Of a stretch of DNA of 64,000 bases, positions 1-64,000 are shown one piece after another. Every line of letters starts with the position of its first letter. Positions within the stretch are counted from its first letter, which is position 1. The translations under genes were made by a program, and so were the position numbers. Source of the stretch: a virus; IMG/VR virus record IMGVR_UViG_3300047121_000347, positions 1 to 64,000 of that record. The stretch is one strand, 5' to 3'. Under the pieces are notes generated by a model, which saw only the letters and a list, made by a program, of their open reading frames with translations, was not told the DNA's origin and did not search any database.

Positions 1-1
1 A

Positions 2-100
2 ACGGCAGCTTATAACGGCTCAAGCGTCGGCCCTGTCACGATCAATACAGGTGTTGCGGTGACTGTTGGCACAGATCAGCGTTGGTTAATTTTTGGCTAG
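2..100 (+). CDS. 3' end of a tail/fibre-associated protein (partial)
   Basis: Frame 2 reads TAAYNGSSVGPVTINTGVAVTVGTDQRWLIFG*, a C-terminal motif typical of phage fibre-associated proteins; next gene starts at 110. Confidence 0.6.
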   Translation, partial: TAAYNGSSVGPVTINTGVAVTVGTDQRWLIFG

Positions 101-109
101 GAAATAAAC

Positions 110-526
110 ATGAGTAACTTAAAAGTTCAAGGCAATGCGTCTGGTGCAGGCACACAAACCTTGCAAAGCGCAAATACATCAAGCAGTGTCACAGCGACAC
201 TTCCTGATTTGTCTAGCAACTTTTCACTAGGGTTCTTAAATGTCCCGGTGAGTTCGACAACGACGACGCTGGTTGTAGCTGACGTTGGCAAAGTTGTCTC
301 ACTGTCTGCTGGGATCACAATTCCTGACGCGACTTTTTCAGCCGGTGATGCCATTTCTCTTTACAACAACACCAGCGGCAACTTAACGATTACCTGCTCG
401 ATCACCACGGCTTATATCGCTGGCACTGATAGCGACAAGGCAACGATGACGTTAGCTACAAGAGGTGTGGCGACTATTTTGTTTATTAGCGGAACGGTTT
501 GTGTTGTTACCGGAAGCGTGTCATGA
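110..526 (+). CDS. tail fibre-associated structural protein
   Basis: 138 aa, Ser/Thr/Val-rich beta-type sequence; AGGA upstream; ATGA-coupled to next gene. Confidence 0.6.
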   Translation: MSNLKVQGNASGAGTQTLQSANTSSSVTATLPDLSSNFSLGFLNVPVSSTTTTLVVADVGKVVSLSAGITIPDATFSAGDAISLYNNTSGNLTITCSITTAYIAGTDSDKATMTLATRGVATILFISGTVCVVTGSVS

Positions 527-2121
527 CAGGCATTATTAATATGTTGTTGGGTGGTGCTGCTAAGAAATTCACCATCATCCAAACCTTCACAGCGACACAA
601 GACTGGACTTGCCCTGCTGGGGTGACTGAGGTTGATTATCTTGTAGTCGGTGGCGGTGGAGGAGCAGGCTTTGGTGCGGGTGGTGGAGGTGGCGCTGGCG
701 GGTATAGAACTGGTACTGCTTTAAGCGTCACTCCTACAAGCACCTACACCATCACAGTTGGTAGTGGCGGCGCTGGTGGCGCTTCTAATCCCTCGGCTGG
801 CACTAGTGGTGGAAATTCAATATTTAGCACTATTACTTCTAATGGTGGCGGCGGGGGCGGTACTAATGCAGGTAGTGGTGCTGGTATTGCTGGTGGAAGT
901 GGCGGCGGCGGAGGAAATAGTTCTGGCGCTGGGGGTGCAGGAAATACACCTTCTACATCTCCATCACAAGGTAATAATGGCGGCACAGGTGGTTCGGGTG
1001 GCACTGGAACAACGTATGCTTCTGCCGGTGGTGGAGGTGCTTCTGCTGTAGGGAGCAATGGAGCCAGCACTTCTCCTTACTCCGGTGGCAATGGGGGCAA
1101 TGGAACCCAAGGCCCATCTTATGCATCTGCATATGGTGGTGCAGGCCCAGGTGGTTCACCTTCTACGGGATATTTTTCTGGTGGTGGCGGTGGTACAGGG
1201 TATAACGCAGGAAGCACTGGCGGGGCGGGTGGTGGCGGTGCTGGCGCTTCTGCTGCTGGTTCTGGTACTGCTGGAGGAACAAATACCGGTGGTGGCGGTG
1301 GCGCAGGAGGCGCAGCAGGCGGCTCCGGCATTGTCATCCTGAAATACCAAGCACCATCACAAACCGTATTCACCTTTAAAGGGTCTGGGGCTTGGGTTTG
1401 CCCGACTGGCGTTACTTCTGTTGATTATCTTGTTGTTGCTGGTGGTGGTGGGGGCGGTACTACTTGCGGAGGAGGTGCAGGAGGTTTTCGTACTGGTACA
1501 AGTTTGTCAGTAACCGCAGGAACTAGTTATACCATCACTGTAGGGGGCGGCGGGGCTGGTTCTCAAGCAAACAATTCGCCCGGCGTAAGTGGGAGTAACT
1601 CTGTATTTAGCACCATAACGTCTACTGGCGGTGGTTATGGGGCTAAAGATGATACCGCGACACCTGGGGGAAGTGGCGGTTCTGGTGGCGGCAGTTCTAT
1701 TGGAACAACAGCAGGACAGGGAAACACCCCATCTACTACACCAAGTCAAGGCAATAACGGCGGTGTTGGCTCAAGTGGTGGCGTTTATGCAGGGGCTGGA
1801 GGGGGCGGCGCAGGGGCTGTCGGTCAAAATGCTCCTAGCACTAGCATTGCTGGGAATGGTGGGAATGGGTCTGCATCTAGCATTACTGGCGCATCCGTGA
1901 CCTATGCCGGTGGCGGTGGCGGTGCTTATAACACCAACTTAGGAAGCGGAACTATTGGAACAGGAGGTACTGGTGGCGGCGGCAGCGGTGGCGATGCTTC
2001 TACAGCAGCGACTGCTGGAACGCCCAATTCAGGAGGTGGTGGTGGTGCATCTATGAATGCAACTGGAGGCCGCGCTAAAGCAGGCGGCTCAGGAATCGTC
2101 ATCATTAAGATCAATCAATAA
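523..2121 (+). CDS. glycine-rich virion protein with two tandem Gly-rich domains
   Basis: Start at ATG 523 (ATGA overlap). Two homologous units: W.CP.GVT.VDYLVV.GGGG...YTITVG.GG...GNTPST.PSQGNNGG...GGSGIVI.K. Confidence 0.75.
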   Translation: MTGIINMLLGGAAKKFTIIQTFTATQDWTCPAGVTEVDYLVVGGGGGAGFGAGGGGGAGGYRTGTALSVTPTSTYTITVGSGGAGGASNPSAGTSGGNSIFSTITSNGGGGGGTNAGSGAGIAGGSGGGGGNSSGAGGAGNTPSTSPSQGNNGGTGGSGGTGTTYASAGGGGASAVGSNGASTSPYSGGNGGNGTQGPSYASAYGGAGPGGSPSTGYFSGGGGGTGYNAGSTGGAGGGGAGASAAGSGTAGGTNTGGGGGAGGAAGGSGIVILKYQAPSQTVFTFKGSGAWVCPTGVTSVDYLVVAGGGGGGTTCGGGAGGFRTGTSLSVTAGTSYTITVGGGGAGSQANNSPGVSGSNSVFSTITSTGGGYGAKDDTATPGGSGGSGGGSSIGTTAGQGNTPSTTPSQGNNGGVGSSGGVYAGAGGGGAGAVGQNAPSTSIAGNGGNGSASSITGASVTYAGGGGGAYNTNLGSGTIGTGGTGGGGSGGDASTAATAGTPNSGGGGGASMNATGGRAKAGGSGIVIIKINQ

Positions 2122-2129
2122 GAGGTCAC

Positions 2130-2390
2130 ATGAAAAAGATCATGAGGTTTTACGGCATTGATACGGCGATGCACATGCTTCGTCCCAATGCCAAGTGGGA
2201 GATAACCAATAACGTCATTACACGTTGGGATGATCCACGGCCTAAGCCCAGCATGGAAGAGATTTACTGGGTGATGGAAAAGATCAAAGAGTTTGAAGAG
2301 TCAATCCCCACGATCTGGCTTGATGAGGATTGGGAAAAGATTACTGGCGAAAGAAGGATGATTGAAGAGGCTATCGGTGAACCTGCATAA
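2130..2390 (+). CDS. small XkdW-like / fibre-associated protein
   Basis: LRPNAKW...WDDPRPKPSMEEI pattern; follows a Gly-rich gene; GAGG SD. Confidence 0.5.
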   Translation: MKKIMRFYGIDTAMHMLRPNAKWEITNNVITRWDDPRPKPSMEEIYWVMEKIKEFEESIPTIWLDEDWEKITGERRMIEEAIGEPA

Positions 2391-2979
2391 CTTATTTCCA
2401 ACGCCAGTAGGTTTTGCAGACCTTGGCCGTGAACTCACGGACGAGGAGATGTTCTTTGTGCGTGAGCTTGAGACTCGGCCTAACATGGGGAATACGACCT
2501 CCACGGATAACTTTGTGCTTCGCAATCCGGCCATGACAAGCCTGCGATCATTCATTGAGGACAGCGTGGCTGAATACTTCAAAGCCACGGTCAATCCCAA
2601 GCACAACGTATCCCTACGCATCACACAAAGCTGGTGCAATTACAGTGAGCAGGGTCAGTATCACCACAAACATGCCCACCCCAATAGCTACATTTCAGGC
2701 GTGTTTTACTTGCAGACCAATCCTGATGACAGGATTTACTTCTACAAAGACGGCTGGCAGCAGATCAAGTTTCCCACCGACAACTGGAATGCGTACAACT
2801 CAGAATCATGGTGGTTTGAGGCATTCACTGGCCGGTTGATTCTTTTCCCTTCATCCTTAACGCATATGGTGCCTACGGTTCAGGGTGAGCAGACACGCAT
2901 TTCATTGAGTTTTAATACCTTCCCTGTGGGTACAGTCGGGGAAGAGATGGATTTAACTGGTTTGAAGCTGGAGGCATAG
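2377..2979 (+). CDS. 2OG-Fe(II) oxygenase (TIGR02466-like)
   Basis: HHKHAHPNSYISGVFY...LILFPSSLTHMV...RISLSFN (HxH...H...RxS); probable GTG start at 2377 after GAGG. Confidence 0.85.
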   Translation: MNLHNLFPTPVGFADLGRELTDEEMFFVRELETRPNMGNTTSTDNFVLRNPAMTSLRSFIEDSVAEYFKATVNPKHNVSLRITQSWCNYSEQGQYHHKHAHPNSYISGVFYLQTNPDDRIYFYKDGWQQIKFPTDNWNAYNSESWWFEAFTGRLILFPSSLTHMVPTVQGEQTRISLSFNTFPVGTVGEEMDLTGLKLEA

Positions 2980-3291
2980 ATGAGTCATTTCGCAAAGTTA
3001 GACGAGAACAATGTTGTCATCCAAGTCATCGTTGTTGATAACAAAGACACCGCCGACGCAAGCGGTGTTGAGAAGGAATATATCGGCGCAGCCTTCTGCG
3101 AACGACTGCTTGGCGGCACTTGGAAGCAGACTTCGTATAACGGCAACTTCCGCAAGAATTACGCTGGGCTAGGTTATACCTACGACGCAGCGCGTGATGC
3201 CTTCATCCCGCCACGGCCAAGTGATGATGCAACGCTTGATGAAGCGACATGCCAGTGGATTGTTCCAAGCTTAGGAGCTGATTCGGTATGA
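2980..3291 (+). CDS. putative fibre assembly/chaperone protein (paralog of 4499-4861)
   Basis: MSHFAKLD...QTSYN...FRKNYAG.GYTYD...DAFIPP...LDEATCQW. Confidence 0.6.
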   Translation: MSHFAKLDENNVVIQVIVVDNKDTADASGVEKEYIGAAFCERLLGGTWKQTSYNGNFRKNYAGLGYTYDAARDAFIPPRPSDDATLDEATCQWIVPSLGADSV

Positions 3292-4490
3292 CTACCAAGA
3301 TCACATCCGCAAACATCACGCAGTCAGGCACATCGGGTATTACCAGTGTGGCGTGGCAGGCCGTGCAGACCACGGGGTTTACGGCTGTGGCTGGCAGGGC
3401 TTATCCGTGTAATACGACTTCCGCAGCATTTACCGTCACGCTACCTGCTAGTCCAGCGGCAGGGAATGTCATCACGCTGACAGATTATGCGGGGACATGG
3501 GGAACTAATAACCTGACGGTAAATCCTAATGGAAATAAGATAAATGGCAGCACATCAAATGCGACATTAAGCACCAACAGAGGATCTGTTCAGCTTGTTT
3601 ATGTGGACAGTACACAGGGCTGGGTTGCTTACTCAGGCTTTGCCGTTACAAGTTTATTAATGCCAATTAATTATCTTGTTGTCGCAGGTGGTGGAGGAGG
3701 GAGTTATTCTGGTGGCGGTGGTGCTGGCGGACTGCTTGAATCTTCTACATCTCTTAATTTAGGAACTGCGTACACAGTCACTGTTGGAGGGCCAGGATCA
3801 GGGTCTCCATCCACTGGAACAAGAATTGGAACAAACGGTTCTAACTCTGTTTTTGCAAGTTTTACGGCTACCGGAGGTGGCTATGGAGGTAATGTTTCAA
3901 ATGGTAATTCCGGCGGTTCTGGAGGCGGGGGTGATGGCGGCACATCTACATCCTATAACGGCGGTCCTGGCACTTCAGGACAGGGGTCTGCTGGCGGTAA
4001 TGGGGGCAGTGGATCAGGGACGTATGGCGCTGGTGGTGGCGGCGGGGCCGGAGGAGTTGGATCAAATGGTACGTCGAGTGCTGAAGGCAACGGTGGCGCT
4101 GGCGTTAACTCTCTTATTACAGGTTCAAGTGTTGGGTATGCCGGCGGCGGCGGCGGCGGCGGCAGGGGCGCTTCTGGTGAAACTGCTGTAACGAAATCAA
4201 CGGCGAGTCATGGAGGCGGCGCAGGTTCAAACAATTCTGGGTCTGCAGGTACAGCGGGTGCTACAAATCGTGGCGGTGGCGGCGGCGGTGCTTATGGCAA
4301 TGGTGCGGCTGGAGTTGTTTCTGCTGGTGGTAACGGCGGTTCTGGTGTTGTCATTATTAAAATTCCGGACACACGCACCGCAACCTTTTCCGGCGGTGTT
4401 ACATCCAGCGTTTCTACAGCAGTTGATGGTTACAAAATATACACCGTCACCGCAACGTCAACGACCTCAGAAACGGTCACATTTAGCTGA
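3288..4490 (+). CDS. glycine-rich virion protein with N-terminal gp9/gp10-like beta domain
   Basis: TVTLPASPAAG...DYAGTWGTNNLTVNPNGNKING followed by a YLVVAGGGGG...GGSGVVII Gly-rich domain. Confidence 0.7.
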   Translation: MTTKITSANITQSGTSGITSVAWQAVQTTGFTAVAGRAYPCNTTSAAFTVTLPASPAAGNVITLTDYAGTWGTNNLTVNPNGNKINGSTSNATLSTNRGSVQLVYVDSTQGWVAYSGFAVTSLLMPINYLVVAGGGGGSYSGGGGAGGLLESSTSLNLGTAYTVTVGGPGSGSPSTGTRIGTNGSNSVFASFTATGGGYGGNVSNGNSGGSGGGGDGGTSTSYNGGPGTSGQGSAGGNGGSGSGTYGAGGGGGAGGVGSNGTSSAEGNGGAGVNSLITGSSVGYAGGGGGGGRGASGETAVTKSTASHGGGAGSNNSGSAGTAGATNRGGGGGGAYGNGAAGVVSAGGNGGSGVVIIKIPDTRTATFSGGVTSSVSTAVDGYKIYTVTATSTTSETVTFS

Positions 4491-4498
4491 GGAATGAC

Positions 4499-4861
4499 AT
4501 GGCACATTTTGCAAAAATTGATAACTTACAAACTGTCGTGTTTGTCACCGTGGGCCGCCAAGAAGATGACGGGAAAGAATTGGAACTATGCGCCAGAACG
4601 GGCGATACCTATCGTCAAACTTCGTACAACACCCGAGGTGGCGTTCACTACGATCCTGATACGGGCCTGCCGTCAGCGGATCAGTCAAAAGCATTCAGAA
4701 AAAACTACGCAGGAATTGGCTACACCTACGATCCCGTTCGTGACGCTTTTATTCCACCAAAACCAACACCAGACGCTGTACTAGATGAAGAGACTTGCCA
4801 GTGGATAGTGCCTGTGGCTGACCCCATCGGTGCTGATTCTGTAGGGGCTGACTCTCTGTGA
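4499..4861 (+). CDS. putative fibre assembly/chaperone protein (paralog of 2980-3291)
   Basis: MAHFAKID...QTSYN...FRKNYAGIGYTYD...DAFIPP...LDEETCQW. Confidence 0.6.
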   Translation: MAHFAKIDNLQTVVFVTVGRQEDDGKELELCARTGDTYRQTSYNTRGGVHYDPDTGLPSADQSKAFRKNYAGIGYTYDPVRDAFIPPKPTPDAVLDEETCQWIVPVADPIGADSVGADSL

Positions 4862-6144
4862 AATATTCGATTGTCATCCCGACATATAACCATTGCAGTG
4901 ATCTGTTAAAGCCATGCATTGAGTCGATATTCAAATATACCGACATGGGTGAGGTTGAGTTGGTCATTTCGGCCAATGGCTGCAAGGATGAAACGTCGGA
5001 TTACCTCAAATCACTTAAGAAAACCTTTGCCAGTATTGGGTTTGAAAAGCATCTTAAAGTCATTTGGCACGATCAGCCTTTAGGCTATTCTGGGGCCACA
5101 AACGCAGGCATACGCTTTGCCACGGCAGATAAGATCGTCCTGCTCAACAACGATACGGTACTGCTGCCACAACCCAAAAGCCAGTGGTTGCAGATGTTGG
5201 ACAGCGTTTTCAAAAACGAAAGGTGCGGCATCTCATGCGTGATTAAAGGGCCATCAGAGCCAGCAGGAAAGGACTTTGCAGTCTTCTTTTGCGTGATGGT
5301 TCACCGCAAGGTTTTCGATGCTATTGGCCTTCTGAACACCGAGTACGGCGTGGGTGGCGGTGAAGACACAGAGTTCTGCATTGAAGCCGAAAAAGCAGGA
5401 TTTGAGGTCTGTGAATGCGCTCCAAAGGCATGGCAAGACAACATCTTCATCGGTGGCTTTCCCATTTACCATGCTGGCGAAGGCACGGTCCTAGACACAA
5501 ACCTCGTGCCTAATTACCACGACATTTTCCTGCGCAACTCGCTTAAGCTAGCCAAGAAATACAACCCTGAGTGGTATCGCTGGCGGCTATCCAATTATTG
5601 GGAGCGTGCCGTCTTCCTTAAAGGTGATCCGGTCTTCCCTCGTGAGACTACGCGCTATCAGTGGGCGGCTAAGCATGTCCGCGGCAATAAGATCCTTGAG
5701 ATCGGATGCTCAAGTGGTTATGGCCTTCAGTTTATGCCTGACGGCGTGGAATACACAGGCCTTGATTACGACCCCATCATTGTTGAAGTGGCCAAAGAGC
5801 AAAAGTGGGCTGACAGGGCAAACTTTATCAATGCCGACATTAATAAGATCGACCTTGAGCAATACGACACGATCATTGCCTTTGAAGTCATTGAGCACAT
5901 TGATAATGGCCTTGAGGTCCTGCAGAAACTCAAAAAACACTGCAAGAACTTGCTCTTTACCGTACCCATGAATGAGCCGCCAGGCTTTTGGGGACCGCAT
6001 CACAAACTACATGGCTTAAACGAATCGCACTTTCCTGGCTTTGAGTTCAATTACATTGACGAAGAAGGCAACATTTCTGAATGGCCAAAACCGATTGATC
6101 AGCACAACCGCCTGAACCTTCTCATCGGACGCTGGCATGCCTAG
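4858..6144 (+). CDS. GT2 glycosyltransferase fused to class I SAM methyltransferase
   Basis: SIVIPTYN, LLNNDT, GGGED (GT-A fold); C-terminal ILEIGCSSGYG, GLD, AFEVIEH (MTase). Confidence 0.85.
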   Translation: MKYSIVIPTYNHCSDLLKPCIESIFKYTDMGEVELVISANGCKDETSDYLKSLKKTFASIGFEKHLKVIWHDQPLGYSGATNAGIRFATADKIVLLNNDTVLLPQPKSQWLQMLDSVFKNERCGISCVIKGPSEPAGKDFAVFFCVMVHRKVFDAIGLLNTEYGVGGGEDTEFCIEAEKAGFEVCECAPKAWQDNIFIGGFPIYHAGEGTVLDTNLVPNYHDIFLRNSLKLAKKYNPEWYRWRLSNYWERAVFLKGDPVFPRETTRYQWAAKHVRGNKILEIGCSSGYGLQFMPDGVEYTGLDYDPIIVEVAKEQKWADRANFINADINKIDLEQYDTIIAFEVIEHIDNGLEVLQKLKKHCKNLLFTVPMNEPPGFWGPHHKLHGLNESHFPGFEFNYIDEEGNISEWPKPIDQHNRLNLLIGRWHA

Positions 6145-7102
6145 CGTTCTTTGCTCAGTCTCAACCCGTGGCCGCACGCACACAACGCTGCCTATGGCGT
6201 TGCAGGCCATCATCAATCAGACCCGCAAGCCCGATAAGCTTGTGATCTTTGATGACAATGATGACCCGCAAGACCTGCGTAGCGATCCGCTTTATCAGCA
6301 ACTCTTTTACATGCTGCAAGCCAAAGAGATTGCCTGGGAGTGGCTCTATGCAGGCAAGAAAGGCCAGCATCACAATCATCAGATGGCCAATTGGATGGGC
6401 TATGACTGGGTGTGGCGAGTGGACGATGATGCACTGCCAGAACCGAATGTCTTGCAAAACCTCTTAAAGCACGCGGGACCGCAAGTCGGCGGTGTGGGTG
6501 GGTCTGTCCTCACGCCACCGCAAGCATTTGAAGGCACAGCAACCGGCAAGATTGAGCAGATCTATGCGGAGCCAAACCTTCAGTGGGGCCGCATCAAGAA
6601 AACTCAAGAAGTTGAGCACTTGCACTGCACGTTTCTCTACCGTGCAGGTGTTTATGACTACAACCTTGCCCTCTCACGCGTGGCACATCGTGAAGAGACG
6701 CTATTCACTTACGGCCTTCACAAGAAGGGCTACAAGCTGCTCGTGGTGCCCAACGCTGTAACCTGGCACTTGAAAGCACCATCAGGTGGTATTCGCATGG
6801 AAAACAGGCAAGAACTGTTTGAGCATGACGAGCAGATCTTTCGCAATACCATGGCCTTCAGAAACAACACGATCGTCGTGCTCAATAGCGGTATGGGCGA
6901 TCACATCGTCTTCTCGCATGTGCTGCCTTACATTAAAGATCCGATCGTCTTTGGTTGCTATCCTGAGATCGTGCCGTCAAAATCGATCGCTGAAGCCCAA
7001 AGTCTTTTTGGCGACATTGAGATGTTTAACATTTACGGCAAGATGCACCATTGGAAATGGCAGTCAAGCCTTGAAGACGCCTATCGGAAGATGTACTTAT
7101 GA
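6137..7102 (+). CDS. GT2 glycosyltransferase with C-terminal GT9-like N-lobe
   Basis: VIFDD, WRVDDD (DxD), HREET; C-terminal IVVLNSGMGDH. Confidence 0.75.
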   Translation: MPSVLCSVSTRGRTHTTLPMALQAIINQTRKPDKLVIFDDNDDPQDLRSDPLYQQLFYMLQAKEIAWEWLYAGKKGQHHNHQMANWMGYDWVWRVDDDALPEPNVLQNLLKHAGPQVGGVGGSVLTPPQAFEGTATGKIEQIYAEPNLQWGRIKKTQEVEHLHCTFLYRAGVYDYNLALSRVAHREETLFTYGLHKKGYKLLVVPNAVTWHLKAPSGGIRMENRQELFEHDEQIFRNTMAFRNNTIVVLNSGMGDHIVFSHVLPYIKDPIVFGCYPEIVPSKSIAEAQSLFGDIEMFNIYGKMHHWKWQSSLEDAYRKMYL

Positions 7103-7557
7103 TTCTGATCGCGCCATTTGCCAAGCAATTACGCAACGGCAAAGAGAATCCCAAGAACTATCCCTTTTGGGATGAGTTGATTCGTCTGATTGATCAACCC
7201 ATTATTCAGGTCGGGGTTGAAGGCGAAAAGCAGCTAGTAGCGGACTTTCGCAAGAATCTTCCCATCGTTGAAGTGCGTAAACTCATTCAGCAGTGTGAGA
7301 CTTGGATCTCTTGCGATTCATTCCTGCAGCATCTTGGATGGGATGAGGGCAAACAAGGTATTGTTTTGTGGTCAGTTTCTGATCCGCTAATCTTCGGGCA
7401 TCCTGAGAATATCAACCTTCTGAAGGACCGCTCTTTACTGGCTCCTAATCAGTTTTTATGGTGGGAGCATACTGAACACGACCCGAGCAAATTTGTTTCA
7501 CCCCAAACGGTAATAAACGCGCTAAAATTATTTAATCAAGAATTGGTATCAGGGTGA
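7099..7557 (+). CDS. GT9 (heptosyltransferase-like) C-terminal lobe
   Basis: ILIAP...KNYPFWDELI...IIQVG...ISCDSFLQHL...IVLW pattern of the GT9 C-domain. Confidence 0.7.
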   Translation: MILIAPFAKQLRNGKENPKNYPFWDELIRLIDQPIIQVGVEGEKQLVADFRKNLPIVEVRKLIQQCETWISCDSFLQHLGWDEGKQGIVLWSVSDPLIFGHPENINLLKDRSLLAPNQFLWWEHTEHDPSKFVSPQTVINALKLFNQELVSG

Positions 7558-7561
7558 CATC

Positions 7562-8788
7562 ATGGCCGCACCGAATTACACGCCAATCCAGCTTTATCGG
7601 ACCAACACAGCCTCAACCACAGCACCCGCCGCTGGCAACTTAAACGCAGGTGAGCTTGCCATCAATTACCACGACAGTGGGATGGCGCTCTATGCAAAGA
7701 ACTCATCAGGAGCCGTCAAAAAGCTCATCAACAACCCTGCGGGCCTGACTTATCCGGCTGCTGACGGCTCGGCATATCAAGCCGTTCAAACGGATGGCTC
7801 TGGAACCCTATCATTTGCGCCATCGGCATCATCAGTTTTAACGGCTCAAGGCGACTTGCTTTACGCCTCTGGGGCTAACACCTTAGCCAGGCTTGCCAAG
7901 AGCACTACAGCTACGCGTTACCTCTCTAATACGGGTACCAATAACAATCCAGCCTGGGCGCAAATTGATTTAACGAACGGCGTCACAGGCACCTTACCCA
8001 TCGGTAGTGGAGGCACAGGTGTTAGTGCCGCTGCAAGTGACGGCCAGCTACTAATCGGTAATGGCTCAGGCTTTACCCTGGCCAATATCACGGTTAGCCC
8101 ACCGCTAAGCATTTCCAATACGGCAGGAGGTATTGCACTTACTGCCTCAGGTCTTGGCACTGGTGACGTAATCGGCCCAACAAGCGCTACTGATCGTGCG
8201 ATTGCCATTTACAACGGCACGGGCGGCAAGATCATTCAAAATTCAACCGCTACAGTGACCTCGGCAGGATTTTTAACGGCTAATGGACTAACCTTCCCGG
8301 CTACGCAGGTTTCATCGGCAGATGCCAATACGCTTGATGATTATGAAGAAGGTATATGGACGCCAAGTTTTATAAGCATTGATATTCTTAATGGCGACAT
8401 AACTCCGACGTATGTCACATTAACGACAAAAGGCTCTTATCGAAAAGTTGGTTCGGTGGTTTTTGTATTATTTAGAATCTCTCTATCTGCGTTATCAGTG
8501 ACCGGATCAACTTCAAATGAACTTTATATTGAAGGGCTTCCATACGCACCAAACACATCAAATCCGGTATTTTCTCCACAGATGGCATATGGCTTTGCTA
8601 ATAATTTTTCAACAAATGCACCATCGTTTGGATATTTCAACACTATTAATTGGACTCAAGTAACTGGGTCAGTCTCTGTAAATTACAAAACCGCTCCAAA
8701 TGCTTTGACATCTGGACTAATAACTGGGGCCAACCTTACCTCTTCGATACTGCTAGTTGGCAGTGGGTTTTATTTCTCTGCAACGTGA
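7562..8788 (+). CDS. tail fibre / receptor-binding protein 2
   Basis: N-terminal YTPI.LY...P.A.NL...ELA.NY.D..LY.KNSSG anchor shared with 61821-63644; ANTLDDYEEG.WTP head motif. Confidence 0.75.
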   Translation: MAAPNYTPIQLYRTNTASTTAPAAGNLNAGELAINYHDSGMALYAKNSSGAVKKLINNPAGLTYPAADGSAYQAVQTDGSGTLSFAPSASSVLTAQGDLLYASGANTLARLAKSTTATRYLSNTGTNNNPAWAQIDLTNGVTGTLPIGSGGTGVSAAASDGQLLIGNGSGFTLANITVSPPLSISNTAGGIALTASGLGTGDVIGPTSATDRAIAIYNGTGGKIIQNSTATVTSAGFLTANGLTFPATQVSSADANTLDDYEEGIWTPSFISIDILNGDITPTYVTLTTKGSYRKVGSVVFVLFRISLSALSVTGSTSNELYIEGLPYAPNTSNPVFSPQMAYGFANNFSTNAPSFGYFNTINWTQVTGSVSVNYKTAPNALTSGLITGANLTSSILLVGSGFYFSAT

Positions 8789-8795
8789 GGCTTTT

Positions 8796-9035
8796 ATGAT
8801 TAACAAAGAAGTGATTATTGACAAGATTGAAGTCATTGAAAACGGCGGTGTGTTAATCCGTGAGGTGACACGCATCGTAGAAGATGGCAATGAAATTTCA
8901 CGCTCTTATCATCGGTCGTCATTGGCCCCTGGTGTTGATATCTCCAATCAAGACCCTCGCGTTCAGGCTATCTGCAATGCAGTATGGACGCCTGAAGTAA
9001 TTGCTGCATTTAATGCCCAACGTCAGGCCGCCTAA
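8796..9035 (+). CDS. small fibre-associated protein
   Basis: 79 aa from ATG 8796 (GAGG SD); IDKIEV...ISRSYHR...VQAICNAVWT. Confidence 0.55.
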   Translation: MINKEVIIDKIEVIENGGVLIREVTRIVEDGNEISRSYHRSSLAPGVDISNQDPRVQAICNAVWTPEVIAAFNAQRQAA

Positions 9036-9041
9036 TGAATT

Positions 9042-9257
9042 ATGGACTCCATTGAGACGAGACATGCCGTGCTAGAAGCCAGGATGAGCGCTCATGAAAA
9101 GGAGTGCGCTAGCCGATATGAAGCAATCACTGCACAGCTTGATAAAGGCGATAAGCGCATGACCAAGATTGAGTATTGGATCATTGCGGTGTTTGCTGCA
9201 GTGCTGCTCGGCCCTGGCGCTGCGGCTGAGTTTGTTAAAAAGCTATTTGGTATCTGA
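9042..9257 (+). CDS. small coiled-coil plus single TM protein (lysis-associated?)
   Basis: HEKECASRY coiled coil and C-terminal hydrophobic helix; paralog at 63858. Confidence 0.55.
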   Translation: MDSIETRHAVLEARMSAHEKECASRYEAITAQLDKGDKRMTKIEYWIIAVFAAVLLGPGAAAEFVKKLFGI

Positions 9258-9673
9258 TGGACGACAAAACTCACGAACTAGCGGTGCTTAAAGCCCAGGC
9301 CAGAATTAGGCTTGATGAGCTTAAAGCACAAGACTCGGCCAAAGAAGTAGCAGGAAAAGCCATTGGCGAAGATGGCTTACTGTATATCTTCCTAATCGTA
9401 CTCGTGGGTGTCGGTGCATCGTTATTCCTTGAAGGTGAGAAGATCGCCGCTGTGATGGGCTTGCTTGGCGCTTCACTTACTGCGCTTATTCAGATGCTTA
9501 ACGGTATTGCGGGGACCGCAGCTAAGCAAGAGAAGCCTGAGTTTGAAGTCATTAAAGACCTTATCCATCGTCTTGACAAACTGGACCGTGCCGAGCAACC
9601 CATGCAGGTTGACGTTGAGGGCAGCAAAGTAACGGTCAAAAAAGGTCAGGACATCGTAACGGCTAAGGGGTAA
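9257..9673 (+). CDS. two-TM membrane protein (holin/lysis-associated candidate)
   Basis: Two hydrophobic segments; lies upstream of the endolysin. Confidence 0.5.
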   Translation: MDDKTHELAVLKAQARIRLDELKAQDSAKEVAGKAIGEDGLLYIFLIVLVGVGASLFLEGEKIAAVMGLLGASLTALIQMLNGIAGTAAKQEKPEFEVIKDLIHRLDKLDRAEQPMQVDVEGSKVTVKKGQDIVTAKG

Positions 9674-9675
9674 AA

Positions 9676-10173
9676 ATGCTTGATATTATTGGCGGTGGTC
9701 TGTTTGGCACGATCTTCGGCGGTTTGTTTCGACTTGCGCCGGAGGTCTTAAAGTTCTTGGACCGCAAGAACGAGCGCCAGCATGAACTGTCCATGTTCAA
9801 CCGTCAATGTGAACTTGAGCAATTACGCGGCCAACAGAAACTAGCCGAAATCGGAGCCGAGCGTGACAAAGCAATTGATACTGGTGTCATGGCTGCATTT
9901 GAAGCAGCCATCAACTCACAGACCGAGATGGCTAAGGCTGCCGGTGGCTGGGTGGCGTCGCTTTCGGCTTCAGTCCGGCCGGTAGTTACGTATTGGATTC
10001 TGGCCATCTGGTCTGCTTCGCATATTTGGTTCGCGATTCTTGCTTCGCATGAGGGGCTCCCTGTGCAGGATATGTTCAAGATGATCATGTCGCCTGACTT
10101 TGCTGCTCTTGTTTCGGGCACGTTTAATTATTGGTTTCTTGACCGCACCTTGAAGACTCGAGGCCTTGCATGA
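9676..10173 (+). CDS. putative holin (3TM-holin-like)
   Basis: W...SVRPVVTY...YWFLDRTL with hydrophobic helices; overlaps the lysozyme start. Confidence 0.6.
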   Translation: MLDIIGGGLFGTIFGGLFRLAPEVLKFLDRKNERQHELSMFNRQCELEQLRGQQKLAEIGAERDKAIDTGVMAAFEAAINSQTEMAKAAGGWVASLSASVRPVVTYWILAIWSASHIWFAILASHEGLPVQDMFKMIMSPDFAALVSGTFNYWFLDRTLKTRGLA

Positions 10174-10631
10174 AACTTGACCTTGCGGCTGAGCTTTGCC
10201 GACGCTTTGAGGGGTTTTCCGCCCGGCCTTATCTCTGCCCGGCAGGGGTGTGGACCATTGGATACGGGTCAACGTATTATCAAAGCGGCGACCGTGTTAC
10301 AAAAGATGATCCGCCGATAACTCGCGAGTATGCCGAGCAACTCCTCATGCATGAGCTGGTGAATACCTACGCACCGGGGGTGGTAAGGCTCTGCCCGATA
10401 CTGTTAACTTTAGCGATTGAGAAAAAAGATTGGAAAAAACTAAACGCTGTCGTAGATTTCTGCTATAATCTAGGGGTAGGGCGCTTACAGACCTCCACTT
10501 TGAGGCGTAAAATAAACGCTCAAGACTGGGAAGGTGCAAAAGAGCAGCTCATGCTCTGGGTGCGCGGAGGGGGTAAGGTCCTGCGCGGTCTCGTTATCAG
10601 GCGTCAGGCCGAATGCAACTTGATGGGGTGA
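10170..10631 (+). CDS. endolysin, GH24 phage lysozyme
   Basis: FEG...YLCPAGVWTIGYGST, FCYNLG, GLVIRRQAE. Confidence 0.92.
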   Translation: MKLDLAAELCRRFEGFSARPYLCPAGVWTIGYGSTYYQSGDRVTKDDPPITREYAEQLLMHELVNTYAPGVVRLCPILLTLAIEKKDWKKLNAVVDFCYNLGVGRLQTSTLRRKINAQDWEGAKEQLMLWVRGGGKVLRGLVIRRQAECNLMG

Positions 10632-10637
10632 TGAGTT

Positions 10638-10802
10638 ATGAAAGAGGTATGGGAAAAACCACGGCCTAAATCACTCGGCAAATCTAAATCTTTAAGCCCG
10701 AATCAGAAACGAGCAGCCAAAGCTTTTGCCAAACGCACCGGAACCACGTACCCTTCGTTGGTAGCCAATATGGCCGGTGCTAAGGCTAAAAGGAGCTGGT
10801 GA
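10638..10802 (+). CDS. small basic hypothetical protein (54 aa, not in ORF track)
   Basis: MKEVWEKPRPKSLGKSKSLSPNQKRAAKAFAKRTGTTYPSLVANMAGAKAKRSW*; stop overlaps next ATG. Confidence 0.6.
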   Translation: MKEVWEKPRPKSLGKSKSLSPNQKRAAKAFAKRTGTTYPSLVANMAGAKAKRSW

Positions 10803-11437
10803 TGACCGTTGCCTATGCAATGACCTATGATAGTCTGGTGCTTGATATCCAGCAATATCTGGAGCGCACAGACGATGCCACCCTTGAGCGCATTCCGACG
10901 TTTATCGGTTTGGCTGAGCAGGTCATCGCGAGTCAGACTAAGTTTCTTGGAAACCTCACCGTTCAGTCTAACACGCTGACGGCCGCCAACCCCATTATTG
11001 ACAAACCGGCTCGCTGGCACAAGACCGTTTCTATGAACATTACCGTAGCGGGCAAACGTTATCCGGTTCTGTTGAGAAAGTATGAGTACCTGCGTGAGTA
11101 CTGGCCTGACCCCACTCAAACCGGCGTTCCTAAGTTCTATTGTGATTACGATTACACGCACTGGTTTATCGCTCCAACACCGGCACTTGCGTATAACTTT
11201 GAAGTGCTTTACTACGAACGGGTGCAACCGCTGAGTTCAGCTAATCAGACTAATTGGTTCACTGTGTACGCCCCGCAAGCGCTCTTGTACGGCTCGTTGT
11301 TACAAGCCATGCCGTTTTTGAAAAACGACGAGCGCACCCCGCTATGGCAGGCCCAATACGATGCCATTATTCAAACCCTCATGGCCGAAGATAAGCTACG
11401 TATCGCTGATCGTCAGGCCGTTGCTGCGGACAGTTAA
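10802..11437 (+). CDS. head-tail adaptor / tail tubular-like protein
   Basis: TYDSL...IPTFI.LAE...G.PKFY...APTP...NW....P..LLYGSL; position before tail genes. Confidence 0.6.
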   Translation: MTVAYAMTYDSLVLDIQQYLERTDDATLERIPTFIGLAEQVIASQTKFLGNLTVQSNTLTAANPIIDKPARWHKTVSMNITVAGKRYPVLLRKYEYLREYWPDPTQTGVPKFYCDYDYTHWFIAPTPALAYNFEVLYYERVQPLSSANQTNWFTVYAPQALLYGSLLQAMPFLKNDERTPLWQAQYDAIIQTLMAEDKLRIADRQAVAADS

Positions 11438-11439
11438 TC

Positions 11440-12678
11440 ATGAGCTACACAAGCCCCTTCACAGGCGACGTTGTACAGCCGACCGACGTTTCTTATGAAT
11501 CCATAAGCCTGACAGGTAACTTACAACTTGTCTGGCCTATCAATGGCAACTTAAGCACTGAAACGCCGGCAGCACGCATCATGGACGTAACGTCCTCAGG
11601 TGCTTATGAATTGCGTATGCCACCTGCCAATCAGGTCTCAGTAGGCCAGGATGCGCTTATTCGCAATACAGGTGCTAATACCATCACGGTTAAGACCTAT
11701 GACGGCAACTCAACCATCATTACAGTTGCCTCGGGTGTTGCTAAGTACATTTACCTGACTGATAACAGTGACGTTTATGGTACTTGGGCCAATGTGCAAT
11801 TTGGCGCAGGCACCTCATCAGCCGATGCTGCAACGCTTGCCGGTGCTGGTTTATTAGCGGTTGGAGCCACGCTCAATCAAAGTCATCCAACAGCCTCAGT
11901 GGTTGCCAATCAGGTGTTTGTTGATGGCGATCGCGCAAAGGCTTACATCTGGACGGGTGGCACTACAACGACGACGCTGCCGCTTGCAACCACAGTGGGC
12001 AGTAACTGGTTCTTCCTTGTGAAGAACAGCGGCTCAGGAACCTTAACGATTAGCGGTAACTCAGGTGAATTGATTGATGGTGCATCCACCAAAGACTTCA
12101 ATCCAAACGAGTCAGCATTTATTGTCTCTACAGGCACAACCTTTGTCACGGTTGGGTTTGGTGTCAGTACGCAGTTTGAATTCTCAGCACTTACCAAGAC
12201 TGTCACAACGGGCACTTACACGCTAACTGCCAATGAGGCCTCTAATACGATCCAGATTTACAACGGCACCTTGACAGGTAATGTAACAATCATTGTCCCG
12301 CCGATTGTTAATCTGTATGTGATTAGTAACCAGTGCTCTGCAGGTATCTTTACCTTAACGGTGTCTACAGGTATCTCTGGCGGGGCTACAGCAACCGTTC
12401 CAGCCTCAGGACAGGCAACCCTAATCTGTGATGGTACGAACCTCTTAAACGCCAATACAGCGATTGCTGGCGGCACGGCTATCAGTTTGGTCAATGGCTC
12501 TGCTGCAAGTCCCTCACTGAACTTTGCAAGCGAAACGAATACAGGCATTTATCGGCCTGGCTCAAGTCGATTTGGCATTTCAGTGGGTGGCAGTCTTATT
12601 GCCGAGGTCAACACCACAGGACTTGAAGTCACTGGTACAGGCAACTTTACAGGTGGCGTTTCTGGGGGCACGTTTTGA
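11440..12678 (+). CDS. virion structural protein
   Basis: 412 aa, Thr/Gly/Ser-rich beta repeats; ends in GGTF. Confidence 0.6.
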   Translation: MSYTSPFTGDVVQPTDVSYESISLTGNLQLVWPINGNLSTETPAARIMDVTSSGAYELRMPPANQVSVGQDALIRNTGANTITVKTYDGNSTIITVASGVAKYIYLTDNSDVYGTWANVQFGAGTSSADAATLAGAGLLAVGATLNQSHPTASVVANQVFVDGDRAKAYIWTGGTTTTTLPLATTVGSNWFFLVKNSGSGTLTISGNSGELIDGASTKDFNPNESAFIVSTGTTFVTVGFGVSTQFEFSALTKTVTTGTYTLTANEASNTIQIYNGTLTGNVTIIVPPIVNLYVISNQCSAGIFTLTVSTGISGGATATVPASGQATLICDGTNLLNANTAIAGGTAISLVNGSAASPSLNFASETNTGIYRPGSSRFGISVGGSLIAEVNTTGLEVTGTGNFTGGVSGGTF

Positions 12679-14963
12679 CAAAAAAGGTCTTTACCCTCGA
12701 CACCCGTCCTGGCATTCAGCGGGATGGGACGCTCTTTGATAAAGAGTATTACACCGATGGACGCTGGGTGCGATTCCAGAAGTTTGGTGGTGAACTGGCT
12801 CGGCCAAGAAAGATGGGCGGTTATCGAGAAATTGCCAACAACCTTGCCGGCCCCTCTCGAGGGGTTTTTGTTGTTGTACGAAGCCTTTATAACAACGTCT
12901 ACAGCGGCTATTCAGACGGCTTACAGGTCGTACCTATTAACAATAATGGTGTCGGCGCTGGCGTTACGGATTTCAGCTTTGCAGGCCCAGTCACAACGGT
13001 AAGCATTACCACGGCAGGTAGCGGTTATACCAATGGCTCATATACCAATGTGCCCTTAGCTTACAGCACTTCAGGAACTGGCAGTGGCGCAAGAGCTAGC
13101 GTGACAGTTTCAGGTGGTGCAGTAACTGCCGTTACCCTGACAGGTGGCGGTGTACGTTATGTGCCCGGTGAGTTCTTAACGATTGCCAACACTTATCTCG
13201 GTGGCGCTGGCTCTGGTGTCTTGTTACAGATCTCGGCGATTGATTCGCCATTTACCGCCTCAGATAACAACTCATGGCAGTTTGATACGTTTACTGATTC
13301 AGTTGATCAAAACACGAATCTGTTGCTTGCACATCCTTCGCAAGACCTGCAAGACATCGATAATGAAACCAACACACGCTTGCTGTGTGGGCCATTGTCA
13401 GGCTCAGTCTTATGGGCTGCCGGCTTATTCGCGGTGGATAGTTGTGTGCTTAACAGTACAACAACAGTCACTTTGGCTGCTATCAGCACCAAGATTGCTG
13501 CAGGTCAAGTCGTTAAAGGTCCTGGCATTCCTGCTGGCACAACCGTTGTATCTGTCGTCTCAACGACAGTAACCCTCAGCCAGGCGGCAACGATCTCAGC
13601 CACAACAACACTGACCTTTGACAATGAAGTCTCTATTTCAGGCGGGGTCGTTGCATTACATCCTTATGTGTTTGTTTACGGCAATGACGGCCTGATCTGG
13701 AACTGCTCAGCAGGTGACATAGATGATTGGGTCTCGGCTGATGCCAATCGCGTCAATGCTGCCACTGGAAAGATCTTACAAGGGCTTCCCGTTCGAGGTG
13801 GTTCCAACTCACCATCAGGTCTGTTTTGGTCGCTTGATAGCCTTATTAGGGTGTCTTACGCACCTCAGTCATTAGGTGTGGCAGGAACGGCAAACTTTGC
13901 CGCGCCAACCTTCTGGCGGTATGACATCATCACATCGCAATCATCCTTCTTATCGTCCTCAGCCGTTATTGAATATGACGGCATTTACTTCTGGACGGGC
14001 GTTGATCGCTTCTTGCTTTACAACGGCGTAACCAAAGAGATTCCTAATTCCTTTAACCAGAACTACTTCTTTGACAACCTGAACTACGCGCAGCGTCAGA
14101 AGGTCTGGGCCACGAAGGTTCCAAGGTTTGGTGAGATCTGGTGGTTTTATCCCAAGGGTGACGCCTCTGAATGCACAGATGCTGTGATTTACAACGTCAG
14201 GGATAACACCTGGTATGACACTGGAGAGGCTTTGGGAGCACAACGCTCGGCAGGCTACTTCTCGCAAGTCTTCCGATTTCCCGTGCAGGCAGGCTTTGAT
14301 GTCAACACGGCTGACAGCATCAACGCAGTAACCATTACTAATGCTGGCTCGGCTTATACGGATGCCACTTACAGCTACAAAACGCTCTCAGGAGGCACAG
14401 GAACCGGTGCTACGGCCACCATGGTCGTCATTGGAGGTAAGGTCGTCTCAGTAACGATTAACGATCGTGGCTCAGGCTATACCGTCGGTGACGTACTGAC
14501 GGCCACACTTACTGGTGGCTCGGGTTTCCAAATCACTGTGCAGACATTGATGCAGCAAGTATCACTCTGGCAGCATGAGTACGGTAAAGATGTCATTCAA
14601 GGCACTTCAGTATTGGCCATTGAGAGCTACTTCACGACATCTGATTTAGGTGTGATTGCCGGCGGTCCGGCAACCTTCTCACCGGTTGGTGTGAACAGTT
14701 GGACACGCATTGAGCGTGTTGAGCCTAACTTCATTCAAACCGGTGATTTAGACCTGTATATCATCGGCAGACCCTATCCTGACCAGCCCGATAAAATCAC
14801 GGGACCGTATACGTTTGCGCCAGGAACAAGCAAAATTGACATGAAAGAACAGCGTCGATTGCTGCGCTTAAAATTTGTCAGTAATGTGGCTGGTGGCGAC
14901 TACCAGACCGGCAAGATTATTGTCGATGCGGACACGGGCGACGTGAGGGGTTATACGGTATGA
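12675..14963 (+). CDS. tail nozzle / DNA-stabilisation protein (P22 gp10/T7 gp12-like)
   Basis: 762 aa; PGIQRDGT...WVRF, FGEIWWFYP, YN...W; TTG start overlapping the upstream stop. Confidence 0.6.
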   Translation: MTKKVFTLDTRPGIQRDGTLFDKEYYTDGRWVRFQKFGGELARPRKMGGYREIANNLAGPSRGVFVVVRSLYNNVYSGYSDGLQVVPINNNGVGAGVTDFSFAGPVTTVSITTAGSGYTNGSYTNVPLAYSTSGTGSGARASVTVSGGAVTAVTLTGGGVRYVPGEFLTIANTYLGGAGSGVLLQISAIDSPFTASDNNSWQFDTFTDSVDQNTNLLLAHPSQDLQDIDNETNTRLLCGPLSGSVLWAAGLFAVDSCVLNSTTTVTLAAISTKIAAGQVVKGPGIPAGTTVVSVVSTTVTLSQAATISATTTLTFDNEVSISGGVVALHPYVFVYGNDGLIWNCSAGDIDDWVSADANRVNAATGKILQGLPVRGGSNSPSGLFWSLDSLIRVSYAPQSLGVAGTANFAAPTFWRYDIITSQSSFLSSSAVIEYDGIYFWTGVDRFLLYNGVTKEIPNSFNQNYFFDNLNYAQRQKVWATKVPRFGEIWWFYPKGDASECTDAVIYNVRDNTWYDTGEALGAQRSAGYFSQVFRFPVQAGFDVNTADSINAVTITNAGSAYTDATYSYKTLSGGTGTGATATMVVIGGKVVSVTINDRGSGYTVGDVLTATLTGGSGFQITVQTLMQQVSLWQHEYGKDVIQGTSVLAIESYFTTSDLGVIAGGPATFSPVGVNSWTRIERVEPNFIQTGDLDLYIIGRPYPDQPDKITGPYTFAPGTSKIDMKEQRRLLRLKFVSNVAGGDYQTGKIIVDADTGDVRGYTV

Positions 14964-15208
14964 GCGTAGCGCTTATCTATGATCCGAGGTTTCATACCTT
15001 TGAGTCTTGGGCTTGCCTCATGTGTGAGTTATACGCCTCCAACCAGCTGCAAGTACCCATACTTAGCACTGACTGGAAGTCATGGGCTGCAGGCTTAAAG
15101 GCTATTGATGTTTTTGCCAACGAAGCCATTCCTGAGCCTTACGGCTTTGAGGACTGGCAGGATTGGGCATCGGCCGTGGTCGGCGCCGTTAATCCGAGGA
15201 CGAACTGA
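14960..15208 (+). CDS. hypothetical protein
   Basis: 82 aa, Trp-rich; ATGA-coupled. Confidence 0.55.
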   Translation: MSVALIYDPRFHTFESWACLMCELYASNQLQVPILSTDWKSWAAGLKAIDVFANEAIPEPYGFEDWQDWASAVVGAVNPRTN

Positions 15209-15209
15209 A

Positions 15210-18200
15210 ATGGCGCTCGAACAAGCACGTATGTTTATGGAGCCAGAAGAAACTGATGACCTGCGGGTTTTAGCAGCGCCGGGTGCTTTGCAATCTGCTG
15301 CTCCTGCAAGTTCCGCAGCCTCATCTCAAGCGGCGGCTGGGCCAAGACTAGGTTCTGATTTAACAGACTTGTCTAATGAAACTGAAGCAGTGACCGGAGT
15401 CAAGCCTGGCGTTGACTTTAGGGCGCCAACGACATTTGCAGAGAACTATCTGATGGGCGTTGATCCGACGTTCCAGCAAAAGTTTTTCAAGCCAGGTTCA
15501 TCAGATCGTTACACAGGAACCTTCGTCAATACTTATCGTGTCGCTGACGGCAAGATGGTGCCCATTGAGGCGACCCCGGCTGACATTGCCAAGGGTGACG
15601 TTATCTTTTATGTGGGCGGCGCACCAGGTTCTGAATATGCAGGCGAAAGTCGTGTTGGCCAGGCTTATACGATCAAGGATGGAGCGCTCACGCCAGTAGG
15701 CGGAGCATCGTCATATAAAGCTCCCGAGAAAACGCCCTTCTTTAAGGAATTCCTGCTTGAAGGCGTATTACCCATGGTGCTTGCCGCTGCGGGTCCCGCA
15801 GGCCTTTTTGAGGGTCTTGGCGGGGCATTATCTGGCGGTGCTTTAACCGGGTCTGCTGCCTCATCCCTTGGCAGTGGCGCATTCAACCTTGGCTCTCAAA
15901 TACTGGCCGGAAAAGATCCAATTGATGCATTAAAGAGCACGGCTTTAAGTTATGGCGCTGGGCAAATTGCCAACCAACTTAACTCAATGCTTCCTCAAGA
16001 GCTTGGCTCTGTCGGCAGGCAGGCAGTCTCTCAGCTTATTACAACAGGAAAGATAAACCCTTTATCACTTGCAACGACCGCAGGTGTTGATTTTGCTGCT
16101 GATACGCTAGCCCAAGAAACAGGCATCAGCAAAGCAAGCGCAGGGCAGCTGATCCGCAGCGGTTTGCAACTTGCGCAGGGTAACCAAACCGGCGCATTGT
16201 CTTCATTAATATCTTCGGGTGCATTGTCTGGCACAGGAACCAAACCAACCGGCGGCCTAGCAGACTACGGCGACATCAATACGCAGGGTCAAGAACGCGG
16301 TGTTAATGAGCGCACATATAGCGAGGGCGTATACGACGCGCTGCTTGGCGCTTTATCAGGCGCTCAGGGAGAGCAATCGTTGGCCGACAAAGAACAAGTC
16401 GCCGGTCTTCCGTTGCTTGGCGGCGTAATTGCCGGTCATTTGGGCGCCGGGCTCAAGCTTAACGAATTACTCAAGGCTCGCGGTGTAACCAAAGAACTTA
16501 ACGACCCAACACTAACTTCCGAATTAAAAACGCCCGAGGAAAAGGCGCTTTATAACGAATGGTATAAATCGACGATCGGAAAATGGGACCCCGCAACCGG
16601 TTCGACGCAGATCACGCTTAACAAGCCAGCCGATCAGTCTTTGACGGTTCAGTCCAGTCGTGTTCCTTCTGGTTTTACATACAACGACTTTACGCAAAGT
16701 TTTCCTTACGTCGATGAGTTTGGCGACGTACATTATGTTGACAAAAAAGACCTCAACATCGATCCAGAACTCAAGTGGCTTAAAGAGATTTATTTCCCCG
16801 AGCCCATTACGATTGATACTGAGTTTGATATCGCCGACCCTATAAAAGTTAAAACAAAACTTAGCACTTCAAGCAGTTCTCAGTCGGATAGCTCTCAATC
16901 AGATAGTTCTCAGCTGACTGACTCTCAACTTACGAACCTTACGAGCGGTTTAGACGCTTCTCAACTCAAGTCTAGCTCAACCAGCAGTGGTCTGAGCGGT
17001 CTGACTGCTGATAGCGGCGGCACTCCTTCAGGCGGTACTCCTGGTGGCGAGACTCCTGGCGGAGGAACAACTGGCGGAGAAACCGCCGGAGGTGACCTGC
17101 AGCCAACCCAAGCCGAAGTCATGAAGAAACTTGGCGACGAATTGCTCGCCCAAGGAAAATCACAGGAAGAGGTCGCCAATGAGTTAAATCGTCAGCTTGA
17201 AGGCACCAATCTTCGGGCTGGTTTTAAGGTGGTTAACGGTCAGCCAAGCACGAATATCTACGAGAGCAAAGTTGTAGACCGCACAAGAAGTGGCGAAGAC
17301 TACGCGGCGATCAGAAGCGGTCTATCTCAGAAGTTCAGTGATGGCAAAACGGCGGCTCAAGACCTTGCCGCTGACATCAACACAAGAATGCGCACGGCTA
17401 ACGGCATCGTTTACGACACGATGGAAGAGGCAATCAGGGCGCGTAATCCCGGCGAAGCTACAGGACCCTCCGGAGATCGGCCCAAGGCTTCTGACTACGC
17501 ATATCAATACGTTTTCAACAAGGTCTACGGTCGTCCTGGTACCGAAGACGAGCTTAAGTATGCAAGAACCCGATCCATATCAGAGCTTGAAAGCGACCTT
17601 AGTGGTTTTTTGAGCGATTGGAAAAGCTCTCAACCTGCTGGGGGAGGCACCACGGGTGAGAACACCGCAGACACGGGAACACCGGTTAATGTAGAAACAG
17701 GGACGTCAGGGGTTTCAGGCGAATCAGGTGTATCCGGAACCTCAGGGGTTTCGGGTTTTAGCGGAGTTTCTGGCCAATCGGGAACCTCAGGAATTTCAGG
17801 GTTCTCAGGTAGTTCGGGAGCTTCTGGGTTTTCTGGGGTATCTGGGCTTTCAGGGGCTTCTGGGTTTTCTGGGGTTTCAGGTCAATCGGGAGTCTCGGGC
17901 TTTAGCGGTTTTTCAGGCGAGTCTGGAACTTCTGGATTTTCAGGATTCTCTGGCGAATCTGGTGCTTCGGGGTGGTCGGGTGTCTCTGGCGAATCGGGAG
18001 TATCTGGATTCTCAGGTATGTCTGGCGAATCGGGCACCTCAGGCTTTAGCGGCTTTTCTGGTGAATCTGGGGTATCTGGGTTTTCTGGTTTTAGCGGATT
18101 GTCAGGCGACTCTGGTTTCAGTGGCGCGTCAGGGGTTTCTGGTACGTCTGGCTTTAGCGGCTTTTCTGGTGAGTCGGGCATTTCGGGCTACTCGGGAGCC

Positions 18201-19139
18201 TCAGGGGTTTCTGGCATATCAGGGTTTAGCGGGTTCTCTGGGGTGTCAGGCGAGTCGGGATCTTCCGGCTACAGCGGCGCTTCTGGTGTGTCGGGTTTTA
18301 GCGGAACCTCCGGCATTTCGGGCGAATCAGGGTTTTCAGGGTTTTCCGGAGTATCTGGAGTTTCGGGTTTCTCCGGAACGTCAGGGGTGTCAGGTAAGTC
18401 AGGCTTTAGCGGATTTTCCGGAGTGTCTGGGGTCAGCGGAGTTTCTGGATTTTCAGGGTTCTCCGGGGCTGCCGGCCGAGATGGTAAAGCGGTTTATGCG
18501 CCCGCAGCAGTGGTTAGCTCAATCGCTGCCGCTCCAGCTGCTATTGACTGGCTCGGGCAGCGCATGTTGGAATCCAAAACCCGAGGCGGCTATCAAGACC
18601 CCTTGGCGGAGTTTCGAGCCCTGCAGCAAGATATCGAAAAAGAATCTTTACTGAAACAATTACAGCCCGAGTTGGCTAATGTACTTGCGGAGCGTAACGC
18701 CATGCCTTATTACTCCTACGGCCAGGAGCCGCCTATTGAAGACGTGTTGGGCTTGCCCGGCGGGGAATCTTCAAGCTATAATGAGTCGGATTACGTTCCG
18801 ATGTTCAAAGCTGGCGGAAAAGTATCCCCTCTGAACATTCAAATGATGTATGCCAAAGGTGGGCACGCTCGTGAAGATTTCCGCGACGGTAAGCATGTGG
18901 CTGGACCCGGTGACGGGCAGTCGGATGATATTCCGGCGTGGTTGGCGGACGGAGAGTTTGTGTTCCCAGCCGACGTGGTCAGCGCGTTGGGTAATGGGTC
19001 AACCAAGGCCGGAACCGAAAAGCTCTACGATATGATGCACGAAATTCGAGCACGGGCACGGTCCTCGAAGGAAAAAGACCTACCCCCTCCGGCACATAAG
19101 TCGCCGCTCGATTACCTTAAAACTAAGAAAGGTAAATAA
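15210..19139 (+). CDS. large putative internal virion/ejection protein with (Ser-Gly-X)n tract
   Basis: ATG 15210 after GAGGA; SG repeat; C-terminal GPGDGQSDDIPAWLADGEFVFPADVVSALGNG domain. Confidence 0.65.
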   Translation: MALEQARMFMEPEETDDLRVLAAPGALQSAAPASSAASSQAAAGPRLGSDLTDLSNETEAVTGVKPGVDFRAPTTFAENYLMGVDPTFQQKFFKPGSSDRYTGTFVNTYRVADGKMVPIEATPADIAKGDVIFYVGGAPGSEYAGESRVGQAYTIKDGALTPVGGASSYKAPEKTPFFKEFLLEGVLPMVLAAAGPAGLFEGLGGALSGGALTGSAASSLGSGAFNLGSQILAGKDPIDALKSTALSYGAGQIANQLNSMLPQELGSVGRQAVSQLITTGKINPLSLATTAGVDFAADTLAQETGISKASAGQLIRSGLQLAQGNQTGALSSLISSGALSGTGTKPTGGLADYGDINTQGQERGVNERTYSEGVYDALLGALSGAQGEQSLADKEQVAGLPLLGGVIAGHLGAGLKLNELLKARGVTKELNDPTLTSELKTPEEKALYNEWYKSTIGKWDPATGSTQITLNKPADQSLTVQSSRVPSGFTYNDFTQSFPYVDEFGDVHYVDKKDLNIDPELKWLKEIYFPEPITIDTEFDIADPIKVKTKLSTSSSSQSDSSQSDSSQLTDSQLTNLTSGLDASQLKSSSTSSGLSGLTADSGGTPSGGTPGGETPGGGTTGGETAGGDLQPTQAEVMKKLGDELLAQGKSQEEVANELNRQLEGTNLRAGFKVVNGQPSTNIYESKVVDRTRSGEDYAAIRSGLSQKFSDGKTAAQDLAADINTRMRTANGIVYDTMEEAIRARNPGEATGPSGDRPKASDYAYQYVFNKVYGRPGTEDELKYARTRSISELESDLSGFLSDWKSSQPAGGGTTGENTADTGTPVNVETGTSGVSGESGVSGTSGVSGFSGVSGQSGTSGISGFSGSSGASGFSGVSGLSGASGFSGVSGQSGVSGFSGFSGESGTSGFSGFSGESGASGWSGVSGESGVSGFSGMSGESGTSGFSGFSGESGVSGFSGFSGLSGDSGFSGASGVSGTSGFSGFSGESGISGYSGASGVSGISGFSGFSGVSGESGSSGYSGASGVSGFSGTSGISGESGFSGFSGVSGVSGFSGTSGVSGKSGFSGFSGVSGVSGVSGFSGFSGAAGRDGKAVYAPAAVVSSIAAAPAAIDWLGQRMLESKTRGGYQDPLAEFRALQQDIEKESLLKQLQPELANVLAERNAMPYYSYGQEPPIEDVLGLPGGESSSYNESDYVPMFKAGGKVSPLNIQMMYAKGGHAREDFRDGKHVAGPGDGQSDDIPAWLADGEFVFPADVVSALGNGSTKAGTEKLYDMMHEIRARARSSKEKDLPPPAHKSPLDYLKTKKGK
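17706..18470 (+). repeat. 85 in-frame Ser-Gly-X triplets (collagen-like Gly-X-Ser)
   Basis: 765 nt = 255 codons of uninterrupted SGX; synonymous codons vary. Confidence 0.95.
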
Positions 19140-19141
19140 TC

Positions 19142-20188
19142 ATGGCCGGATTGTTTGAAGGCTCCGCCCCGGATCCCGTAGCTCTAACTAAGACCTCGGC
19201 CGCGAAAGCGCCGGAGTATCTCACCAATTACCTTACTTCGCTGTCACAGGCTGGTATGGGTGCGTTGGGCACAGTAACTCCCGGAACACCGGCCACTGAC
19301 ACGACTCCGGGCACCGCACCCACGGTCACTCCGTTTACTGGTCAGCAGTTGGTATCCGAGCTGCCTGATTTTTACAAGACCCTAATGACCCCCGCCGCAG
19401 GCGCAAACCTGCCAGGGCTGGCTAATCTGACCCGTTATCAAGACCCCATGACGCAAGCCTTAACGGCCGGAAAATCTGCAATGGAGGTCGGGGGTACAGA
19501 TATTTCAAAGTTCTATGACCCTTATCAAAAGCAAGTCATAGATGAAATGCAGAAGCAGTCTGACATCAACGTGCAGCGTAACGTGCTACCTGCGCTCAAA
19601 GCGTTGGGTGTGATGGGTGGTGCGGGAGGCTTTGGAAGCAGCCGCACTGGCGCGATAGGCGGCCAAGCACTGGCTGATATTGCATCTAATTTGCAGGCTC
19701 AGCAGACCGCTGCCCGTTCGAAAGGATTTCAAACCGCACTGGACGCTGCGCTCAAAGAACAAGGCCAGCAGGCCTCCGCCGCGAGCGCGTTGTCCGGCCT
19801 AGGTGCGCAGGAGCAAACCGCCGCCACTTCCGGAATAAAAACACTCGCTGACGTAGGCGCATCCAAGCTGGCTTATGATCAATCTCAACTTGAAGCACCG
19901 CTCAAACGAGCCTTAAATGTAGCTGAGATCATGCGCGGTTATACCTACCCAACCAGTTCGACCGAGACCGCAGAGACCTTACCCACCAATTTTAGTCCTT
20001 CGGTGCTTCAACAGATCGCCGGACTTGGCACATTGGTCGGGGCAGCGTTCCCGGCAGGTGGTCAAGGCGTGGGTAACAAAATTATCGGTGCTTTGGAAAA
20101 GATCTTTGGCGGAGTTAACAGTAGCGGGACTTACACCCCTTCGGAAGGTGACAACATGCTGAGCGACCTTGCAGATTTCGGCGGTTAA
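19142..20188 (+). CDS. putative DNA ejection/pilot protein
   Basis: Gln/Ala-rich helical protein; FYDPYQKQVID, GGFGSSR; position after tail genes. Confidence 0.5.
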   Translation: MAGLFEGSAPDPVALTKTSAAKAPEYLTNYLTSLSQAGMGALGTVTPGTPATDTTPGTAPTVTPFTGQQLVSELPDFYKTLMTPAAGANLPGLANLTRYQDPMTQALTAGKSAMEVGGTDISKFYDPYQKQVIDEMQKQSDINVQRNVLPALKALGVMGGAGGFGSSRTGAIGGQALADIASNLQAQQTAARSKGFQTALDAALKEQGQQASAASALSGLGAQEQTAATSGIKTLADVGASKLAYDQSQLEAPLKRALNVAEIMRGYTYPTSSTETAETLPTNFSPSVLQQIAGLGTLVGAAFPAGGQGVGNKIIGALEKIFGGVNSSGTYTPSEGDNMLSDLADFGG

Positions 20189-20190
20189 TC

Positions 20191-21801
20191 ATGACTACTT
20201 CCAAAGGTGCTTTGCAAGCCCCCTCGCTCTACGCTGAAACACCGACTGAAAAGAAAAGTTTAGAAGACTTTTTACGTATTCAGGAAGAACTCGAAACAGC
20301 GCTAACCAACCGGCAGCAGATGTTCGACCCGGTGCTGCTCGCGATGGCGCAGGGGTTTCTCGCCCCAACCAAGACGGGCAAATTCGGCGAGGCGCTCGGA
20401 AACGTAGCCGCGCAGGTCGCTCCCGCTCAGCAGGCCGAAGAAAAGCGCATTCTAGAAAACATCGCGATGCGTAAAGACCTCGCAGCGGCTAAGCTCGGCG
20501 CTCAGCAGGCTTCCCGCGATGAGGCTATGTTGCGCGGAATGCTCAAACCGCCCACGGCTGCCCCGGCGGCCGAAGGCGCGGCAACCCCCGCAGCCCCGGT
20601 TGAAGGAGCCCCTGCGGCCGAGCCGGTTGCGGGTGCGCCGTTAGCGCCCAGACCCGCTGAGGCTCAGGCGACCGCTGCTCCCGTACGAGGCCTTCAGGAA
20701 GGCTCTACGCTTGATCAACTCACTGGCCCTCAGCTGAGTGCGATGGCTATAAGTAACAACCCACGGGTTCAGGCGTTGGCGAAGTTTGTTTTAAACCTGC
20801 GCGAAGATGAGCGTAAAAACCTCATGGTAGTGGGTGGTAACCTTGTCGACGCTCGCACAAGAGAAGTGGTGTTCACGGGTGCGGAAGAGCAGAAACCTTA
20901 CAGCTTCCCCGGCATAGAAGGCCGGTTTCCAATGACACCTTCTGAGTACAAGAAAATTGTTGCTCAAGTGGGTAATTTGACCGGCGAAGCACAAGCGCAG
21001 AAGATCAAAGACATACTCAAAGGGCGGCAGACTCTGGAAGACCAAGAGGCTGCTAGCGAGCGGTCTAGAGAACGCGCTAAAGGTGACGTCAGACTTGAAG
21101 AGTCGATTCTCGCAGACGCTAAGGTTGCGCCCGATCTCATCCGCAGCGCTGATACGCTCATTCAGCTGGCTAGTAACCCGAACACTAAACGCACATTCGG
21201 CATTCTGGCTCAGTCGGGGTTCCTCGGTGCGTTGGGGCAGCTGGGTGAAAATACGCTGCGTGTCGGTTCTTACAACATCGGCATTCCCTCGATCGAGCAG
21301 GCCATCCGCACCGCCACCCGCACACCGGCTGAAATACGCGCCGCTGAGATAGCCTCCGCCGCTTCGACCACATTGGAGTTGAACTTCCGCCAGTTGTTCT
21401 ACAAAGGGCAGGGTAATGTTTCAAACATGGAGGCTGAGACGATTCGGCAACTGGGCGGGTCTGTAAAAGACACCCCAGAGGGTATAGTCGCCAAGGCGCA
21501 GCTGATCAAGCTGCGTTCTGAGTTTGACCGCAAGGCGGCCGACATCTTCCGCGCTGCGCAAAAACGTGGCGTCAGCGTACGTGACTTCAAAGACACCGAT
21601 GAGTATAAAACGGCGGTCAAGGAGTACGATGACGCTATTCAGACCGTTCGCGACTCGATTATGAACTTTCAACCTCCGGCCGGTGGGGCGCCTGCGGGTG
21701 GTCGTCCGGCACCGGCCGCTGCTCGACCCGCTGAACGCACAATGCCTGACGGTAGCGTTTGGGCGTTGCAGCCCGACGGGTCGTATCGTAAAAAGAAGTA
21801 A
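20191..21801 (+). CDS. putative internal virion/ejection protein
   Basis: 536 aa helical; GFLAPTKTGKFGE; G.VSN.E. Confidence 0.5.
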   Translation: MTTSKGALQAPSLYAETPTEKKSLEDFLRIQEELETALTNRQQMFDPVLLAMAQGFLAPTKTGKFGEALGNVAAQVAPAQQAEEKRILENIAMRKDLAAAKLGAQQASRDEAMLRGMLKPPTAAPAAEGAATPAAPVEGAPAAEPVAGAPLAPRPAEAQATAAPVRGLQEGSTLDQLTGPQLSAMAISNNPRVQALAKFVLNLREDERKNLMVVGGNLVDARTREVVFTGAEEQKPYSFPGIEGRFPMTPSEYKKIVAQVGNLTGEAQAQKIKDILKGRQTLEDQEAASERSRERAKGDVRLEESILADAKVAPDLIRSADTLIQLASNPNTKRTFGILAQSGFLGALGQLGENTLRVGSYNIGIPSIEQAIRTATRTPAEIRAAEIASAASTTLELNFRQLFYKGQGNVSNMEAETIRQLGGSVKDTPEGIVAKAQLIKLRSEFDRKAADIFRAAQKRGVSVRDFKDTDEYKTAVKEYDDAIQTVRDSIMNFQPPAGGAPAGGRPAPAAARPAERTMPDGSVWALQPDGSYRKKK

Positions 21802-21813
21802 GGAGCCCCATCG

Positions 21814-23154
21814 ATGAGTACGTTGGCTGAGTACAATAACAATCCGGGCAACTTACGCCCGCCGCAAGGGGTCAAATACGAAGGGCAAATAGGCGTTGAT
21901 GAGAACGGATTCGCTATCTTTGAAAATAAAGATTACGGACGCCGGGCACTCATCAACGACATCGAGATCAAGCTCAAGCGCGGTCTGAATAGTCCTGATA
22001 AATTTATCGATCGCTACGCCCCGCGTGGTAACGAGAACCCGCAGGAAGCCCAAGACAACTACAAGCTTTGGCTTGCGGGGTCGCTTGGTTTAGAAAGCAC
22101 TAATGATCCGTTCCCCAAAGACTCAGCCGAAAAGATAGCCGACGCCGTAGCGCAGTTTGAGAGCGGCACTTGGGGTAAACCCCCAGCGGCCGCACCCTCA
22201 ACGGAAGAAACCGGCAGCGGCCCGCCCACCGAGCAACAACGACGTGATAAACTCGTTGAAGAAGTTAAAGAGCTTCCCGGAAAAGTTGCTGAAGAATTTC
22301 CTACCGCCACTCGAGCTGCGTTTGACGTTGCGGGAATCAGCTTAGGCACGCAGGCGGGCAGGGAACTTGAAGCCGCCAGGCAACGTGCCGCCCAAGCCTC
22401 AGCTGACCTGCTACGGGGTTCGGCCCAGCCCGCCGCCCCAGCGACCGCCGCTCCTCCGCCGCCTATACCTACCGACCCCATGCACACCCGGCAGATGCAA
22501 GGCACTACGGAAGCAGGGACCACCGGCCGCGCCAGGCAGCAGACCTATAACGTCGGAACCTCTCAGCAGTCCGCCGCCGCTAAGCAGCAGGCCGAAGTCA
22601 TCGAACAGCTCAAACGCCAAGGTGTCGTGTCGGGCGACGCAAAGTCCCTGCTCGCAAAAGCACCCGGCCTGACCTCGACACCTTCAGGGGTGCTGTTGCC
22701 TTCAAGCCAGGTTTACGCTGATGTTCCGCCTACGCAGGGTACAACCTCCACGCCCCCGCCACCCCAGCAACGCCCTTCACCGTTGTCACGCGGTGCGCAG
22801 GCGCTCTCACGCGGAGTAAATATTGGGTACAGAGCGTTTCCCGGAGCAGCTGGTGCGCTAGCAGGCTTAGGAACCGCCGAGCTCGGGCAGCAGGCGTACA
22901 GCCGATTCTCAGAAGGTGACGTTCTGGGCGGCATTCTCGCGAGCGTTGGGGCCGGGAGCTCAGCGTTTTCGTTGTTTCCGTTTCCAGTAACCCGTGTGCC
23001 TTCGACGCTGTTAGCGGTTGCGTCGCCGTTGGCGCTGTTAGCTTACGATAAAATGAAAGAACGCGCAGTTTCTCAAGCCCAAGGGTATGGTGCGCTAGCC
23101 GCCGGGCGGCAACTCCCCGCACCGTCAATATACTCCGGCTTTACCAGTCCCTAA
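21814..23154 (+). CDS. virion protein with N-terminal NNPGN (lysozyme-like) domain
   Basis: YNNNPGNLR...GFAIF...G.RAL...FIDRYAP..NEN; last gene of the late arm. Confidence 0.6.
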   Translation: MSTLAEYNNNPGNLRPPQGVKYEGQIGVDENGFAIFENKDYGRRALINDIEIKLKRGLNSPDKFIDRYAPRGNENPQEAQDNYKLWLAGSLGLESTNDPFPKDSAEKIADAVAQFESGTWGKPPAAAPSTEETGSGPPTEQQRRDKLVEEVKELPGKVAEEFPTATRAAFDVAGISLGTQAGRELEAARQRAAQASADLLRGSAQPAAPATAAPPPPIPTDPMHTRQMQGTTEAGTTGRARQQTYNVGTSQQSAAAKQQAEVIEQLKRQGVVSGDAKSLLAKAPGLTSTPSGVLLPSSQVYADVPPTQGTTSTPPPPQQRPSPLSRGAQALSRGVNIGYRAFPGAAGALAGLGTAELGQQAYSRFSEGDVLGGILASVGAGSSAFSLFPFPVTRVPSTLLAVASPLALLAYDKMKERAVSQAQGYGALAAGRQLPAPSIYSGFTSP

Positions 23155-23197
23155 ACGCGGGGACTCCTCGTCGCCCTTACGTCCATGGGGGCGGCTT

Positions 23198-23234
23198 CCC
23201 CCGAACTGTTTCAGGTTCGGGGGTTTTTCTTTTT
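23198..23234 (+). terminator. rho-independent terminator ending the late arm
   Basis: CCCCCGAAC-TGTTTCAG-GTTCGGGGG followed by TTTTTCTTTTT at the convergent junction. Confidence 0.85.
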
Positions 23235-23709
23235 ATTTGAACTGCTTCTCATAGAGCCACCGCGCCATGAGGAGCGCCTCGGCTCGGTCGGCGTACTTCT
23301 TAAGGTTGAGCGGCGCTTCGGGGTAGAGCCTGATTGCAAACGCTCGGCAGAGCTCTTTGTCAGAGCTCAGCCCGAAGTGCTTCTTCCAAGTCACGGGGGT
23401 TGTGTGCGTGAGGTCTAGGCGAACGGCGGCAACCGCTGCCCGAGCCACACCGAACGAGTCCCCCAGGCTGAAAACCGAACTCACCCCCTGGCCGGGCATA
23501 GCGTTTACGCGCTCAAGTGCAACCGCCACGTGATCGTCTGGCGCGGCGTACCGCCTGAGCATAGCGAGAAGCCCCGCTGCGTCAACTTCGCTCTTAACGC
23601 TGCCCGAACCCTTAGCGACGGTGGGCATGTCCTCTACGGCGACGAATCGTCCGTCTCTGAGCACCCCCACCGCCCCGCTCAAGCCGGGATCAATACCGAT
23701 AGTGATCAT
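23233..23709 (-). CDS. RuvC-like Holliday junction resolvase
   Basis: IGIDPG.SGA, VALE, P.TWKK, DRAEALL; ATG 23709 overlaps the upstream stop. Confidence 0.85.
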   Translation of the reverse strand: MITIGIDPGLSGAVGVLRDGRFVAVEDMPTVAKGSGSVKSEVDAAGLLAMLRRYAAPDDHVAVALERVNAMPGQGVSSVFSLGDSFGVARAAVAAVRLDLTHTTPVTWKKHFGLSSDKELCRAFAIRLYPEAPLNLKKYADRAEALLMARWLYEKQFK

Positions 23710-24542
23710 AACGCCTCGTAGTGTTCGCACCCGGCCCGCTGCTCGTCGAGGGTGAGGGTGTGATTGTTAAGTTCGCACACCCAGCGGCCTTCCGGCCCTG
23801 GGGTGCACATACGGCACGTGCGGCAGTGGCGCAAAGGCTCAACCTCACGAGTGCATACGGCCCGCATGCTGCAGAACCTGCAACCGAAGCTCGTGCCGTC
23901 ATCGCTGATTCCGGCCGGGCGTAGTCGAGCCTCCGTGAGTTTGATGATTCGCGCTTTTAGCCGGCCCTGCTCGGCGGGGTCTTCCCGAATACGCTCGACG
24001 TAGAACTGCTCGTCGTCTTTGCAGACCGCCACATACAGCGCCCGCGTAAACCCGCCGAGCGCCATACTGATCTGAACCTGAGCGTAATGAGAAGGTTTTG
24101 AGCCGGCTACGCCTTTCTTCAACAGCGAACTGAAGCTGTTTTTGTTGTGCGTCTTCACCTCGAGCAGGTGCGGTTTATCGCTCTCAGGGACGTCCCTGAC
24201 CACACCGTCCACTTTCGTAATGAAGTGTCCGGTGGGGTCGCCGAACTCATACTGACGTCCGTCGGGTTGTTTGTCCCAGACCGCGAACCCCGCACGGCGC
24301 AAATCCGCTACGATTCGCGCCTCCTGAAGGTGCCCCGTCTCAAAAAGGCGATGAAGGCGTCCGTCAAACTGCTCACGGGCGAAACCTCGCCAGTTGAGCC
24401 ACACCTGACGAACGCACTCCTCGCCTATCCCCGACGAGCCAAGCCGCCCCAAGTACAGTTCAGAGTCTGCTTTCTCTTTTTGAATAGCGTCATAGATACG
24501 GCTAATGACTTGCTGCTCGGGTTTGGGCGGAATGGCTACCAC
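23706..24542 (-). CDS. Cas4-like PD-(D/E)XK exonuclease
   Basis: C.RQ.W, GH..E, DG...LLEVKT, Q.Q, CRFC.....C and CRTC cysteines. Confidence 0.8.
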   Translation of the reverse strand: MVAIPPKPEQQVISRIYDAIQKEKADSELYLGRLGSSGIGEECVRQVWLNWRGFAREQFDGRLHRLFETGHLQEARIVADLRRAGFAVWDKQPDGRQYEFGDPTGHFITKVDGVVRDVPESDKPHLLEVKTHNKNSFSSLLKKGVAGSKPSHYAQVQISMALGGFTRALYVAVCKDDEQFYVERIREDPAEQGRLKARIIKLTEARLRPAGISDDGTSFGCRFCSMRAVCTREVEPLRHCRTCRMCTPGPEGRWVCELNNHTLTLDEQRAGCEHYEAL

Positions 24543-24547
24543 GGCGC

Positions 24548-25051
24548 TCAGTCCCAGGGGTTCGCTGAAGCCGCCGGTGCCCGACTCGGCGCGGAGGCTT
24601 TCGGGGCGGCGGCCTTGGGCGCAGCGGTCTTGGGGGCTGCGGCGGGGGCTTCATCGCTGAACAAGAACGCTTTGATCTTGTTGCTCGCTTTGTAGCCGTT
24701 GCTAGCGGGCTCGATCGAAACCGCTGCCCGGAACGGTTTTTCTAGCAGCTTGTCGGTGTCGTCGGCTTCGGGCTTACCGCACGCCGTGGCCCAGGCGACG
24801 AGCTGCTGACGGCCGATGCGCTGCGCCTTCTCGCTCGGGTTGTTGATGTTGAAGTTCTGCCACAAGAGGCGGCCGGCGTGTTCACCCTTGACGACTTCAA
24901 ACTTCGCCTTGATGTACGAGCCGGTTCCGGCGCTGGTGGACTTCTCCTCGGCGTCGAGCGCTTTCAAAATGTACTCACCCTCGGGAATAGGGTCATACTC
25001 GGCGGGGGCGGAAACATCAACTTCTGAACTATCAAATCCAAACTTTGCCAT
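24548..25051 (-). CDS. DUF669-type single-stranded DNA-binding protein
   Basis: YDPIPEGEY, G.YIK..FEV..GEH.GR.LW, low-complexity tail ending PWD. Confidence 0.75.
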   Translation of the reverse strand: MAKFGFDSSEVDVSAPAEYDPIPEGEYILKALDAEEKSTSAGTGSYIKAKFEVVKGEHAGRLLWQNFNINNPSEKAQRIGRQQLVAWATACGKPEADDTDKLLEKPFRAAVSIEPASNGYKASNKIKAFLFSDEAPAAAPKTAAPKAAAPKASAPSRAPAASANPWD

Positions 25052-25069
25052 GATAAGGAGCTCCTTTAA

Positions 25070-25834
25070 TTAAGCGGCAATGGGGATGAGTTTTTCGAGA
25101 TTCTCAATCTTCATCTCAATCTCTTCGGGGCAACCGTAACGGTTCTTTGCGGCGTAGGCGGGGTTCTCAACAAAGTGCAGCAGTCGCTCGCCGGTCGTCA
25201 CGCCTCGGGTCTTTTGATTGTTGAACCCGGTGTCAGACTTGCGGATGATGACTTTGAACGCCGCGAACGCTATGACGTCTGCCCACTCCTGAAGCAGCGC
25301 GTTGCAGCGGTTGGGCAGTTTGGGCTGATAACGGTCATACGGCTCGGTGCGGGGGTCTTCGAATTTCACGACCGCCGCATGCGCAATCAACACCACGTTC
25401 ATCCCGCGCTTGAGCCGTAGCACGTCCAACCCCTGCAGGATCTCACGAAACTCCTCCGCTACAAGCATCTGCCCCTTGCCGTAGGCGAGGTCTTTAGCCT
25501 CATGCGAGGACTCCACATTGCTCACGATGAGCGGCTCGATCAGCCAGTCAACCGAATCAACAACCACAGTTTTGAACTGATGGTCTTCTTTGATGAGCGT
25601 CTTAATGCTGTCGACCACGTCGCTGATTTTCATCGCTCGGGGAAAGCTCGTCACGTCTAGCGAGTCGAGACCGTCCTCGGTGCTGATAAAAATCGGACTC
25701 GGGAACTGGCTAGCGAGTGTCGACTTACCTATCCCGTGACCGCCGTAGATGACAAAACGCGGGGGAACGGCTTGCTTACCCCGGCGCAGCGTATCCTGCC
25801 AGCTGCTAGGGGTGGGTTGCTTCTCTTTTGACAT
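25070..25834 (-). CDS. AAA_24 / Sak4-like ATPase (recombinase)
   Basis: YGGHGIGKST, TEDG, VVDSVDW, LIAH, AKNR; ATG 25834 after AGGAG. Confidence 0.85.
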   Translation of the reverse strand: MSKEKQPTPSSWQDTLRRGKQAVPPRFVIYGGHGIGKSTLASQFPSPIFISTEDGLDSLDVTSFPRAMKISDVVDSIKTLIKEDHQFKTVVVDSVDWLIEPLIVSNVESSHEAKDLAYGKGQMLVAEEFREILQGLDVLRLKRGMNVVLIAHAAVVKFEDPRTEPYDRYQPKLPNRCNALLQEWADVIAFAAFKVIIRKSDTGFNNQKTRGVTTGERLLHFVENPAYAAKNRYGCPEEIEMKIENLEKLIPIAA

Positions 25835-25862
25835 TTTGTTTCTCCTTTCTGAGTAGAGGCGG

Positions 25863-26234
25863 TTAGTCGTCCGCCGTTGGGAAATCGTCGTGGTCCTCGG
25901 CACCCTGCCCAAAGTCCCACTGATGTGTGATGTACTGGAACAGTTCGCGGTCCCAGCTCAAGAGGTTCAGCTTGTAGTCCTGCTCGGTGGCCAGCGCGGC
26001 ACATATGGCGCACAGCGACGGATCCCCAACCATCAGCAGGTAGTCCCCCGGCTCCCATTCGCTCAGCACTCGCCGGGCCTTGGCGATCATCATGCGAGTG
26101 TTGTACGGTTTTCGAGGCCGGCTGAACACTGCCCGCAGCTGACCGAAGCGCCGGGCGTCGCTGAGGTCTTTGCTGTTATCAACCTGCACGACGAATACGG
26201 TGCGGGTGTTACCGGGTTGTTGTGATGTTGTCAT
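25863..26234 (-). CDS. conserved phage hypothetical protein
   Basis: DLSDARRFG...DYLLMVGDP...LLSWDR; ATG 26234. Confidence 0.6.
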   Translation of the reverse strand: MTTSQQPGNTRTVFVVQVDNSKDLSDARRFGQLRAVFSRPRKPYNTRMMIAKARRVLSEWEPGDYLLMVGDPSLCAICAALATEQDYKLNLLSWDRELFQYITHQWDFGQGAEDHDDFPTADD

Positions 26235-28059
26235 TTTTGCGTTTCCTAGGTTGTTTAGGCGGCGGAGCGATGAGCGCGAGCTCTTCGGGAGTGAGATAGC
26301 TTTCGCAACCCACCGCCACTGCGATCTTGAGAGCTTCCTTTTGATACCACGTGTAGTCGAGATCAGCCGGGTGTTTAACAAAGTCCTCAACGGTCATGCA
26401 GGCTCGAGCACCGTCGGTCTTAGGCACTTTATTATTGTTCTTGAGGTAACGTATCGGCTCGAGCGCCGGGTCGTTTGATTGATACCACCGCACCACGCGA
26501 CCCAGGTACTGCCCCGCCTGAGCGCCGCCACCCGTGACGTTACGCGCTGAGATGAAATCGCGAAACGGCGCAGCGTATATTGTGTCGAGCAGCGGGGTGC
26601 CTCGGGCTAACCACTGCCCCACGGCATCGGCGCAGACCTGCGCGGTGGGGTTTTTCTTGAGCGACAACGGCGCGTAAATGCCTTTAACTTTTAGCGAGCG
26701 ATCAGGTTTGACGGCGATGTAATTGTTGACGTCCTTTAGCGCAAGAACGCGGTACGGCGTAAACTCGAACACAAACCGCGAAACCTCGCTAAAGCGACCA
26801 ATGACTTTCTGAATCGTAGTCTCAAGCGACGCGTGATACCGAATAGCGATTCCGTCGGTGTTGGCTGAGAGCGTTACAGCCCCCGCGAGTTCCAACCACT
26901 CGATGAGCATCAGCAACGTAAACTGACCCGTAAGGGTAACGGCCAACATCAGGTCCGGCGAGTACAACACCGAGTATCGGCTAGCGAGTTTGCCGAACGT
27001 GCCGTTTAGGGAAATCTTGAGCGTCTCGCCCGTGGTCTTATCACCAGAACGCTTTGCTTCTAGCCGCCGTTCGTAGATTTTACGATACTCGCGGACGAAG
27101 TCCTCACCCAGTCCGGCAGGCACGAAACCGCACTCTAGAATGATACTGGGGTAGAAGCTAGCGGCGTCAATATCACAGATGACGTCGGCCCCCGCAACGT
27201 GACAAACTTTTCGGTCATGAACACTGTGTATGCCCCCCACGCCGAGTTGATACTCCCCGTGGCCGAACGGGATAGTGGCGTGCCCTAGGAACTCAGGCAG
27301 CACAACGTGCCCGGTGCTGGGGTTCATCTCGAACGTGTGCGCCGCGACGCGCTCCAAAAGCTGTTGAAGCGCCAGGTCACGGAAGCTTAAGAATTTAGGC
27401 GGAACGTAGCGCACGCTCTTCGGCACTTCGTTTTCCCGGCGCTTCAGCCCCATGCTAGTGATGTACGCCTGCTCGGCCATCTGCGAATCGGACTTACTGC
27501 GCATATCAACGCCGTAACGCCGGCTCATCTCGACGCGCAGCAGGACTTCTTTCTCAAGGTGCCGTAACAGCTCCGCCGTTGTCTCGACGTCATTGTGGCA
27601 ATACTCAAGAAGGGTCGCCTCCTGCTCGGGACGTATCAGTTCAGCGTGATGAATTGGAAGGTCTTGAAGTCGCGGCATATGCATCCGCGCTCCGTAGGCC
27701 TTTAGGCTCACGAACGACGGCGCAACCTCAATCAGGTCAATCCAGTCGAATCGAACCTCGGGCAACATGAACTTACGCATCGCGGCCCAAGGCGCAAGGC
27801 GGTTGTTGATGACGTCGTCGGCGATGCGTTTGATTTCGGCCTCTGTGCGGGCGCTGCAAAACGCCGCCACAATGACGTTGTCGAACTCCCGCGAGTTGAA
27901 CCCTACAAAAGTCGCCCCCGAGCTCAAGAACGCCTTGAGCTTGGCGGGGCTGTCGGGCTGGTGCCGCCACAAGTCAAACCACTCGCCGGTGTCTGGGTTT
28001 TTGGCACAGAACAACGTGCGGTTGCGGTAAGTTTCGGTATCAAACACCCAGGTGCTCAT
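26209..28059 (-). CDS. family B DNA polymerase with 3'-5' exonuclease
   Basis: Exo motifs FDTETY, GFNSREFD, YCHND; polymerase motifs DAASFYPS, KISLNGTFG, NTDG. Confidence 0.9.
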   Translation of the reverse strand: MSTWVFDTETYRNRTLFCAKNPDTGEWFDLWRHQPDSPAKLKAFLSSGATFVGFNSREFDNVIVAAFCSARTEAEIKRIADDVINNRLAPWAAMRKFMLPEVRFDWIDLIEVAPSFVSLKAYGARMHMPRLQDLPIHHAELIRPEQEATLLEYCHNDVETTAELLRHLEKEVLLRVEMSRRYGVDMRSKSDSQMAEQAYITSMGLKRRENEVPKSVRYVPPKFLSFRDLALQQLLERVAAHTFEMNPSTGHVVLPEFLGHATIPFGHGEYQLGVGGIHSVHDRKVCHVAGADVICDIDAASFYPSIILECGFVPAGLGEDFVREYRKIYERRLEAKRSGDKTTGETLKISLNGTFGKLASRYSVLYSPDLMLAVTLTGQFTLLMLIEWLELAGAVTLSANTDGIAIRYHASLETTIQKVIGRFSEVSRFVFEFTPYRVLALKDVNNYIAVKPDRSLKVKGIYAPLSLKKNPTAQVCADAVGQWLARGTPLLDTIYAAPFRDFISARNVTGGGAQAGQYLGRVVRWYQSNDPALEPIRYLKNNNKVPKTDGARACMTVEDFVKHPADLDYTWYQKEALKIAVAVGCESYLTPEELALIAPPPKQPRKRKNDNITTTR

Positions 28060-28316
28060 CGATCTTGATTTGTGTAACCTGCGGTGGGTTCAGAGCCGTC
28101 AGTAAAGGCAACGCTCTCGAGTTCGATGAGCTTCTCAAGGAAGTGCTGAGCTTTCTGCAAGTCCTGCAAGCCGTTCTTTTCGTGATAACGCTCGACGTAC
28201 TTAGTGATGCAACCGATGAAGTAACCGCGACCGTAAAGCCGCCACTGGCGGTCCCAATGTTCTTCGCCGCCTTTTTTGTAGTGATTTCCGCCGACTTGTT
28301 TTTCGTTAGCCTTCAT
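28056..28316 (-). CDS. DUF3310 (SaV / T7 gp1.7-like) protein
   Basis: QVGGNHY...G.ITKYV.RY.EKNGLQDLQKAQHFL; ATG 28316. Confidence 0.8.
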   Translation of the reverse strand: MKANEKQVGGNHYKKGGEEHWDRQWRLYGRGYFIGCITKYVERYHEKNGLQDLQKAQHFLEKLIELESVAFTDGSEPTAGYTNQDR

Positions 28317-28800
28317 AACGCAACCCCTTGATGATGTTGAAAAGATCGAGCTCCCGGCCTGACAGAATAAGCTCATGCGCGTAAGCCACGTAACGGTCAT
28401 GCACCTCGAGCATGCGCCGGTTGCCGAGCTGCACCTCACGTAGGCAAAATACCGCCCCGTGGGCTATGTCGGCGAGTTTGAGCGTGCGTTGGTCGCAGGC
28501 GTTGAGTTCGGGGTACATGATGCCCGCGTCAAGCATCAACCGGCGCTCAAGCTCATCAACCTGATCGCCGATGCCGTATTCGCGTTTCGCGGGCGAGGGG
28601 ATATCGCCCGTGTACTGCTCGGCGAGGTCATGAAACAGCGCAGCCAAAATCAACTGCCGACTGGCGTCCGGGTTTAGCAGCAGCGCAAAACACGCTACAC
28701 CGTGCGAATGATGACCCACGGTTTCATTTTGAAGGGTTGTGAGGGTGTGAAAGCGTTTGACTTCGCTTCCGTTGATGATGAACTGAAGGGTTTTTCTCAT
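28306..28800 (-). CDS. HD-domain nucleotide phosphohydrolase (YfbR-like)
   Basis: KRFH, ETVGHHS, LFHDLAE..TGDIPSPAK, KLAD. Confidence 0.85.
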   Translation of the reverse strand: MRKTLQFIINGSEVKRFHTLTTLQNETVGHHSHGVACFALLLNPDASRQLILAALFHDLAEQYTGDIPSPAKREYGIGDQVDELERRLMLDAGIMYPELNACDQRTLKLADIAHGAVFCLREVQLGNRRMLEVHDRYVAYAHELILSGRELDLFNIIKGLRYEG

Positions 28801-28842
28801 ATCGAAGTTCTCAAGTTAAAAGTTATAAAGCTAGAACGGTTA

Positions 28843-28870
28843 AGTATAGGTCGCATTTTTCGAAACGCAA
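28843..28870 (-). promoter_or_regulatory. putative sigma70 promoter
   Basis: TTGCGT-16 bp-TATACT on the minus strand, upstream of the HD gene. Confidence 0.45.
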
Positions 28871-28872
28871 AA

Positions 28873-29862
28873 TCAGCGCTGACGAGCTGCTTCTCGCCGC
28901 TCAACCCAGCTCATCGCAGCGTAGCGCCAGTCTTCCGCACCCACCGAGGCGGCCTCTTTTCGGCCCGTTTCGCCGGCCCGGCGAGCCGCGCTCACCATAG
29001 CCATAGGTCGCGCCACGTCGCTCAGGAACGTGTTGCGGTACGGGTTAGGAGCCAACGGGTCAACGCAGAACCACTCGCACTCGTACAAGAACAGCTGCGG
29101 GTCTGGATCGATCATCAGCGGTCGGGGTTTCACGAGTCCCCGCCAGTAACGGTCGTAATCGCTCGACTGGGGCGGGAGGGTGATGTACTGGTCGGCTTTG
29201 TAGAGATTGCGGTAAAGGTGAAGATTCGCGCTCACTTGCCGATAGACGCCTAACGGAACCCCCAGCGCCGTGGCCACAAACTCCTGCAACACGCTAAAGT
29301 GCACGACGTTTGCGCCGAGTGCGCCCCACCAGATATCGTTGCTACGGTTCAGGACCGTCATATCGAGCTGACCGGCTTGGGTTTCGAAGATCACCTGCGT
29401 GTTGCACGCCTTGTCTTTAGTGGCTTTTGAGAGGTCGGCGGGGTCCCAGATCTGAATCACGGCTTGACGGGTTTGCGGGTCGCGGCGCAAGAGGTCAATC
29501 ACCGCCAGCAGCTGATCGAACCCAAAGTGCCGCCGCCAGCGGTAACCGTACGCGGCGTTAAAGGTCACGCCGTCGTCGCTGTACTGCCCGATGCGGCTGT
29601 TGAAACGCTCGAGGAACGCCACGTCATTGCGCCCCGCGAGCATCCAGATCGACTCCAGCAGGTGAAAAATCGGATTAGCGTCTCGCCCCTCATGAAACAG
29701 CACCCGCTCCTGAGGCCGCAGATACGTGATGATGAACGTGTCTGTGAACGTAATCGCCGGACCATTGCGGGTGTTACGCTCATGGGTAGGATACGTTCGG
29801 AGCTTCCAGAATACCTCCGCGAAGGCTTCGTTGACGTTACTTGCGGTGATTGTGTAGGCCAT
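28873..29862 (-). CDS. thymidylate synthase homologue, probable dUMP hydroxymethylase
   Basis: TRNG, DANPIFH, AYG.RW, TRQAVIQIWD, KACN (catalytic Cys), NRSNDIWWGALGAN (Asn indicates dUMP specificity), NLHLY; adjacent to hmdU-modifying genes. Confidence 0.85.
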   Translation of the reverse strand: MAYTITASNVNEAFAEVFWKLRTYPTHERNTRNGPAITFTDTFIITYLRPQERVLFHEGRDANPIFHLLESIWMLAGRNDVAFLERFNSRIGQYSDDGVTFNAAYGYRWRRHFGFDQLLAVIDLLRRDPQTRQAVIQIWDPADLSKATKDKACNTQVIFETQAGQLDMTVLNRSNDIWWGALGANVVHFSVLQEFVATALGVPLGVYRQVSANLHLYRNLYKADQYITLPPQSSDYDRYWRGLVKPRPLMIDPDPQLFLYECEWFCVDPLAPNPYRNTFLSDVARPMAMVSAARRAGETGRKEAASVGAEDWRYAAMSWVERREAARQR

Positions 29863-29866
29863 GACT

Positions 29867-30784
29867 CTAGAACTCCTTCTCGGGCTTGTAGCGGGTCTTC
29901 GGCACACCGTCCCCAACCACTGTGCGGGCGTACTTGCTGTACTCGCACATTACGTTCTGAACGTCATGCAACGTAAGGTCCGTAATATCAAGCTGGGTTT
30001 CGATTGCGTTTTTGATCTCGATCAGTTTCTTGTTGAACTGCGTCTGGTTCCAAGGCATCGTTGACTTGCGCCCCGTGAGGTAATTGAGCCCTTTGGTGCT
30101 GCCGGGGCCGATGGGGGCGTAAGTGTAAAGGTCCTCGGCGACGCCCAGCTGTTTGTCGGTGTAGGTGAGGTCGGCGGCAACTTGCCCGGCCATAAACGTA
30201 TTGAGCCCAAACGACGTAGCAAGCAAGTACACGAAGTTCTCGATCCGGGGGCGCTCGTAATTGAGCTCTTCGATGAGTTTCGCGTTGAGCTCAATGGCGG
30301 GCTCAATGATGTGCCGCGCTAATGCAAGACTTTTTATTCCCGCAGGTTCTTTGTTGGTAGGGTAGACCATATATGCCCCACCGTAAATCTTATCAACCTT
30401 ACGGCGATACGCTTCGATAAGAGAACTAAACGCCTCGGGTGAAAACTTCTCAGGTGAAACGGGCAGAATTTTCTCATAAATCAATACGCGCAAAGTAGGC
30501 GGCCAGTTGATTAACCGCGCTATCAAAAGCGTAAACCACAAATCTGGCCGGTCAGCGTCAGGCTCTATGAGGTGTTTGATGATCCATTTAGACACTCGGT
30601 CATCACGGCGGCGGATGTTCGTAAACTTGTAATCGCGCAAGGTGGGGTCCTCGGTCCACGGGGGCGGCAGTTTGTTTTCACGTGAGATGCGGATTACTTC
30701 TCGTTCCCAAACAAAATACAGCAACCCTTCGATTGATGCAATTTTATTAGCGGTAGGCGGCTTGTAGGGGCAATCTTCGATCAT
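29867..30784 (-). CDS. 5-hmdU DNA kinase helical subunit (aGPT-Pplase1 family)
   Basis: ERE.IR..R...PPWTEDP.L..YKFTNIRR.DDRVS, R.INWP.TL, FMAGQV.ADL.Y, GPGS.KGL, QN..CEYSKY. Confidence 0.85.
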   Translation of the reverse strand: MIEDCPYKPPTANKIASIEGLLYFVWEREVIRISRENKLPPPWTEDPTLRDYKFTNIRRRDDRVSKWIIKHLIEPDADRPDLWFTLLIARLINWPPTLRVLIYEKILPVSPEKFSPEAFSSLIEAYRRKVDKIYGGAYMVYPTNKEPAGIKSLALARHIIEPAIELNAKLIEELNYERPRIENFVYLLATSFGLNTFMAGQVAADLTYTDKQLGVAEDLYTYAPIGPGSTKGLNYLTGRKSTMPWNQTQFNKKLIEIKNAIETQLDITDLTLHDVQNVMCEYSKYARTVVGDGVPKTRYKPEKEF

Positions 30785-31347
30785 GCTTCGAACTCCTCGA
30801 AAATAGTCATCAGCTGAGGGTGAGGGTCAGCGTGGTCGATGAGTCGCACGTTGTAACCCGCATTGCGTAAATTTTTGTAACAGTTCACCACCGAATGGAA
30901 CTTTTCGACAAGGTTTTTAGGGTCGAACGGTTTTTCATTACCGGCAGTCAAGCGACGCTGTTTGACGCGCTCGATACAAAGCTCGAGCGGTGTGTTCATG
31001 AACGCATACACCGCGCAGCCTGTGGGCTGCACGGCTTGGGTGACTTGTCCACCTAGTCCGCTGTTAGAGACTAACGCCCCTTCGTAAAGTACATGCCCTA
31101 ACGGGTGAGCTTTCAACACGCGTTGAGCTATCTCAGCTTGAGTTTTGATCGCGTCGGTGCCACCGCAAACATTGTCATATTTGCCGATGACGTAAATCGG
31201 GGTGCGTAAAGCAGGAACACCTACTCGATAACCGGCTATCTTATCTTTGCTCATTAACGCCTCAGCACTGTAGTCGAGAAACTGCCTAACGGCTGTGGTT
31301 TTACCTGAACCGAACGTACCTGATATGCGCAAGATGACATTTCGCAT
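30781..31347 (-). CDS. P-loop kinase, probable 5-hmdU DNA kinase catalytic subunit
   Basis: ISGTFGSGKTT, GKY...CGGTD, EG, TPLELCIERV..RR; ATGA-coupled to the helical subunit. Confidence 0.8.
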   Translation of the reverse strand: MRNVILRISGTFGSGKTTAVRQFLDYSAEALMSKDKIAGYRVGVPALRTPIYVIGKYDNVCGGTDAIKTQAEIAQRVLKAHPLGHVLYEGALVSNSGLGGQVTQAVQPTGCAVYAFMNTPLELCIERVKQRRLTAGNEKPFDPKNLVEKFHSVVNCYKNLRNAGYNVRLIDHADPHPQLMTIFEEFEA

Positions 31348-31368
31348 GTTAGTTTTCCAGTTGTTTCG

Positions 31369-32373
31369 TTATAAAAAATGCTCGGCTCGATAGGGCCGAC
31401 CTGTAGCGGGAAATATACGCGCTTTTTCTTTCAAAGACAACCGCTGCGTCTCACATTCAGCCCTCAGCCATTCGGGGAGTTCCAAGCTGCGTATGTCTTT
31501 GAACACCGCCGTAACTTCGCTCAGCCCCCGAGCGTCGGCCCACTCGATACGCTCCCAAGCCATGTCGGCATAAACGCCGGGATACCTTCGCCCAAAGAAA
31601 TGATTTTTAAATGTGCACAAGTTGCTCTCGAGTGTAAAGTTATTTACATTCGGAATGTCGTGGTTCTGCTCAGAAAAATCAAAGAGAAGGTTGTCGGCCT
31701 CCCGACTCAGCCACGTGCACATCCCTTCAAAATTGAAATAACTGCCGTCAAAGCCGTTGCCCGCCCGTTTGTCCCAAACTAATTGGTCGTTGCCGGTTAA
31801 GAACAACATACCGTTACGGTGGGAGCGGCTACCCGACTTGTCGTTAAAAAGCAAGTCGTCGCAGTCAGCTCCGAACCCGTTGAGGTAAACGTACTCGAGG
31901 TAAGAAAACGATGACAGTCGCCCAAACGAGTGATACCGCCCTCGCACTAACGCCCATAGTTCAGCATATGTTTTTTCGCTGAGCATGGTAACTTGCGAGC
32001 CGCCGTGTTCAGCAACAAGATTGGCATAAGTGCGGATAGCTTCGGGGGTGTGTGTTTTCTGATATCGCCGGTCTGTATCGAACTGTAACCGGTCCCACTC
32101 TGAATTAAACCAGTCGCTGAACTGCGTCAGCTTTGCATCAGGGGGTGGGACTGACGGGAGACGTTTCGCAAGACTTATTGAAGTTATAGGGTTTTGCGTA
32201 AGACCATTTAAAAACGCAAACCAAAGACGCTGCTCGGCATCCCAATCGTAACGTCGCGCCAGCTCCGGCATGTACAGGTATACCAACCCCGGCATCACAC
32301 CGTAAGTCAAGTTCAGACCGTAGAGTTTGTCGAAATATTCGCGGCGGTTTTCCCGCAGCCGGTAATCGTTCAC
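31369..32373 (-). CDS. amino acid:DNA transferase (aGPT-Pplase2 / ADDT family)
   Basis: DYRL.ENRRE.F, LWFAFLNG.TQNP.TS, DTDRRY.K, FGRLSSFSYLE, SHRNG, TLESNLC.FK, RYPGVY.DM; GTG start at 32373. Confidence 0.85.
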   Translation of the reverse strand: MNDYRLRENRREYFDKLYGLNLTYGVMPGLVYLYMPELARRYDWDAEQRLWFAFLNGLTQNPITSISLAKRLPSVPPPDAKLTQFSDWFNSEWDRLQFDTDRRYQKTHTPEAIRTYANLVAEHGGSQVTMLSEKTYAELWALVRGRYHSFGRLSSFSYLEYVYLNGFGADCDDLLFNDKSGSRSHRNGMLFLTGNDQLVWDKRAGNGFDGSYFNFEGMCTWLSREADNLLFDFSEQNHDIPNVNNFTLESNLCTFKNHFFGRRYPGVYADMAWERIEWADARGLSEVTAVFKDIRSLELPEWLRAECETQRLSLKEKARIFPATGRPYRAEHFL

Positions 32374-32525
32374 AGCAGCCCCCACCCAAAGTTAAACAAC
32401 GCCGAAATGACGCGGCAAAACGCTCCGGCCAGAACTGTACCCGCCGCGATAAGCGCCACCCAACTCAACAACCAGAGGGCGAAAAACCCTCCGCTGTCAA
32501 AAACGCTTCGACTACGACGGTTCAT
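32370..32525 (-). CDS. small membrane protein (51 aa, not in ORF track)
   Basis: MNRRSRSVFDSGGFFALWLLSWVALIAAGTVLAGAFCRVISALFNFGWGLL*; 4-bp overlaps at both ends. Confidence 0.55.
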   Translation of the reverse strand: MNRRSRSVFDSGGFFALWLLSWVALIAAGTVLAGAFCRVISALFNFGWGLL

Positions 32526-33025
32526 TTTGGAGTTCCTGATAAGCTGACGAGCTCAAACGAACGTCCGTTAATTTGAACCGTAGCCGGCTCGTTGGCTTTA
32601 GCTGCGGTATAAAGCTGTCGCGTTAAACGGTTTAACTGACCGCTACTCATCCAATCGGGATGAGCGCGGCGCATCCTCAAAGCGTTTTCCCAGATTTCGT
32701 TGGTTTCGATACAACGCACTCTTCGATCGGGTAATCGTAATGAGTCACTCATTGCAGGGCGCTTTTTGCTGCTTAAGAGAGGGGGCTCTTTGGTTTTTAC
32801 GACTTTGCTTGCAACTGACGTTTGAAGTTTGTCCCACAACTCGCGGCAGCGGTCGACGGCTTGCTGACGGTCTGAAAATGCCCGTACACGGCGGTTGGCA
32901 TATTTATTGTGAAACTCAATGAGCTGCTTCATCGAAGCAGTCTCGAGCCACGCGTAAAGTGATTCGCTAGTTTCAGTTTGATGGGGTTCGGTGTTAAACA
33001 TTTCAGTAATCTCCTGTGGTTTCAA
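32522..33025 (-). CDS. hypothetical protein
   Basis: 167-aa ORF overlapping both neighbours; start uncertain. Confidence 0.55.
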   Translation of the reverse strand: MKPQEITEMFNTEPHQTETSESLYAWLETASMKQLIEFHNKYANRRVRAFSDRQQAVDRCRELWDKLQTSVASKVVKTKEPPLLSSKKRPAMSDSLRLPDRRVRCIETNEIWENALRMRRAHPDWMSSGQLNRLTRQLYTAAKANEPATVQINGRSFELVSLSGTPK

Positions 33026-33240
33026 AATAGTGCTTCTTCAAAATCTTCAACGCTCGGTGGTTGCTTCGGGGCGCGGACGGCTTTGACCTGCGAGATGTGC
33101 AGGATGACCCACTGCGGGAACGGCCAGTTGGTCTCCTGATTGATGAGCCGCACCGAGCAGCCGCCGTCTGCATGAATCGCCTCCAGCACCCCCAGGCCTG
33201 AAGGCGTCATGACACGGTCGCCTTGTTGGTGATAACGCAT
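33022..33240 (-). CDS. hypothetical protein
   Basis: ATG 33240 after GAGG; ends EEALF. Confidence 0.5.
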   Translation of the reverse strand: MRYHQQGDRVMTPSGLGVLEAIHADGGCSVRLINQETNWPFPQWVILHISQVKAVRAPKQPPSVEDFEEALF

Positions 33241-33244
33241 AAGC

Positions 33245-33436
33245 TCAGACCCCCTCAACGATGTATTCGGCGTCAAGGGGTGCGTCAATAGCTGCTAAGT
33301 ACTCTTCGACGGCTTCCTGTTGCGTGGCGCCGTGTCCCACCGGGTCGCCGGGCTCGTAGTCGGGGCCAAAGGCGGTCCAGTCAAAGCAACGCAGCGGCAC
33401 TGGCGGCGTAACGTGTAGGGTTAAAATTTTAATCAC
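33245..33436 (-). CDS. hypothetical protein
   Basis: 63 aa; FDW.A...YEPG..VG.G.T..EA. Confidence 0.55.
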   Translation of the reverse strand: MIKILTLHVTPPVPLRCFDWTAFGPDYEPGDPVGHGATQQEAVEEYLAAIDAPLDAEYIVEGV

Positions 33437-33704
33437 GGCGGAACTCCTTACTCAAGAGGTCTTGGACTTTTTCGCGGATGGCTTGATCTTCGGCCCAGGT
33501 GGCTTTTTCGGCCAGCTCGGGAGACAGCTGACCGTCCTCATCAAGCACATGCCACTCGCAGTCAAACCAGCCGTTGTAATCAAGATCGCTAGCGGCGCTG
33601 TATGAGTACGAGCCGCGCACGCTCTCGTAGGACAACACGCCGATTACGCAAGGCACACCGCCAATGACGTGCTCAAAGGTGAGGCGAAAAGGTTGCTTGG
33701 TCAT
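33429..33704 (-). CDS. hypothetical protein
   Basis: ATG 33704 after GAGGAG. Confidence 0.55.
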   Translation of the reverse strand: MTKQPFRLTFEHVIGGVPCVIGVLSYESVRGSYSYSAASDLDYNGWFDCEWHVLDEDGQLSPELAEKATWAEDQAIREKVQDLLSKEFRRD

Positions 33705-33709
33705 TTGAG

Positions 33710-33895
33710 TTACTCCTCGACGGTGACTTTGAGCTGGGCTTCTTCGAGGGCGTGCTTCAGAGGCCACATAGCTAACCACGCTTCGGCTTGCAGCTTACCG
33801 ACGAAACAAGGGTCTTTGAACGCAGTCATTGACGATTTTTCAATGCTGCTGAGCACTTCGATGGCTTTGACGATTTGACTAACAGTGACTTGCAT
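33710..33895 (-). CDS. hypothetical protein
   Basis: 61 aa; AAGGA SD. Confidence 0.55.
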   Translation of the reverse strand: MQVTVSQIVKAIEVLSSIEKSSMTAFKDPCFVGKLQAEAWLAMWPLKHALEEAQLKVTVEE

Positions 33896-33925
33896 TTTGA
33901 GTTCCTTTGAGTTGTTGAGTTATGA

Positions 33926-33939
33926 GGGGCCGAAGCCCC
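33926..33939 (-). other. GC hairpin with UUCG tetraloop, no U-tract
   Basis: GGGGC-TTCG-GCCCC on the minus strand, intergenic. Confidence 0.6.
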
Positions 33940-33951
33940 ATGGAATGAATT

Positions 33952-34284
33952 CTAACGTGAAGTTACTTTTACGGCAAATACGGCGGAAACCTTGGTGTTT
34001 TCGGCGACCATATTGCTGATTACGTTTTTGATGTCGACCTGAGGATTCTGCTGCAAGATGAGGTCGGCGAGCAACATCACGATAGCTTTGTAGTCAACGG
34101 TTGCGCGGTTGCTCTCGCTGTACGTTGCCTTGAACAACACACCTTCAATCACGCGAGGACCGCCGGCACTGGCGGCCTCTTTGATTTGAGTTTTGATCGC
34201 ATCGGCGCGAGCTTCGAGAGTTTTGATCTCGGCGAGCAGCGAACCGAGTTGATCAGCGGCGGTGAGTTTGAGGTCGTTTAGCAT
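33952..34284 (-). CDS. hypothetical protein
   Basis: 110 aa; D.LG.L.AEIK.LE...D.IK coiled coil; GGAG SD. Confidence 0.6.
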   Translation of the reverse strand: MLNDLKLTAADQLGSLLAEIKTLEARADAIKTQIKEAASAGGPRVIEGVLFKATYSESNRATVDYKAIVMLLADLILQQNPQVDIKNVISNMVAENTKVSAVFAVKVTSR

Positions 34285-34326
34285 TTCAGTTCTCCAGTTA
34301 ATTAGTTATGAGGTACAACGGTTTAT

Positions 34327-34356
34327 ATTAAACCTCATTCCACCATTGATTGGCAA
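34327..34356 (-). promoter_or_regulatory. putative sigma70 promoter
   Basis: TTGCCA-18 bp-TTTAAT in an AT-rich gap. Confidence 0.5.
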
Positions 34357-34367
34357 GTAATAACCCT

Positions 34368-34721
34368 TCATTTTGGTTGGGTATCGACGCGCTCTCGCCC
34401 TAAGCCTAAGTTGAACGGGTCGTTGAACATGGGCGGTGAAGTACTGGGGCGCTTGGTCTTTGACGGGATAGGCTTTGTGGCTTTGTAGTAGCCGAGCCGC
34501 GAAAACTTTCCTGCTACGGAGGTCTGCTCCAACTTGAAATGGCGCTCAACTTCACCCGCCATCAGCAGTGGGCGTAGGTTACCCGTTATGCTCGCTGTAG
34601 TGACTCTGAACCGCTGGGCCAGCGCGGCGGTTGAAATAGGGGTGCTGCGATTCTTCAGGTAGTTCAGCAGCTCGCGTTGCCGGGCGTTAAGAACCAGCGG
34701 GGGTAGCTCCTGCTCGCTCAT
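34368..34721 (-). CDS. winged helix-turn-helix protein
   Basis: RQRELLNYL...ISTAALAQRFRVTTASITGNLRPL..AG.V; ATG 34721. Confidence 0.6.
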   Translation of the reverse strand: MSEQELPPLVLNARQRELLNYLKNRSTPISTAALAQRFRVTTASITGNLRPLLMAGEVERHFKLEQTSVAGKFSRLGYYKATKPIPSKTKRPSTSPPMFNDPFNLGLGRERVDTQPK

Positions 34722-34930
34722 GATTGGGGCTCCTCGACGAGTTGCCACCGGCGGTAGGTTTCGTGTTTGCGCATCGTCACGGGGCACTCCCTTGACGGCG
34801 GCACCCAGCCGTGCTTGCGCCAGACGTCCTCAACGGGCAAGCACCAGTTGCCCGGCTTGATCTGCCGGCTAAATTCCTCGAGCCACGCGGGCGGCGCGGG
34901 TTGATCGGGGGTGGGGGTTGCGTTTTCCAT
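34718..34930 (-). CDS. hypothetical protein
   Basis: VWRKHGWVPPS; ATG 34930 after GGAG. Confidence 0.5.
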   Translation of the reverse strand: MENATPTPDQPAPPAWLEEFSRQIKPGNWCLPVEDVWRKHGWVPPSRECPVTMRKHETYRRWQLVEEPQS

Positions 34931-34931
34931 T

Positions 34932-37094
34932 CTAAAGTTCTCCATCTTCAGGGTTAAAAACACGTAACGAGCCGGGCTCGGTAGGGTAATGTTGCGCGAT
35001 GAGCGCTTCGTTCAACCGCACGTAGTGATTGGCGCGGCCCTGGGGTTTCTCAAGCTCAACGCGCTCGACTAACCCGTCCGCCAGCAGGGAGTTCATCAGG
35101 CGCTCGCGCCGTTCTTGCGAGCACTTCAGGCCGCCGTCCGCCGTCGTAAGGCGCTCAAAGTAGCTGCGGGCACGGTTGGGGTTGGCGCGTATGAGTTGGA
35201 TCATCTGCAGGGTGAGGGCGTTCCAGTTGCTGCGTTCGCGTTCCTCTTTTACTTGCGTTTTTAGGGCGGTGCGCTCGCCGGCTTTCAGCGGGCGGGCCAC
35301 GGCGTGCGCGAACCAGATATCACGCGGGGTGCCGAGTACGTCCGGGTGGCGCTCGCGGTTGCTGACGAGCTCGAACACGAGTTCGGGGTAAGCGGCCGGG
35401 AACCGCACTTTTATCGTCTTCAGCACTCGGGGGGCGTCGGCGTCTTCGCCGTCTTTAAACACCGCGTACACGCCCTGCGCGTCGCCGGTCCAAGCCGAAG
35501 CGCCTCGGGGTCCGAGATTGGAAGCCTCCTGCGAGCCCAGGATTTTTGAAGTGTGGCTGACGATGATCACCGGAAACGCTGAAAATGACTGCTTGATGGC
35601 GGCCATTGCGCGACCTACTTCGGCGTTATCATTTTCGTTTTCGAGGTCAAATACGGCGTTAGCCGTATCGAACACCACCAGGGGCAGCGCCTCAAAGACG
35701 GTGTCGGAGTTGTCGGTGCGGGGGTTCTGGACAGTCCACGTGCGGTACTCGGCCGCAACCGCCCCCACCACTTTGGGGTCAAGACGTTGGGCCGCCAACA
35801 CCCGCACCCGAGCCTCAAAGTCGGCGGTGCTTGCGCCCGTGAATCCCCAGCTGTACAGCGAGTAAATGGTGCGTTGAACCTGCTCGACAGACTCGGTGAT
35901 GATGATGACGTTGCGGCGCACCGTGGGGCGCATCATGTAGTCGGCCGGACACAAGTGCGCCACCGCCAACGCCAAAGGTATGACGAGGGTGGTTTTGCCG
36001 ACGCCGGGCGCTCCCGCCACCACGTTGACGCCGGTGCTCATGAAGTCGTCGAAAATGTATTCAAAAATCGCTACGCGGTCAGCCCCAGTAAATACCGCCC
36101 GGCTCAACGCAAAAGGGTGCGCAGCCTTTTCAGCTGAGCCGGCTGCGGGGACGGTGTTATTGTTGCCCGGCCAACCGGCGTCAATCGCTAGGCGGAAAAT
36201 CGAACGATACGTAATGCTATGCGGGTTGGTCAGGTCGCGTTCCCATTTCTTGCGTTGCGCGGCGGCGTTGAACTTTTCGCTCTGCGCCGACCATTCGGTC
36301 CAGATTTTGTAACCGTTCTCGCCGTACGGACGCAGCGCCATCCCCACGTTGACCCACGTTGTGTAGTCGTCGGCGTCGACGTGTTTCAGCGCCGAGCGCA
36401 AGTCGTCAAAGGTTTGCGCCGTCGCCACCGGCACGCCGCCCCGCTCCGTCAAGGCGTAAGTGACCGGGCTCCGCGCTCGGGAGCGTATCATATCAGGCAG
36501 CGGCGAAGGTTCGGCGGGTGAGGTGCGGCTCAGGGGCGACCGCCCTTCGGCCCAACGGTACTCGCCCGACGGCCCCAACGTGGGCGCGACGCAAATGTAA
36601 CCATTGTGTTTCAGGTCAAGCCCTTTACCGAGCGAGCCGGGGTAGCTCATTTCGGGGTCGGCGCGGAAGATACGATGCTCCCCGCCGCCCTGCGTAACCG
36701 CCGTGAGGTCTGAGTGCAGCACGCCGTGCTCGGCCTCCAGAGCCGAAAGACTTTCAGCGCCGCCGTTTTGCGGGTCGATATCAAGGGCAAGCAGCCCCGA
36801 ATCCGCCAAGCTCACGCCCACCCCGGCGGCGGGATCCGTCGACCACCATTGCCTGATGCGCTCCTCGTCGGTTGTGGCGTCCTGGTGACCGTGGGGTACG
36901 AGTTGCGCTTGGGGGTGTTTGCCGGGCTTGTGGCCGGTTTCGGCGTTGGGCCGCCCGCAACGGCACTGCCCATGCGCATCGACGGACCACACCGGCAACA
37001 CCGCCCACCCGAGCCGCGCATAAGCCAGCGCGTAATCAAGGGTGGTGGGGGCGCGGTCCACGGCCCACAGCTGTTTATCAGTTTTCCTACGCAC
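34932..37094 (-). CDS. primase-polymerase / PriCT-2 / AAA helicase fusion
   Basis: ALAYARLGW.VLP, GKHP, LALDID, GGEH (Prim-Pol); YTTW.NVGMAL, WS..SEK (PriCT-2); GAPGVGKT, VVFDT, VSH (AAA_25); probable GTG start at 37094. Confidence 0.88.
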   Translation of the reverse strand: MRRKTDKQLWAVDRAPTTLDYALAYARLGWAVLPVWSVDAHGQCRCGRPNAETGHKPGKHPQAQLVPHGHQDATTDEERIRQWWSTDPAAGVGVSLADSGLLALDIDPQNGGAESLSALEAEHGVLHSDLTAVTQGGGEHRIFRADPEMSYPGSLGKGLDLKHNGYICVAPTLGPSGEYRWAEGRSPLSRTSPAEPSPLPDMIRSRARSPVTYALTERGGVPVATAQTFDDLRSALKHVDADDYTTWVNVGMALRPYGENGYKIWTEWSAQSEKFNAAAQRKKWERDLTNPHSITYRSIFRLAIDAGWPGNNNTVPAAGSAEKAAHPFALSRAVFTGADRVAIFEYIFDDFMSTGVNVVAGAPGVGKTTLVIPLALAVAHLCPADYMMRPTVRRNVIIITESVEQVQRTIYSLYSWGFTGASTADFEARVRVLAAQRLDPKVVGAVAAEYRTWTVQNPRTDNSDTVFEALPLVVFDTANAVFDLENENDNAEVGRAMAAIKQSFSAFPVIIVSHTSKILGSQEASNLGPRGASAWTGDAQGVYAVFKDGEDADAPRVLKTIKVRFPAAYPELVFELVSNRERHPDVLGTPRDIWFAHAVARPLKAGERTALKTQVKEERERSNWNALTLQMIQLIRANPNRARSYFERLTTADGGLKCSQERRERLMNSLLADGLVERVELEKPQGRANHYVRLNEALIAQHYPTEPGSLRVFNPEDGEL

Positions 37095-38622
37095 CGAACC
37101 TCTCCTCCAAAACATTCCAGTACCGCCCACGTTTTATAACGCGAATCTCCCTGGGCTGGCGCGGCGCATTACGCAACGCCCACAAGACATTTTTCGCCGG
37201 CGAGGGCAACCGCACCGCCAACGCCCGCTCGTTGAAAAACCGCACCGCCCGCTGATCGGGCCGGGCAGGATTGATGAACTGCGACGCCTGAAGCCGAGCG
37301 CCCTCGGGGGTGGTGCAGTTGTAATTGACCATCAGCACCGGGGTGGCGGGGTCGCGCCGCGTTGTAATCGCCACACTGTTGACCGTTTGAACCTGCGCCG
37401 TAAGCACTGCGCCGTCTTGCGCCTCTCGGCCCGTCATCGGGTCAATGGGGGTAAGCGTTATCAAGCCCGGCCGCAGTTCCCTCTCGCCGCGTTCTCGGGG
37501 CGTGGCGGGGACCTGCTGAAGTTGATCGGCGTCGCCTTTCTCGCGGTAATACGTCTCCATCATATCAACGCCGCCTAGCCGGATGAGGTTGCCGACGTAA
37601 TCCAAGATGAGGCAGTTGCGCTTGCTTTCGTGAAGCCGAGTGCCGCGCCCTTGCATCTGCACCCACAACGATGAGGACAGCGTAGGGCGCAGGCACACGA
37701 TGCAGTCCAGCGCCGGGTGGTCGAACCCGGTCGTGAGCATATCAACCGAACACAACACCCGCGTCTCCCCGCTCATGAACCGGCCCAGCACGGCCTGGCG
37801 TTGCTCCTCGTCGAGGGCGCTCGTCAGCACCTCGGTCGACCAACCCGTCATGGCCCCGATGATCAGCGCCGCCCGGTCGGCCGCCGCCACCGTGGGGCAG
37901 TAAACGGCAACGTGCCGGCGGCGCGACGCCAACTCCCCAATCGACCGCGCCACGCTAATGAGCCACTCCTGAGTCTCGAGCGACGCCACCTCCGACTGAA
38001 CGTAGTCGCTGTCGATTCGAACCCCACCCACGTCAAGCTGAACGGCGGTCTCAACCCCCACCAAGGGGCAAAGGTAGCCTTCCTTCACGGCGCGGGGCAC
38101 GTTGTAAGAGTACGCCAAGCGGTCGAACCAGAACTGCTCCCCTTCGCCGTGAATCACTCCGTTGTCCATGCGCCACGGGGTGGCGGTCATGGCGATGCGG
38201 CGGGCTTGCGGTTGCCCGCTTAAGACGCGCTCATACTGCGTGGGTTTGCCGTGATTGTGCGGGACGCGATGCGCCTCGTCAATGATGATGAGCTCCGGCG
38301 GGGGCATGCGCCCCGTGGCGCTGATGACGGTCTGAATGGTTCCGTAGATGACCGGCGCGTCGTAGTCGCGGCGCTTCAACCCGGTGCAAACCACGCCCGG
38401 CTCCGAGCCGGTGTGCCGAGCGTAAGTCGCGGCATTTTGCCTGACGAGCTGCTGAACGTGCGTGAGTACCCACGTTCGACCGGGCAGCCGGCGGCGAGCC
38501 AGCTCCGCTATGATGAGGGACTTGCCGGTGCCGGTGGCGAGCTGCAACGCCGGGTTGCCTCCCGCGTTGAGCGCGTCGAGCCCGGCCTCGACCGCCTCAA
38601 GCTGATAGGGTCTCAGGTTCAT
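37087..38622 (-). CDS. superfamily 2 DEAH helicase (YejH/RadD-like)
   Basis: LRPYQ, ATGTGKS, DEAH, TATP, LTTGFD, QM.GRG.R. Confidence 0.92.
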   Translation of the reverse strand: MNLRPYQLEAVEAGLDALNAGGNPALQLATGTGKSLIIAELARRRLPGRTWVLTHVQQLVRQNAATYARHTGSEPGVVCTGLKRRDYDAPVIYGTIQTVISATGRMPPPELIIIDEAHRVPHNHGKPTQYERVLSGQPQARRIAMTATPWRMDNGVIHGEGEQFWFDRLAYSYNVPRAVKEGYLCPLVGVETAVQLDVGGVRIDSDYVQSEVASLETQEWLISVARSIGELASRRRHVAVYCPTVAAADRAALIIGAMTGWSTEVLTSALDEEQRQAVLGRFMSGETRVLCSVDMLTTGFDHPALDCIVCLRPTLSSSLWVQMQGRGTRLHESKRNCLILDYVGNLIRLGGVDMMETYYREKGDADQLQQVPATPRERGERELRPGLITLTPIDPMTGREAQDGAVLTAQVQTVNSVAITTRRDPATPVLMVNYNCTTPEGARLQASQFINPARPDQRAVRFFNERALAVRLPSPAKNVLWALRNAPRQPREIRVIKRGRYWNVLEERFGA

Positions 38623-38663
38623 ATCGTAAAGTTATCGGTTATTGCGAGGTTGAACGATTTTTA

Positions 38664-38692
38664 ATTATGCGCAAACCCCGCCAAGAAGGCAA
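38664..38692 (-). promoter_or_regulatory. putative sigma70 promoter for replication genes
   Basis: TTGCCT-17 bp-CATAAT upstream of the helicase. Confidence 0.6.
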
Positions 38693-38722
38693 GCTATACC
38701 CAACCACCGTGCGGGGTCTTTT

Positions 38723-38950
38723 TCAATGGATTGCGCCGGGACCGTCGAACATACGCTGCCGCACCGCAGCGGCTATCGCCAGCGTGCCGTAGCCATCAGT
38801 ACCCATGCGTTCAATCAGCCGGGCGCACTGCTCGTTCTCGGCCGCCGCAGCGGCAAACATCAACATGTTCACGTTAGCGCGGAGTGCTGCTAAGGTGCGT
38901 TTGATGTCCTCAAGATCCTGCAAGGCGCGTTCGTAGTCGGCGGTGTTCAT
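38723..38950 (-). CDS. hypothetical protein
   Basis: 75 aa; AAENEQCARL...IAAAVR. Confidence 0.55.
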   Translation of the reverse strand: MNTADYERALQDLEDIKRTLAALRANVNMLMFAAAAAENEQCARLIERMGTDGYGTLAIAAAVRQRMFDGPGAIH

Positions 38951-38953
38951 CGC

Positions 38954-39163
38954 TCATCCTTTCGTTGGGTAAAAAGTTACGAAGTCGCTGGCGACGTGAA
39001 TCGTGGCCGTGCAGCCGAGGTTGCGGCATACCTGCTCGGCCCAGTCTTGAATCGCTCTCAAGGCTGGCACTTCGGGCGGGTACGCTTGCTCAAGCAACGC
39101 AAGACTAATGGTTGCGTCTTTGCCACACAGTACTTGGCTGGCGATCCAGGCTTCGTAGTTCAT
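38954..39163 (-). CDS. hypothetical protein
   Basis: 69 aa in a tightly packed array. Confidence 0.5.
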   Translation of the reverse strand: MNYEAWIASQVLCGKDATISLALLEQAYPPEVPALRAIQDWAEQVCRNLGCTATIHVASDFVTFYPTKG

Positions 39164-39165
39164 GC

Positions 39166-39399
39166 CTACCCCCTTGCTCGAATCAACTCAAACAAATGCT
39201 TCAACAAAGATTCATCAGAATCGGACAGATCGTCGCGCTCAGCATAATCAAACAGAACCTTTGCACACGCCTCACGCTCGGCAGCGGCAACAAGAGCGGC
39301 GAAGCGTTCAAGCTCATGCACCATCAGTAAATGGGGTGTTTCAATGGCTTGCTTAATGTTAGCCTCCCGCGCCATGCGGATTATTTCATCTTGGGTCAT
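39166..39399 (-). CDS. hypothetical protein (IIRMAREA...ERFAALVAAAERE family)
   Basis: ATG 39399; shares blocks with 39787-40056. Confidence 0.55.
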   Translation of the reverse strand: MTQDEIIRMAREANIKQAIETPHLLMVHELERFAALVAAAEREACAKVLFDYAERDDLSDSDESLLKHLFELIRARG

Positions 39400-39400
39400 T

Positions 39401-39538
39401 TCAATACCCCCATCGAATACGGAAGCACACCAGATACAGGTGCAGTACAAATTCGCTGCCACTGCTCATGAACCCCACGGCGAAGCAGGGCCACTTGCGC
39501 GGCAAGAATTCAGTAGTTAGATGTAAACTTTTTCGCAT
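39401..39538 (-). CDS. small hypothetical protein (45 aa, not in ORF track)
   Basis: MRKSLHLTTEFLPRKWPCFAVGF...RWGY*; fills the gap exactly, GAGG SD. Confidence 0.4.
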   Translation of the reverse strand: MRKSLHLTTEFLPRKWPCFAVGFMSSGSEFVLHLYLVCFRIRWGY

Positions 39539-39541
39539 ACA

Positions 39542-39784
39542 TTACCTCTGTGGGTTAAAGCCAAGCCGACGCATACCCAACTCAATGAGCATTGCGGCGT
39601 CCTCAAGGCGGTTCTGACTACTGCTCATGCCGGTCTGCCATTCGCCGCCTACGCGTTTGCCGACAATAGCCACCGTGACGACCTCCCCAGATTTGGCGTC
39701 TTCCAGCCACTGCTCCAACATTTCTATGGCATCAGAGTTGTCAGGGGTTGTAGCCTTGATGAACGGTTTGATGTTGCCTGTCAT
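39542..39784 (-). CDS. hypothetical protein
   Basis: ATG 39784 after AGGAG; LEQWLEDAKSGEV. Confidence 0.55.
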   Translation of the reverse strand: MTGNIKPFIKATTPDNSDAIEMLEQWLEDAKSGEVVTVAIVGKRVGGEWQTGMSSSQNRLEDAAMLIELGMRRLGFNPQR

Positions 39785-39786
39785 GT

Positions 39787-40056
39787 TTAACTCCTTGCTC
39801 GTATAGCGCCTGCGCTGTAGTCGGGACGAACCCACTTGCTTTTTGCCACGGCGATGCAGTCGTTCGAATCCAGCATGTAATCGCCTTCGGTGACGCAGTA
39901 ATCGTCTTCCTCTTTGATCGCCTTGCAGATGCGCTCACGCTCGGCGGCAGCAACAAGGGCGGCGAAGCGTTCAAATAATTCGAGGTTTGCGCCCGTGTAT
40001 GAGACTGGGTTAAAACCAGCCTCTCGCGCCATGCGGATGATGTCTTCTCTGTTCAT
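39787..40056 (-). CDS. hypothetical protein (IIRMAREA...ERFAALVAAAERE family)
   Basis: ATG 40056; ends AIRARS. Confidence 0.55.
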   Translation of the reverse strand: MNREDIIRMAREAGFNPVSYTGANLELFERFAALVAAAERERICKAIKEEDDYCVTEGDYMLDSNDCIAVAKSKWVRPDYSAGAIRARS

Positions 40057-40232
40057 AGGTTTACATTCCAATAATGTAGTTTGGTCATTTCAAGTACACC
40101 GATCACGGTTGCAACGGTCATGTGGTCGTACTTAGGAGAGTTAACCAAAGCTCTTATGTCGTTCATCAAATCAATCCCCATAGCTTTTTGATCGGACGAT
40201 GGGATGACTGTTAACTTTTTTTCTCTATCCAT
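40053..40232 (-). CDS. hypothetical protein (59 aa, not in ORF track)
   Basis: MDREKKLTVIPSS...TVIGVLEMTKLHYWNVNL*; overlaps both neighbours. Confidence 0.5.
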   Translation of the reverse strand: MDREKKLTVIPSSDQKAMGIDLMNDIRALVNSPKYDHMTVATVIGVLEMTKLHYWNVNL

Positions 40233-40683
40233 GATTCTTCTCCTTTAGCTTGGCTTCGATGAGGTCACGTAGTTTCAACAGAGAATCGTCACAAACCTCT
40301 CCGTCTGCTGACCACCAGTGCATCGCCTCTGGGTCATCGTCGTTGTCGTAATCCTCATGAATATCAAATCCTGCTTTCCAAGCCGCGACCATGACCTCCT
40401 CATCTGTCAGCCCAACCCATTCAGCAGCCTTTGGTGGTGCGGTGTACAGGGGTGATCGACCTTCGCCAGCAGATTTGTAAATCGTGCCGCATCCGACCGA
40501 ATCAAAATGCTCACGCACCTCATCAATCTTTACCCAGCCCTCTACTGCGTTCCAGTATTCAAACGGCTCTGTCTCCAGTGCTTGGCGTAGAGCTTTGACG
40601 GCTTCGTCAAACCTTTGAACGCTCATCCTGCTTTGATATAACTCCAGCGCCCCAAGCGCCAACTGCATAGCTTCTCTGCTCAT
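40225..40683 (-). CDS. hypothetical protein
   Basis: MSREAMQLAL.AL...PLYTAPP..EWVGLTDEE...IEAKLKEKN, a pattern common in betaproteobacterial phage accessory genes. Confidence 0.6.
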   Translation of the reverse strand: MSREAMQLALGALELYQSRMSVQRFDEAVKALRQALETEPFEYWNAVEGWVKIDEVREHFDSVGCGTIYKSAGEGRSPLYTAPPKAAEWVGLTDEEVMVAAWKAGFDIHEDYDNDDDPEAMHWWSADGEVCDDSLLKLRDLIEAKLKEKNHG

Positions 40684-40895
40684 GTTTTCTCTCCTGTTGC
40701 TTTAGCGATAGCAGCACGGGCTTTTGCGGCCGACTGCTGCATGTGTTCTTCCATGTGCTCAACAGCATGAAAGCTAGTGACCATGCCCCAAAGCGCCTCT
40801 AGCAGGTCTTGGTTCACCGCATGCAGGCGGCGCAGTTCTTCATGCGCTCGGCGAAGTGCTTCAGCCAAGTGCATTTCTTCAGGTTGCGGGTTCAT
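40680..40895 (-). CDS. hypothetical protein
   Basis: ELRRLH..N.DLLEAL...ARAAIAKATGE; ATG 40895. Confidence 0.55.
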   Translation of the reverse strand: MNPQPEEMHLAEALRRAHEELRRLHAVNQDLLEALWGMVTSFHAVEHMEEHMQQSAAKARAAIAKATGEKT

Positions 40896-41236
40896 GCGAG
40901 TTCCTCCGGAATGTGAACGGTGTCGCCGAGTTTCGACGCCACATAGCAGCGCATGGCTGAAATGAGGGGGGTGGGGCCGTACTGGGAATTGCAAATGCCG
41001 TTGCTGAACGGGTCACGCTGATAAGAGCGCCAGCCTTTGTTGATGGTGGGCTTGCAGAAAATCCCCTCGCGCTCAATAATCGGCCCGCCTTGTGCCCAGT
41101 CGGTTGAGTAGTGAAACTCAGCATCGCCATCACCCTCCGCGTCGCGGTAGAACAGGCGGAACGCTTCTTCGTCCACTCCTTCGCACTTCGCGACCGCCCA
41201 GTCGAGGGCGGGGCCGGATAGTTCATTGGTTTTCAT
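40892..41236 (-). CDS. NinX-like (DUF2591) protein
   Basis: ELSG.ALDWAVAKCEG, YSTDWAQGGPIIERE.I, GPTPLI.AMRCYVASKLG. Confidence 0.75.
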   Translation of the reverse strand: MKTNELSGPALDWAVAKCEGVDEEAFRLFYRDAEGDGDAEFHYSTDWAQGGPIIEREGIFCKPTINKGWRSYQRDPFSNGICNSQYGPTPLISAMRCYVASKLGDTVHIPEELA

Positions 41237-41487
41237 GCGCGGTCTCCTGCGTGTAGTTGCCAATCCTCAACGGGTTCGGGCTGCCGGGCATACCCCGCCG
41301 GGAGCATCTCCGCTTTTATGTGCTCGGGGATGAGCGGCAACGGTGCCCAAGCCAACGCCCACGCACCCCAGGTTCCGATGACGCACACGCCCCCTCGGTT
41401 CAGGAGGAGCATTTTCACGCCCAGCGGCGGGGGTTCCTCGGCGGGCAGTCGCCACGTGGACTGACCCGCGACGTAGTTCTTCACCAT
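41233..41487 (-). CDS. hypothetical protein
   Basis: PP.GVKMLLL..GGVCVIG.W...AWAPLP. Confidence 0.55.
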   Translation of the reverse strand: MVKNYVAGQSTWRLPAEEPPPLGVKMLLLNRGGVCVIGTWGAWALAWAPLPLIPEHIKAEMLPAGYARQPEPVEDWQLHAGDRA

Positions 41488-41795
41488 CTTTGTTTCTCCT
41501 CTTTATACGTGAGTGCGGTCACCCGATCGCGCAGCTCGTCCAGCTGAGCGAGCAGCTCTTGTAGCTCCGTGGCGTGCACCATGACGTAGTCGTTGCGTTG
41601 CGCCAGCTCGCGCACCACCGCCAACGAGCCGTCGTCCGCAGTGGCGTCCAGGAACCCTTCGCAAAGGCACACGTAGCGTCCGGCGCTGTGACTGGCGTTG
41701 CGGTCAAAACCGTGCGGGTGTGCGGGGTCTTGTGAGCAGCTCAGCTCGTCATCGAGGCTGCCGGGGTCGCCGCGCATATTGCGTTTCTTTTGCAT
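41481..41795 (-). CDS. hypothetical protein
   Basis: C...P.HPHGFDRNASHS.GRYVC.CE motif; GGAG SD. Confidence 0.55.
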   Translation of the reverse strand: MQKKRNMRGDPGSLDDELSCSQDPAHPHGFDRNASHSAGRYVCLCEGFLDATADDGSLAVVRELAQRNDYVMVHATELQELLAQLDELRDRVTALTYKEEKQRW

Positions 41796-41811
41796 TTTCA
41801 GTTCTCCATAG

Positions 41812-42732
41812 TTATCGTAAATCTCTTTTATCGTTCCAATCGCGTTGGCTATCGACGGGTATATCTTTCACGGCATCGTGTTGAGCTTGGATGATAGCGT
41901 CAGAACCAACGTTGATGAATATAGCACCGGGTGCTGCATACTGTTCGAAACTCTTCCAACACTTAGCATCATAGTTTACGGTGGAGTCGAACGGCGGGCG
42001 CAGCTCTTCGGCTACCGGTTTCAGGAACGGTAACGTAGATCCAATGATCTTTGCGTGGCCGATTTCGCCGGGTTGCATGTTTCGCGCAACCGCAATACCT
42101 TTGCATTTAGTGTTCGGCCAAGCGATCTGAAACGCTCGGATAGCGGTGCCCGTCGAAACGCTCATCCAAACTTCGGTCGGTTCGCCACCAATTTGCTCGC
42201 TGATCCGAGCAGCCAGCTTCACGAGTCCCGCAGTCACCAACGGCGCTTTCGACAACCCCGGTGGTAAATATTCAGCACCATGCTTTTCAGCCCAAGCCTT
42301 TGCCCAACCGTTCAGGTTCGGCATGCGGACGATCTTAGCGAACCGTAGCTCAGCACCATGGTAAAGCAGAGCGCGTTGATGCACTGAGAGCTCTTTGGCT
42401 GCAGGGCAAAAGAAAACACACTTTTTACCATACAGTTTGCCGAGCGTCGCAATCGCGTTGGGGGCCATGCCGGCCCGAGGTGCTACGTAAACGAGTTTGT
42501 CGCTCTGGGTTTGTGCGATGAGCTGCTCGGCTCCGTAACCCTTGAGGCTGATCTGGCTCAAGTCACCTCGAAAAACCCATCGATTGCCATGCGAGATAAC
42601 GACTGGCGGAGTTAATTTAGATACGAATTTACTGCTCATCGACAAATAATGTTCGCGTGCTCGGTGCACGTCCATTCCGGTCGGGATGTCGCGGTTAGTG
42701 CGGTCTTCGGTTACGGTGAACATTAGACTCAA
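41812..42732 (-). CDS. fold-type II PLP-dependent enzyme, putative DNA-modification decarboxylase
   Basis: VFRGDL...LK (candidate Schiff-base Lys), LVYVAPRAG.A, SVSTGT phosphate loop, PPFDS..NYDAK.W, FINVG; start 42732 or 42723. Confidence 0.75.
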   Translation of the reverse strand: MSLMFTVTEDRTNRDIPTGMDVHRAREHYLSMSSKFVSKLTPPVVISHGNRWVFRGDLSQISLKGYGAEQLIAQTQSDKLVYVAPRAGMAPNAIATLGKLYGKKCVFFCPAAKELSVHQRALLYHGAELRFAKIVRMPNLNGWAKAWAEKHGAEYLPPGLSKAPLVTAGLVKLAARISEQIGGEPTEVWMSVSTGTAIRAFQIAWPNTKCKGIAVARNMQPGEIGHAKIIGSTLPFLKPVAEELRPPFDSTVNYDAKCWKSFEQYAAPGAIFINVGSDAIIQAQHDAVKDIPVDSQRDWNDKRDLR

Positions 42733-42911
42733 TGCTCCTCGGTGGCTTTGATTGACTCGACCTCGACGTCGTGGTCGTTGACGTTAGGGTAGTCGCTTTC
42801 GTAAAGCTCTTCGATGGCGAGCTCGGCAGCTGCTTCAGCGTTCTCGGCTTCGACTTGAATACGCACAAAACTAGTCAGGCGTAATTCGACTTCAAAGGTT
42901 TTCTTTTCCAT
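42729..42911 (-). CDS. small acidic hypothetical protein
   Basis: ATG 42911 after GGAG; VEAENAEAA.ELA. Confidence 0.55.
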   Translation of the reverse strand: MEKKTFEVELRLTSFVRIQVEAENAEAAAELAIEELYESDYPNVNDHDVEVESIKATEEH

Positions 42912-42961
42912 GTTTAGTTCTCCAATTAAGTTATTGAGTTGTTTCATTTACCACTGACCGA

Positions 42962-42990
42962 ACTATAGTGCACTTTTTTGCTGCTGAAAA
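42962..42990 (-). promoter_or_regulatory. possible leftward promoter of the early arm
   Basis: TTTTCA-17 bp-TATAGT in an AT-rich patch; weak -35. Confidence 0.3.
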
Positions 42991-43062
42991 GAAAATCATT
43001 CAAGCAGCCGCTGAGCGGTTCAATGAGGTAGTTGAACGGCATTGAATTAGCCTTAACAAGCC

Positions 43063-43504
43063 ATCGTTTGGGCGATCGTTCGGGGTGATCGTTCGACCAA
43101 ACGATCGACCAAACGATCGGTTTCAGAGCGGCTAAAACGTTCGACGGTCAGTGGTTGCCATTAGGGGTGTAGCATGTTGCCGTTAGGGACTTAAAAAAGA
43201 CCGTTCGAGGAACCTTAAAAGTGATCGTTCGTTTGGTTTGATCGTTCTTAAAGAAACCGACCGAACGAACGATCGATTTTGGGGTTCTTGAGGGAGAGCT
43301 GAGCGGTCGTATTTGGGGTGTGAACGGTAGGGGTTGAATCTGTGCGTAAACGCTCCCTTGTCGCTCTGATCGGCTGCGGTGTGGGGAGGCCAAAGGCACT
43401 CCCCCACACTCCGCCCAATCCGAGCTCCTGAGCTTGCGTTGGCTGCGATCGTTCGGTCGGCTAATCGTTCGAACGATCGACCAAACGATCAAAACCGAAC
43501 GATC
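43063..43504. repeat. three clusters of ATCGTT/AACGAT repeats (13 copies)
   Basis: Forward at about 43063, 43075, 43088, 43224, 43241, 43448, 43464; reverse at about 43100, 43112, 43268, 43472, 43484, 43498. Confidence 0.85.
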
Positions 43505-43514
43505 GAAAATATGG

Positions 43515-43543
43515 TTGCCGACTGCGAAAAACGTGGGTATAAT
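43515..43543 (+). promoter_or_regulatory. sigma70 promoter of the late arm
   Basis: TTGCCG-17 bp-TATAAT, ending 10 nt before the terS ATG. Confidence 0.7.
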
Positions 43544-43552
43544 CCGGCGAAT

Positions 43553-44026
43553 ATGAAAGTAGAAAAACCCTTGCAAGAAAAAGCTCCGGGCGAAAAGCGC
43601 CGCTCTGGAGGTGCGCAGCCCGGTGCGGGCCGACCGGCGTTTGTGCCCACGAAGACCGAGCGGGAGCTGGTCGCGACGCTCTCGGGGTATGGGTTGCCGC
43701 AGGATCAGATTGCGATTTTGGTCCGCGAGGGCATCGACCTCAGCACCCTGCGTAAGCACTTTGAGCGGGAGCTGCTGCTCGGCAAGGCGCACGCCAACAG
43801 CAAAGTCGGCAAGACGCTTTTTACCAAAGCCGTCGAGGGCGACACGGCCTCGGCCATATGGTGGTCGAAGACGCAGCTGCGTTGGGCCGAAACGCATCGC
43901 ATCCAGCACGCCGGAGCGGACGATGGGCCGCTGCGGGTTGAGGTAAACGTATTTGACGAGATTCTGAAAAACATCGAGCTCAAACGGCGCACGTCCGATG
44001 AGGGCGGCGGTAGTGGGCGCGGCTGA
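43553..44026 (+). CDS. terS: terminase small subunit
   Basis: GAGRP.F.PT...V..L..YG.PQ.QIA...TLRKHF..EL..GKA.AN..V...LF.KA..GD....IWW.KT; immediately before terL; probable ATG 43553. Confidence 0.75.
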   Translation: MKVEKPLQEKAPGEKRRSGGAQPGAGRPAFVPTKTERELVATLSGYGLPQDQIAILVREGIDLSTLRKHFERELLLGKAHANSKVGKTLFTKAVEGDTASAIWWSKTQLRWAETHRIQHAGADDGPLRVEVNVFDEILKNIELKRRTSDEGGGSGRG

Positions 44027-45470
44027 TTCGGCGCTCCGGGACCTGCTGCAAGACGCAAAGCTGCGCGAAGAGTTCGGCCGGCTACCGCTCGAGCGGCAAG
44101 CCGCTTGGGCGTGGCGGGCGCTGTGGCTTTCGAAGGCGCACCTGCATCAGCTGCTGCCCCAGGGCGAATGGTGGAGCATATGGTTGATGTTGGCGGGCCG
44201 GGGCGCGGGCAAGACCCGCACCGCCGCCGAGCAGGTGGGGTGGTGGGCGTGGAGCTACCCCCGGACGCGATGGCTAGTGGCGGCGCCAACCTCCTCGGAC
44301 GTGCGTGGCACCTGCTTTGAGGGCGACTCGGGACTGCTCACCGTGATTCCGCAGGTGCTCATCAGCGAGTACAACAAAGCACTGCACGAGTTGAAGCTGA
44401 CCAACGGCTCGCTGATAAAAGGCATTCCGGCCTCGGAGCCCGAGCGGTTCCGGGGGCCGCAGTTTCACGGTGGATGGTGCGACGAGCTAGCGGCGTGGGA
44501 GTACCTGCAGGAGGCGTGGGACCAGATTCAGTTCGGTGTGCGCCTCAAGCTGCCCGACATGAAGTCCCGCCTGCTCATCACCACGACCCCCAAACCCCGC
44601 GACCTGATTGTTGACCTCATCAGCCGGGAAGGCACCGACGTCACCCTAACCACGGCGAGCACGTACGCGAACGTGGATAACCTGAGTGACAACTTCAAAG
44701 CGCAGATCCTGGCGTATGAGGGTACCAACCTCGGCCGGCAAGAGATCCACGCCGAAGTGATTGACCCGGAAGAAGGGGGTATAGTCAAGCGGGATTGGTT
44801 CAAGCTCTGGCCAGCGGAGAGAGAGCTCCCGAAGCTGGAGTTCATCGTTCAGTCGTACGACTGCGCGTATACGGAGAAGACGCACAACGACCCCACGGCG
44901 TCGATCACCTTCGGAGTGTTCAAGCCGCAAGACGGCCCGATGGGCGTGTTGGTCATCGACGCGTGGCAGGATCACCTGCAGTACCCCGACTTGAAACCCA
45001 AAGTCATCGACGAGTACGACATTGTCTTCGGCGAGGGGCGCAATCTGAAGAAGGTCGACCTCGTGCTCGTTGAGGACAAAGCGGCGGGCATCGTGCTCAT
45101 TCAAGACCTGCAGCGTGCGCATGTGCCGGTGCGGGCGTACAACCCCGGCAAGGCCGATAAGATCCAGCGCCTGAGCATAGTTGCCAACATCGTCCGCGCT
45201 GGCCGGGTCTACATCCCGGAGTCTAGCGCTCGGACGGGCTACGTCCGTGACTGGGCCGAGGGCATGATCACGCAGATCTGTAGCTTCCCCAACGCCACGC
45301 ACGATGACTTTGTGGATGCTTTCAGCCAGGCGCTGCGGTACATGCGCGATGCGGGTTGGCTCAACATTGACCCCGCGCCGCGTGATGACTACGACCCCGA
45401 GGATTACATTGACGCCCTCAATGACTCGGACGACTACACCGGACCCAAGGTGAACCCCTATGCCGCCTAG
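43998..45470 (+). CDS. terL: terminase large subunit
   Basis: AGRGAGKT, RGPQF...WCDE, TTTPK, SYDCA, HDDFVDA. Confidence 0.95.
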   Translation: MRAAVVGAADSALRDLLQDAKLREEFGRLPLERQAAWAWRALWLSKAHLHQLLPQGEWWSIWLMLAGRGAGKTRTAAEQVGWWAWSYPRTRWLVAAPTSSDVRGTCFEGDSGLLTVIPQVLISEYNKALHELKLTNGSLIKGIPASEPERFRGPQFHGGWCDELAAWEYLQEAWDQIQFGVRLKLPDMKSRLLITTTPKPRDLIVDLISREGTDVTLTTASTYANVDNLSDNFKAQILAYEGTNLGRQEIHAEVIDPEEGGIVKRDWFKLWPAERELPKLEFIVQSYDCAYTEKTHNDPTASITFGVFKPQDGPMGVLVIDAWQDHLQYPDLKPKVIDEYDIVFGEGRNLKKVDLVLVEDKAAGIVLIQDLQRAHVPVRAYNPGKADKIQRLSIVANIVRAGRVYIPESSARTGYVRDWAEGMITQICSFPNATHDDFVDAFSQALRYMRDAGWLNIDPAPRDDYDPEDYIDALNDSDDYTGPKVNPYAA

Positions 45471-48396
45471 CCTAATGCCCCCCAGCCCCGAGGAACTCGA
45501 AGAGCTCCGCGCTCAACGCCGCTTAAAGCTACCTCCGGGGGTTCAACGCGCTACTGCGGCCGCCCCAACTCGGGGTAGCGTGGCCCCTGTGCCCGGAATC
45601 CGCTACCCGGCTGAGTTCATCGGCGGGTTTGCGGGCGCTAACCAGCGCCGCAGCGTCATGGAGCCCGACGCCGAAGGTCTTGAAAGCGCCTACCGCGCCG
45701 GGGAGGCCACCAGCGTGCTCGGTGATTTGTTTGGCTCGTTGACCCCGTTCGCGACCGCCTCAACGCTGTCCCGTGTGGGGGCGCTACCCGGCGCGGCGGT
45801 CATCAAACCCAAAGGCGGCAACTGGCTTGCCGGGTCGTTCTCGGCTGAGCGGGCGCTCGAGCCGTTGAGGAAACCCATGCCTTCCCGCGCCACTGACGCC
45901 TTCGGCAATGAGGTTCCTAACCCGCTGGCCAACTCGCCGATGTACACGGAAAACGCCGCCCTCAACAAGTGGATTGATACCAAGCTCACCAAGTACGTCA
46001 AGAACGAAATGGCTACCCCCGAGGACCCCGTCCGGGCACTCGCTGAGCGGGGCACGCTGCACTTTGAGCCGCAAGATGCCCCAAGGCCTATGGGGTTTGA
46101 GAGGGAGGGCCGGACGCTACGTGAAAACCGAGAGGCCAGCGGCTATCCTATTGAGGGTCTAGGTAAATCCAACCTCGCCAAGGACTGGGAGGCTCTCGCT
46201 GATATAAACATACAGCCCGATAAAGCTGAGGTGTTTCAGTCGATGCAGTTGGTTGAAGCAAACCCTTGGCTAGCGAAAGTGTCGCCTGATACGCCGGTGT
46301 ACGGTATGAATCTGAGCACCGATATGTCTAAGCTCGGCTTCCCGCACATCATCGACGAGCTAACCAACGCCATGAACCCCAACTCGGGGCTGCCGGCGTC
46401 GTTGCGGCTGACCCCGCAGCAGCTTGAGAAGATCACGGTGCCGCAGGCCGTCGAGCGGGTCGCAAAGATCAACGAGTGGCGGGCGGCGCAAAAGGTCGAG
46501 GCCGACGCCCTCAAGGCGCGCAACCCCGCCACGTTCGAGCACCGCGCCTATGAGACCGTTCCGGGCACCACCGAGCCCAACGAGAAAGGCCTGCGTTGGG
46601 TAGAGTTGAAAGCCTCCACAGAGCCCGTCGACGTGAGTAGCATGCTGATTCAAAACGCCGGCAAGTACTCAATCCTTGAGCCGGGGCAGAAACTATCCTG
46701 GAAAGACCCTAAGACCGGGCGCGTGCTGTTTGACACACCCGAGAAAGCCGCCAAGGCTTACACCGAGCACAAGCATTACGCCTCACTCGAGGACGCCCTC
46801 AAGTACGAGGGCGACGTCATGGGGCACTGCGTCGGGGGCTACTGTCCGGACGTCATCGAGGGGCGCAGCCGCATTTACAGCCTGCGCGACAAGAAGGGCG
46901 AACCCCACGTAACGATTGAGGTCGCGCCTCACAATCCGAATCTTGAGTCTGTTTACGCGAAACAGAACCTCCCTGAGCTTTACGCAAAGTACAGCGCAGA
47001 TCGAAATAAGTATTCTAACAGTTGGCCTGAATTTCTTAAAACAGAAGCGCCAGAACTTTTAAACGCAACGGAAAACAAAATCATCCAAATCAAAGGCAAG
47101 GCCAACCGAGCCCCCAAGGACGAGTATCTGCCCTTTGTGCAGGACTTCGTGCGTTCGGGGCGGTGGTCGAGTGTCGGGGACTTAGGTAACACCGGGCTGA
47201 TCCGTATCAACCCCGACAGCGACCTAGGTATGAACCTTCGAGCCGCGAATGTAACCGCGCCCGAGTTCGTCACGCAACGCCAACTCAGCGATCTCTTAGA
47301 CAAATACGGCAGGACAAACCTACCGCCTAGTAGCCCAGAAGGCTACGCCGCCGGTGGCGCGGTGCGCATGAACGAGGGCGGCAAACCCCCTAAGCGTCGG
47401 GCGTCAGACCTGCCCGGTTACGGCGAGGGCTCCGCCGGAGCGTTGAGCGACGTGGTGCGCGGGTTCATGGGCGAGAAACCCGCCGAACCCACCAACCCCA
47501 GCGAGCTGTTCCGACTGGCGCAAGCCCTCGGGGCGTTTCCGCCGGTGGCGGGCGCAGTCGGGGCCGTGAAGCGTCCCGCCGGGGCAGCGGCTGCGTTGCG
47601 CGAGCTGTTGAAAACCGAAGCCCCCGCGCAGTCCGCCGCCGCTCGGGAGGCGCTCCGTCGTGCATACCGCACCGGCCACGAGCACTCCGTCGTGGGGCTG
47701 ACCGAAGCCGGCGTCCCAGGCGAAGTTGTTACCTCGGGCAACCGCACGCGAGTCATCCCCAGTGCGGCGGACGTCAGCCGAGCGGTCAGCGACCCGCAGC
47801 GTCGCGCGATTGTAGACTTCCACACTCACCCGAGCGACGTCAGCGGGCTGCGGGTTTCGCCCAGCGCGGATGACGTGGCGTTTTACGCCGACTACGAGCG
47901 GGGTGCGTGGCCCCGGACGTTGAAGACTTTCATCGCCTCGCCCCCCTCAACCGGAGGTGGCCGAGCCTCCACGGCGTACAGCTTCTTTGAGACCGACGTG
48001 CCGCGTCGCGTTTACGACAAAGATCTTTTTGAAAAAGCCGAACTGGAGCTGCAAAACGCGGGCCGACTCGGCCGGTTTGACCGCGTGCGGCGCGACCCGG
48101 CGTTTGCGGCGGCGTTTGAGTCCGGTGCGGTGGACCTGCAAGACCTGCTCGGTGAGGCGGCCCCGTTGTTGCTGCTCGAACGGCGAGCCGCTCAGGGCGC
48201 GGGTCGGCAGCGGTTGGACCTGGGCGCTAACGCCGTAGCCCCCAACGCTGAGCTGCGTGACTTTTACGAGATGATTCGCGAGCCCGCTCAAGAGTTCCTG
48301 AAAAAGAACAAGCTCAAAAAGGGCGGTGCGGTTAAAATTGAAACTAATCCCACGCTCATGGCCGATGAGCTGTTGTTCAAGGGCTACAGGCGCTGA
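45460..48396 (+). CDS. polyvalent protein with PcfJ-like domain and C-terminal JAB/MPN+ domain
   Basis: LKYEGDVMGHCVGGY...IYSLRD...TIEV...QIKGKAN (PcfJ-like); E...FHTHP..........PSADD (JAMM motif). Confidence 0.65.
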   Translation: MPPSLMPPSPEELEELRAQRRLKLPPGVQRATAAAPTRGSVAPVPGIRYPAEFIGGFAGANQRRSVMEPDAEGLESAYRAGEATSVLGDLFGSLTPFATASTLSRVGALPGAAVIKPKGGNWLAGSFSAERALEPLRKPMPSRATDAFGNEVPNPLANSPMYTENAALNKWIDTKLTKYVKNEMATPEDPVRALAERGTLHFEPQDAPRPMGFEREGRTLRENREASGYPIEGLGKSNLAKDWEALADINIQPDKAEVFQSMQLVEANPWLAKVSPDTPVYGMNLSTDMSKLGFPHIIDELTNAMNPNSGLPASLRLTPQQLEKITVPQAVERVAKINEWRAAQKVEADALKARNPATFEHRAYETVPGTTEPNEKGLRWVELKASTEPVDVSSMLIQNAGKYSILEPGQKLSWKDPKTGRVLFDTPEKAAKAYTEHKHYASLEDALKYEGDVMGHCVGGYCPDVIEGRSRIYSLRDKKGEPHVTIEVAPHNPNLESVYAKQNLPELYAKYSADRNKYSNSWPEFLKTEAPELLNATENKIIQIKGKANRAPKDEYLPFVQDFVRSGRWSSVGDLGNTGLIRINPDSDLGMNLRAANVTAPEFVTQRQLSDLLDKYGRTNLPPSSPEGYAAGGAVRMNEGGKPPKRRASDLPGYGEGSAGALSDVVRGFMGEKPAEPTNPSELFRLAQALGAFPPVAGAVGAVKRPAGAAAALRELLKTEAPAQSAAAREALRRAYRTGHEHSVVGLTEAGVPGEVVTSGNRTRVIPSAADVSRAVSDPQRRAIVDFHTHPSDVSGLRVSPSADDVAFYADYERGAWPRTLKTFIASPPSTGGGRASTAYSFFETDVPRRVYDKDLFEKAELELQNAGRLGRFDRVRRDPAFAAAFESGAVDLQDLLGEAAPLLLLERRAAQGAGRQRLDLGANAVAPNAELRDFYEMIREPAQEFLKKNKLKKGGAVKIETNPTLMADELLFKGYRR

Positions 48397-48410
48397 GAGG
48401 AACCCGAGCT

Positions 48411-50972
48411 ATGGCTATCGAATTTCCACAACCCCAACTTGAAGACGAACTGCCCGCTGGGCCGATGACCGTCGAGTACGAAGAGGAAGAACTCGAGCTG
48501 GGTGACGCCGAGCTTGAGGAGCTGCCCGATGGGTCGGTGCTCGTCAATCTTGAGCCGGATAGCGGCCCGGAGGAGAACCCCGAGTTCTACGCCAACCTGG
48601 CGGAGGTGTTTGATCCGCTCGACCTTGACACGCTCGCTAGTCGGTACTTGGAACTCATCAAGAAAGACAAAACGGCGCGGGAAGATCGCGACAAACAGTA
48701 CGAAGAAGGCCTCAAGCGCACCGGGATGGGCAAGGACGCCCCCGGCGGTGCGACGTTCATGGGCGCGAGCAAGGTCGTACACCCCGCGATGGCGGAGGCC
48801 TGCGTCGACTTTGCCTCCCGAGCCATAAAAGAGCTATTCCCGCCCGACGGCCCCGTCAAAACTAAGATCCTCGGCCAAAACGATGAGGAGAAAACCCAGC
48901 GTGCGGAGCGTAAGCGCGACTGGATGAACTGGCAACTCACTGAGCAGATTGAAGAGTTCCGCGACGAGCAGGAGCAACTCCTCACTCAGCTGCCCCTGGG
49001 CGGGTCGCAGTACCTGAAGCTCTGGTACGATGACCGGCAAAAGCGCCCTTGCGCCGAGTTCCTGCCCATCGACAAGGTGTTGATACCCTTTTCGGCCACG
49101 AACTTCTACACCGCGCAGCGGGCCACCGAGATTCACGACATCAGCGAGTGGGAGTTCAAGCGTCGAATCAGCTCCGGTATGTATCGCGACATCAGTTTGA
49201 TCCGCGCCACCATGGAGCCCGAGGAAACTAAGGCCGAAAAGGCCAACAACAAGATCGAAGGCCGCAAGTGGGATGAGAACACCGACGGCGAACGCCGTGT
49301 TTTTCACATCTACACCTGGCTCGAGTTTGAAGATGACCGCGAAAGCGGGGGCGAAATGGCCCCGTATATCCTGATGATTGACGAACTTGAGTCGGAAGTG
49401 GTGGGGTTGTACCGGAACTGGGAAGACGGCGACGAATCGATGACCAAACTGGACTGGGTCATTGAGTACAAGTTCATTCCGTGGCGTGGAGCGTACGCAA
49501 TCGGGCTGCCGCACCTCATTGGGGGGCTCTCGGCGGCGTTGACGGGGGCGCTGCGTGCCCTGCTCGACTCGGCGCACATCAACAACGCGCCGGCGATGCT
49601 CAAACTGAAGGGCGCAAAGGTGAGCGGGCAGAGCCAACAGGTCGACATCACGCAGGTTGTTGAGATCGAAGGCGCACCGGGCGTGGACGATATCAAGAAA
49701 ATCGCAATGCCTATGCCTTTTAACCCCCCGAGCGCTGTGCTTTTTGAGCTTTTGGGGTGGCTTGACAAGGCCACTAAGGGCGTAGTCACGACGGCGGAGG
49801 AAAAGATCGCCGACGTGAGCGCGCAAACCCCCGTCGGCACTACGCAGGCGCTCATCGAGCAAGGCGCGGCGGTTTTCAGCGCCATTCACGCCCGGCTGCA
49901 CGATGCGCAAGGCCGACTTTTGAAGGTTCTGGGGCGGTTGAACCGCTGGTACCTGAGCGACATGCGTAAAGGCGAGGTCGTGGCGGACCTCGAGATTGAG
50001 GAAGCTGATTTTCAACGCAATACGGACGTGGTGCCGGTTTCGGACCCGCATATCTTTAGCGAAACCCAACGCATGGCGCAGATTCAGGCGGTGCTGGCCC
50101 GTGCGGACGCCGCGCCGGACCTCTACGACCGGCGGGCGGTGGAAGAACGGCTGCTGAAACAGCTGAAAATACCCGGCTACAACGAACTGCTCAAGAATAC
50201 GCCTTCGCCGGACGAACTCAGCGCGGTTGATGAGAACGTTGCCATGGCGTTGGGGCAGAACGGCTACGCCTATATGCATCAAGATCACTTGGCGCATATT
50301 CAGACGCACTTGGACTTTGCCCTGAACCCGGCGTTCGGTGGTAACCCCATCATGGCGTCGATTTACCTGCCTCGGGCGCTGGAGCACGTGAAGCAGCACA
50401 TGATTCTGTGGTACCTGAACCGCTCGCAAGGGTACGTCACCAAGCTCCGCAACGGTCGCCCCGTGACCGAGGCCGAGTACGAGGACAAAACCCTCACGGC
50501 GCAGATCGACAAAGTGTACGCCCTCGTGTCGCAACACGTCAAGTCCGACGCCGAGCAGGCGTTCGGTAAGATTCTTCCCCTCGTCGGACAGCTGCTTCAG
50601 GCGATGCAACAAATGACCCCGCAACCTCAGTTGCCACCCGAGGCGCAAGTGCTCAAGGAAACCAGCCTGGCGGAAACCCAGCGCCGTGCCCAGCGCGACG
50701 CAGCGGAGATGCAGCTCAAAGGAGCCGACATGCAACAGCGGGGGCAGATTGACGTGGCGCGGCTTCAAGCCGAGCAACAACGCGCCGCCGAGCGTGATCA
50801 GATTGACGTGGCGCTGAACGCCTCGGATAACCTGACCCGCGAGCGCATAGAAACCGCACGCCTGACTCAAGAAGACGACAGGCTGCGCACCGAGCAGTAC
50901 GAGACTGCAATCCGGCTTCAAAACGAAGCCCAACGTAACCTAGGAGCTGAACGTGGCCCAACCATCCAATAA
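48411..50972 (+). CDS. portal protein
   Basis: 853 aa after terL; GAS.V.HP...EA.V.F...A.KELFP..GPV; LPLGGS...K; C-terminal Gln-rich coiled coil. Confidence 0.85.
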   Translation: MAIEFPQPQLEDELPAGPMTVEYEEEELELGDAELEELPDGSVLVNLEPDSGPEENPEFYANLAEVFDPLDLDTLASRYLELIKKDKTAREDRDKQYEEGLKRTGMGKDAPGGATFMGASKVVHPAMAEACVDFASRAIKELFPPDGPVKTKILGQNDEEKTQRAERKRDWMNWQLTEQIEEFRDEQEQLLTQLPLGGSQYLKLWYDDRQKRPCAEFLPIDKVLIPFSATNFYTAQRATEIHDISEWEFKRRISSGMYRDISLIRATMEPEETKAEKANNKIEGRKWDENTDGERRVFHIYTWLEFEDDRESGGEMAPYILMIDELESEVVGLYRNWEDGDESMTKLDWVIEYKFIPWRGAYAIGLPHLIGGLSAALTGALRALLDSAHINNAPAMLKLKGAKVSGQSQQVDITQVVEIEGAPGVDDIKKIAMPMPFNPPSAVLFELLGWLDKATKGVVTTAEEKIADVSAQTPVGTTQALIEQGAAVFSAIHARLHDAQGRLLKVLGRLNRWYLSDMRKGEVVADLEIEEADFQRNTDVVPVSDPHIFSETQRMAQIQAVLARADAAPDLYDRRAVEERLLKQLKIPGYNELLKNTPSPDELSAVDENVAMALGQNGYAYMHQDHLAHIQTHLDFALNPAFGGNPIMASIYLPRALEHVKQHMILWYLNRSQGYVTKLRNGRPVTEAEYEDKTLTAQIDKVYALVSQHVKSDAEQAFGKILPLVGQLLQAMQQMTPQPQLPPEAQVLKETSLAETQRRAQRDAAEMQLKGADMQQRGQIDVARLQAEQQRAAERDQIDVALNASDNLTRERIETARLTQEDDRLRTEQYETAIRLQNEAQRNLGAERGPTIQ

Positions 50973-51120
50973 CCTCAAAGACAACGAAGCCGTCCCCTAT
51001 CACAAGCGCATCGCCATGGGCGCGGCGCTCGACGGCACTAGTCTGAAGTCCAAAGGTAGCACCACCCCTCAACCCGCACAAAAAGGAGCCCCCGCCCCGC
51101 TAGCACGCAAAAACAAATGA
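50953..51120 (+). CDS. small basic hypothetical protein (55 aa, not in ORF track)
   Basis: GTG after AGGAG; VP.HKRIAMG; ATGA-coupled to next gene. Confidence 0.5.
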   Translation: MAQPSNNLKDNEAVPYHKRIAMGAALDGTSLKSKGSTTPQPAQKGAPAPLARKNK

Positions 51121-51308
51121 CCCTAACCCTGAGCCAACTGATTGGCGCATTCAAGGCACGTCAGGCTGAAATAGGCCATTCCCTAGCGGCGGGCAACGCT
51201 GCGACCTGGGAGGCGTACCAGCGCATGGTTGGCGAACACATGGGGCTGCAAAAAGCCCTTGACATTATTGAGAACTTTATAGAGGAAGAAGATGAACATG
51301 ATGACTGA
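51117..51308 (+). CDS. hypothetical protein
   Basis: L..G....E.Y...VG...GL pattern; lies before GroES. Confidence 0.6.
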   Translation: MTLTLSQLIGAFKARQAEIGHSLAAGNAATWEAYQRMVGEHMGLQKALDIIENFIEEEDEHDD

Positions 51309-51732
51309 ACCAGTAGCGTCGCAAGACGCTGAGATGGCTTGGGCTTTCCCGAGCGTGGATCCTGGTGCGCAGCCGTTAGGTGGACGTATACTGGTGCAAC
51401 TGCGCCGTAGCCGTAAAAAGACCACCAAAGCAGGAATCGTACTTGTTGAGGAAACCAAAGAGACCGAAAAGTGGAACACCCAGGTCGCCAAGGTCATCGC
51501 CGTGGGGCCGCTCGCCTTTCGGCATCGCGACTCGATGAACCCCTGGCCCGAGGGGTCGTGGTGTGGGGTGGGTGACTTTATTCGTGTGCCCAAGTGGGGC
51601 GGCGACCGCTGGGAGGTCAAAGTGCCCGGTGAGGACCACCTTGAGGACCCCGCACTGTTCATGATCGTTAATGATCACGAGGTCATTGCCCGAATCACCA
51701 CTAACCCCCTCGAGACTAAGGCATTCCTATGA
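51292..51732 (+). CDS. groES: GroES-like co-chaperonin
   Basis: PLGGRILV...TKAGIVL.E...VIAVGP...VGD...K.GG...ND.EV; start may be 51298 or 51301. Confidence 0.85.
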   Translation: MNMMTEPVASQDAEMAWAFPSVDPGAQPLGGRILVQLRRSRKKTTKAGIVLVEETKETEKWNTQVAKVIAVGPLAFRHRDSMNPWPEGSWCGVGDFIRVPKWGGDRWEVKVPGEDHLEDPALFMIVNDHEVIARITTNPLETKAFL

Positions 51733-52721
51733 GCACGAGCACCGAAGTAAAAGAACCCGATATCGAGATCACCGAGCAGCCCGACGGTTCAGTCGCGGTG
51801 GCGCTGCCGGAAGGTCTCGCTCCACCCTCGGTTCAAGATGACGATGAGGACGACTCACCGCAAAACAAAGCCGAAGGCGGCCCCGCCGACGACCCGGCTG
51901 ACGCCGATGCCGACGACGACACCGAGGCGCTACGCAACGCCAAACGCGAGCGCCGCCGCGCCAAGCGCGAACTAGCCCGCAAAACCAGCGCCGAGAAAGA
52001 CCAGCGGTTGCAACTGCTGCAGCGACAAAACCAAGAGCTAATGGAGCGGCTGAGCGTGGTTGAGCGTAAAACGCACGCCGGCGAAATCGCCAAGCTCGAC
52101 AAGGCGGTCGAAGACCAAGAGCTGCGGCTCGAGTACGCCAAGCGCAAGATCGCCGAAGCCACCCGTGCTCAAGACGGCGACGCCCTGGCGCAGGCCCAGG
52201 AGCTCTGGTACGAGTCGAGGCAACAGCTCGAAGCCTTGAAAAACCTCAAAAAGGCCAGCACCACCCCCCGGCAGCAGAACAACCTGCCCGATGCGAGGGT
52301 GCAGAAAATGGCCGCCGACTGGATTCGACGCAACGACTGGTACGACCCCCAGCACCGCAACACCGACTCCCGAATCGTCAAGCAGATAGACGAGGAACTC
52401 ACCGCCGAGGGCGGTTGGGACCCGGCAACCGAGGAGTATTGGGAAGAGCTCGACGAGCGGGCAAAAAAGTACTTGCCTCATCGGTATGAATTGAGCTATA
52501 ATGCTCCGAATCAGCGTTCAAGGCCTCGGAATATGCAAACTAGCACCGGTCGCGAATCATCCAACAGTGGCGGCTCCCCCAAGGGGCAGTTCATGCTCGA
52601 ACCGGATCAGGTACGCGCCATGAAGGATGCCGGCTTTTGGGACGACCCCGTCAAGCGCAACAGTATGATCAAGCGCTACGCGGCGGAAGCTCGCAAACGT
52701 GCTGCTGCAAACCCACGCTAA
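51729..52721 (+). CDS. putative capsid scaffolding protein
   Basis: Acidic N-terminus, long coiled coil, W...N.W, D..L..EG.DP...YW.ELD; position before capsid genes. Confidence 0.65.
   Translation: MSTSTEVKEPDIEITEQPDGSVAVALPEGLAPPSVQDDDEDDSPQNKAEGGPADDPADADADDDTEALRNAKRERRRAKRELARKTSAEKDQRLQLLQRQNQELMERLSVVERKTHAGEIAKLDKAVEDQELRLEYAKRKIAEATRAQDGDALAQAQELWYESRQQLEALKNLKKASTTPRQQNNLPDARVQKMAADWIRRNDWYDPQHRNTDSRIVKQIDEELTAEGGWDPATEEYWEELDERAKKYLPHRYELSYNAPNQRSRPRNMQTSTGRESSNSGGSPKGQFMLEPDQVRAMKDAGFWDDPVKRNSMIKRYAAEARKRAAANPR
52473..52502 (+). promoter_or_regulatory. putative internal promoter upstream of capsid genes
   Basis: TTGCCT-18 bp-TATAAT in an AT-rich patch inside a GC-rich CDS. Confidence 0.5.
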
Positions 52722-52739
52722 TTCAAAGGACGCACACAA

Positions 52740-53288
52740 ATGGATTCAAGACTTAAGAAATCTCTCTCCGCCGGTGGACGCGAAAGCCGCGCAAGCGAAG
52801 ACCTCGACCGCCTTCCGCCGGAGACTATGTTCGCCGCCTCACAGGACATCGACAAGATGTGGAGTGACGAGTGGACGCAAACCGCCCTGCCGAACGTGCC
52901 CGCCCTGCCGGGTTGGCACATGTGCTGGCTTTCCACCACCAACAGCTACGACACGATTGACAAGCGAATCCGACTGGGGTACGTTCCGGTGACAGCCGAT
53001 GAGTTACCTGGGTTTGAGAATTATCGCGTAAAAGCGGGCGAGCATGTGGGTCACATTTCGTGCAACGAAATGTTGCTGTTCAAGATTCCGACTGAACTCT
53101 ACCAGCGGGTCATGGCGCATTTCCATTATCAAAAACCAATGGAAGCAACTCAAGCGATCATGGAACGTATGGAGGAACTTCAGCAGGGCGCTGACAGCTC
53201 AGGACACAAACTCCTGAAAACGGAAGGCGAAGGCTTCGGACGAGTGGCACAATCATCCGTCAACCGACCCCCGGTCTTCGAGGGTTAA
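52740..53288 (+). CDS. conserved head-region hypothetical protein
   Basis: LP..P..PGWH.CWLS....D...R..LGY.PV; between scaffold and capsid. Confidence 0.6.
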   Translation: MDSRLKKSLSAGGRESRASEDLDRLPPETMFAASQDIDKMWSDEWTQTALPNVPALPGWHMCWLSTTNSYDTIDKRIRLGYVPVTADELPGFENYRVKAGEHVGHISCNEMLLFKIPTELYQRVMAHFHYQKPMEATQAIMERMEELQQGADSSGHKLLKTEGEGFGRVAQSSVNRPPVFEG

Positions 53289-53306
53289 ATTGGAGTTTAC
53301 AATATC

Positions 53307-53921
53307 ATGTCTGCAACCTTAGCACCCTTTGGTTTGCGGCCTGCGTATCACCCCTCGGGGCTCGATCGTGCGCAGGGGCTAGCCAATGTGATTCAGTCGG
53401 GGTATGCTCAGAACATCTTGAAGGGTCAGGCCGTTAAGCTCGACCCCACAACTGGGTATATCGTTCGTGCCGCGAGTGGCGATCCAATCTACGGCGTCTT
53501 TGATGGCGTCGAGTGGACCGACACCACGGGGCGTCGTCGTGTGTCGAACTGCTGGCCCGCCAACACGGGCTATCAGACCGGCTCGCTCATTGCGTATGTG
53601 TGGACTGACCCCAAAGTGGTTTACGAAATCCAAGCCGAAGGCTCGATTGCGCAAACCGCCCTGGGCCAAGAGTACGACATCACCAACCCGTATAACCCGA
53701 CTTCGGGCGACCCGACGCTGGTGGGTCTGTCTCAGGCCACTATGGGCACTACGGCGGCCGCCTCCAACGCCACCAAGACCCTGCGCGTGGTCGATCTGGC
53801 TCCGTATCCGGGCAATGCATGGGGTGATTCGTACACGATCGTTCGTGTGCAGATTGCCGAGTTCCAGTACGCTGGTATTTACGAAGGTGCGGCGGTGGCT
53901 TACCCCGTTACCGTAGCTTAA
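53307..53921 (+). CDS. putative capsid decoration / minor capsid protein
   Basis: APFGLRP, GVF.GVEWTD, DP..VYE.Q; directly before the MCP. Confidence 0.6.
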   Translation: MSATLAPFGLRPAYHPSGLDRAQGLANVIQSGYAQNILKGQAVKLDPTTGYIVRAASGDPIYGVFDGVEWTDTTGRRRVSNCWPANTGYQTGSLIAYVWTDPKVVYEIQAEGSIAQTALGQEYDITNPYNPTSGDPTLVGLSQATMGTTAAASNATKTLRVVDLAPYPGNAWGDSYTIVRVQIAEFQYAGIYEGAAVAYPVTVA

Positions 53922-53935
53922 AGGAGGGCTAACAA

Positions 53936-54853
53936 ATGGCAGCCCCAATGCGCAGTACGGACTTTCGGAGCATCGTTGAGCCTATCCTGAACGAGTGCTT
54001 CGACGGAGTCTATGATCAGCGTGCCGATGAGTGGTCGCGAGTCTTCCGCGAGCAGAACGGCATCCCCCGTAATTACCATGAGGAACCCGTCCTGTACGGT
54101 TTTGGCTTGGCACCGTTGCTCCCCGACGGCAGCCCCGTAACCTATCAGCAAGGTGGCGTGTTGTTCCTGAAGCGTTATGTCTACTCGGTGTACGGTCTAG
54201 CCTTCGCGTTGACGAAAGTCCTCGTCGAAGACGGCGACCACATCCGCATCGGGTCGGTGTACGCTCGTCACCTGGCACAGTCTTTGGTCGAGACCAAAGA
54301 AACCCTGTGCGCCAACGTGCTGAACAACGCCTTCACGGGCGGGCAGTATGCCGGTGGTGACGGTGTAGCGCTTAACAGTGCCTCACACCCCATCGTGAAC
54401 GGTACGGTGAGCAACCTCCTCACCACAGCGGCCAACCTCAGCCAGACCTCCCTTGAGCAGATGCTCATTCAGGTGCGTCAGGCGGTTGACAACAACGGCA
54501 AAAAGATTCGCCTCGTGCCACGACAGCTCGTCGTCGCCCCAGGCAACATCTTCCAAGCCGAAGTGTTGCTCAAGAGTGTGCTGCGTGCCGGTCAAGCCAA
54601 CAACGACATCAACCCAGTCAAATCTATCGGTTTGCTCGATGAAGGTGCTGCGGTTCTGTCGCGTTTGACCAGCTCGACCGCATGGTGGGTGCAGACCGAC
54701 ACGCCCGAAGGTATGAAGCTCATGATGCGTCGCGGCCTTGAAAAGACCATGGAAGGTGATTTCGAAACCGACTCCATGCGCTACAAGGCCACCGAGCGTT
54801 ACGATGTGGGCTTTACCGATTGGCGCGCAATGTACGGCACGCCCGGAGTCTAA
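53936..54853 (+). CDS. major capsid protein (HK97 fold, Mu gpT-like)
   Basis: EP.LN..F, ETKE...AN.LN.AF, GDGVAL.S..HP, L..TSLE, P..LVV, EGDFET..MRYKA.ERY..G.TD.R..YG..G. Confidence 0.85.
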   Translation: MAAPMRSTDFRSIVEPILNECFDGVYDQRADEWSRVFREQNGIPRNYHEEPVLYGFGLAPLLPDGSPVTYQQGGVLFLKRYVYSVYGLAFALTKVLVEDGDHIRIGSVYARHLAQSLVETKETLCANVLNNAFTGGQYAGGDGVALNSASHPIVNGTVSNLLTTAANLSQTSLEQMLIQVRQAVDNNGKKIRLVPRQLVVAPGNIFQAEVLLKSVLRAGQANNDINPVKSIGLLDEGAAVLSRLTSSTAWWVQTDTPEGMKLMMRRGLEKTMEGDFETDSMRYKATERYDVGFTDWRAMYGTPGV

Positions 54854-54861
54854 GGAAACCA

Positions 54862-54883
54862 GGGGGCTGCGGCCCCCGCTTTA
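54862..54883 (+). terminator. hairpin after the MCP (weak terminator or stabiliser)
   Basis: GGGGGC-TGCG-GCCCCC followed by GCTTTA. Confidence 0.45.
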
Positions 54884-54896
54884 TAGGAGTTAAAGT

Positions 54897-55580
54897 ATGA
54901 CTACGACTCGGTTTCCTAATGGGGTCACCAACGTGGGTGAGCAGTCGCTGTTTGCTGAGCTAGGCCAGCCCGCAGCCACGCTGTATCACACCTACTTTGA
55001 GGACTTCGACTACTACACGGCGGCCGACTGGACGGTGACCGAAACCGACGCAGGGGCAACCCAGGCGTTGGCTGATGGTGATGGGGGTTTGTTGCTCATC
55101 ACTAACACCGCTGCTGACAATGACCTTGTGTCGTTGCAGAAGAAAGGTGAGTCGTTCCGGTTCGCTAGCGGTAAACCACTGTTCTTTGAGGCTCGCTTCA
55201 AAGTCAGCGACGCCACGCAGTCGGACGTTGTCATTGGTCTGCAGATCACCGACACGACCCCGCTTGATGTGTCTGACGGCGTCTTCTTCATCAAAGCTGA
55301 TGGTGCTGCGACGGTCAATTTCCTTGTTGAGAAAAACAACACGGCAACCACCGCGAGCGCTGTGGCCACGATGGCAGATGACACCTACATCCGTCTTGGG
55401 TTTTACTATGACGGGATTTCGGCGGTGCAGTACTTTGTGAATGGCTCAATCGCTGGCAGTTCGGTAACTACCAACCTGCCCGACGATGAGGACATGACCA
55501 TCACCATCGCAATCCAGAACGGTGAAGCCGTCGCCAAGACCATGACCGTGGACTATGTCTATGTAGCCAAGGAGCGCTAA
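54897..55580 (+). CDS. virion structural protein (beta-sandwich)
   Basis: TTRFPNGV N-terminus, YF.DF, VDYV...ER end; AGGAG SD. Confidence 0.55.
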   Translation: MTTTRFPNGVTNVGEQSLFAELGQPAATLYHTYFEDFDYYTAADWTVTETDAGATQALADGDGGLLLITNTAADNDLVSLQKKGESFRFASGKPLFFEARFKVSDATQSDVVIGLQITDTTPLDVSDGVFFIKADGAATVNFLVEKNNTATTASAVATMADDTYIRLGFYYDGISAVQYFVNGSIAGSSVTTNLPDDEDMTITIAIQNGEAVAKTMTVDYVYVAKER

Positions 55581-55582
55581 TC

Positions 55583-64000: not shown

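What the first reader, a model, noticed from the sequence alone, without database searches (positions are those of the whole stretch)
28873..32373. Thymidine hypermodification pathway in a compact podovirus-like PolB phage
Seen: four contiguous genes encode a TS homologue with the dUMP-specifying Asn, an aGPT-Pplase1 helical protein, a P-loop kinase and an aGPT-Pplase2 protein. Established from phages M6, ViI, PaMx11 and PhiW-14: hmdU replaces T, is phosphorylated on DNA, and is then substituted with an amino acid or amine. Here kinase and helical domains are separate but ATGA-coupled genes. No radical SAM isomerase (M6 route) or flavin lyase/acetyltransferase (PaMx11 route) is visible, but a PLP enzyme is. 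Inference: a ViI-like route (O-seryl-T decarboxylated to 5-NeOmdU) or a new amino-acid-derived base, in a virion lineage different from the characterised myo- and siphoviruses.
Basis: partly seen in the sequence, partly recalled or inferred. Interest (0 to 1): 0.78.

Follow-up and report, generated by a model that had tools for sequence, protein, structure and literature searches.

The report
Phage thymidine hypermodification gene cassette
An uncultured lake-water phage carries the known enzyme kit that replaces thymine in phage DNA by an amino-acid-derived base; this copy is unusual only because it lost the usual finishing enzyme and holds a different, distantly related one elsewhere in the genome.

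Summary
Window 28873-32373 (minus strand) encodes, in order, an amino-acid:DNA transferase (ADDT/aGPT-Pplase2), a 5-hmdU DNA kinase, the kinase-associated helical protein (aGPT-Pplase1) and a thymidylate-synthase homologue with the uracil-specifying Asn. An HD nucleotidase and PolB follow.

The order matches the Pseudomonas phage M6 and PaMx11 cassettes, but the tailoring slot between transferase and kinase is empty.

The transferase belongs to the Salmonella phage ViI gp247 (serine) clade, not the M6/PaMx11 glycine clade.

In 58 of 67 informative related IMG/VR loci, a ViI gp226-type PLP decarboxylase sits at or near the transferase. The same holds in a second, ~80% identical genome copy later in this 101.8-kb record. 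The window's copy and its closest relatives have lost it.

They carry instead a fold-type-II PLP enzyme of the M6 gp52 PHROG family 9.4 kb away. One complete close relative has no PLP enzyme at all.

Verdict: a real thymidine-hypermodification cassette and a new member of a known kind. The product is probably an O-seryl-type adduct, possibly decarboxylated. The same kind of operon was already found by this scan on other DNA (e1-5919414, e1-3267432).

The parts
31369..32373 (-). Amino-acid:DNA transferase (ADDT, aGPT-Pplase2), 334 aa from GTG 32373. The longest ORF runs to 32385.
   Evidence: PF18724 9.4e-17 and phrog_3271 2.7e-62. ViI gp247 is in the same PHROG. 27% identity to gp247. The AlphaFold2 model's best PDB match is PaMx11 gp46, 8Z2M/8Z2N, TM 0.53/0.60. 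Invariant Cys257 aligns with gp46 Cys247.
30781..31347 (-). 5-hmdU DNA kinase (P-loop), 188 aa.
   Evidence: PF18748 28.7 bits (cut-off 27) and phrog_800 5.4e-20. 26% identity to the assayed M6 gp54, E 7e-13. Invariant Walker A.
29867..30784 (-). HMUDK helical-domain protein (aGPT-Pplase1), 305 aa. Its start overlaps the kinase stop (ATGA).
   Evidence: PF18723 1.4e-42. 32% identity to M6 gp55, E 9e-44. ATGA overlap read. Invariant C280-E-x-x-K-Y motif.
28873..29862 (-). Thymidylate-synthase homologue, predicted dUMP hydroxymethylase, 329 aa.
   Evidence: PF00303 and phrog_5131. 44% identity over the full length to M6 gp58. Asn at the TS Asn177 position, and a closer match to CMP hydroxymethylase MilA (1e-23) than to any TS (1e-13). 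The best cultured-phage relatives listed are M6/PaMx11-like, SP82G and ViI-like phages, groups known or predicted to carry hmU-derived DNA (my knowledge and PMC5889632), plus Bordetella CN1 and Ralstonia phiRSL1.
28306..28800 (-). HD-domain 5'-deoxynucleotidase-like protein, in the same position as M6 gp59 and PaMx11 gp52.
   Evidence: PF12917 1.8e-10 and PF13023. Synteny.
28056..28439 (-). DUF3310 protein. The real start is probably near 28310.
   Evidence: PF11753 4.5e-8, and PHROGs annotated as nucleotide kinase-associated.
26209..28059 (-). Family B DNA polymerase at the end of the cassette.
   Evidence: phrog_1252 1.4e-157. 37-39% identity to PolB of many cultured phages.
32370..32525 (-). 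51-aa ORF whose stop overlaps the ADDT start (GTGA). In most relatives the gp226-type PLP gene lies between this ORF's homologue and ADDT.
   Evidence: a clean indel of about 970 bp, with no PLP remnant in this copy.
41812..42732 (-). Orphan fold-type-II PLP enzyme, 306 aa, 9.4 kb upstream of the cassette. It is a candidate substitute decarboxylase.
   Evidence: PF00291 36.2 bits, phrog_7093 2.1e-40. M6 gp52 scores 2.2e-159 in the same PHROG. pLDDT 93.8; TM 0.66-0.70 to D-cysteine desulfhydrase and to the ACC deaminase homologue 1j0a. Invariant K64 and S193-T-G-T.

Best explanation
The four genes, together with the HD nucleotidase and PolB downstream, form a thymidine-hypermodification cassette of the kind worked out for phages M6, PaMx11, ViI and PhiW-14.

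Inferred steps:
1. The TS homologue makes 5-hydroxymethyl-dUMP from dUMP.
2. After phosphorylation, the phage PolB puts 5-hmdU into DNA in place of part or all of T. The HD nucleotidase probably helps by draining dTMP or dTTP.
3. On the DNA, the P-loop kinase phosphorylates the 5-hydroxymethyl group. Its gene is translationally coupled to that of the helical aGPT-Pplase1 protein.
4. The ADDT then displaces the phosphate with an amino acid, using the conserved Cys257 region.

The ADDT belongs to the ViI gp247 clade. In most of its lineage it sits next to a gp226-type PLP decarboxylase, which needs a free alpha-amine. The attached group is therefore most likely linked through its side chain, with serine giving O-seryl-thymidine as the leading candidate.

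The window's copy has lost the in-cluster decarboxylase. The adduct is then either left as it is or decarboxylated by the orphan M6-gp52-family PLP enzyme at 41812-42732, giving a 5-aminoethoxymethyl-dU-like base.

My odds: a working T-hypermodification pathway, about 0.85-0.9. Serine as the amino acid, about 0.5. Decarboxylation in this copy, about 0.4.
For: Shown by tools:
- Family assignments of all four proteins.
- Pairwise similarity to M6 gp58, gp55 and gp54.
- The same gene order as M6 gp51-gp59 and PaMx11 gp46-gp55, with the tailoring slot reduced to 21 nt.
- ADDT shares phrog_3271 with ViI gp247, whereas the glycine transferases M6 gp51 and PaMx11 gp46 are in phrog_6364.
- The tree places {PhiW-14 gp109, M6 gp51, PaMx11 gp46} against {ViI gp247, phiA8-29, BobbyK gp3, this lineage}, support 90/89.
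- The ADDT model is most similar to the PaMx11 gp46 crystal structure, and the Cys aligns.
- dN/dS is 0.03-0.08.
- Of 67 informative related IMG/VR loci, 58 have a gp226-type PLP gene: about 38 abut or overlap the ADDT start, 17 have one extra gene between, and 3 have it elsewhere in the locus.
- The second copy in this record has that PLP gene, 34% identical to ViI gp226 (E 3e-66), with Lys57 aligned to gp226 K92.
- The orphan PLP enzyme is a confident fold-type-II model, in the same PHROG as M6 gp52.
- It was found only in genomes that lack the gp226 type.

From the literature: the enzyme functions of M6 gp51/52/54 and ViI gp226/gp247 (PMC8989533).
Against: - No chemistry. The base itself was not observed.
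- ADDT is only 27% identical to gp247, so serine is an extrapolation from a single characterised clade member.
- The kinase passes its Pfam cut-off only narrowly.
- The orphan PLP enzyme is 9.4 kb away, in a variable early-gene region.
- A complete, closely related genome (G003: 57.5 kb, ADDT 91% identical) has neither PLP type.
- In 54-56 of 80 loci the orphan PLP family sits in a different module with no ADDT or kinase, so its substrate may be something else.
- The apparent mutual exclusion of the two PLP types rests on one small clade and is probably a single evolutionary event.
Confidence: 0.82

Rival explanations
1. The pathway in this copy ends at the amino-acid adduct, for example O-seryl-thymidine. 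The in-cluster decarboxylase was lost and not replaced. The orphan PLP enzyme is a stray accessory gene from another module, with an unrelated or no role in this pathway.
For: - G003, a complete close relative, has no PLP enzyme of either type.
- G025 keeps only a 27-aa remnant of the gp226-type gene.
- The orphan PLP family normally sits beside a short TS-like gene, a 387-aa protein and a MazG-like gene, not beside ADDT or kinase.
- PhiW-14 and SP10 show that untailored adducts can be final bases (PMC5889632).
Against: - The orphan PLP gene is intact. It is kept at 96-100% identity in seven other IMG/VR contigs: two also carry the cassette (L007/L024 and G001), and the five fragments carry the neighbouring early genes.
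- It shares a PHROG with a proven adduct decarboxylase, M6 gp52.
- It occurs only where the gp226 type is absent.
Confidence: 0.4
2. The transferase attaches a nucleophile other than serine (another amino acid or an amine), so the phage makes a base not yet described.
For: - Only 27% identity to gp247.
- The lineage forms its own branch, together with a mycobacteriophage protein.
- Relatives show varied extra genes between PLP and ADDT: unknown 248-255-aa proteins and DHH/DHHA1-like proteins.
- Lee et al. predict untapped chemical diversity (PMC8989533).
Against: - Conserved adjacency to a gp226-type decarboxylase (34% identical to the O-SerT decarboxylase) argues for a ViI-like substrate.
- No extra tailoring gene lies in this copy.
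Confidence: 0.3
3. The TS homologue is an ordinary thymidylate synthase and the neighbouring genes are decaying or do something else, so the DNA carries normal T.
For: Databases annotate the family as thymidylate synthase, and Asn fits dUMP in either case.
Against: - Strong purifying selection on all genes.
- The order is conserved in 79 loci.
- The closest cultured homologues include M6/PaMx11-like, SP82G and ViI-like phages, which carry or are predicted to carry hmU-derived DNA.
- It matches a hydroxymethylase (MilA) better than any TS, and it lacks the first Trp of the TS 'IWDEW' stretch in the alignment.
Confidence: 0.03

Closest known systems
Pseudomonas phage M6 cluster gp51-gp59 (5-NedU) and PaMx11 gp46-gp55 (5-AcNmdU), Mesyanzhinovviridae
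   Same: - Same gene order: transferase, [tailoring slot], kinase, helical protein, TS homologue, HD hydrolase, then the DNA polymerase region.
- TS 44%, helical protein 32% and kinase 26% identical to M6.
- The orphan PLP enzyme shares phrog_7093 with M6 gp52.
   Different: - The tailoring slot is empty. There is no PLP/radical SAM pair and no FAD lyase/acetyltransferase pair.
- The transferase is of another clade (phrog_3271, not phrog_6364) and shows no significant pairwise similarity to gp51.
- The polymerase is PolB.
- The virion module is podovirus-like rather than that of these phages, which the literature describes as siphoviruses.
Salmonella phage ViI (Vi01) 5-NeOmdU pathway: gp247 serine:DNA transferase, gp226 PLP decarboxylase, gp67/gp243 kinases, gp160
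   Same: - The transferase is in the same PHROG and tree clade as gp247.
- The rest of the lineage, and the second copy in this record, carry a gp226-type PLP enzyme (34% identity, E 3e-66) next to the transferase.
   Different: - The window's copy lacks the gp226-type enzyme.
- The genes are clustered M6-style rather than scattered over a 157-kb genome.
- There is only one kinase.
HTVC023P-type pelagiphage podoviruses with TS plus aG/PT-PPlase1 (PMC9599517)
   Same: - Related capsid and portal (about 31-40% identity).
- Genomes of 55-60 kb.
- Hypermodification genes near the DNA polymerase.
   Different: - Those phages use PolA.
- Only TS and aG/PT-PPlase1 were reported there.
- Here the full set with kinase and ADDT is present, in a freshwater lineage with about 55% GC.
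Delftia phage PhiW-14 (putrescinyl-T) and Bacillus phage SP10 (glutamyl-T)
   Same: - Kinase plus aGPT-Pplase proteins, with no downstream tailoring enzyme in the cluster.
- The adduct itself may be the final base.
   Different: - PhiW-14 gp109 falls in the other transferase clade.
- SP10 fuses the kinase and the helical domain.

Membership tests
Thymidine hypermodification pathway via 5-hmdU / 5-PmdU (Lee et al. 2018, 2021) | TS-family dUMP hydroxymethylase with a uracil-specifying Asn | tested here: met
   Asn and catalytic Cys are aligned. 44% identity to M6 gp58. Hydroxymethylase rather than TS activity is inferred, not assayed.
Thymidine hypermodification pathway via 5-hmdU / 5-PmdU (Lee et al. 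2018, 2021) | 5-hmdU DNA kinase (P-loop, PF18748) | tested here: met
   28.7 bits against a cut-off of 27. E 7e-13 to the assayed M6 gp54. Walker A invariant.
Thymidine hypermodification pathway via 5-hmdU / 5-PmdU (Lee et al. 2018, 2021) | aGPT-Pplase2 / ADDT transferase | tested here: met
   PF18724 9.4e-17. The fold is nearest to PaMx11 gp46. The Cys247 equivalent is conserved.
Thymidine hypermodification pathway via 5-hmdU / 5-PmdU (Lee et al. 2018, 2021) | aGPT-Pplase1 / HMUDK helical protein next to the kinase | tested here: met
   PF18723 1.4e-42. ATGA overlap with the kinase gene.
Thymidine hypermodification pathway via 5-hmdU / 5-PmdU (Lee et al. 2018, 2021) | Modified thymidine actually present in virion DNA | not testable with these tools
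   Needs LC-MS of virion DNA or raw nanopore signal.
ViI-type route (O-SerT to 5-NeOmdU) | gp247-clade transferase | tested here: met
   phrog_3271 for both proteins. Tree clade with support 90/89. Serine specificity itself was not tested.
ViI-type route (O-SerT to 5-NeOmdU) | gp226-type PLP decarboxylase (phrog_3650) | tested here: not met
   Absent from the window's genome copy and from the A-type relative G001. Present in the second copy of the record at G000 89758-90726.
M6-type route (N-alpha-GlyT to 5-NedU) | gp51-clade glycine transferase and radical SAM isomerase | tested here: not met
   ADDT does not match phrog_6364, and pairwise E is 0.025. No homologue of the M6 gp53 radical SAM enzyme in the window or in related loci.
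M6-type route (N-alpha-GlyT to 5-NedU) | gp52-family PLP decarboxylase | tested here: inconclusive
   Same PHROG (2.1e-40 against 2.2e-159 for gp52 itself). hhalign gives only E 2.5e-4 at 43% probability. The fold is type II. The activity is unknown.

The most novel reading that the evidence does not exclude
The orphan PLP enzyme belongs to an undescribed pyrimidine-modification module: MazG-like, a short 219-aa TS-like protein, the PLP enzyme, a 387-aa protein and PolB, with no recognisable P-loop kinase. This module is common in 44-55-kb uncultured phages. A protein language model and a predicted-structure search place the 387-aa protein near aGPT-Pplase-like clusters. In the window's phage this PLP enzyme would have been captured to replace the lost gp226-type decarboxylase. 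Two roughly 80% identical phages from lake-water metagenomes would then finish the same adduct with non-orthologous enzymes, or make different bases.
Probability: 0.2. Interest if true: 0.6.

Novelty: new member of a known kind. Interest (0 to 1): 0.36.

Why it matters
Hypermodified thymidines shield phage DNA from restriction enzymes and other DNA-targeting defences, and their enzymes are useful tools for DNA chemistry.

This cassette adds no new enzyme class. It does show three things:
- A ViI-type transferase can sit in an M6-type gene arrangement, in a widespread freshwater podovirus-like lineage that uses PolB. There are at least 79 IMG/VR loci, and the exact sequence occurs in at least 22 lake-water metagenome runs.
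- That lineage contains natural variants with a gp226-type PLP enzyme, with a gp52-family PLP enzyme, or with none.
- Those variants are a ready-made comparison for asking whether decarboxylation of the adduct matters for protection, and whether unrelated PLP enzymes can substitute for each other.

Tried and rejected
- **Kinase with helical protein as a complex** (complex prediction): no verdict (score 0.00), so it says nothing either way.
- **Sequence bridge from the 387-aa neighbour of the orphan-PLP family to aGPT-Pplase proteins.** hhalign against my ADDT and helical-protein alignments was not significant. No member hit PF18723 or PF18724. A profile search of 1.84 billion representatives gave 174 relatives, none matching my ADDT, helical, kinase or PLP HMMs apart from one 99-aa fragment (P0345) that matched the C-terminal end of my PLP profile. 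There were no PDB hits for the family profile or for two fused forms. Only the ESM Atlas lead remains.
- **Direct sequence hits of ADDT and the orphan PLP enzyme to solved structures:** none.
- **ViI gp226 against the orphan-PLP profile:** no similarity.
- **Remnant of the gp226-type gene in the window's copy:** none.
- **Promoter and terminator scan of 26-35 kb:** no more sites than in shuffled sequence.
- **Laying Logan contigs on G000 54-72 kb to test whether the record is chimeric:** only short contigs, and no cover at 62.4-63.6 kb, so inconclusive.
- **RNA evidence:** no RNA holder was listed among the sequencing runs.
- **Nucleotide search of 25 kb of the window against cultured phages:** no match.
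- **Rejected: one phage carrying two operons.** Relatives bounded by terminal repeats are 55-60 kb and each gave one locus.


Full report
**Observation**

The window's minus strand between 28873 and 32373 holds four tightly packed genes.
- Pfam and PHROGs name them as ADDT/aGPT-Pplase2 (31369-32373), 5-hmdU DNA kinase (30781-31347), HMUDK helical domain/aGPT-Pplase1 (29867-30784) and a thymidylate-synthase homologue (28873-29862).
These are ATG 29862 behind GGAG for the TS homologue and GTG 32373 for ADDT, which fits the lineage consensus MxDYRL.
- The kinase stop and the helical-protein start share ATGA. The two genes abut or overlap by a few bases in the 20 relatives examined.
- The TS homologue has the catalytic Cys, and Asn at the position of Asn177 of thymidylate synthase. 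The cytosine enzyme MilA has Asp there. Its best solved relative is that hydroxymethylase (1e-23), ahead of any TS (1e-13).
- Against a second copy of the cassette further along the same record, dN/dS is 0.03-0.08. The genes are real and constrained.

**Anatomy and synteny**

Downstream follow an HD 5'-deoxynucleotidase-like gene, a DUF3310 gene and a family B polymerase.
- The order transferase, kinase, helical protein, TS homologue, HD hydrolase, polymerase region is that of M6 gp51-gp59 and PaMx11 gp46-gp55.
- Between transferase and kinase, M6 has a PLP enzyme plus a radical SAM enzyme, and PaMx11 has a flavin lyase plus an acetyltransferase. The window has 21 nt there.
- Identities to M6 are 44% (TS), 32% (helical protein) and 26% (kinase).
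- The transferase shows no significant pairwise similarity to M6 gp51. It falls in phrog_3271 with ViI gp247, the serine:DNA transferase. The glycine transferases M6 gp51 and PaMx11 gp46 are in phrog_6364.
- A maximum-likelihood tree separates {PhiW-14 gp109, M6 gp51, PaMx11 gp46} from {ViI gp247, phiA8-29, mycobacteriophage BobbyK gp3, this lineage} with support 90/89.
- An AlphaFold2 model of ADDT (pLDDT 86.6) is most similar to the PaMx11 gp46 crystal structures 8Z2M/8Z2N.
- The invariant Cys257 aligns with gp46 Cys247. The structure paper says that residue turns toward the flipped-out nucleoside.

**The PLP question**

The window's PLP enzyme (41812-42732) lies 9.4 kb from the cassette, beyond the primase and helicase genes.
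- It is a confident fold-type-II model (pLDDT 93.8). TM is 0.66-0.70 to D-cysteine desulfhydrase and to the ACC deaminase homologue 1j0a, the template that Lee et al. cite for ViI gp226.
- It has an invariant Lys64 and an STGT loop.
- It matches phrog_7093 (2.1e-40), the family of the assayed decarboxylase M6 gp52. Direct profile comparison with gp52 is weak (E 2.5e-4), and there is no similarity to ViI gp226.

- There, a 322-aa gene lies directly upstream of ADDT (G000 89758-90726).
- It is 34% identical to ViI gp226 (E 3e-66; phrog_3650, 3.4e-79), and its Lys57 aligns with gp226 K92.
- My first gene call had missed it because of a 76-nt overlap.

**Lineage survey**

The ADDT clade is abundant. 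More than 120 protein clusters are at least 65% identical. There are 79 IMG/VR loci, many on 53-60-kb contigs, and six of the records searched whole are bounded by terminal repeats.

Of the 67 loci with enough upstream sequence:
- about 38 have the gp226-type PLP gene abutting or overlapping the ADDT start;
- 17 have it with one extra gene between;
- 3 have it elsewhere in the locus;
- 9 have none.

Five of those nine are the window's closest relatives (ADDT at least 85% identical). In this group the PLP gene is cleanly absent, with no remnant. Another relative keeps a 27-aa remnant. Loss is therefore the simpler reading.

The orphan gp52-family PLP enzyme occurs in the window's copy, in G001 and in L007/L024, alongside the cassette. 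It also occurs on five fragments that carry the neighbouring early genes. It is absent from all 25 other genomes searched, with positive controls. G003, a 57.5-kb, 100%-complete genome with ADDT 91% identical, has neither PLP type.

**Where the orphan PLP family normally lives**

I fetched 80 IMG/VR loci with relatives of this enzyme.
- 56 have a short (219-aa) TS-like gene close by.
- 54 have a 387-aa protein of no known family beside it.
- 36 have a MazG-like pyrophosphohydrolase, and 20 have PolB.
- None except the window's own clade has a recognisable ADDT, kinase or helical protein.

The ESM Atlas places the 387-aa protein next to clusters in which 11-31% of members carry PF18723 (score 0.97; structural TM 0.74). 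Its C-terminus has a D-V-x-C-D-x-I-R-W motif reminiscent of the helical protein's H-D-V-Q-N-x-M-C-E-Y-S-K-Y. No profile method confirmed the link.

So the enzyme family is associated with pyrimidine-modification neighbourhoods. That gives some weight to a role in DNA modification here, but its natural substrate may differ.

**Mechanism**

The best reading is the known pathway:
- dUMP is converted to 5-hmdUMP and incorporated by PolB.
- The base is phosphorylated on the DNA and then substituted by an amino acid.
- The gp247 clade membership and the lineage-wide pairing with a gp226-type decarboxylase point to an adduct with a free alpha-amine. O-seryl-thymidine is the leading candidate.
- In the window's copy the adduct is either final, or is decarboxylated by the orphan PLP enzyme.
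- Functions of the reference enzymes come from PMC8989533 and PMC5889632. Everything about this phage's chemistry is inference.

**Context and novelty**

- Capsid and portal are closest to an uncultured Manatee Spring phage (MCP 87.5%) and to Caulobacter Riverwalk-cluster phages (MCP 75%). More distant are Roseobacter CRP-901/902 and the HTVC023P-type pelagiphages, which their paper describes as podoviruses. A SU10-type adaptor is present.
- The two nearest GenBank relatives by capsid and portal lack ADDT and the helical protein.
- Hypermodification genes in HTVC023P-type podoviruses were reported in 2022 (PMC9599517).
- Lee et al. mined IMG/VR for kinase-bearing contigs and described combinatorial gene sets.
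- This scan has already filed two similar operons on other DNA as new carriers of the ViI-type pathway (e1-5919414, e1-3267432).

The finding is therefore a new member of a known kind. The PLP loss and possible replacement is a modest twist.

**The record itself**

The window is the first 64 kb of a 101.8-kb IMG/VR record that holds about 1.77 genome lengths of two variants, 72-82% identical at the DNA level.
- The independent contig G001 runs straight across the 43909/43998 boundary, so the gene order is that of a circularly permuted genome of about 57 kb.
- Complete relatives are 55-60 kb and each gave one locus.
- The record is most likely a concatenated assembly of two co-occurring strains. 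I could not prove that from Logan contigs.

Noticed in passing
whole record G000 (window = 1-64000); second copy at G000 63993-101460: The 101.8-kb record holds about 1.77 genome lengths of two variants that are 72-82% identical at the DNA level. Complete relatives bounded by terminal repeats are 55-60 kb, each with one cassette locus. The record is probably a concatenated assembly of two co-occurring lake-water strains, not one phage with two operons.
   Followed up: partly
window 38739-41795 versus G000 97462-100607: The early-gene block is inverted between the two copies. Patches are 87-96% identical, higher than the 72-82% identity of the long collinear blocks.
   Followed up: no
L011/G002 (IMGVR_UViG_3300023174_000009) 20461-26156, and about 54 further loci among L111-L184: A conserved module of a MazG-like gene, a short TS-like gene (219 aa, phrog_160), a fold-II PLP enzyme, a 387-aa unknown protein and PolB, with no recognisable kinase or ADDT. 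The 387-aa family has 174 representatives at 50% identity, and some are fused forms of 640-790 aa. This may be an undescribed base-modification system.
   Followed up: partly
window 2362-7557 and 15105-19139: The tail module of this copy carries a 2OG-Fe(II) oxygenase, a GT2-methyltransferase fusion, a second GT2, Gly_rich_2-domain proteins and a 1344-aa collagen-like fibre protein. Together they look like a virion-fibre hydroxylation and glycosylation set. They are absent from the second copy.
   Followed up: partly
L087 and L092 (IMG/VR relatives of the ADDT): A variant cassette has a Tet_JBP dioxygenase, a 257-aa unknown protein, ADDT and a Ploopntkinase3-type kinase. None of the downstream cassette genes (TS homologue, helical protein, HD) was detected in the roughly 1.3-1.5 kb of sequence that follows ADDT. 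In these phages 5-hmU may be made on the DNA by oxidation of T.
   Followed up: partly
L059, L065, L072, L081 (IMG/VR relatives): An extra gene of 248-312 aa lies between the gp226-type PLP gene and ADDT. It is DHH/DHHA1 phosphoesterase-like in two loci and of no known family in the others. It could be an additional tailoring or editing step.
   Followed up: partly
L109, Mycobacterium phage BobbyK 1-3462: The closest cultured-phage ADDT (36% identity) sits at the left genome end, between a ParB-like nuclease-domain gene, a 324-aa unknown gene and a gene annotated as adenylate kinase. This recalls the ParB-dependent T-dioxygenase systems named in the title of a 2026 paper (PMC13229309), which I did not read.
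   Followed up: no
window 45460-48396: A 978-aa protein with a PcfJ-like domain sits between the large terminase and the portal gene.
   Followed up: no
window 28873-32373: The exact cassette sequence is held, at half or more of its sampled words, by 22 lake-water metagenome runs filed from 2020 to 2025. The phage appears recurrent in fresh water. Twelve of those runs may be source samples.
   Followed up: partly
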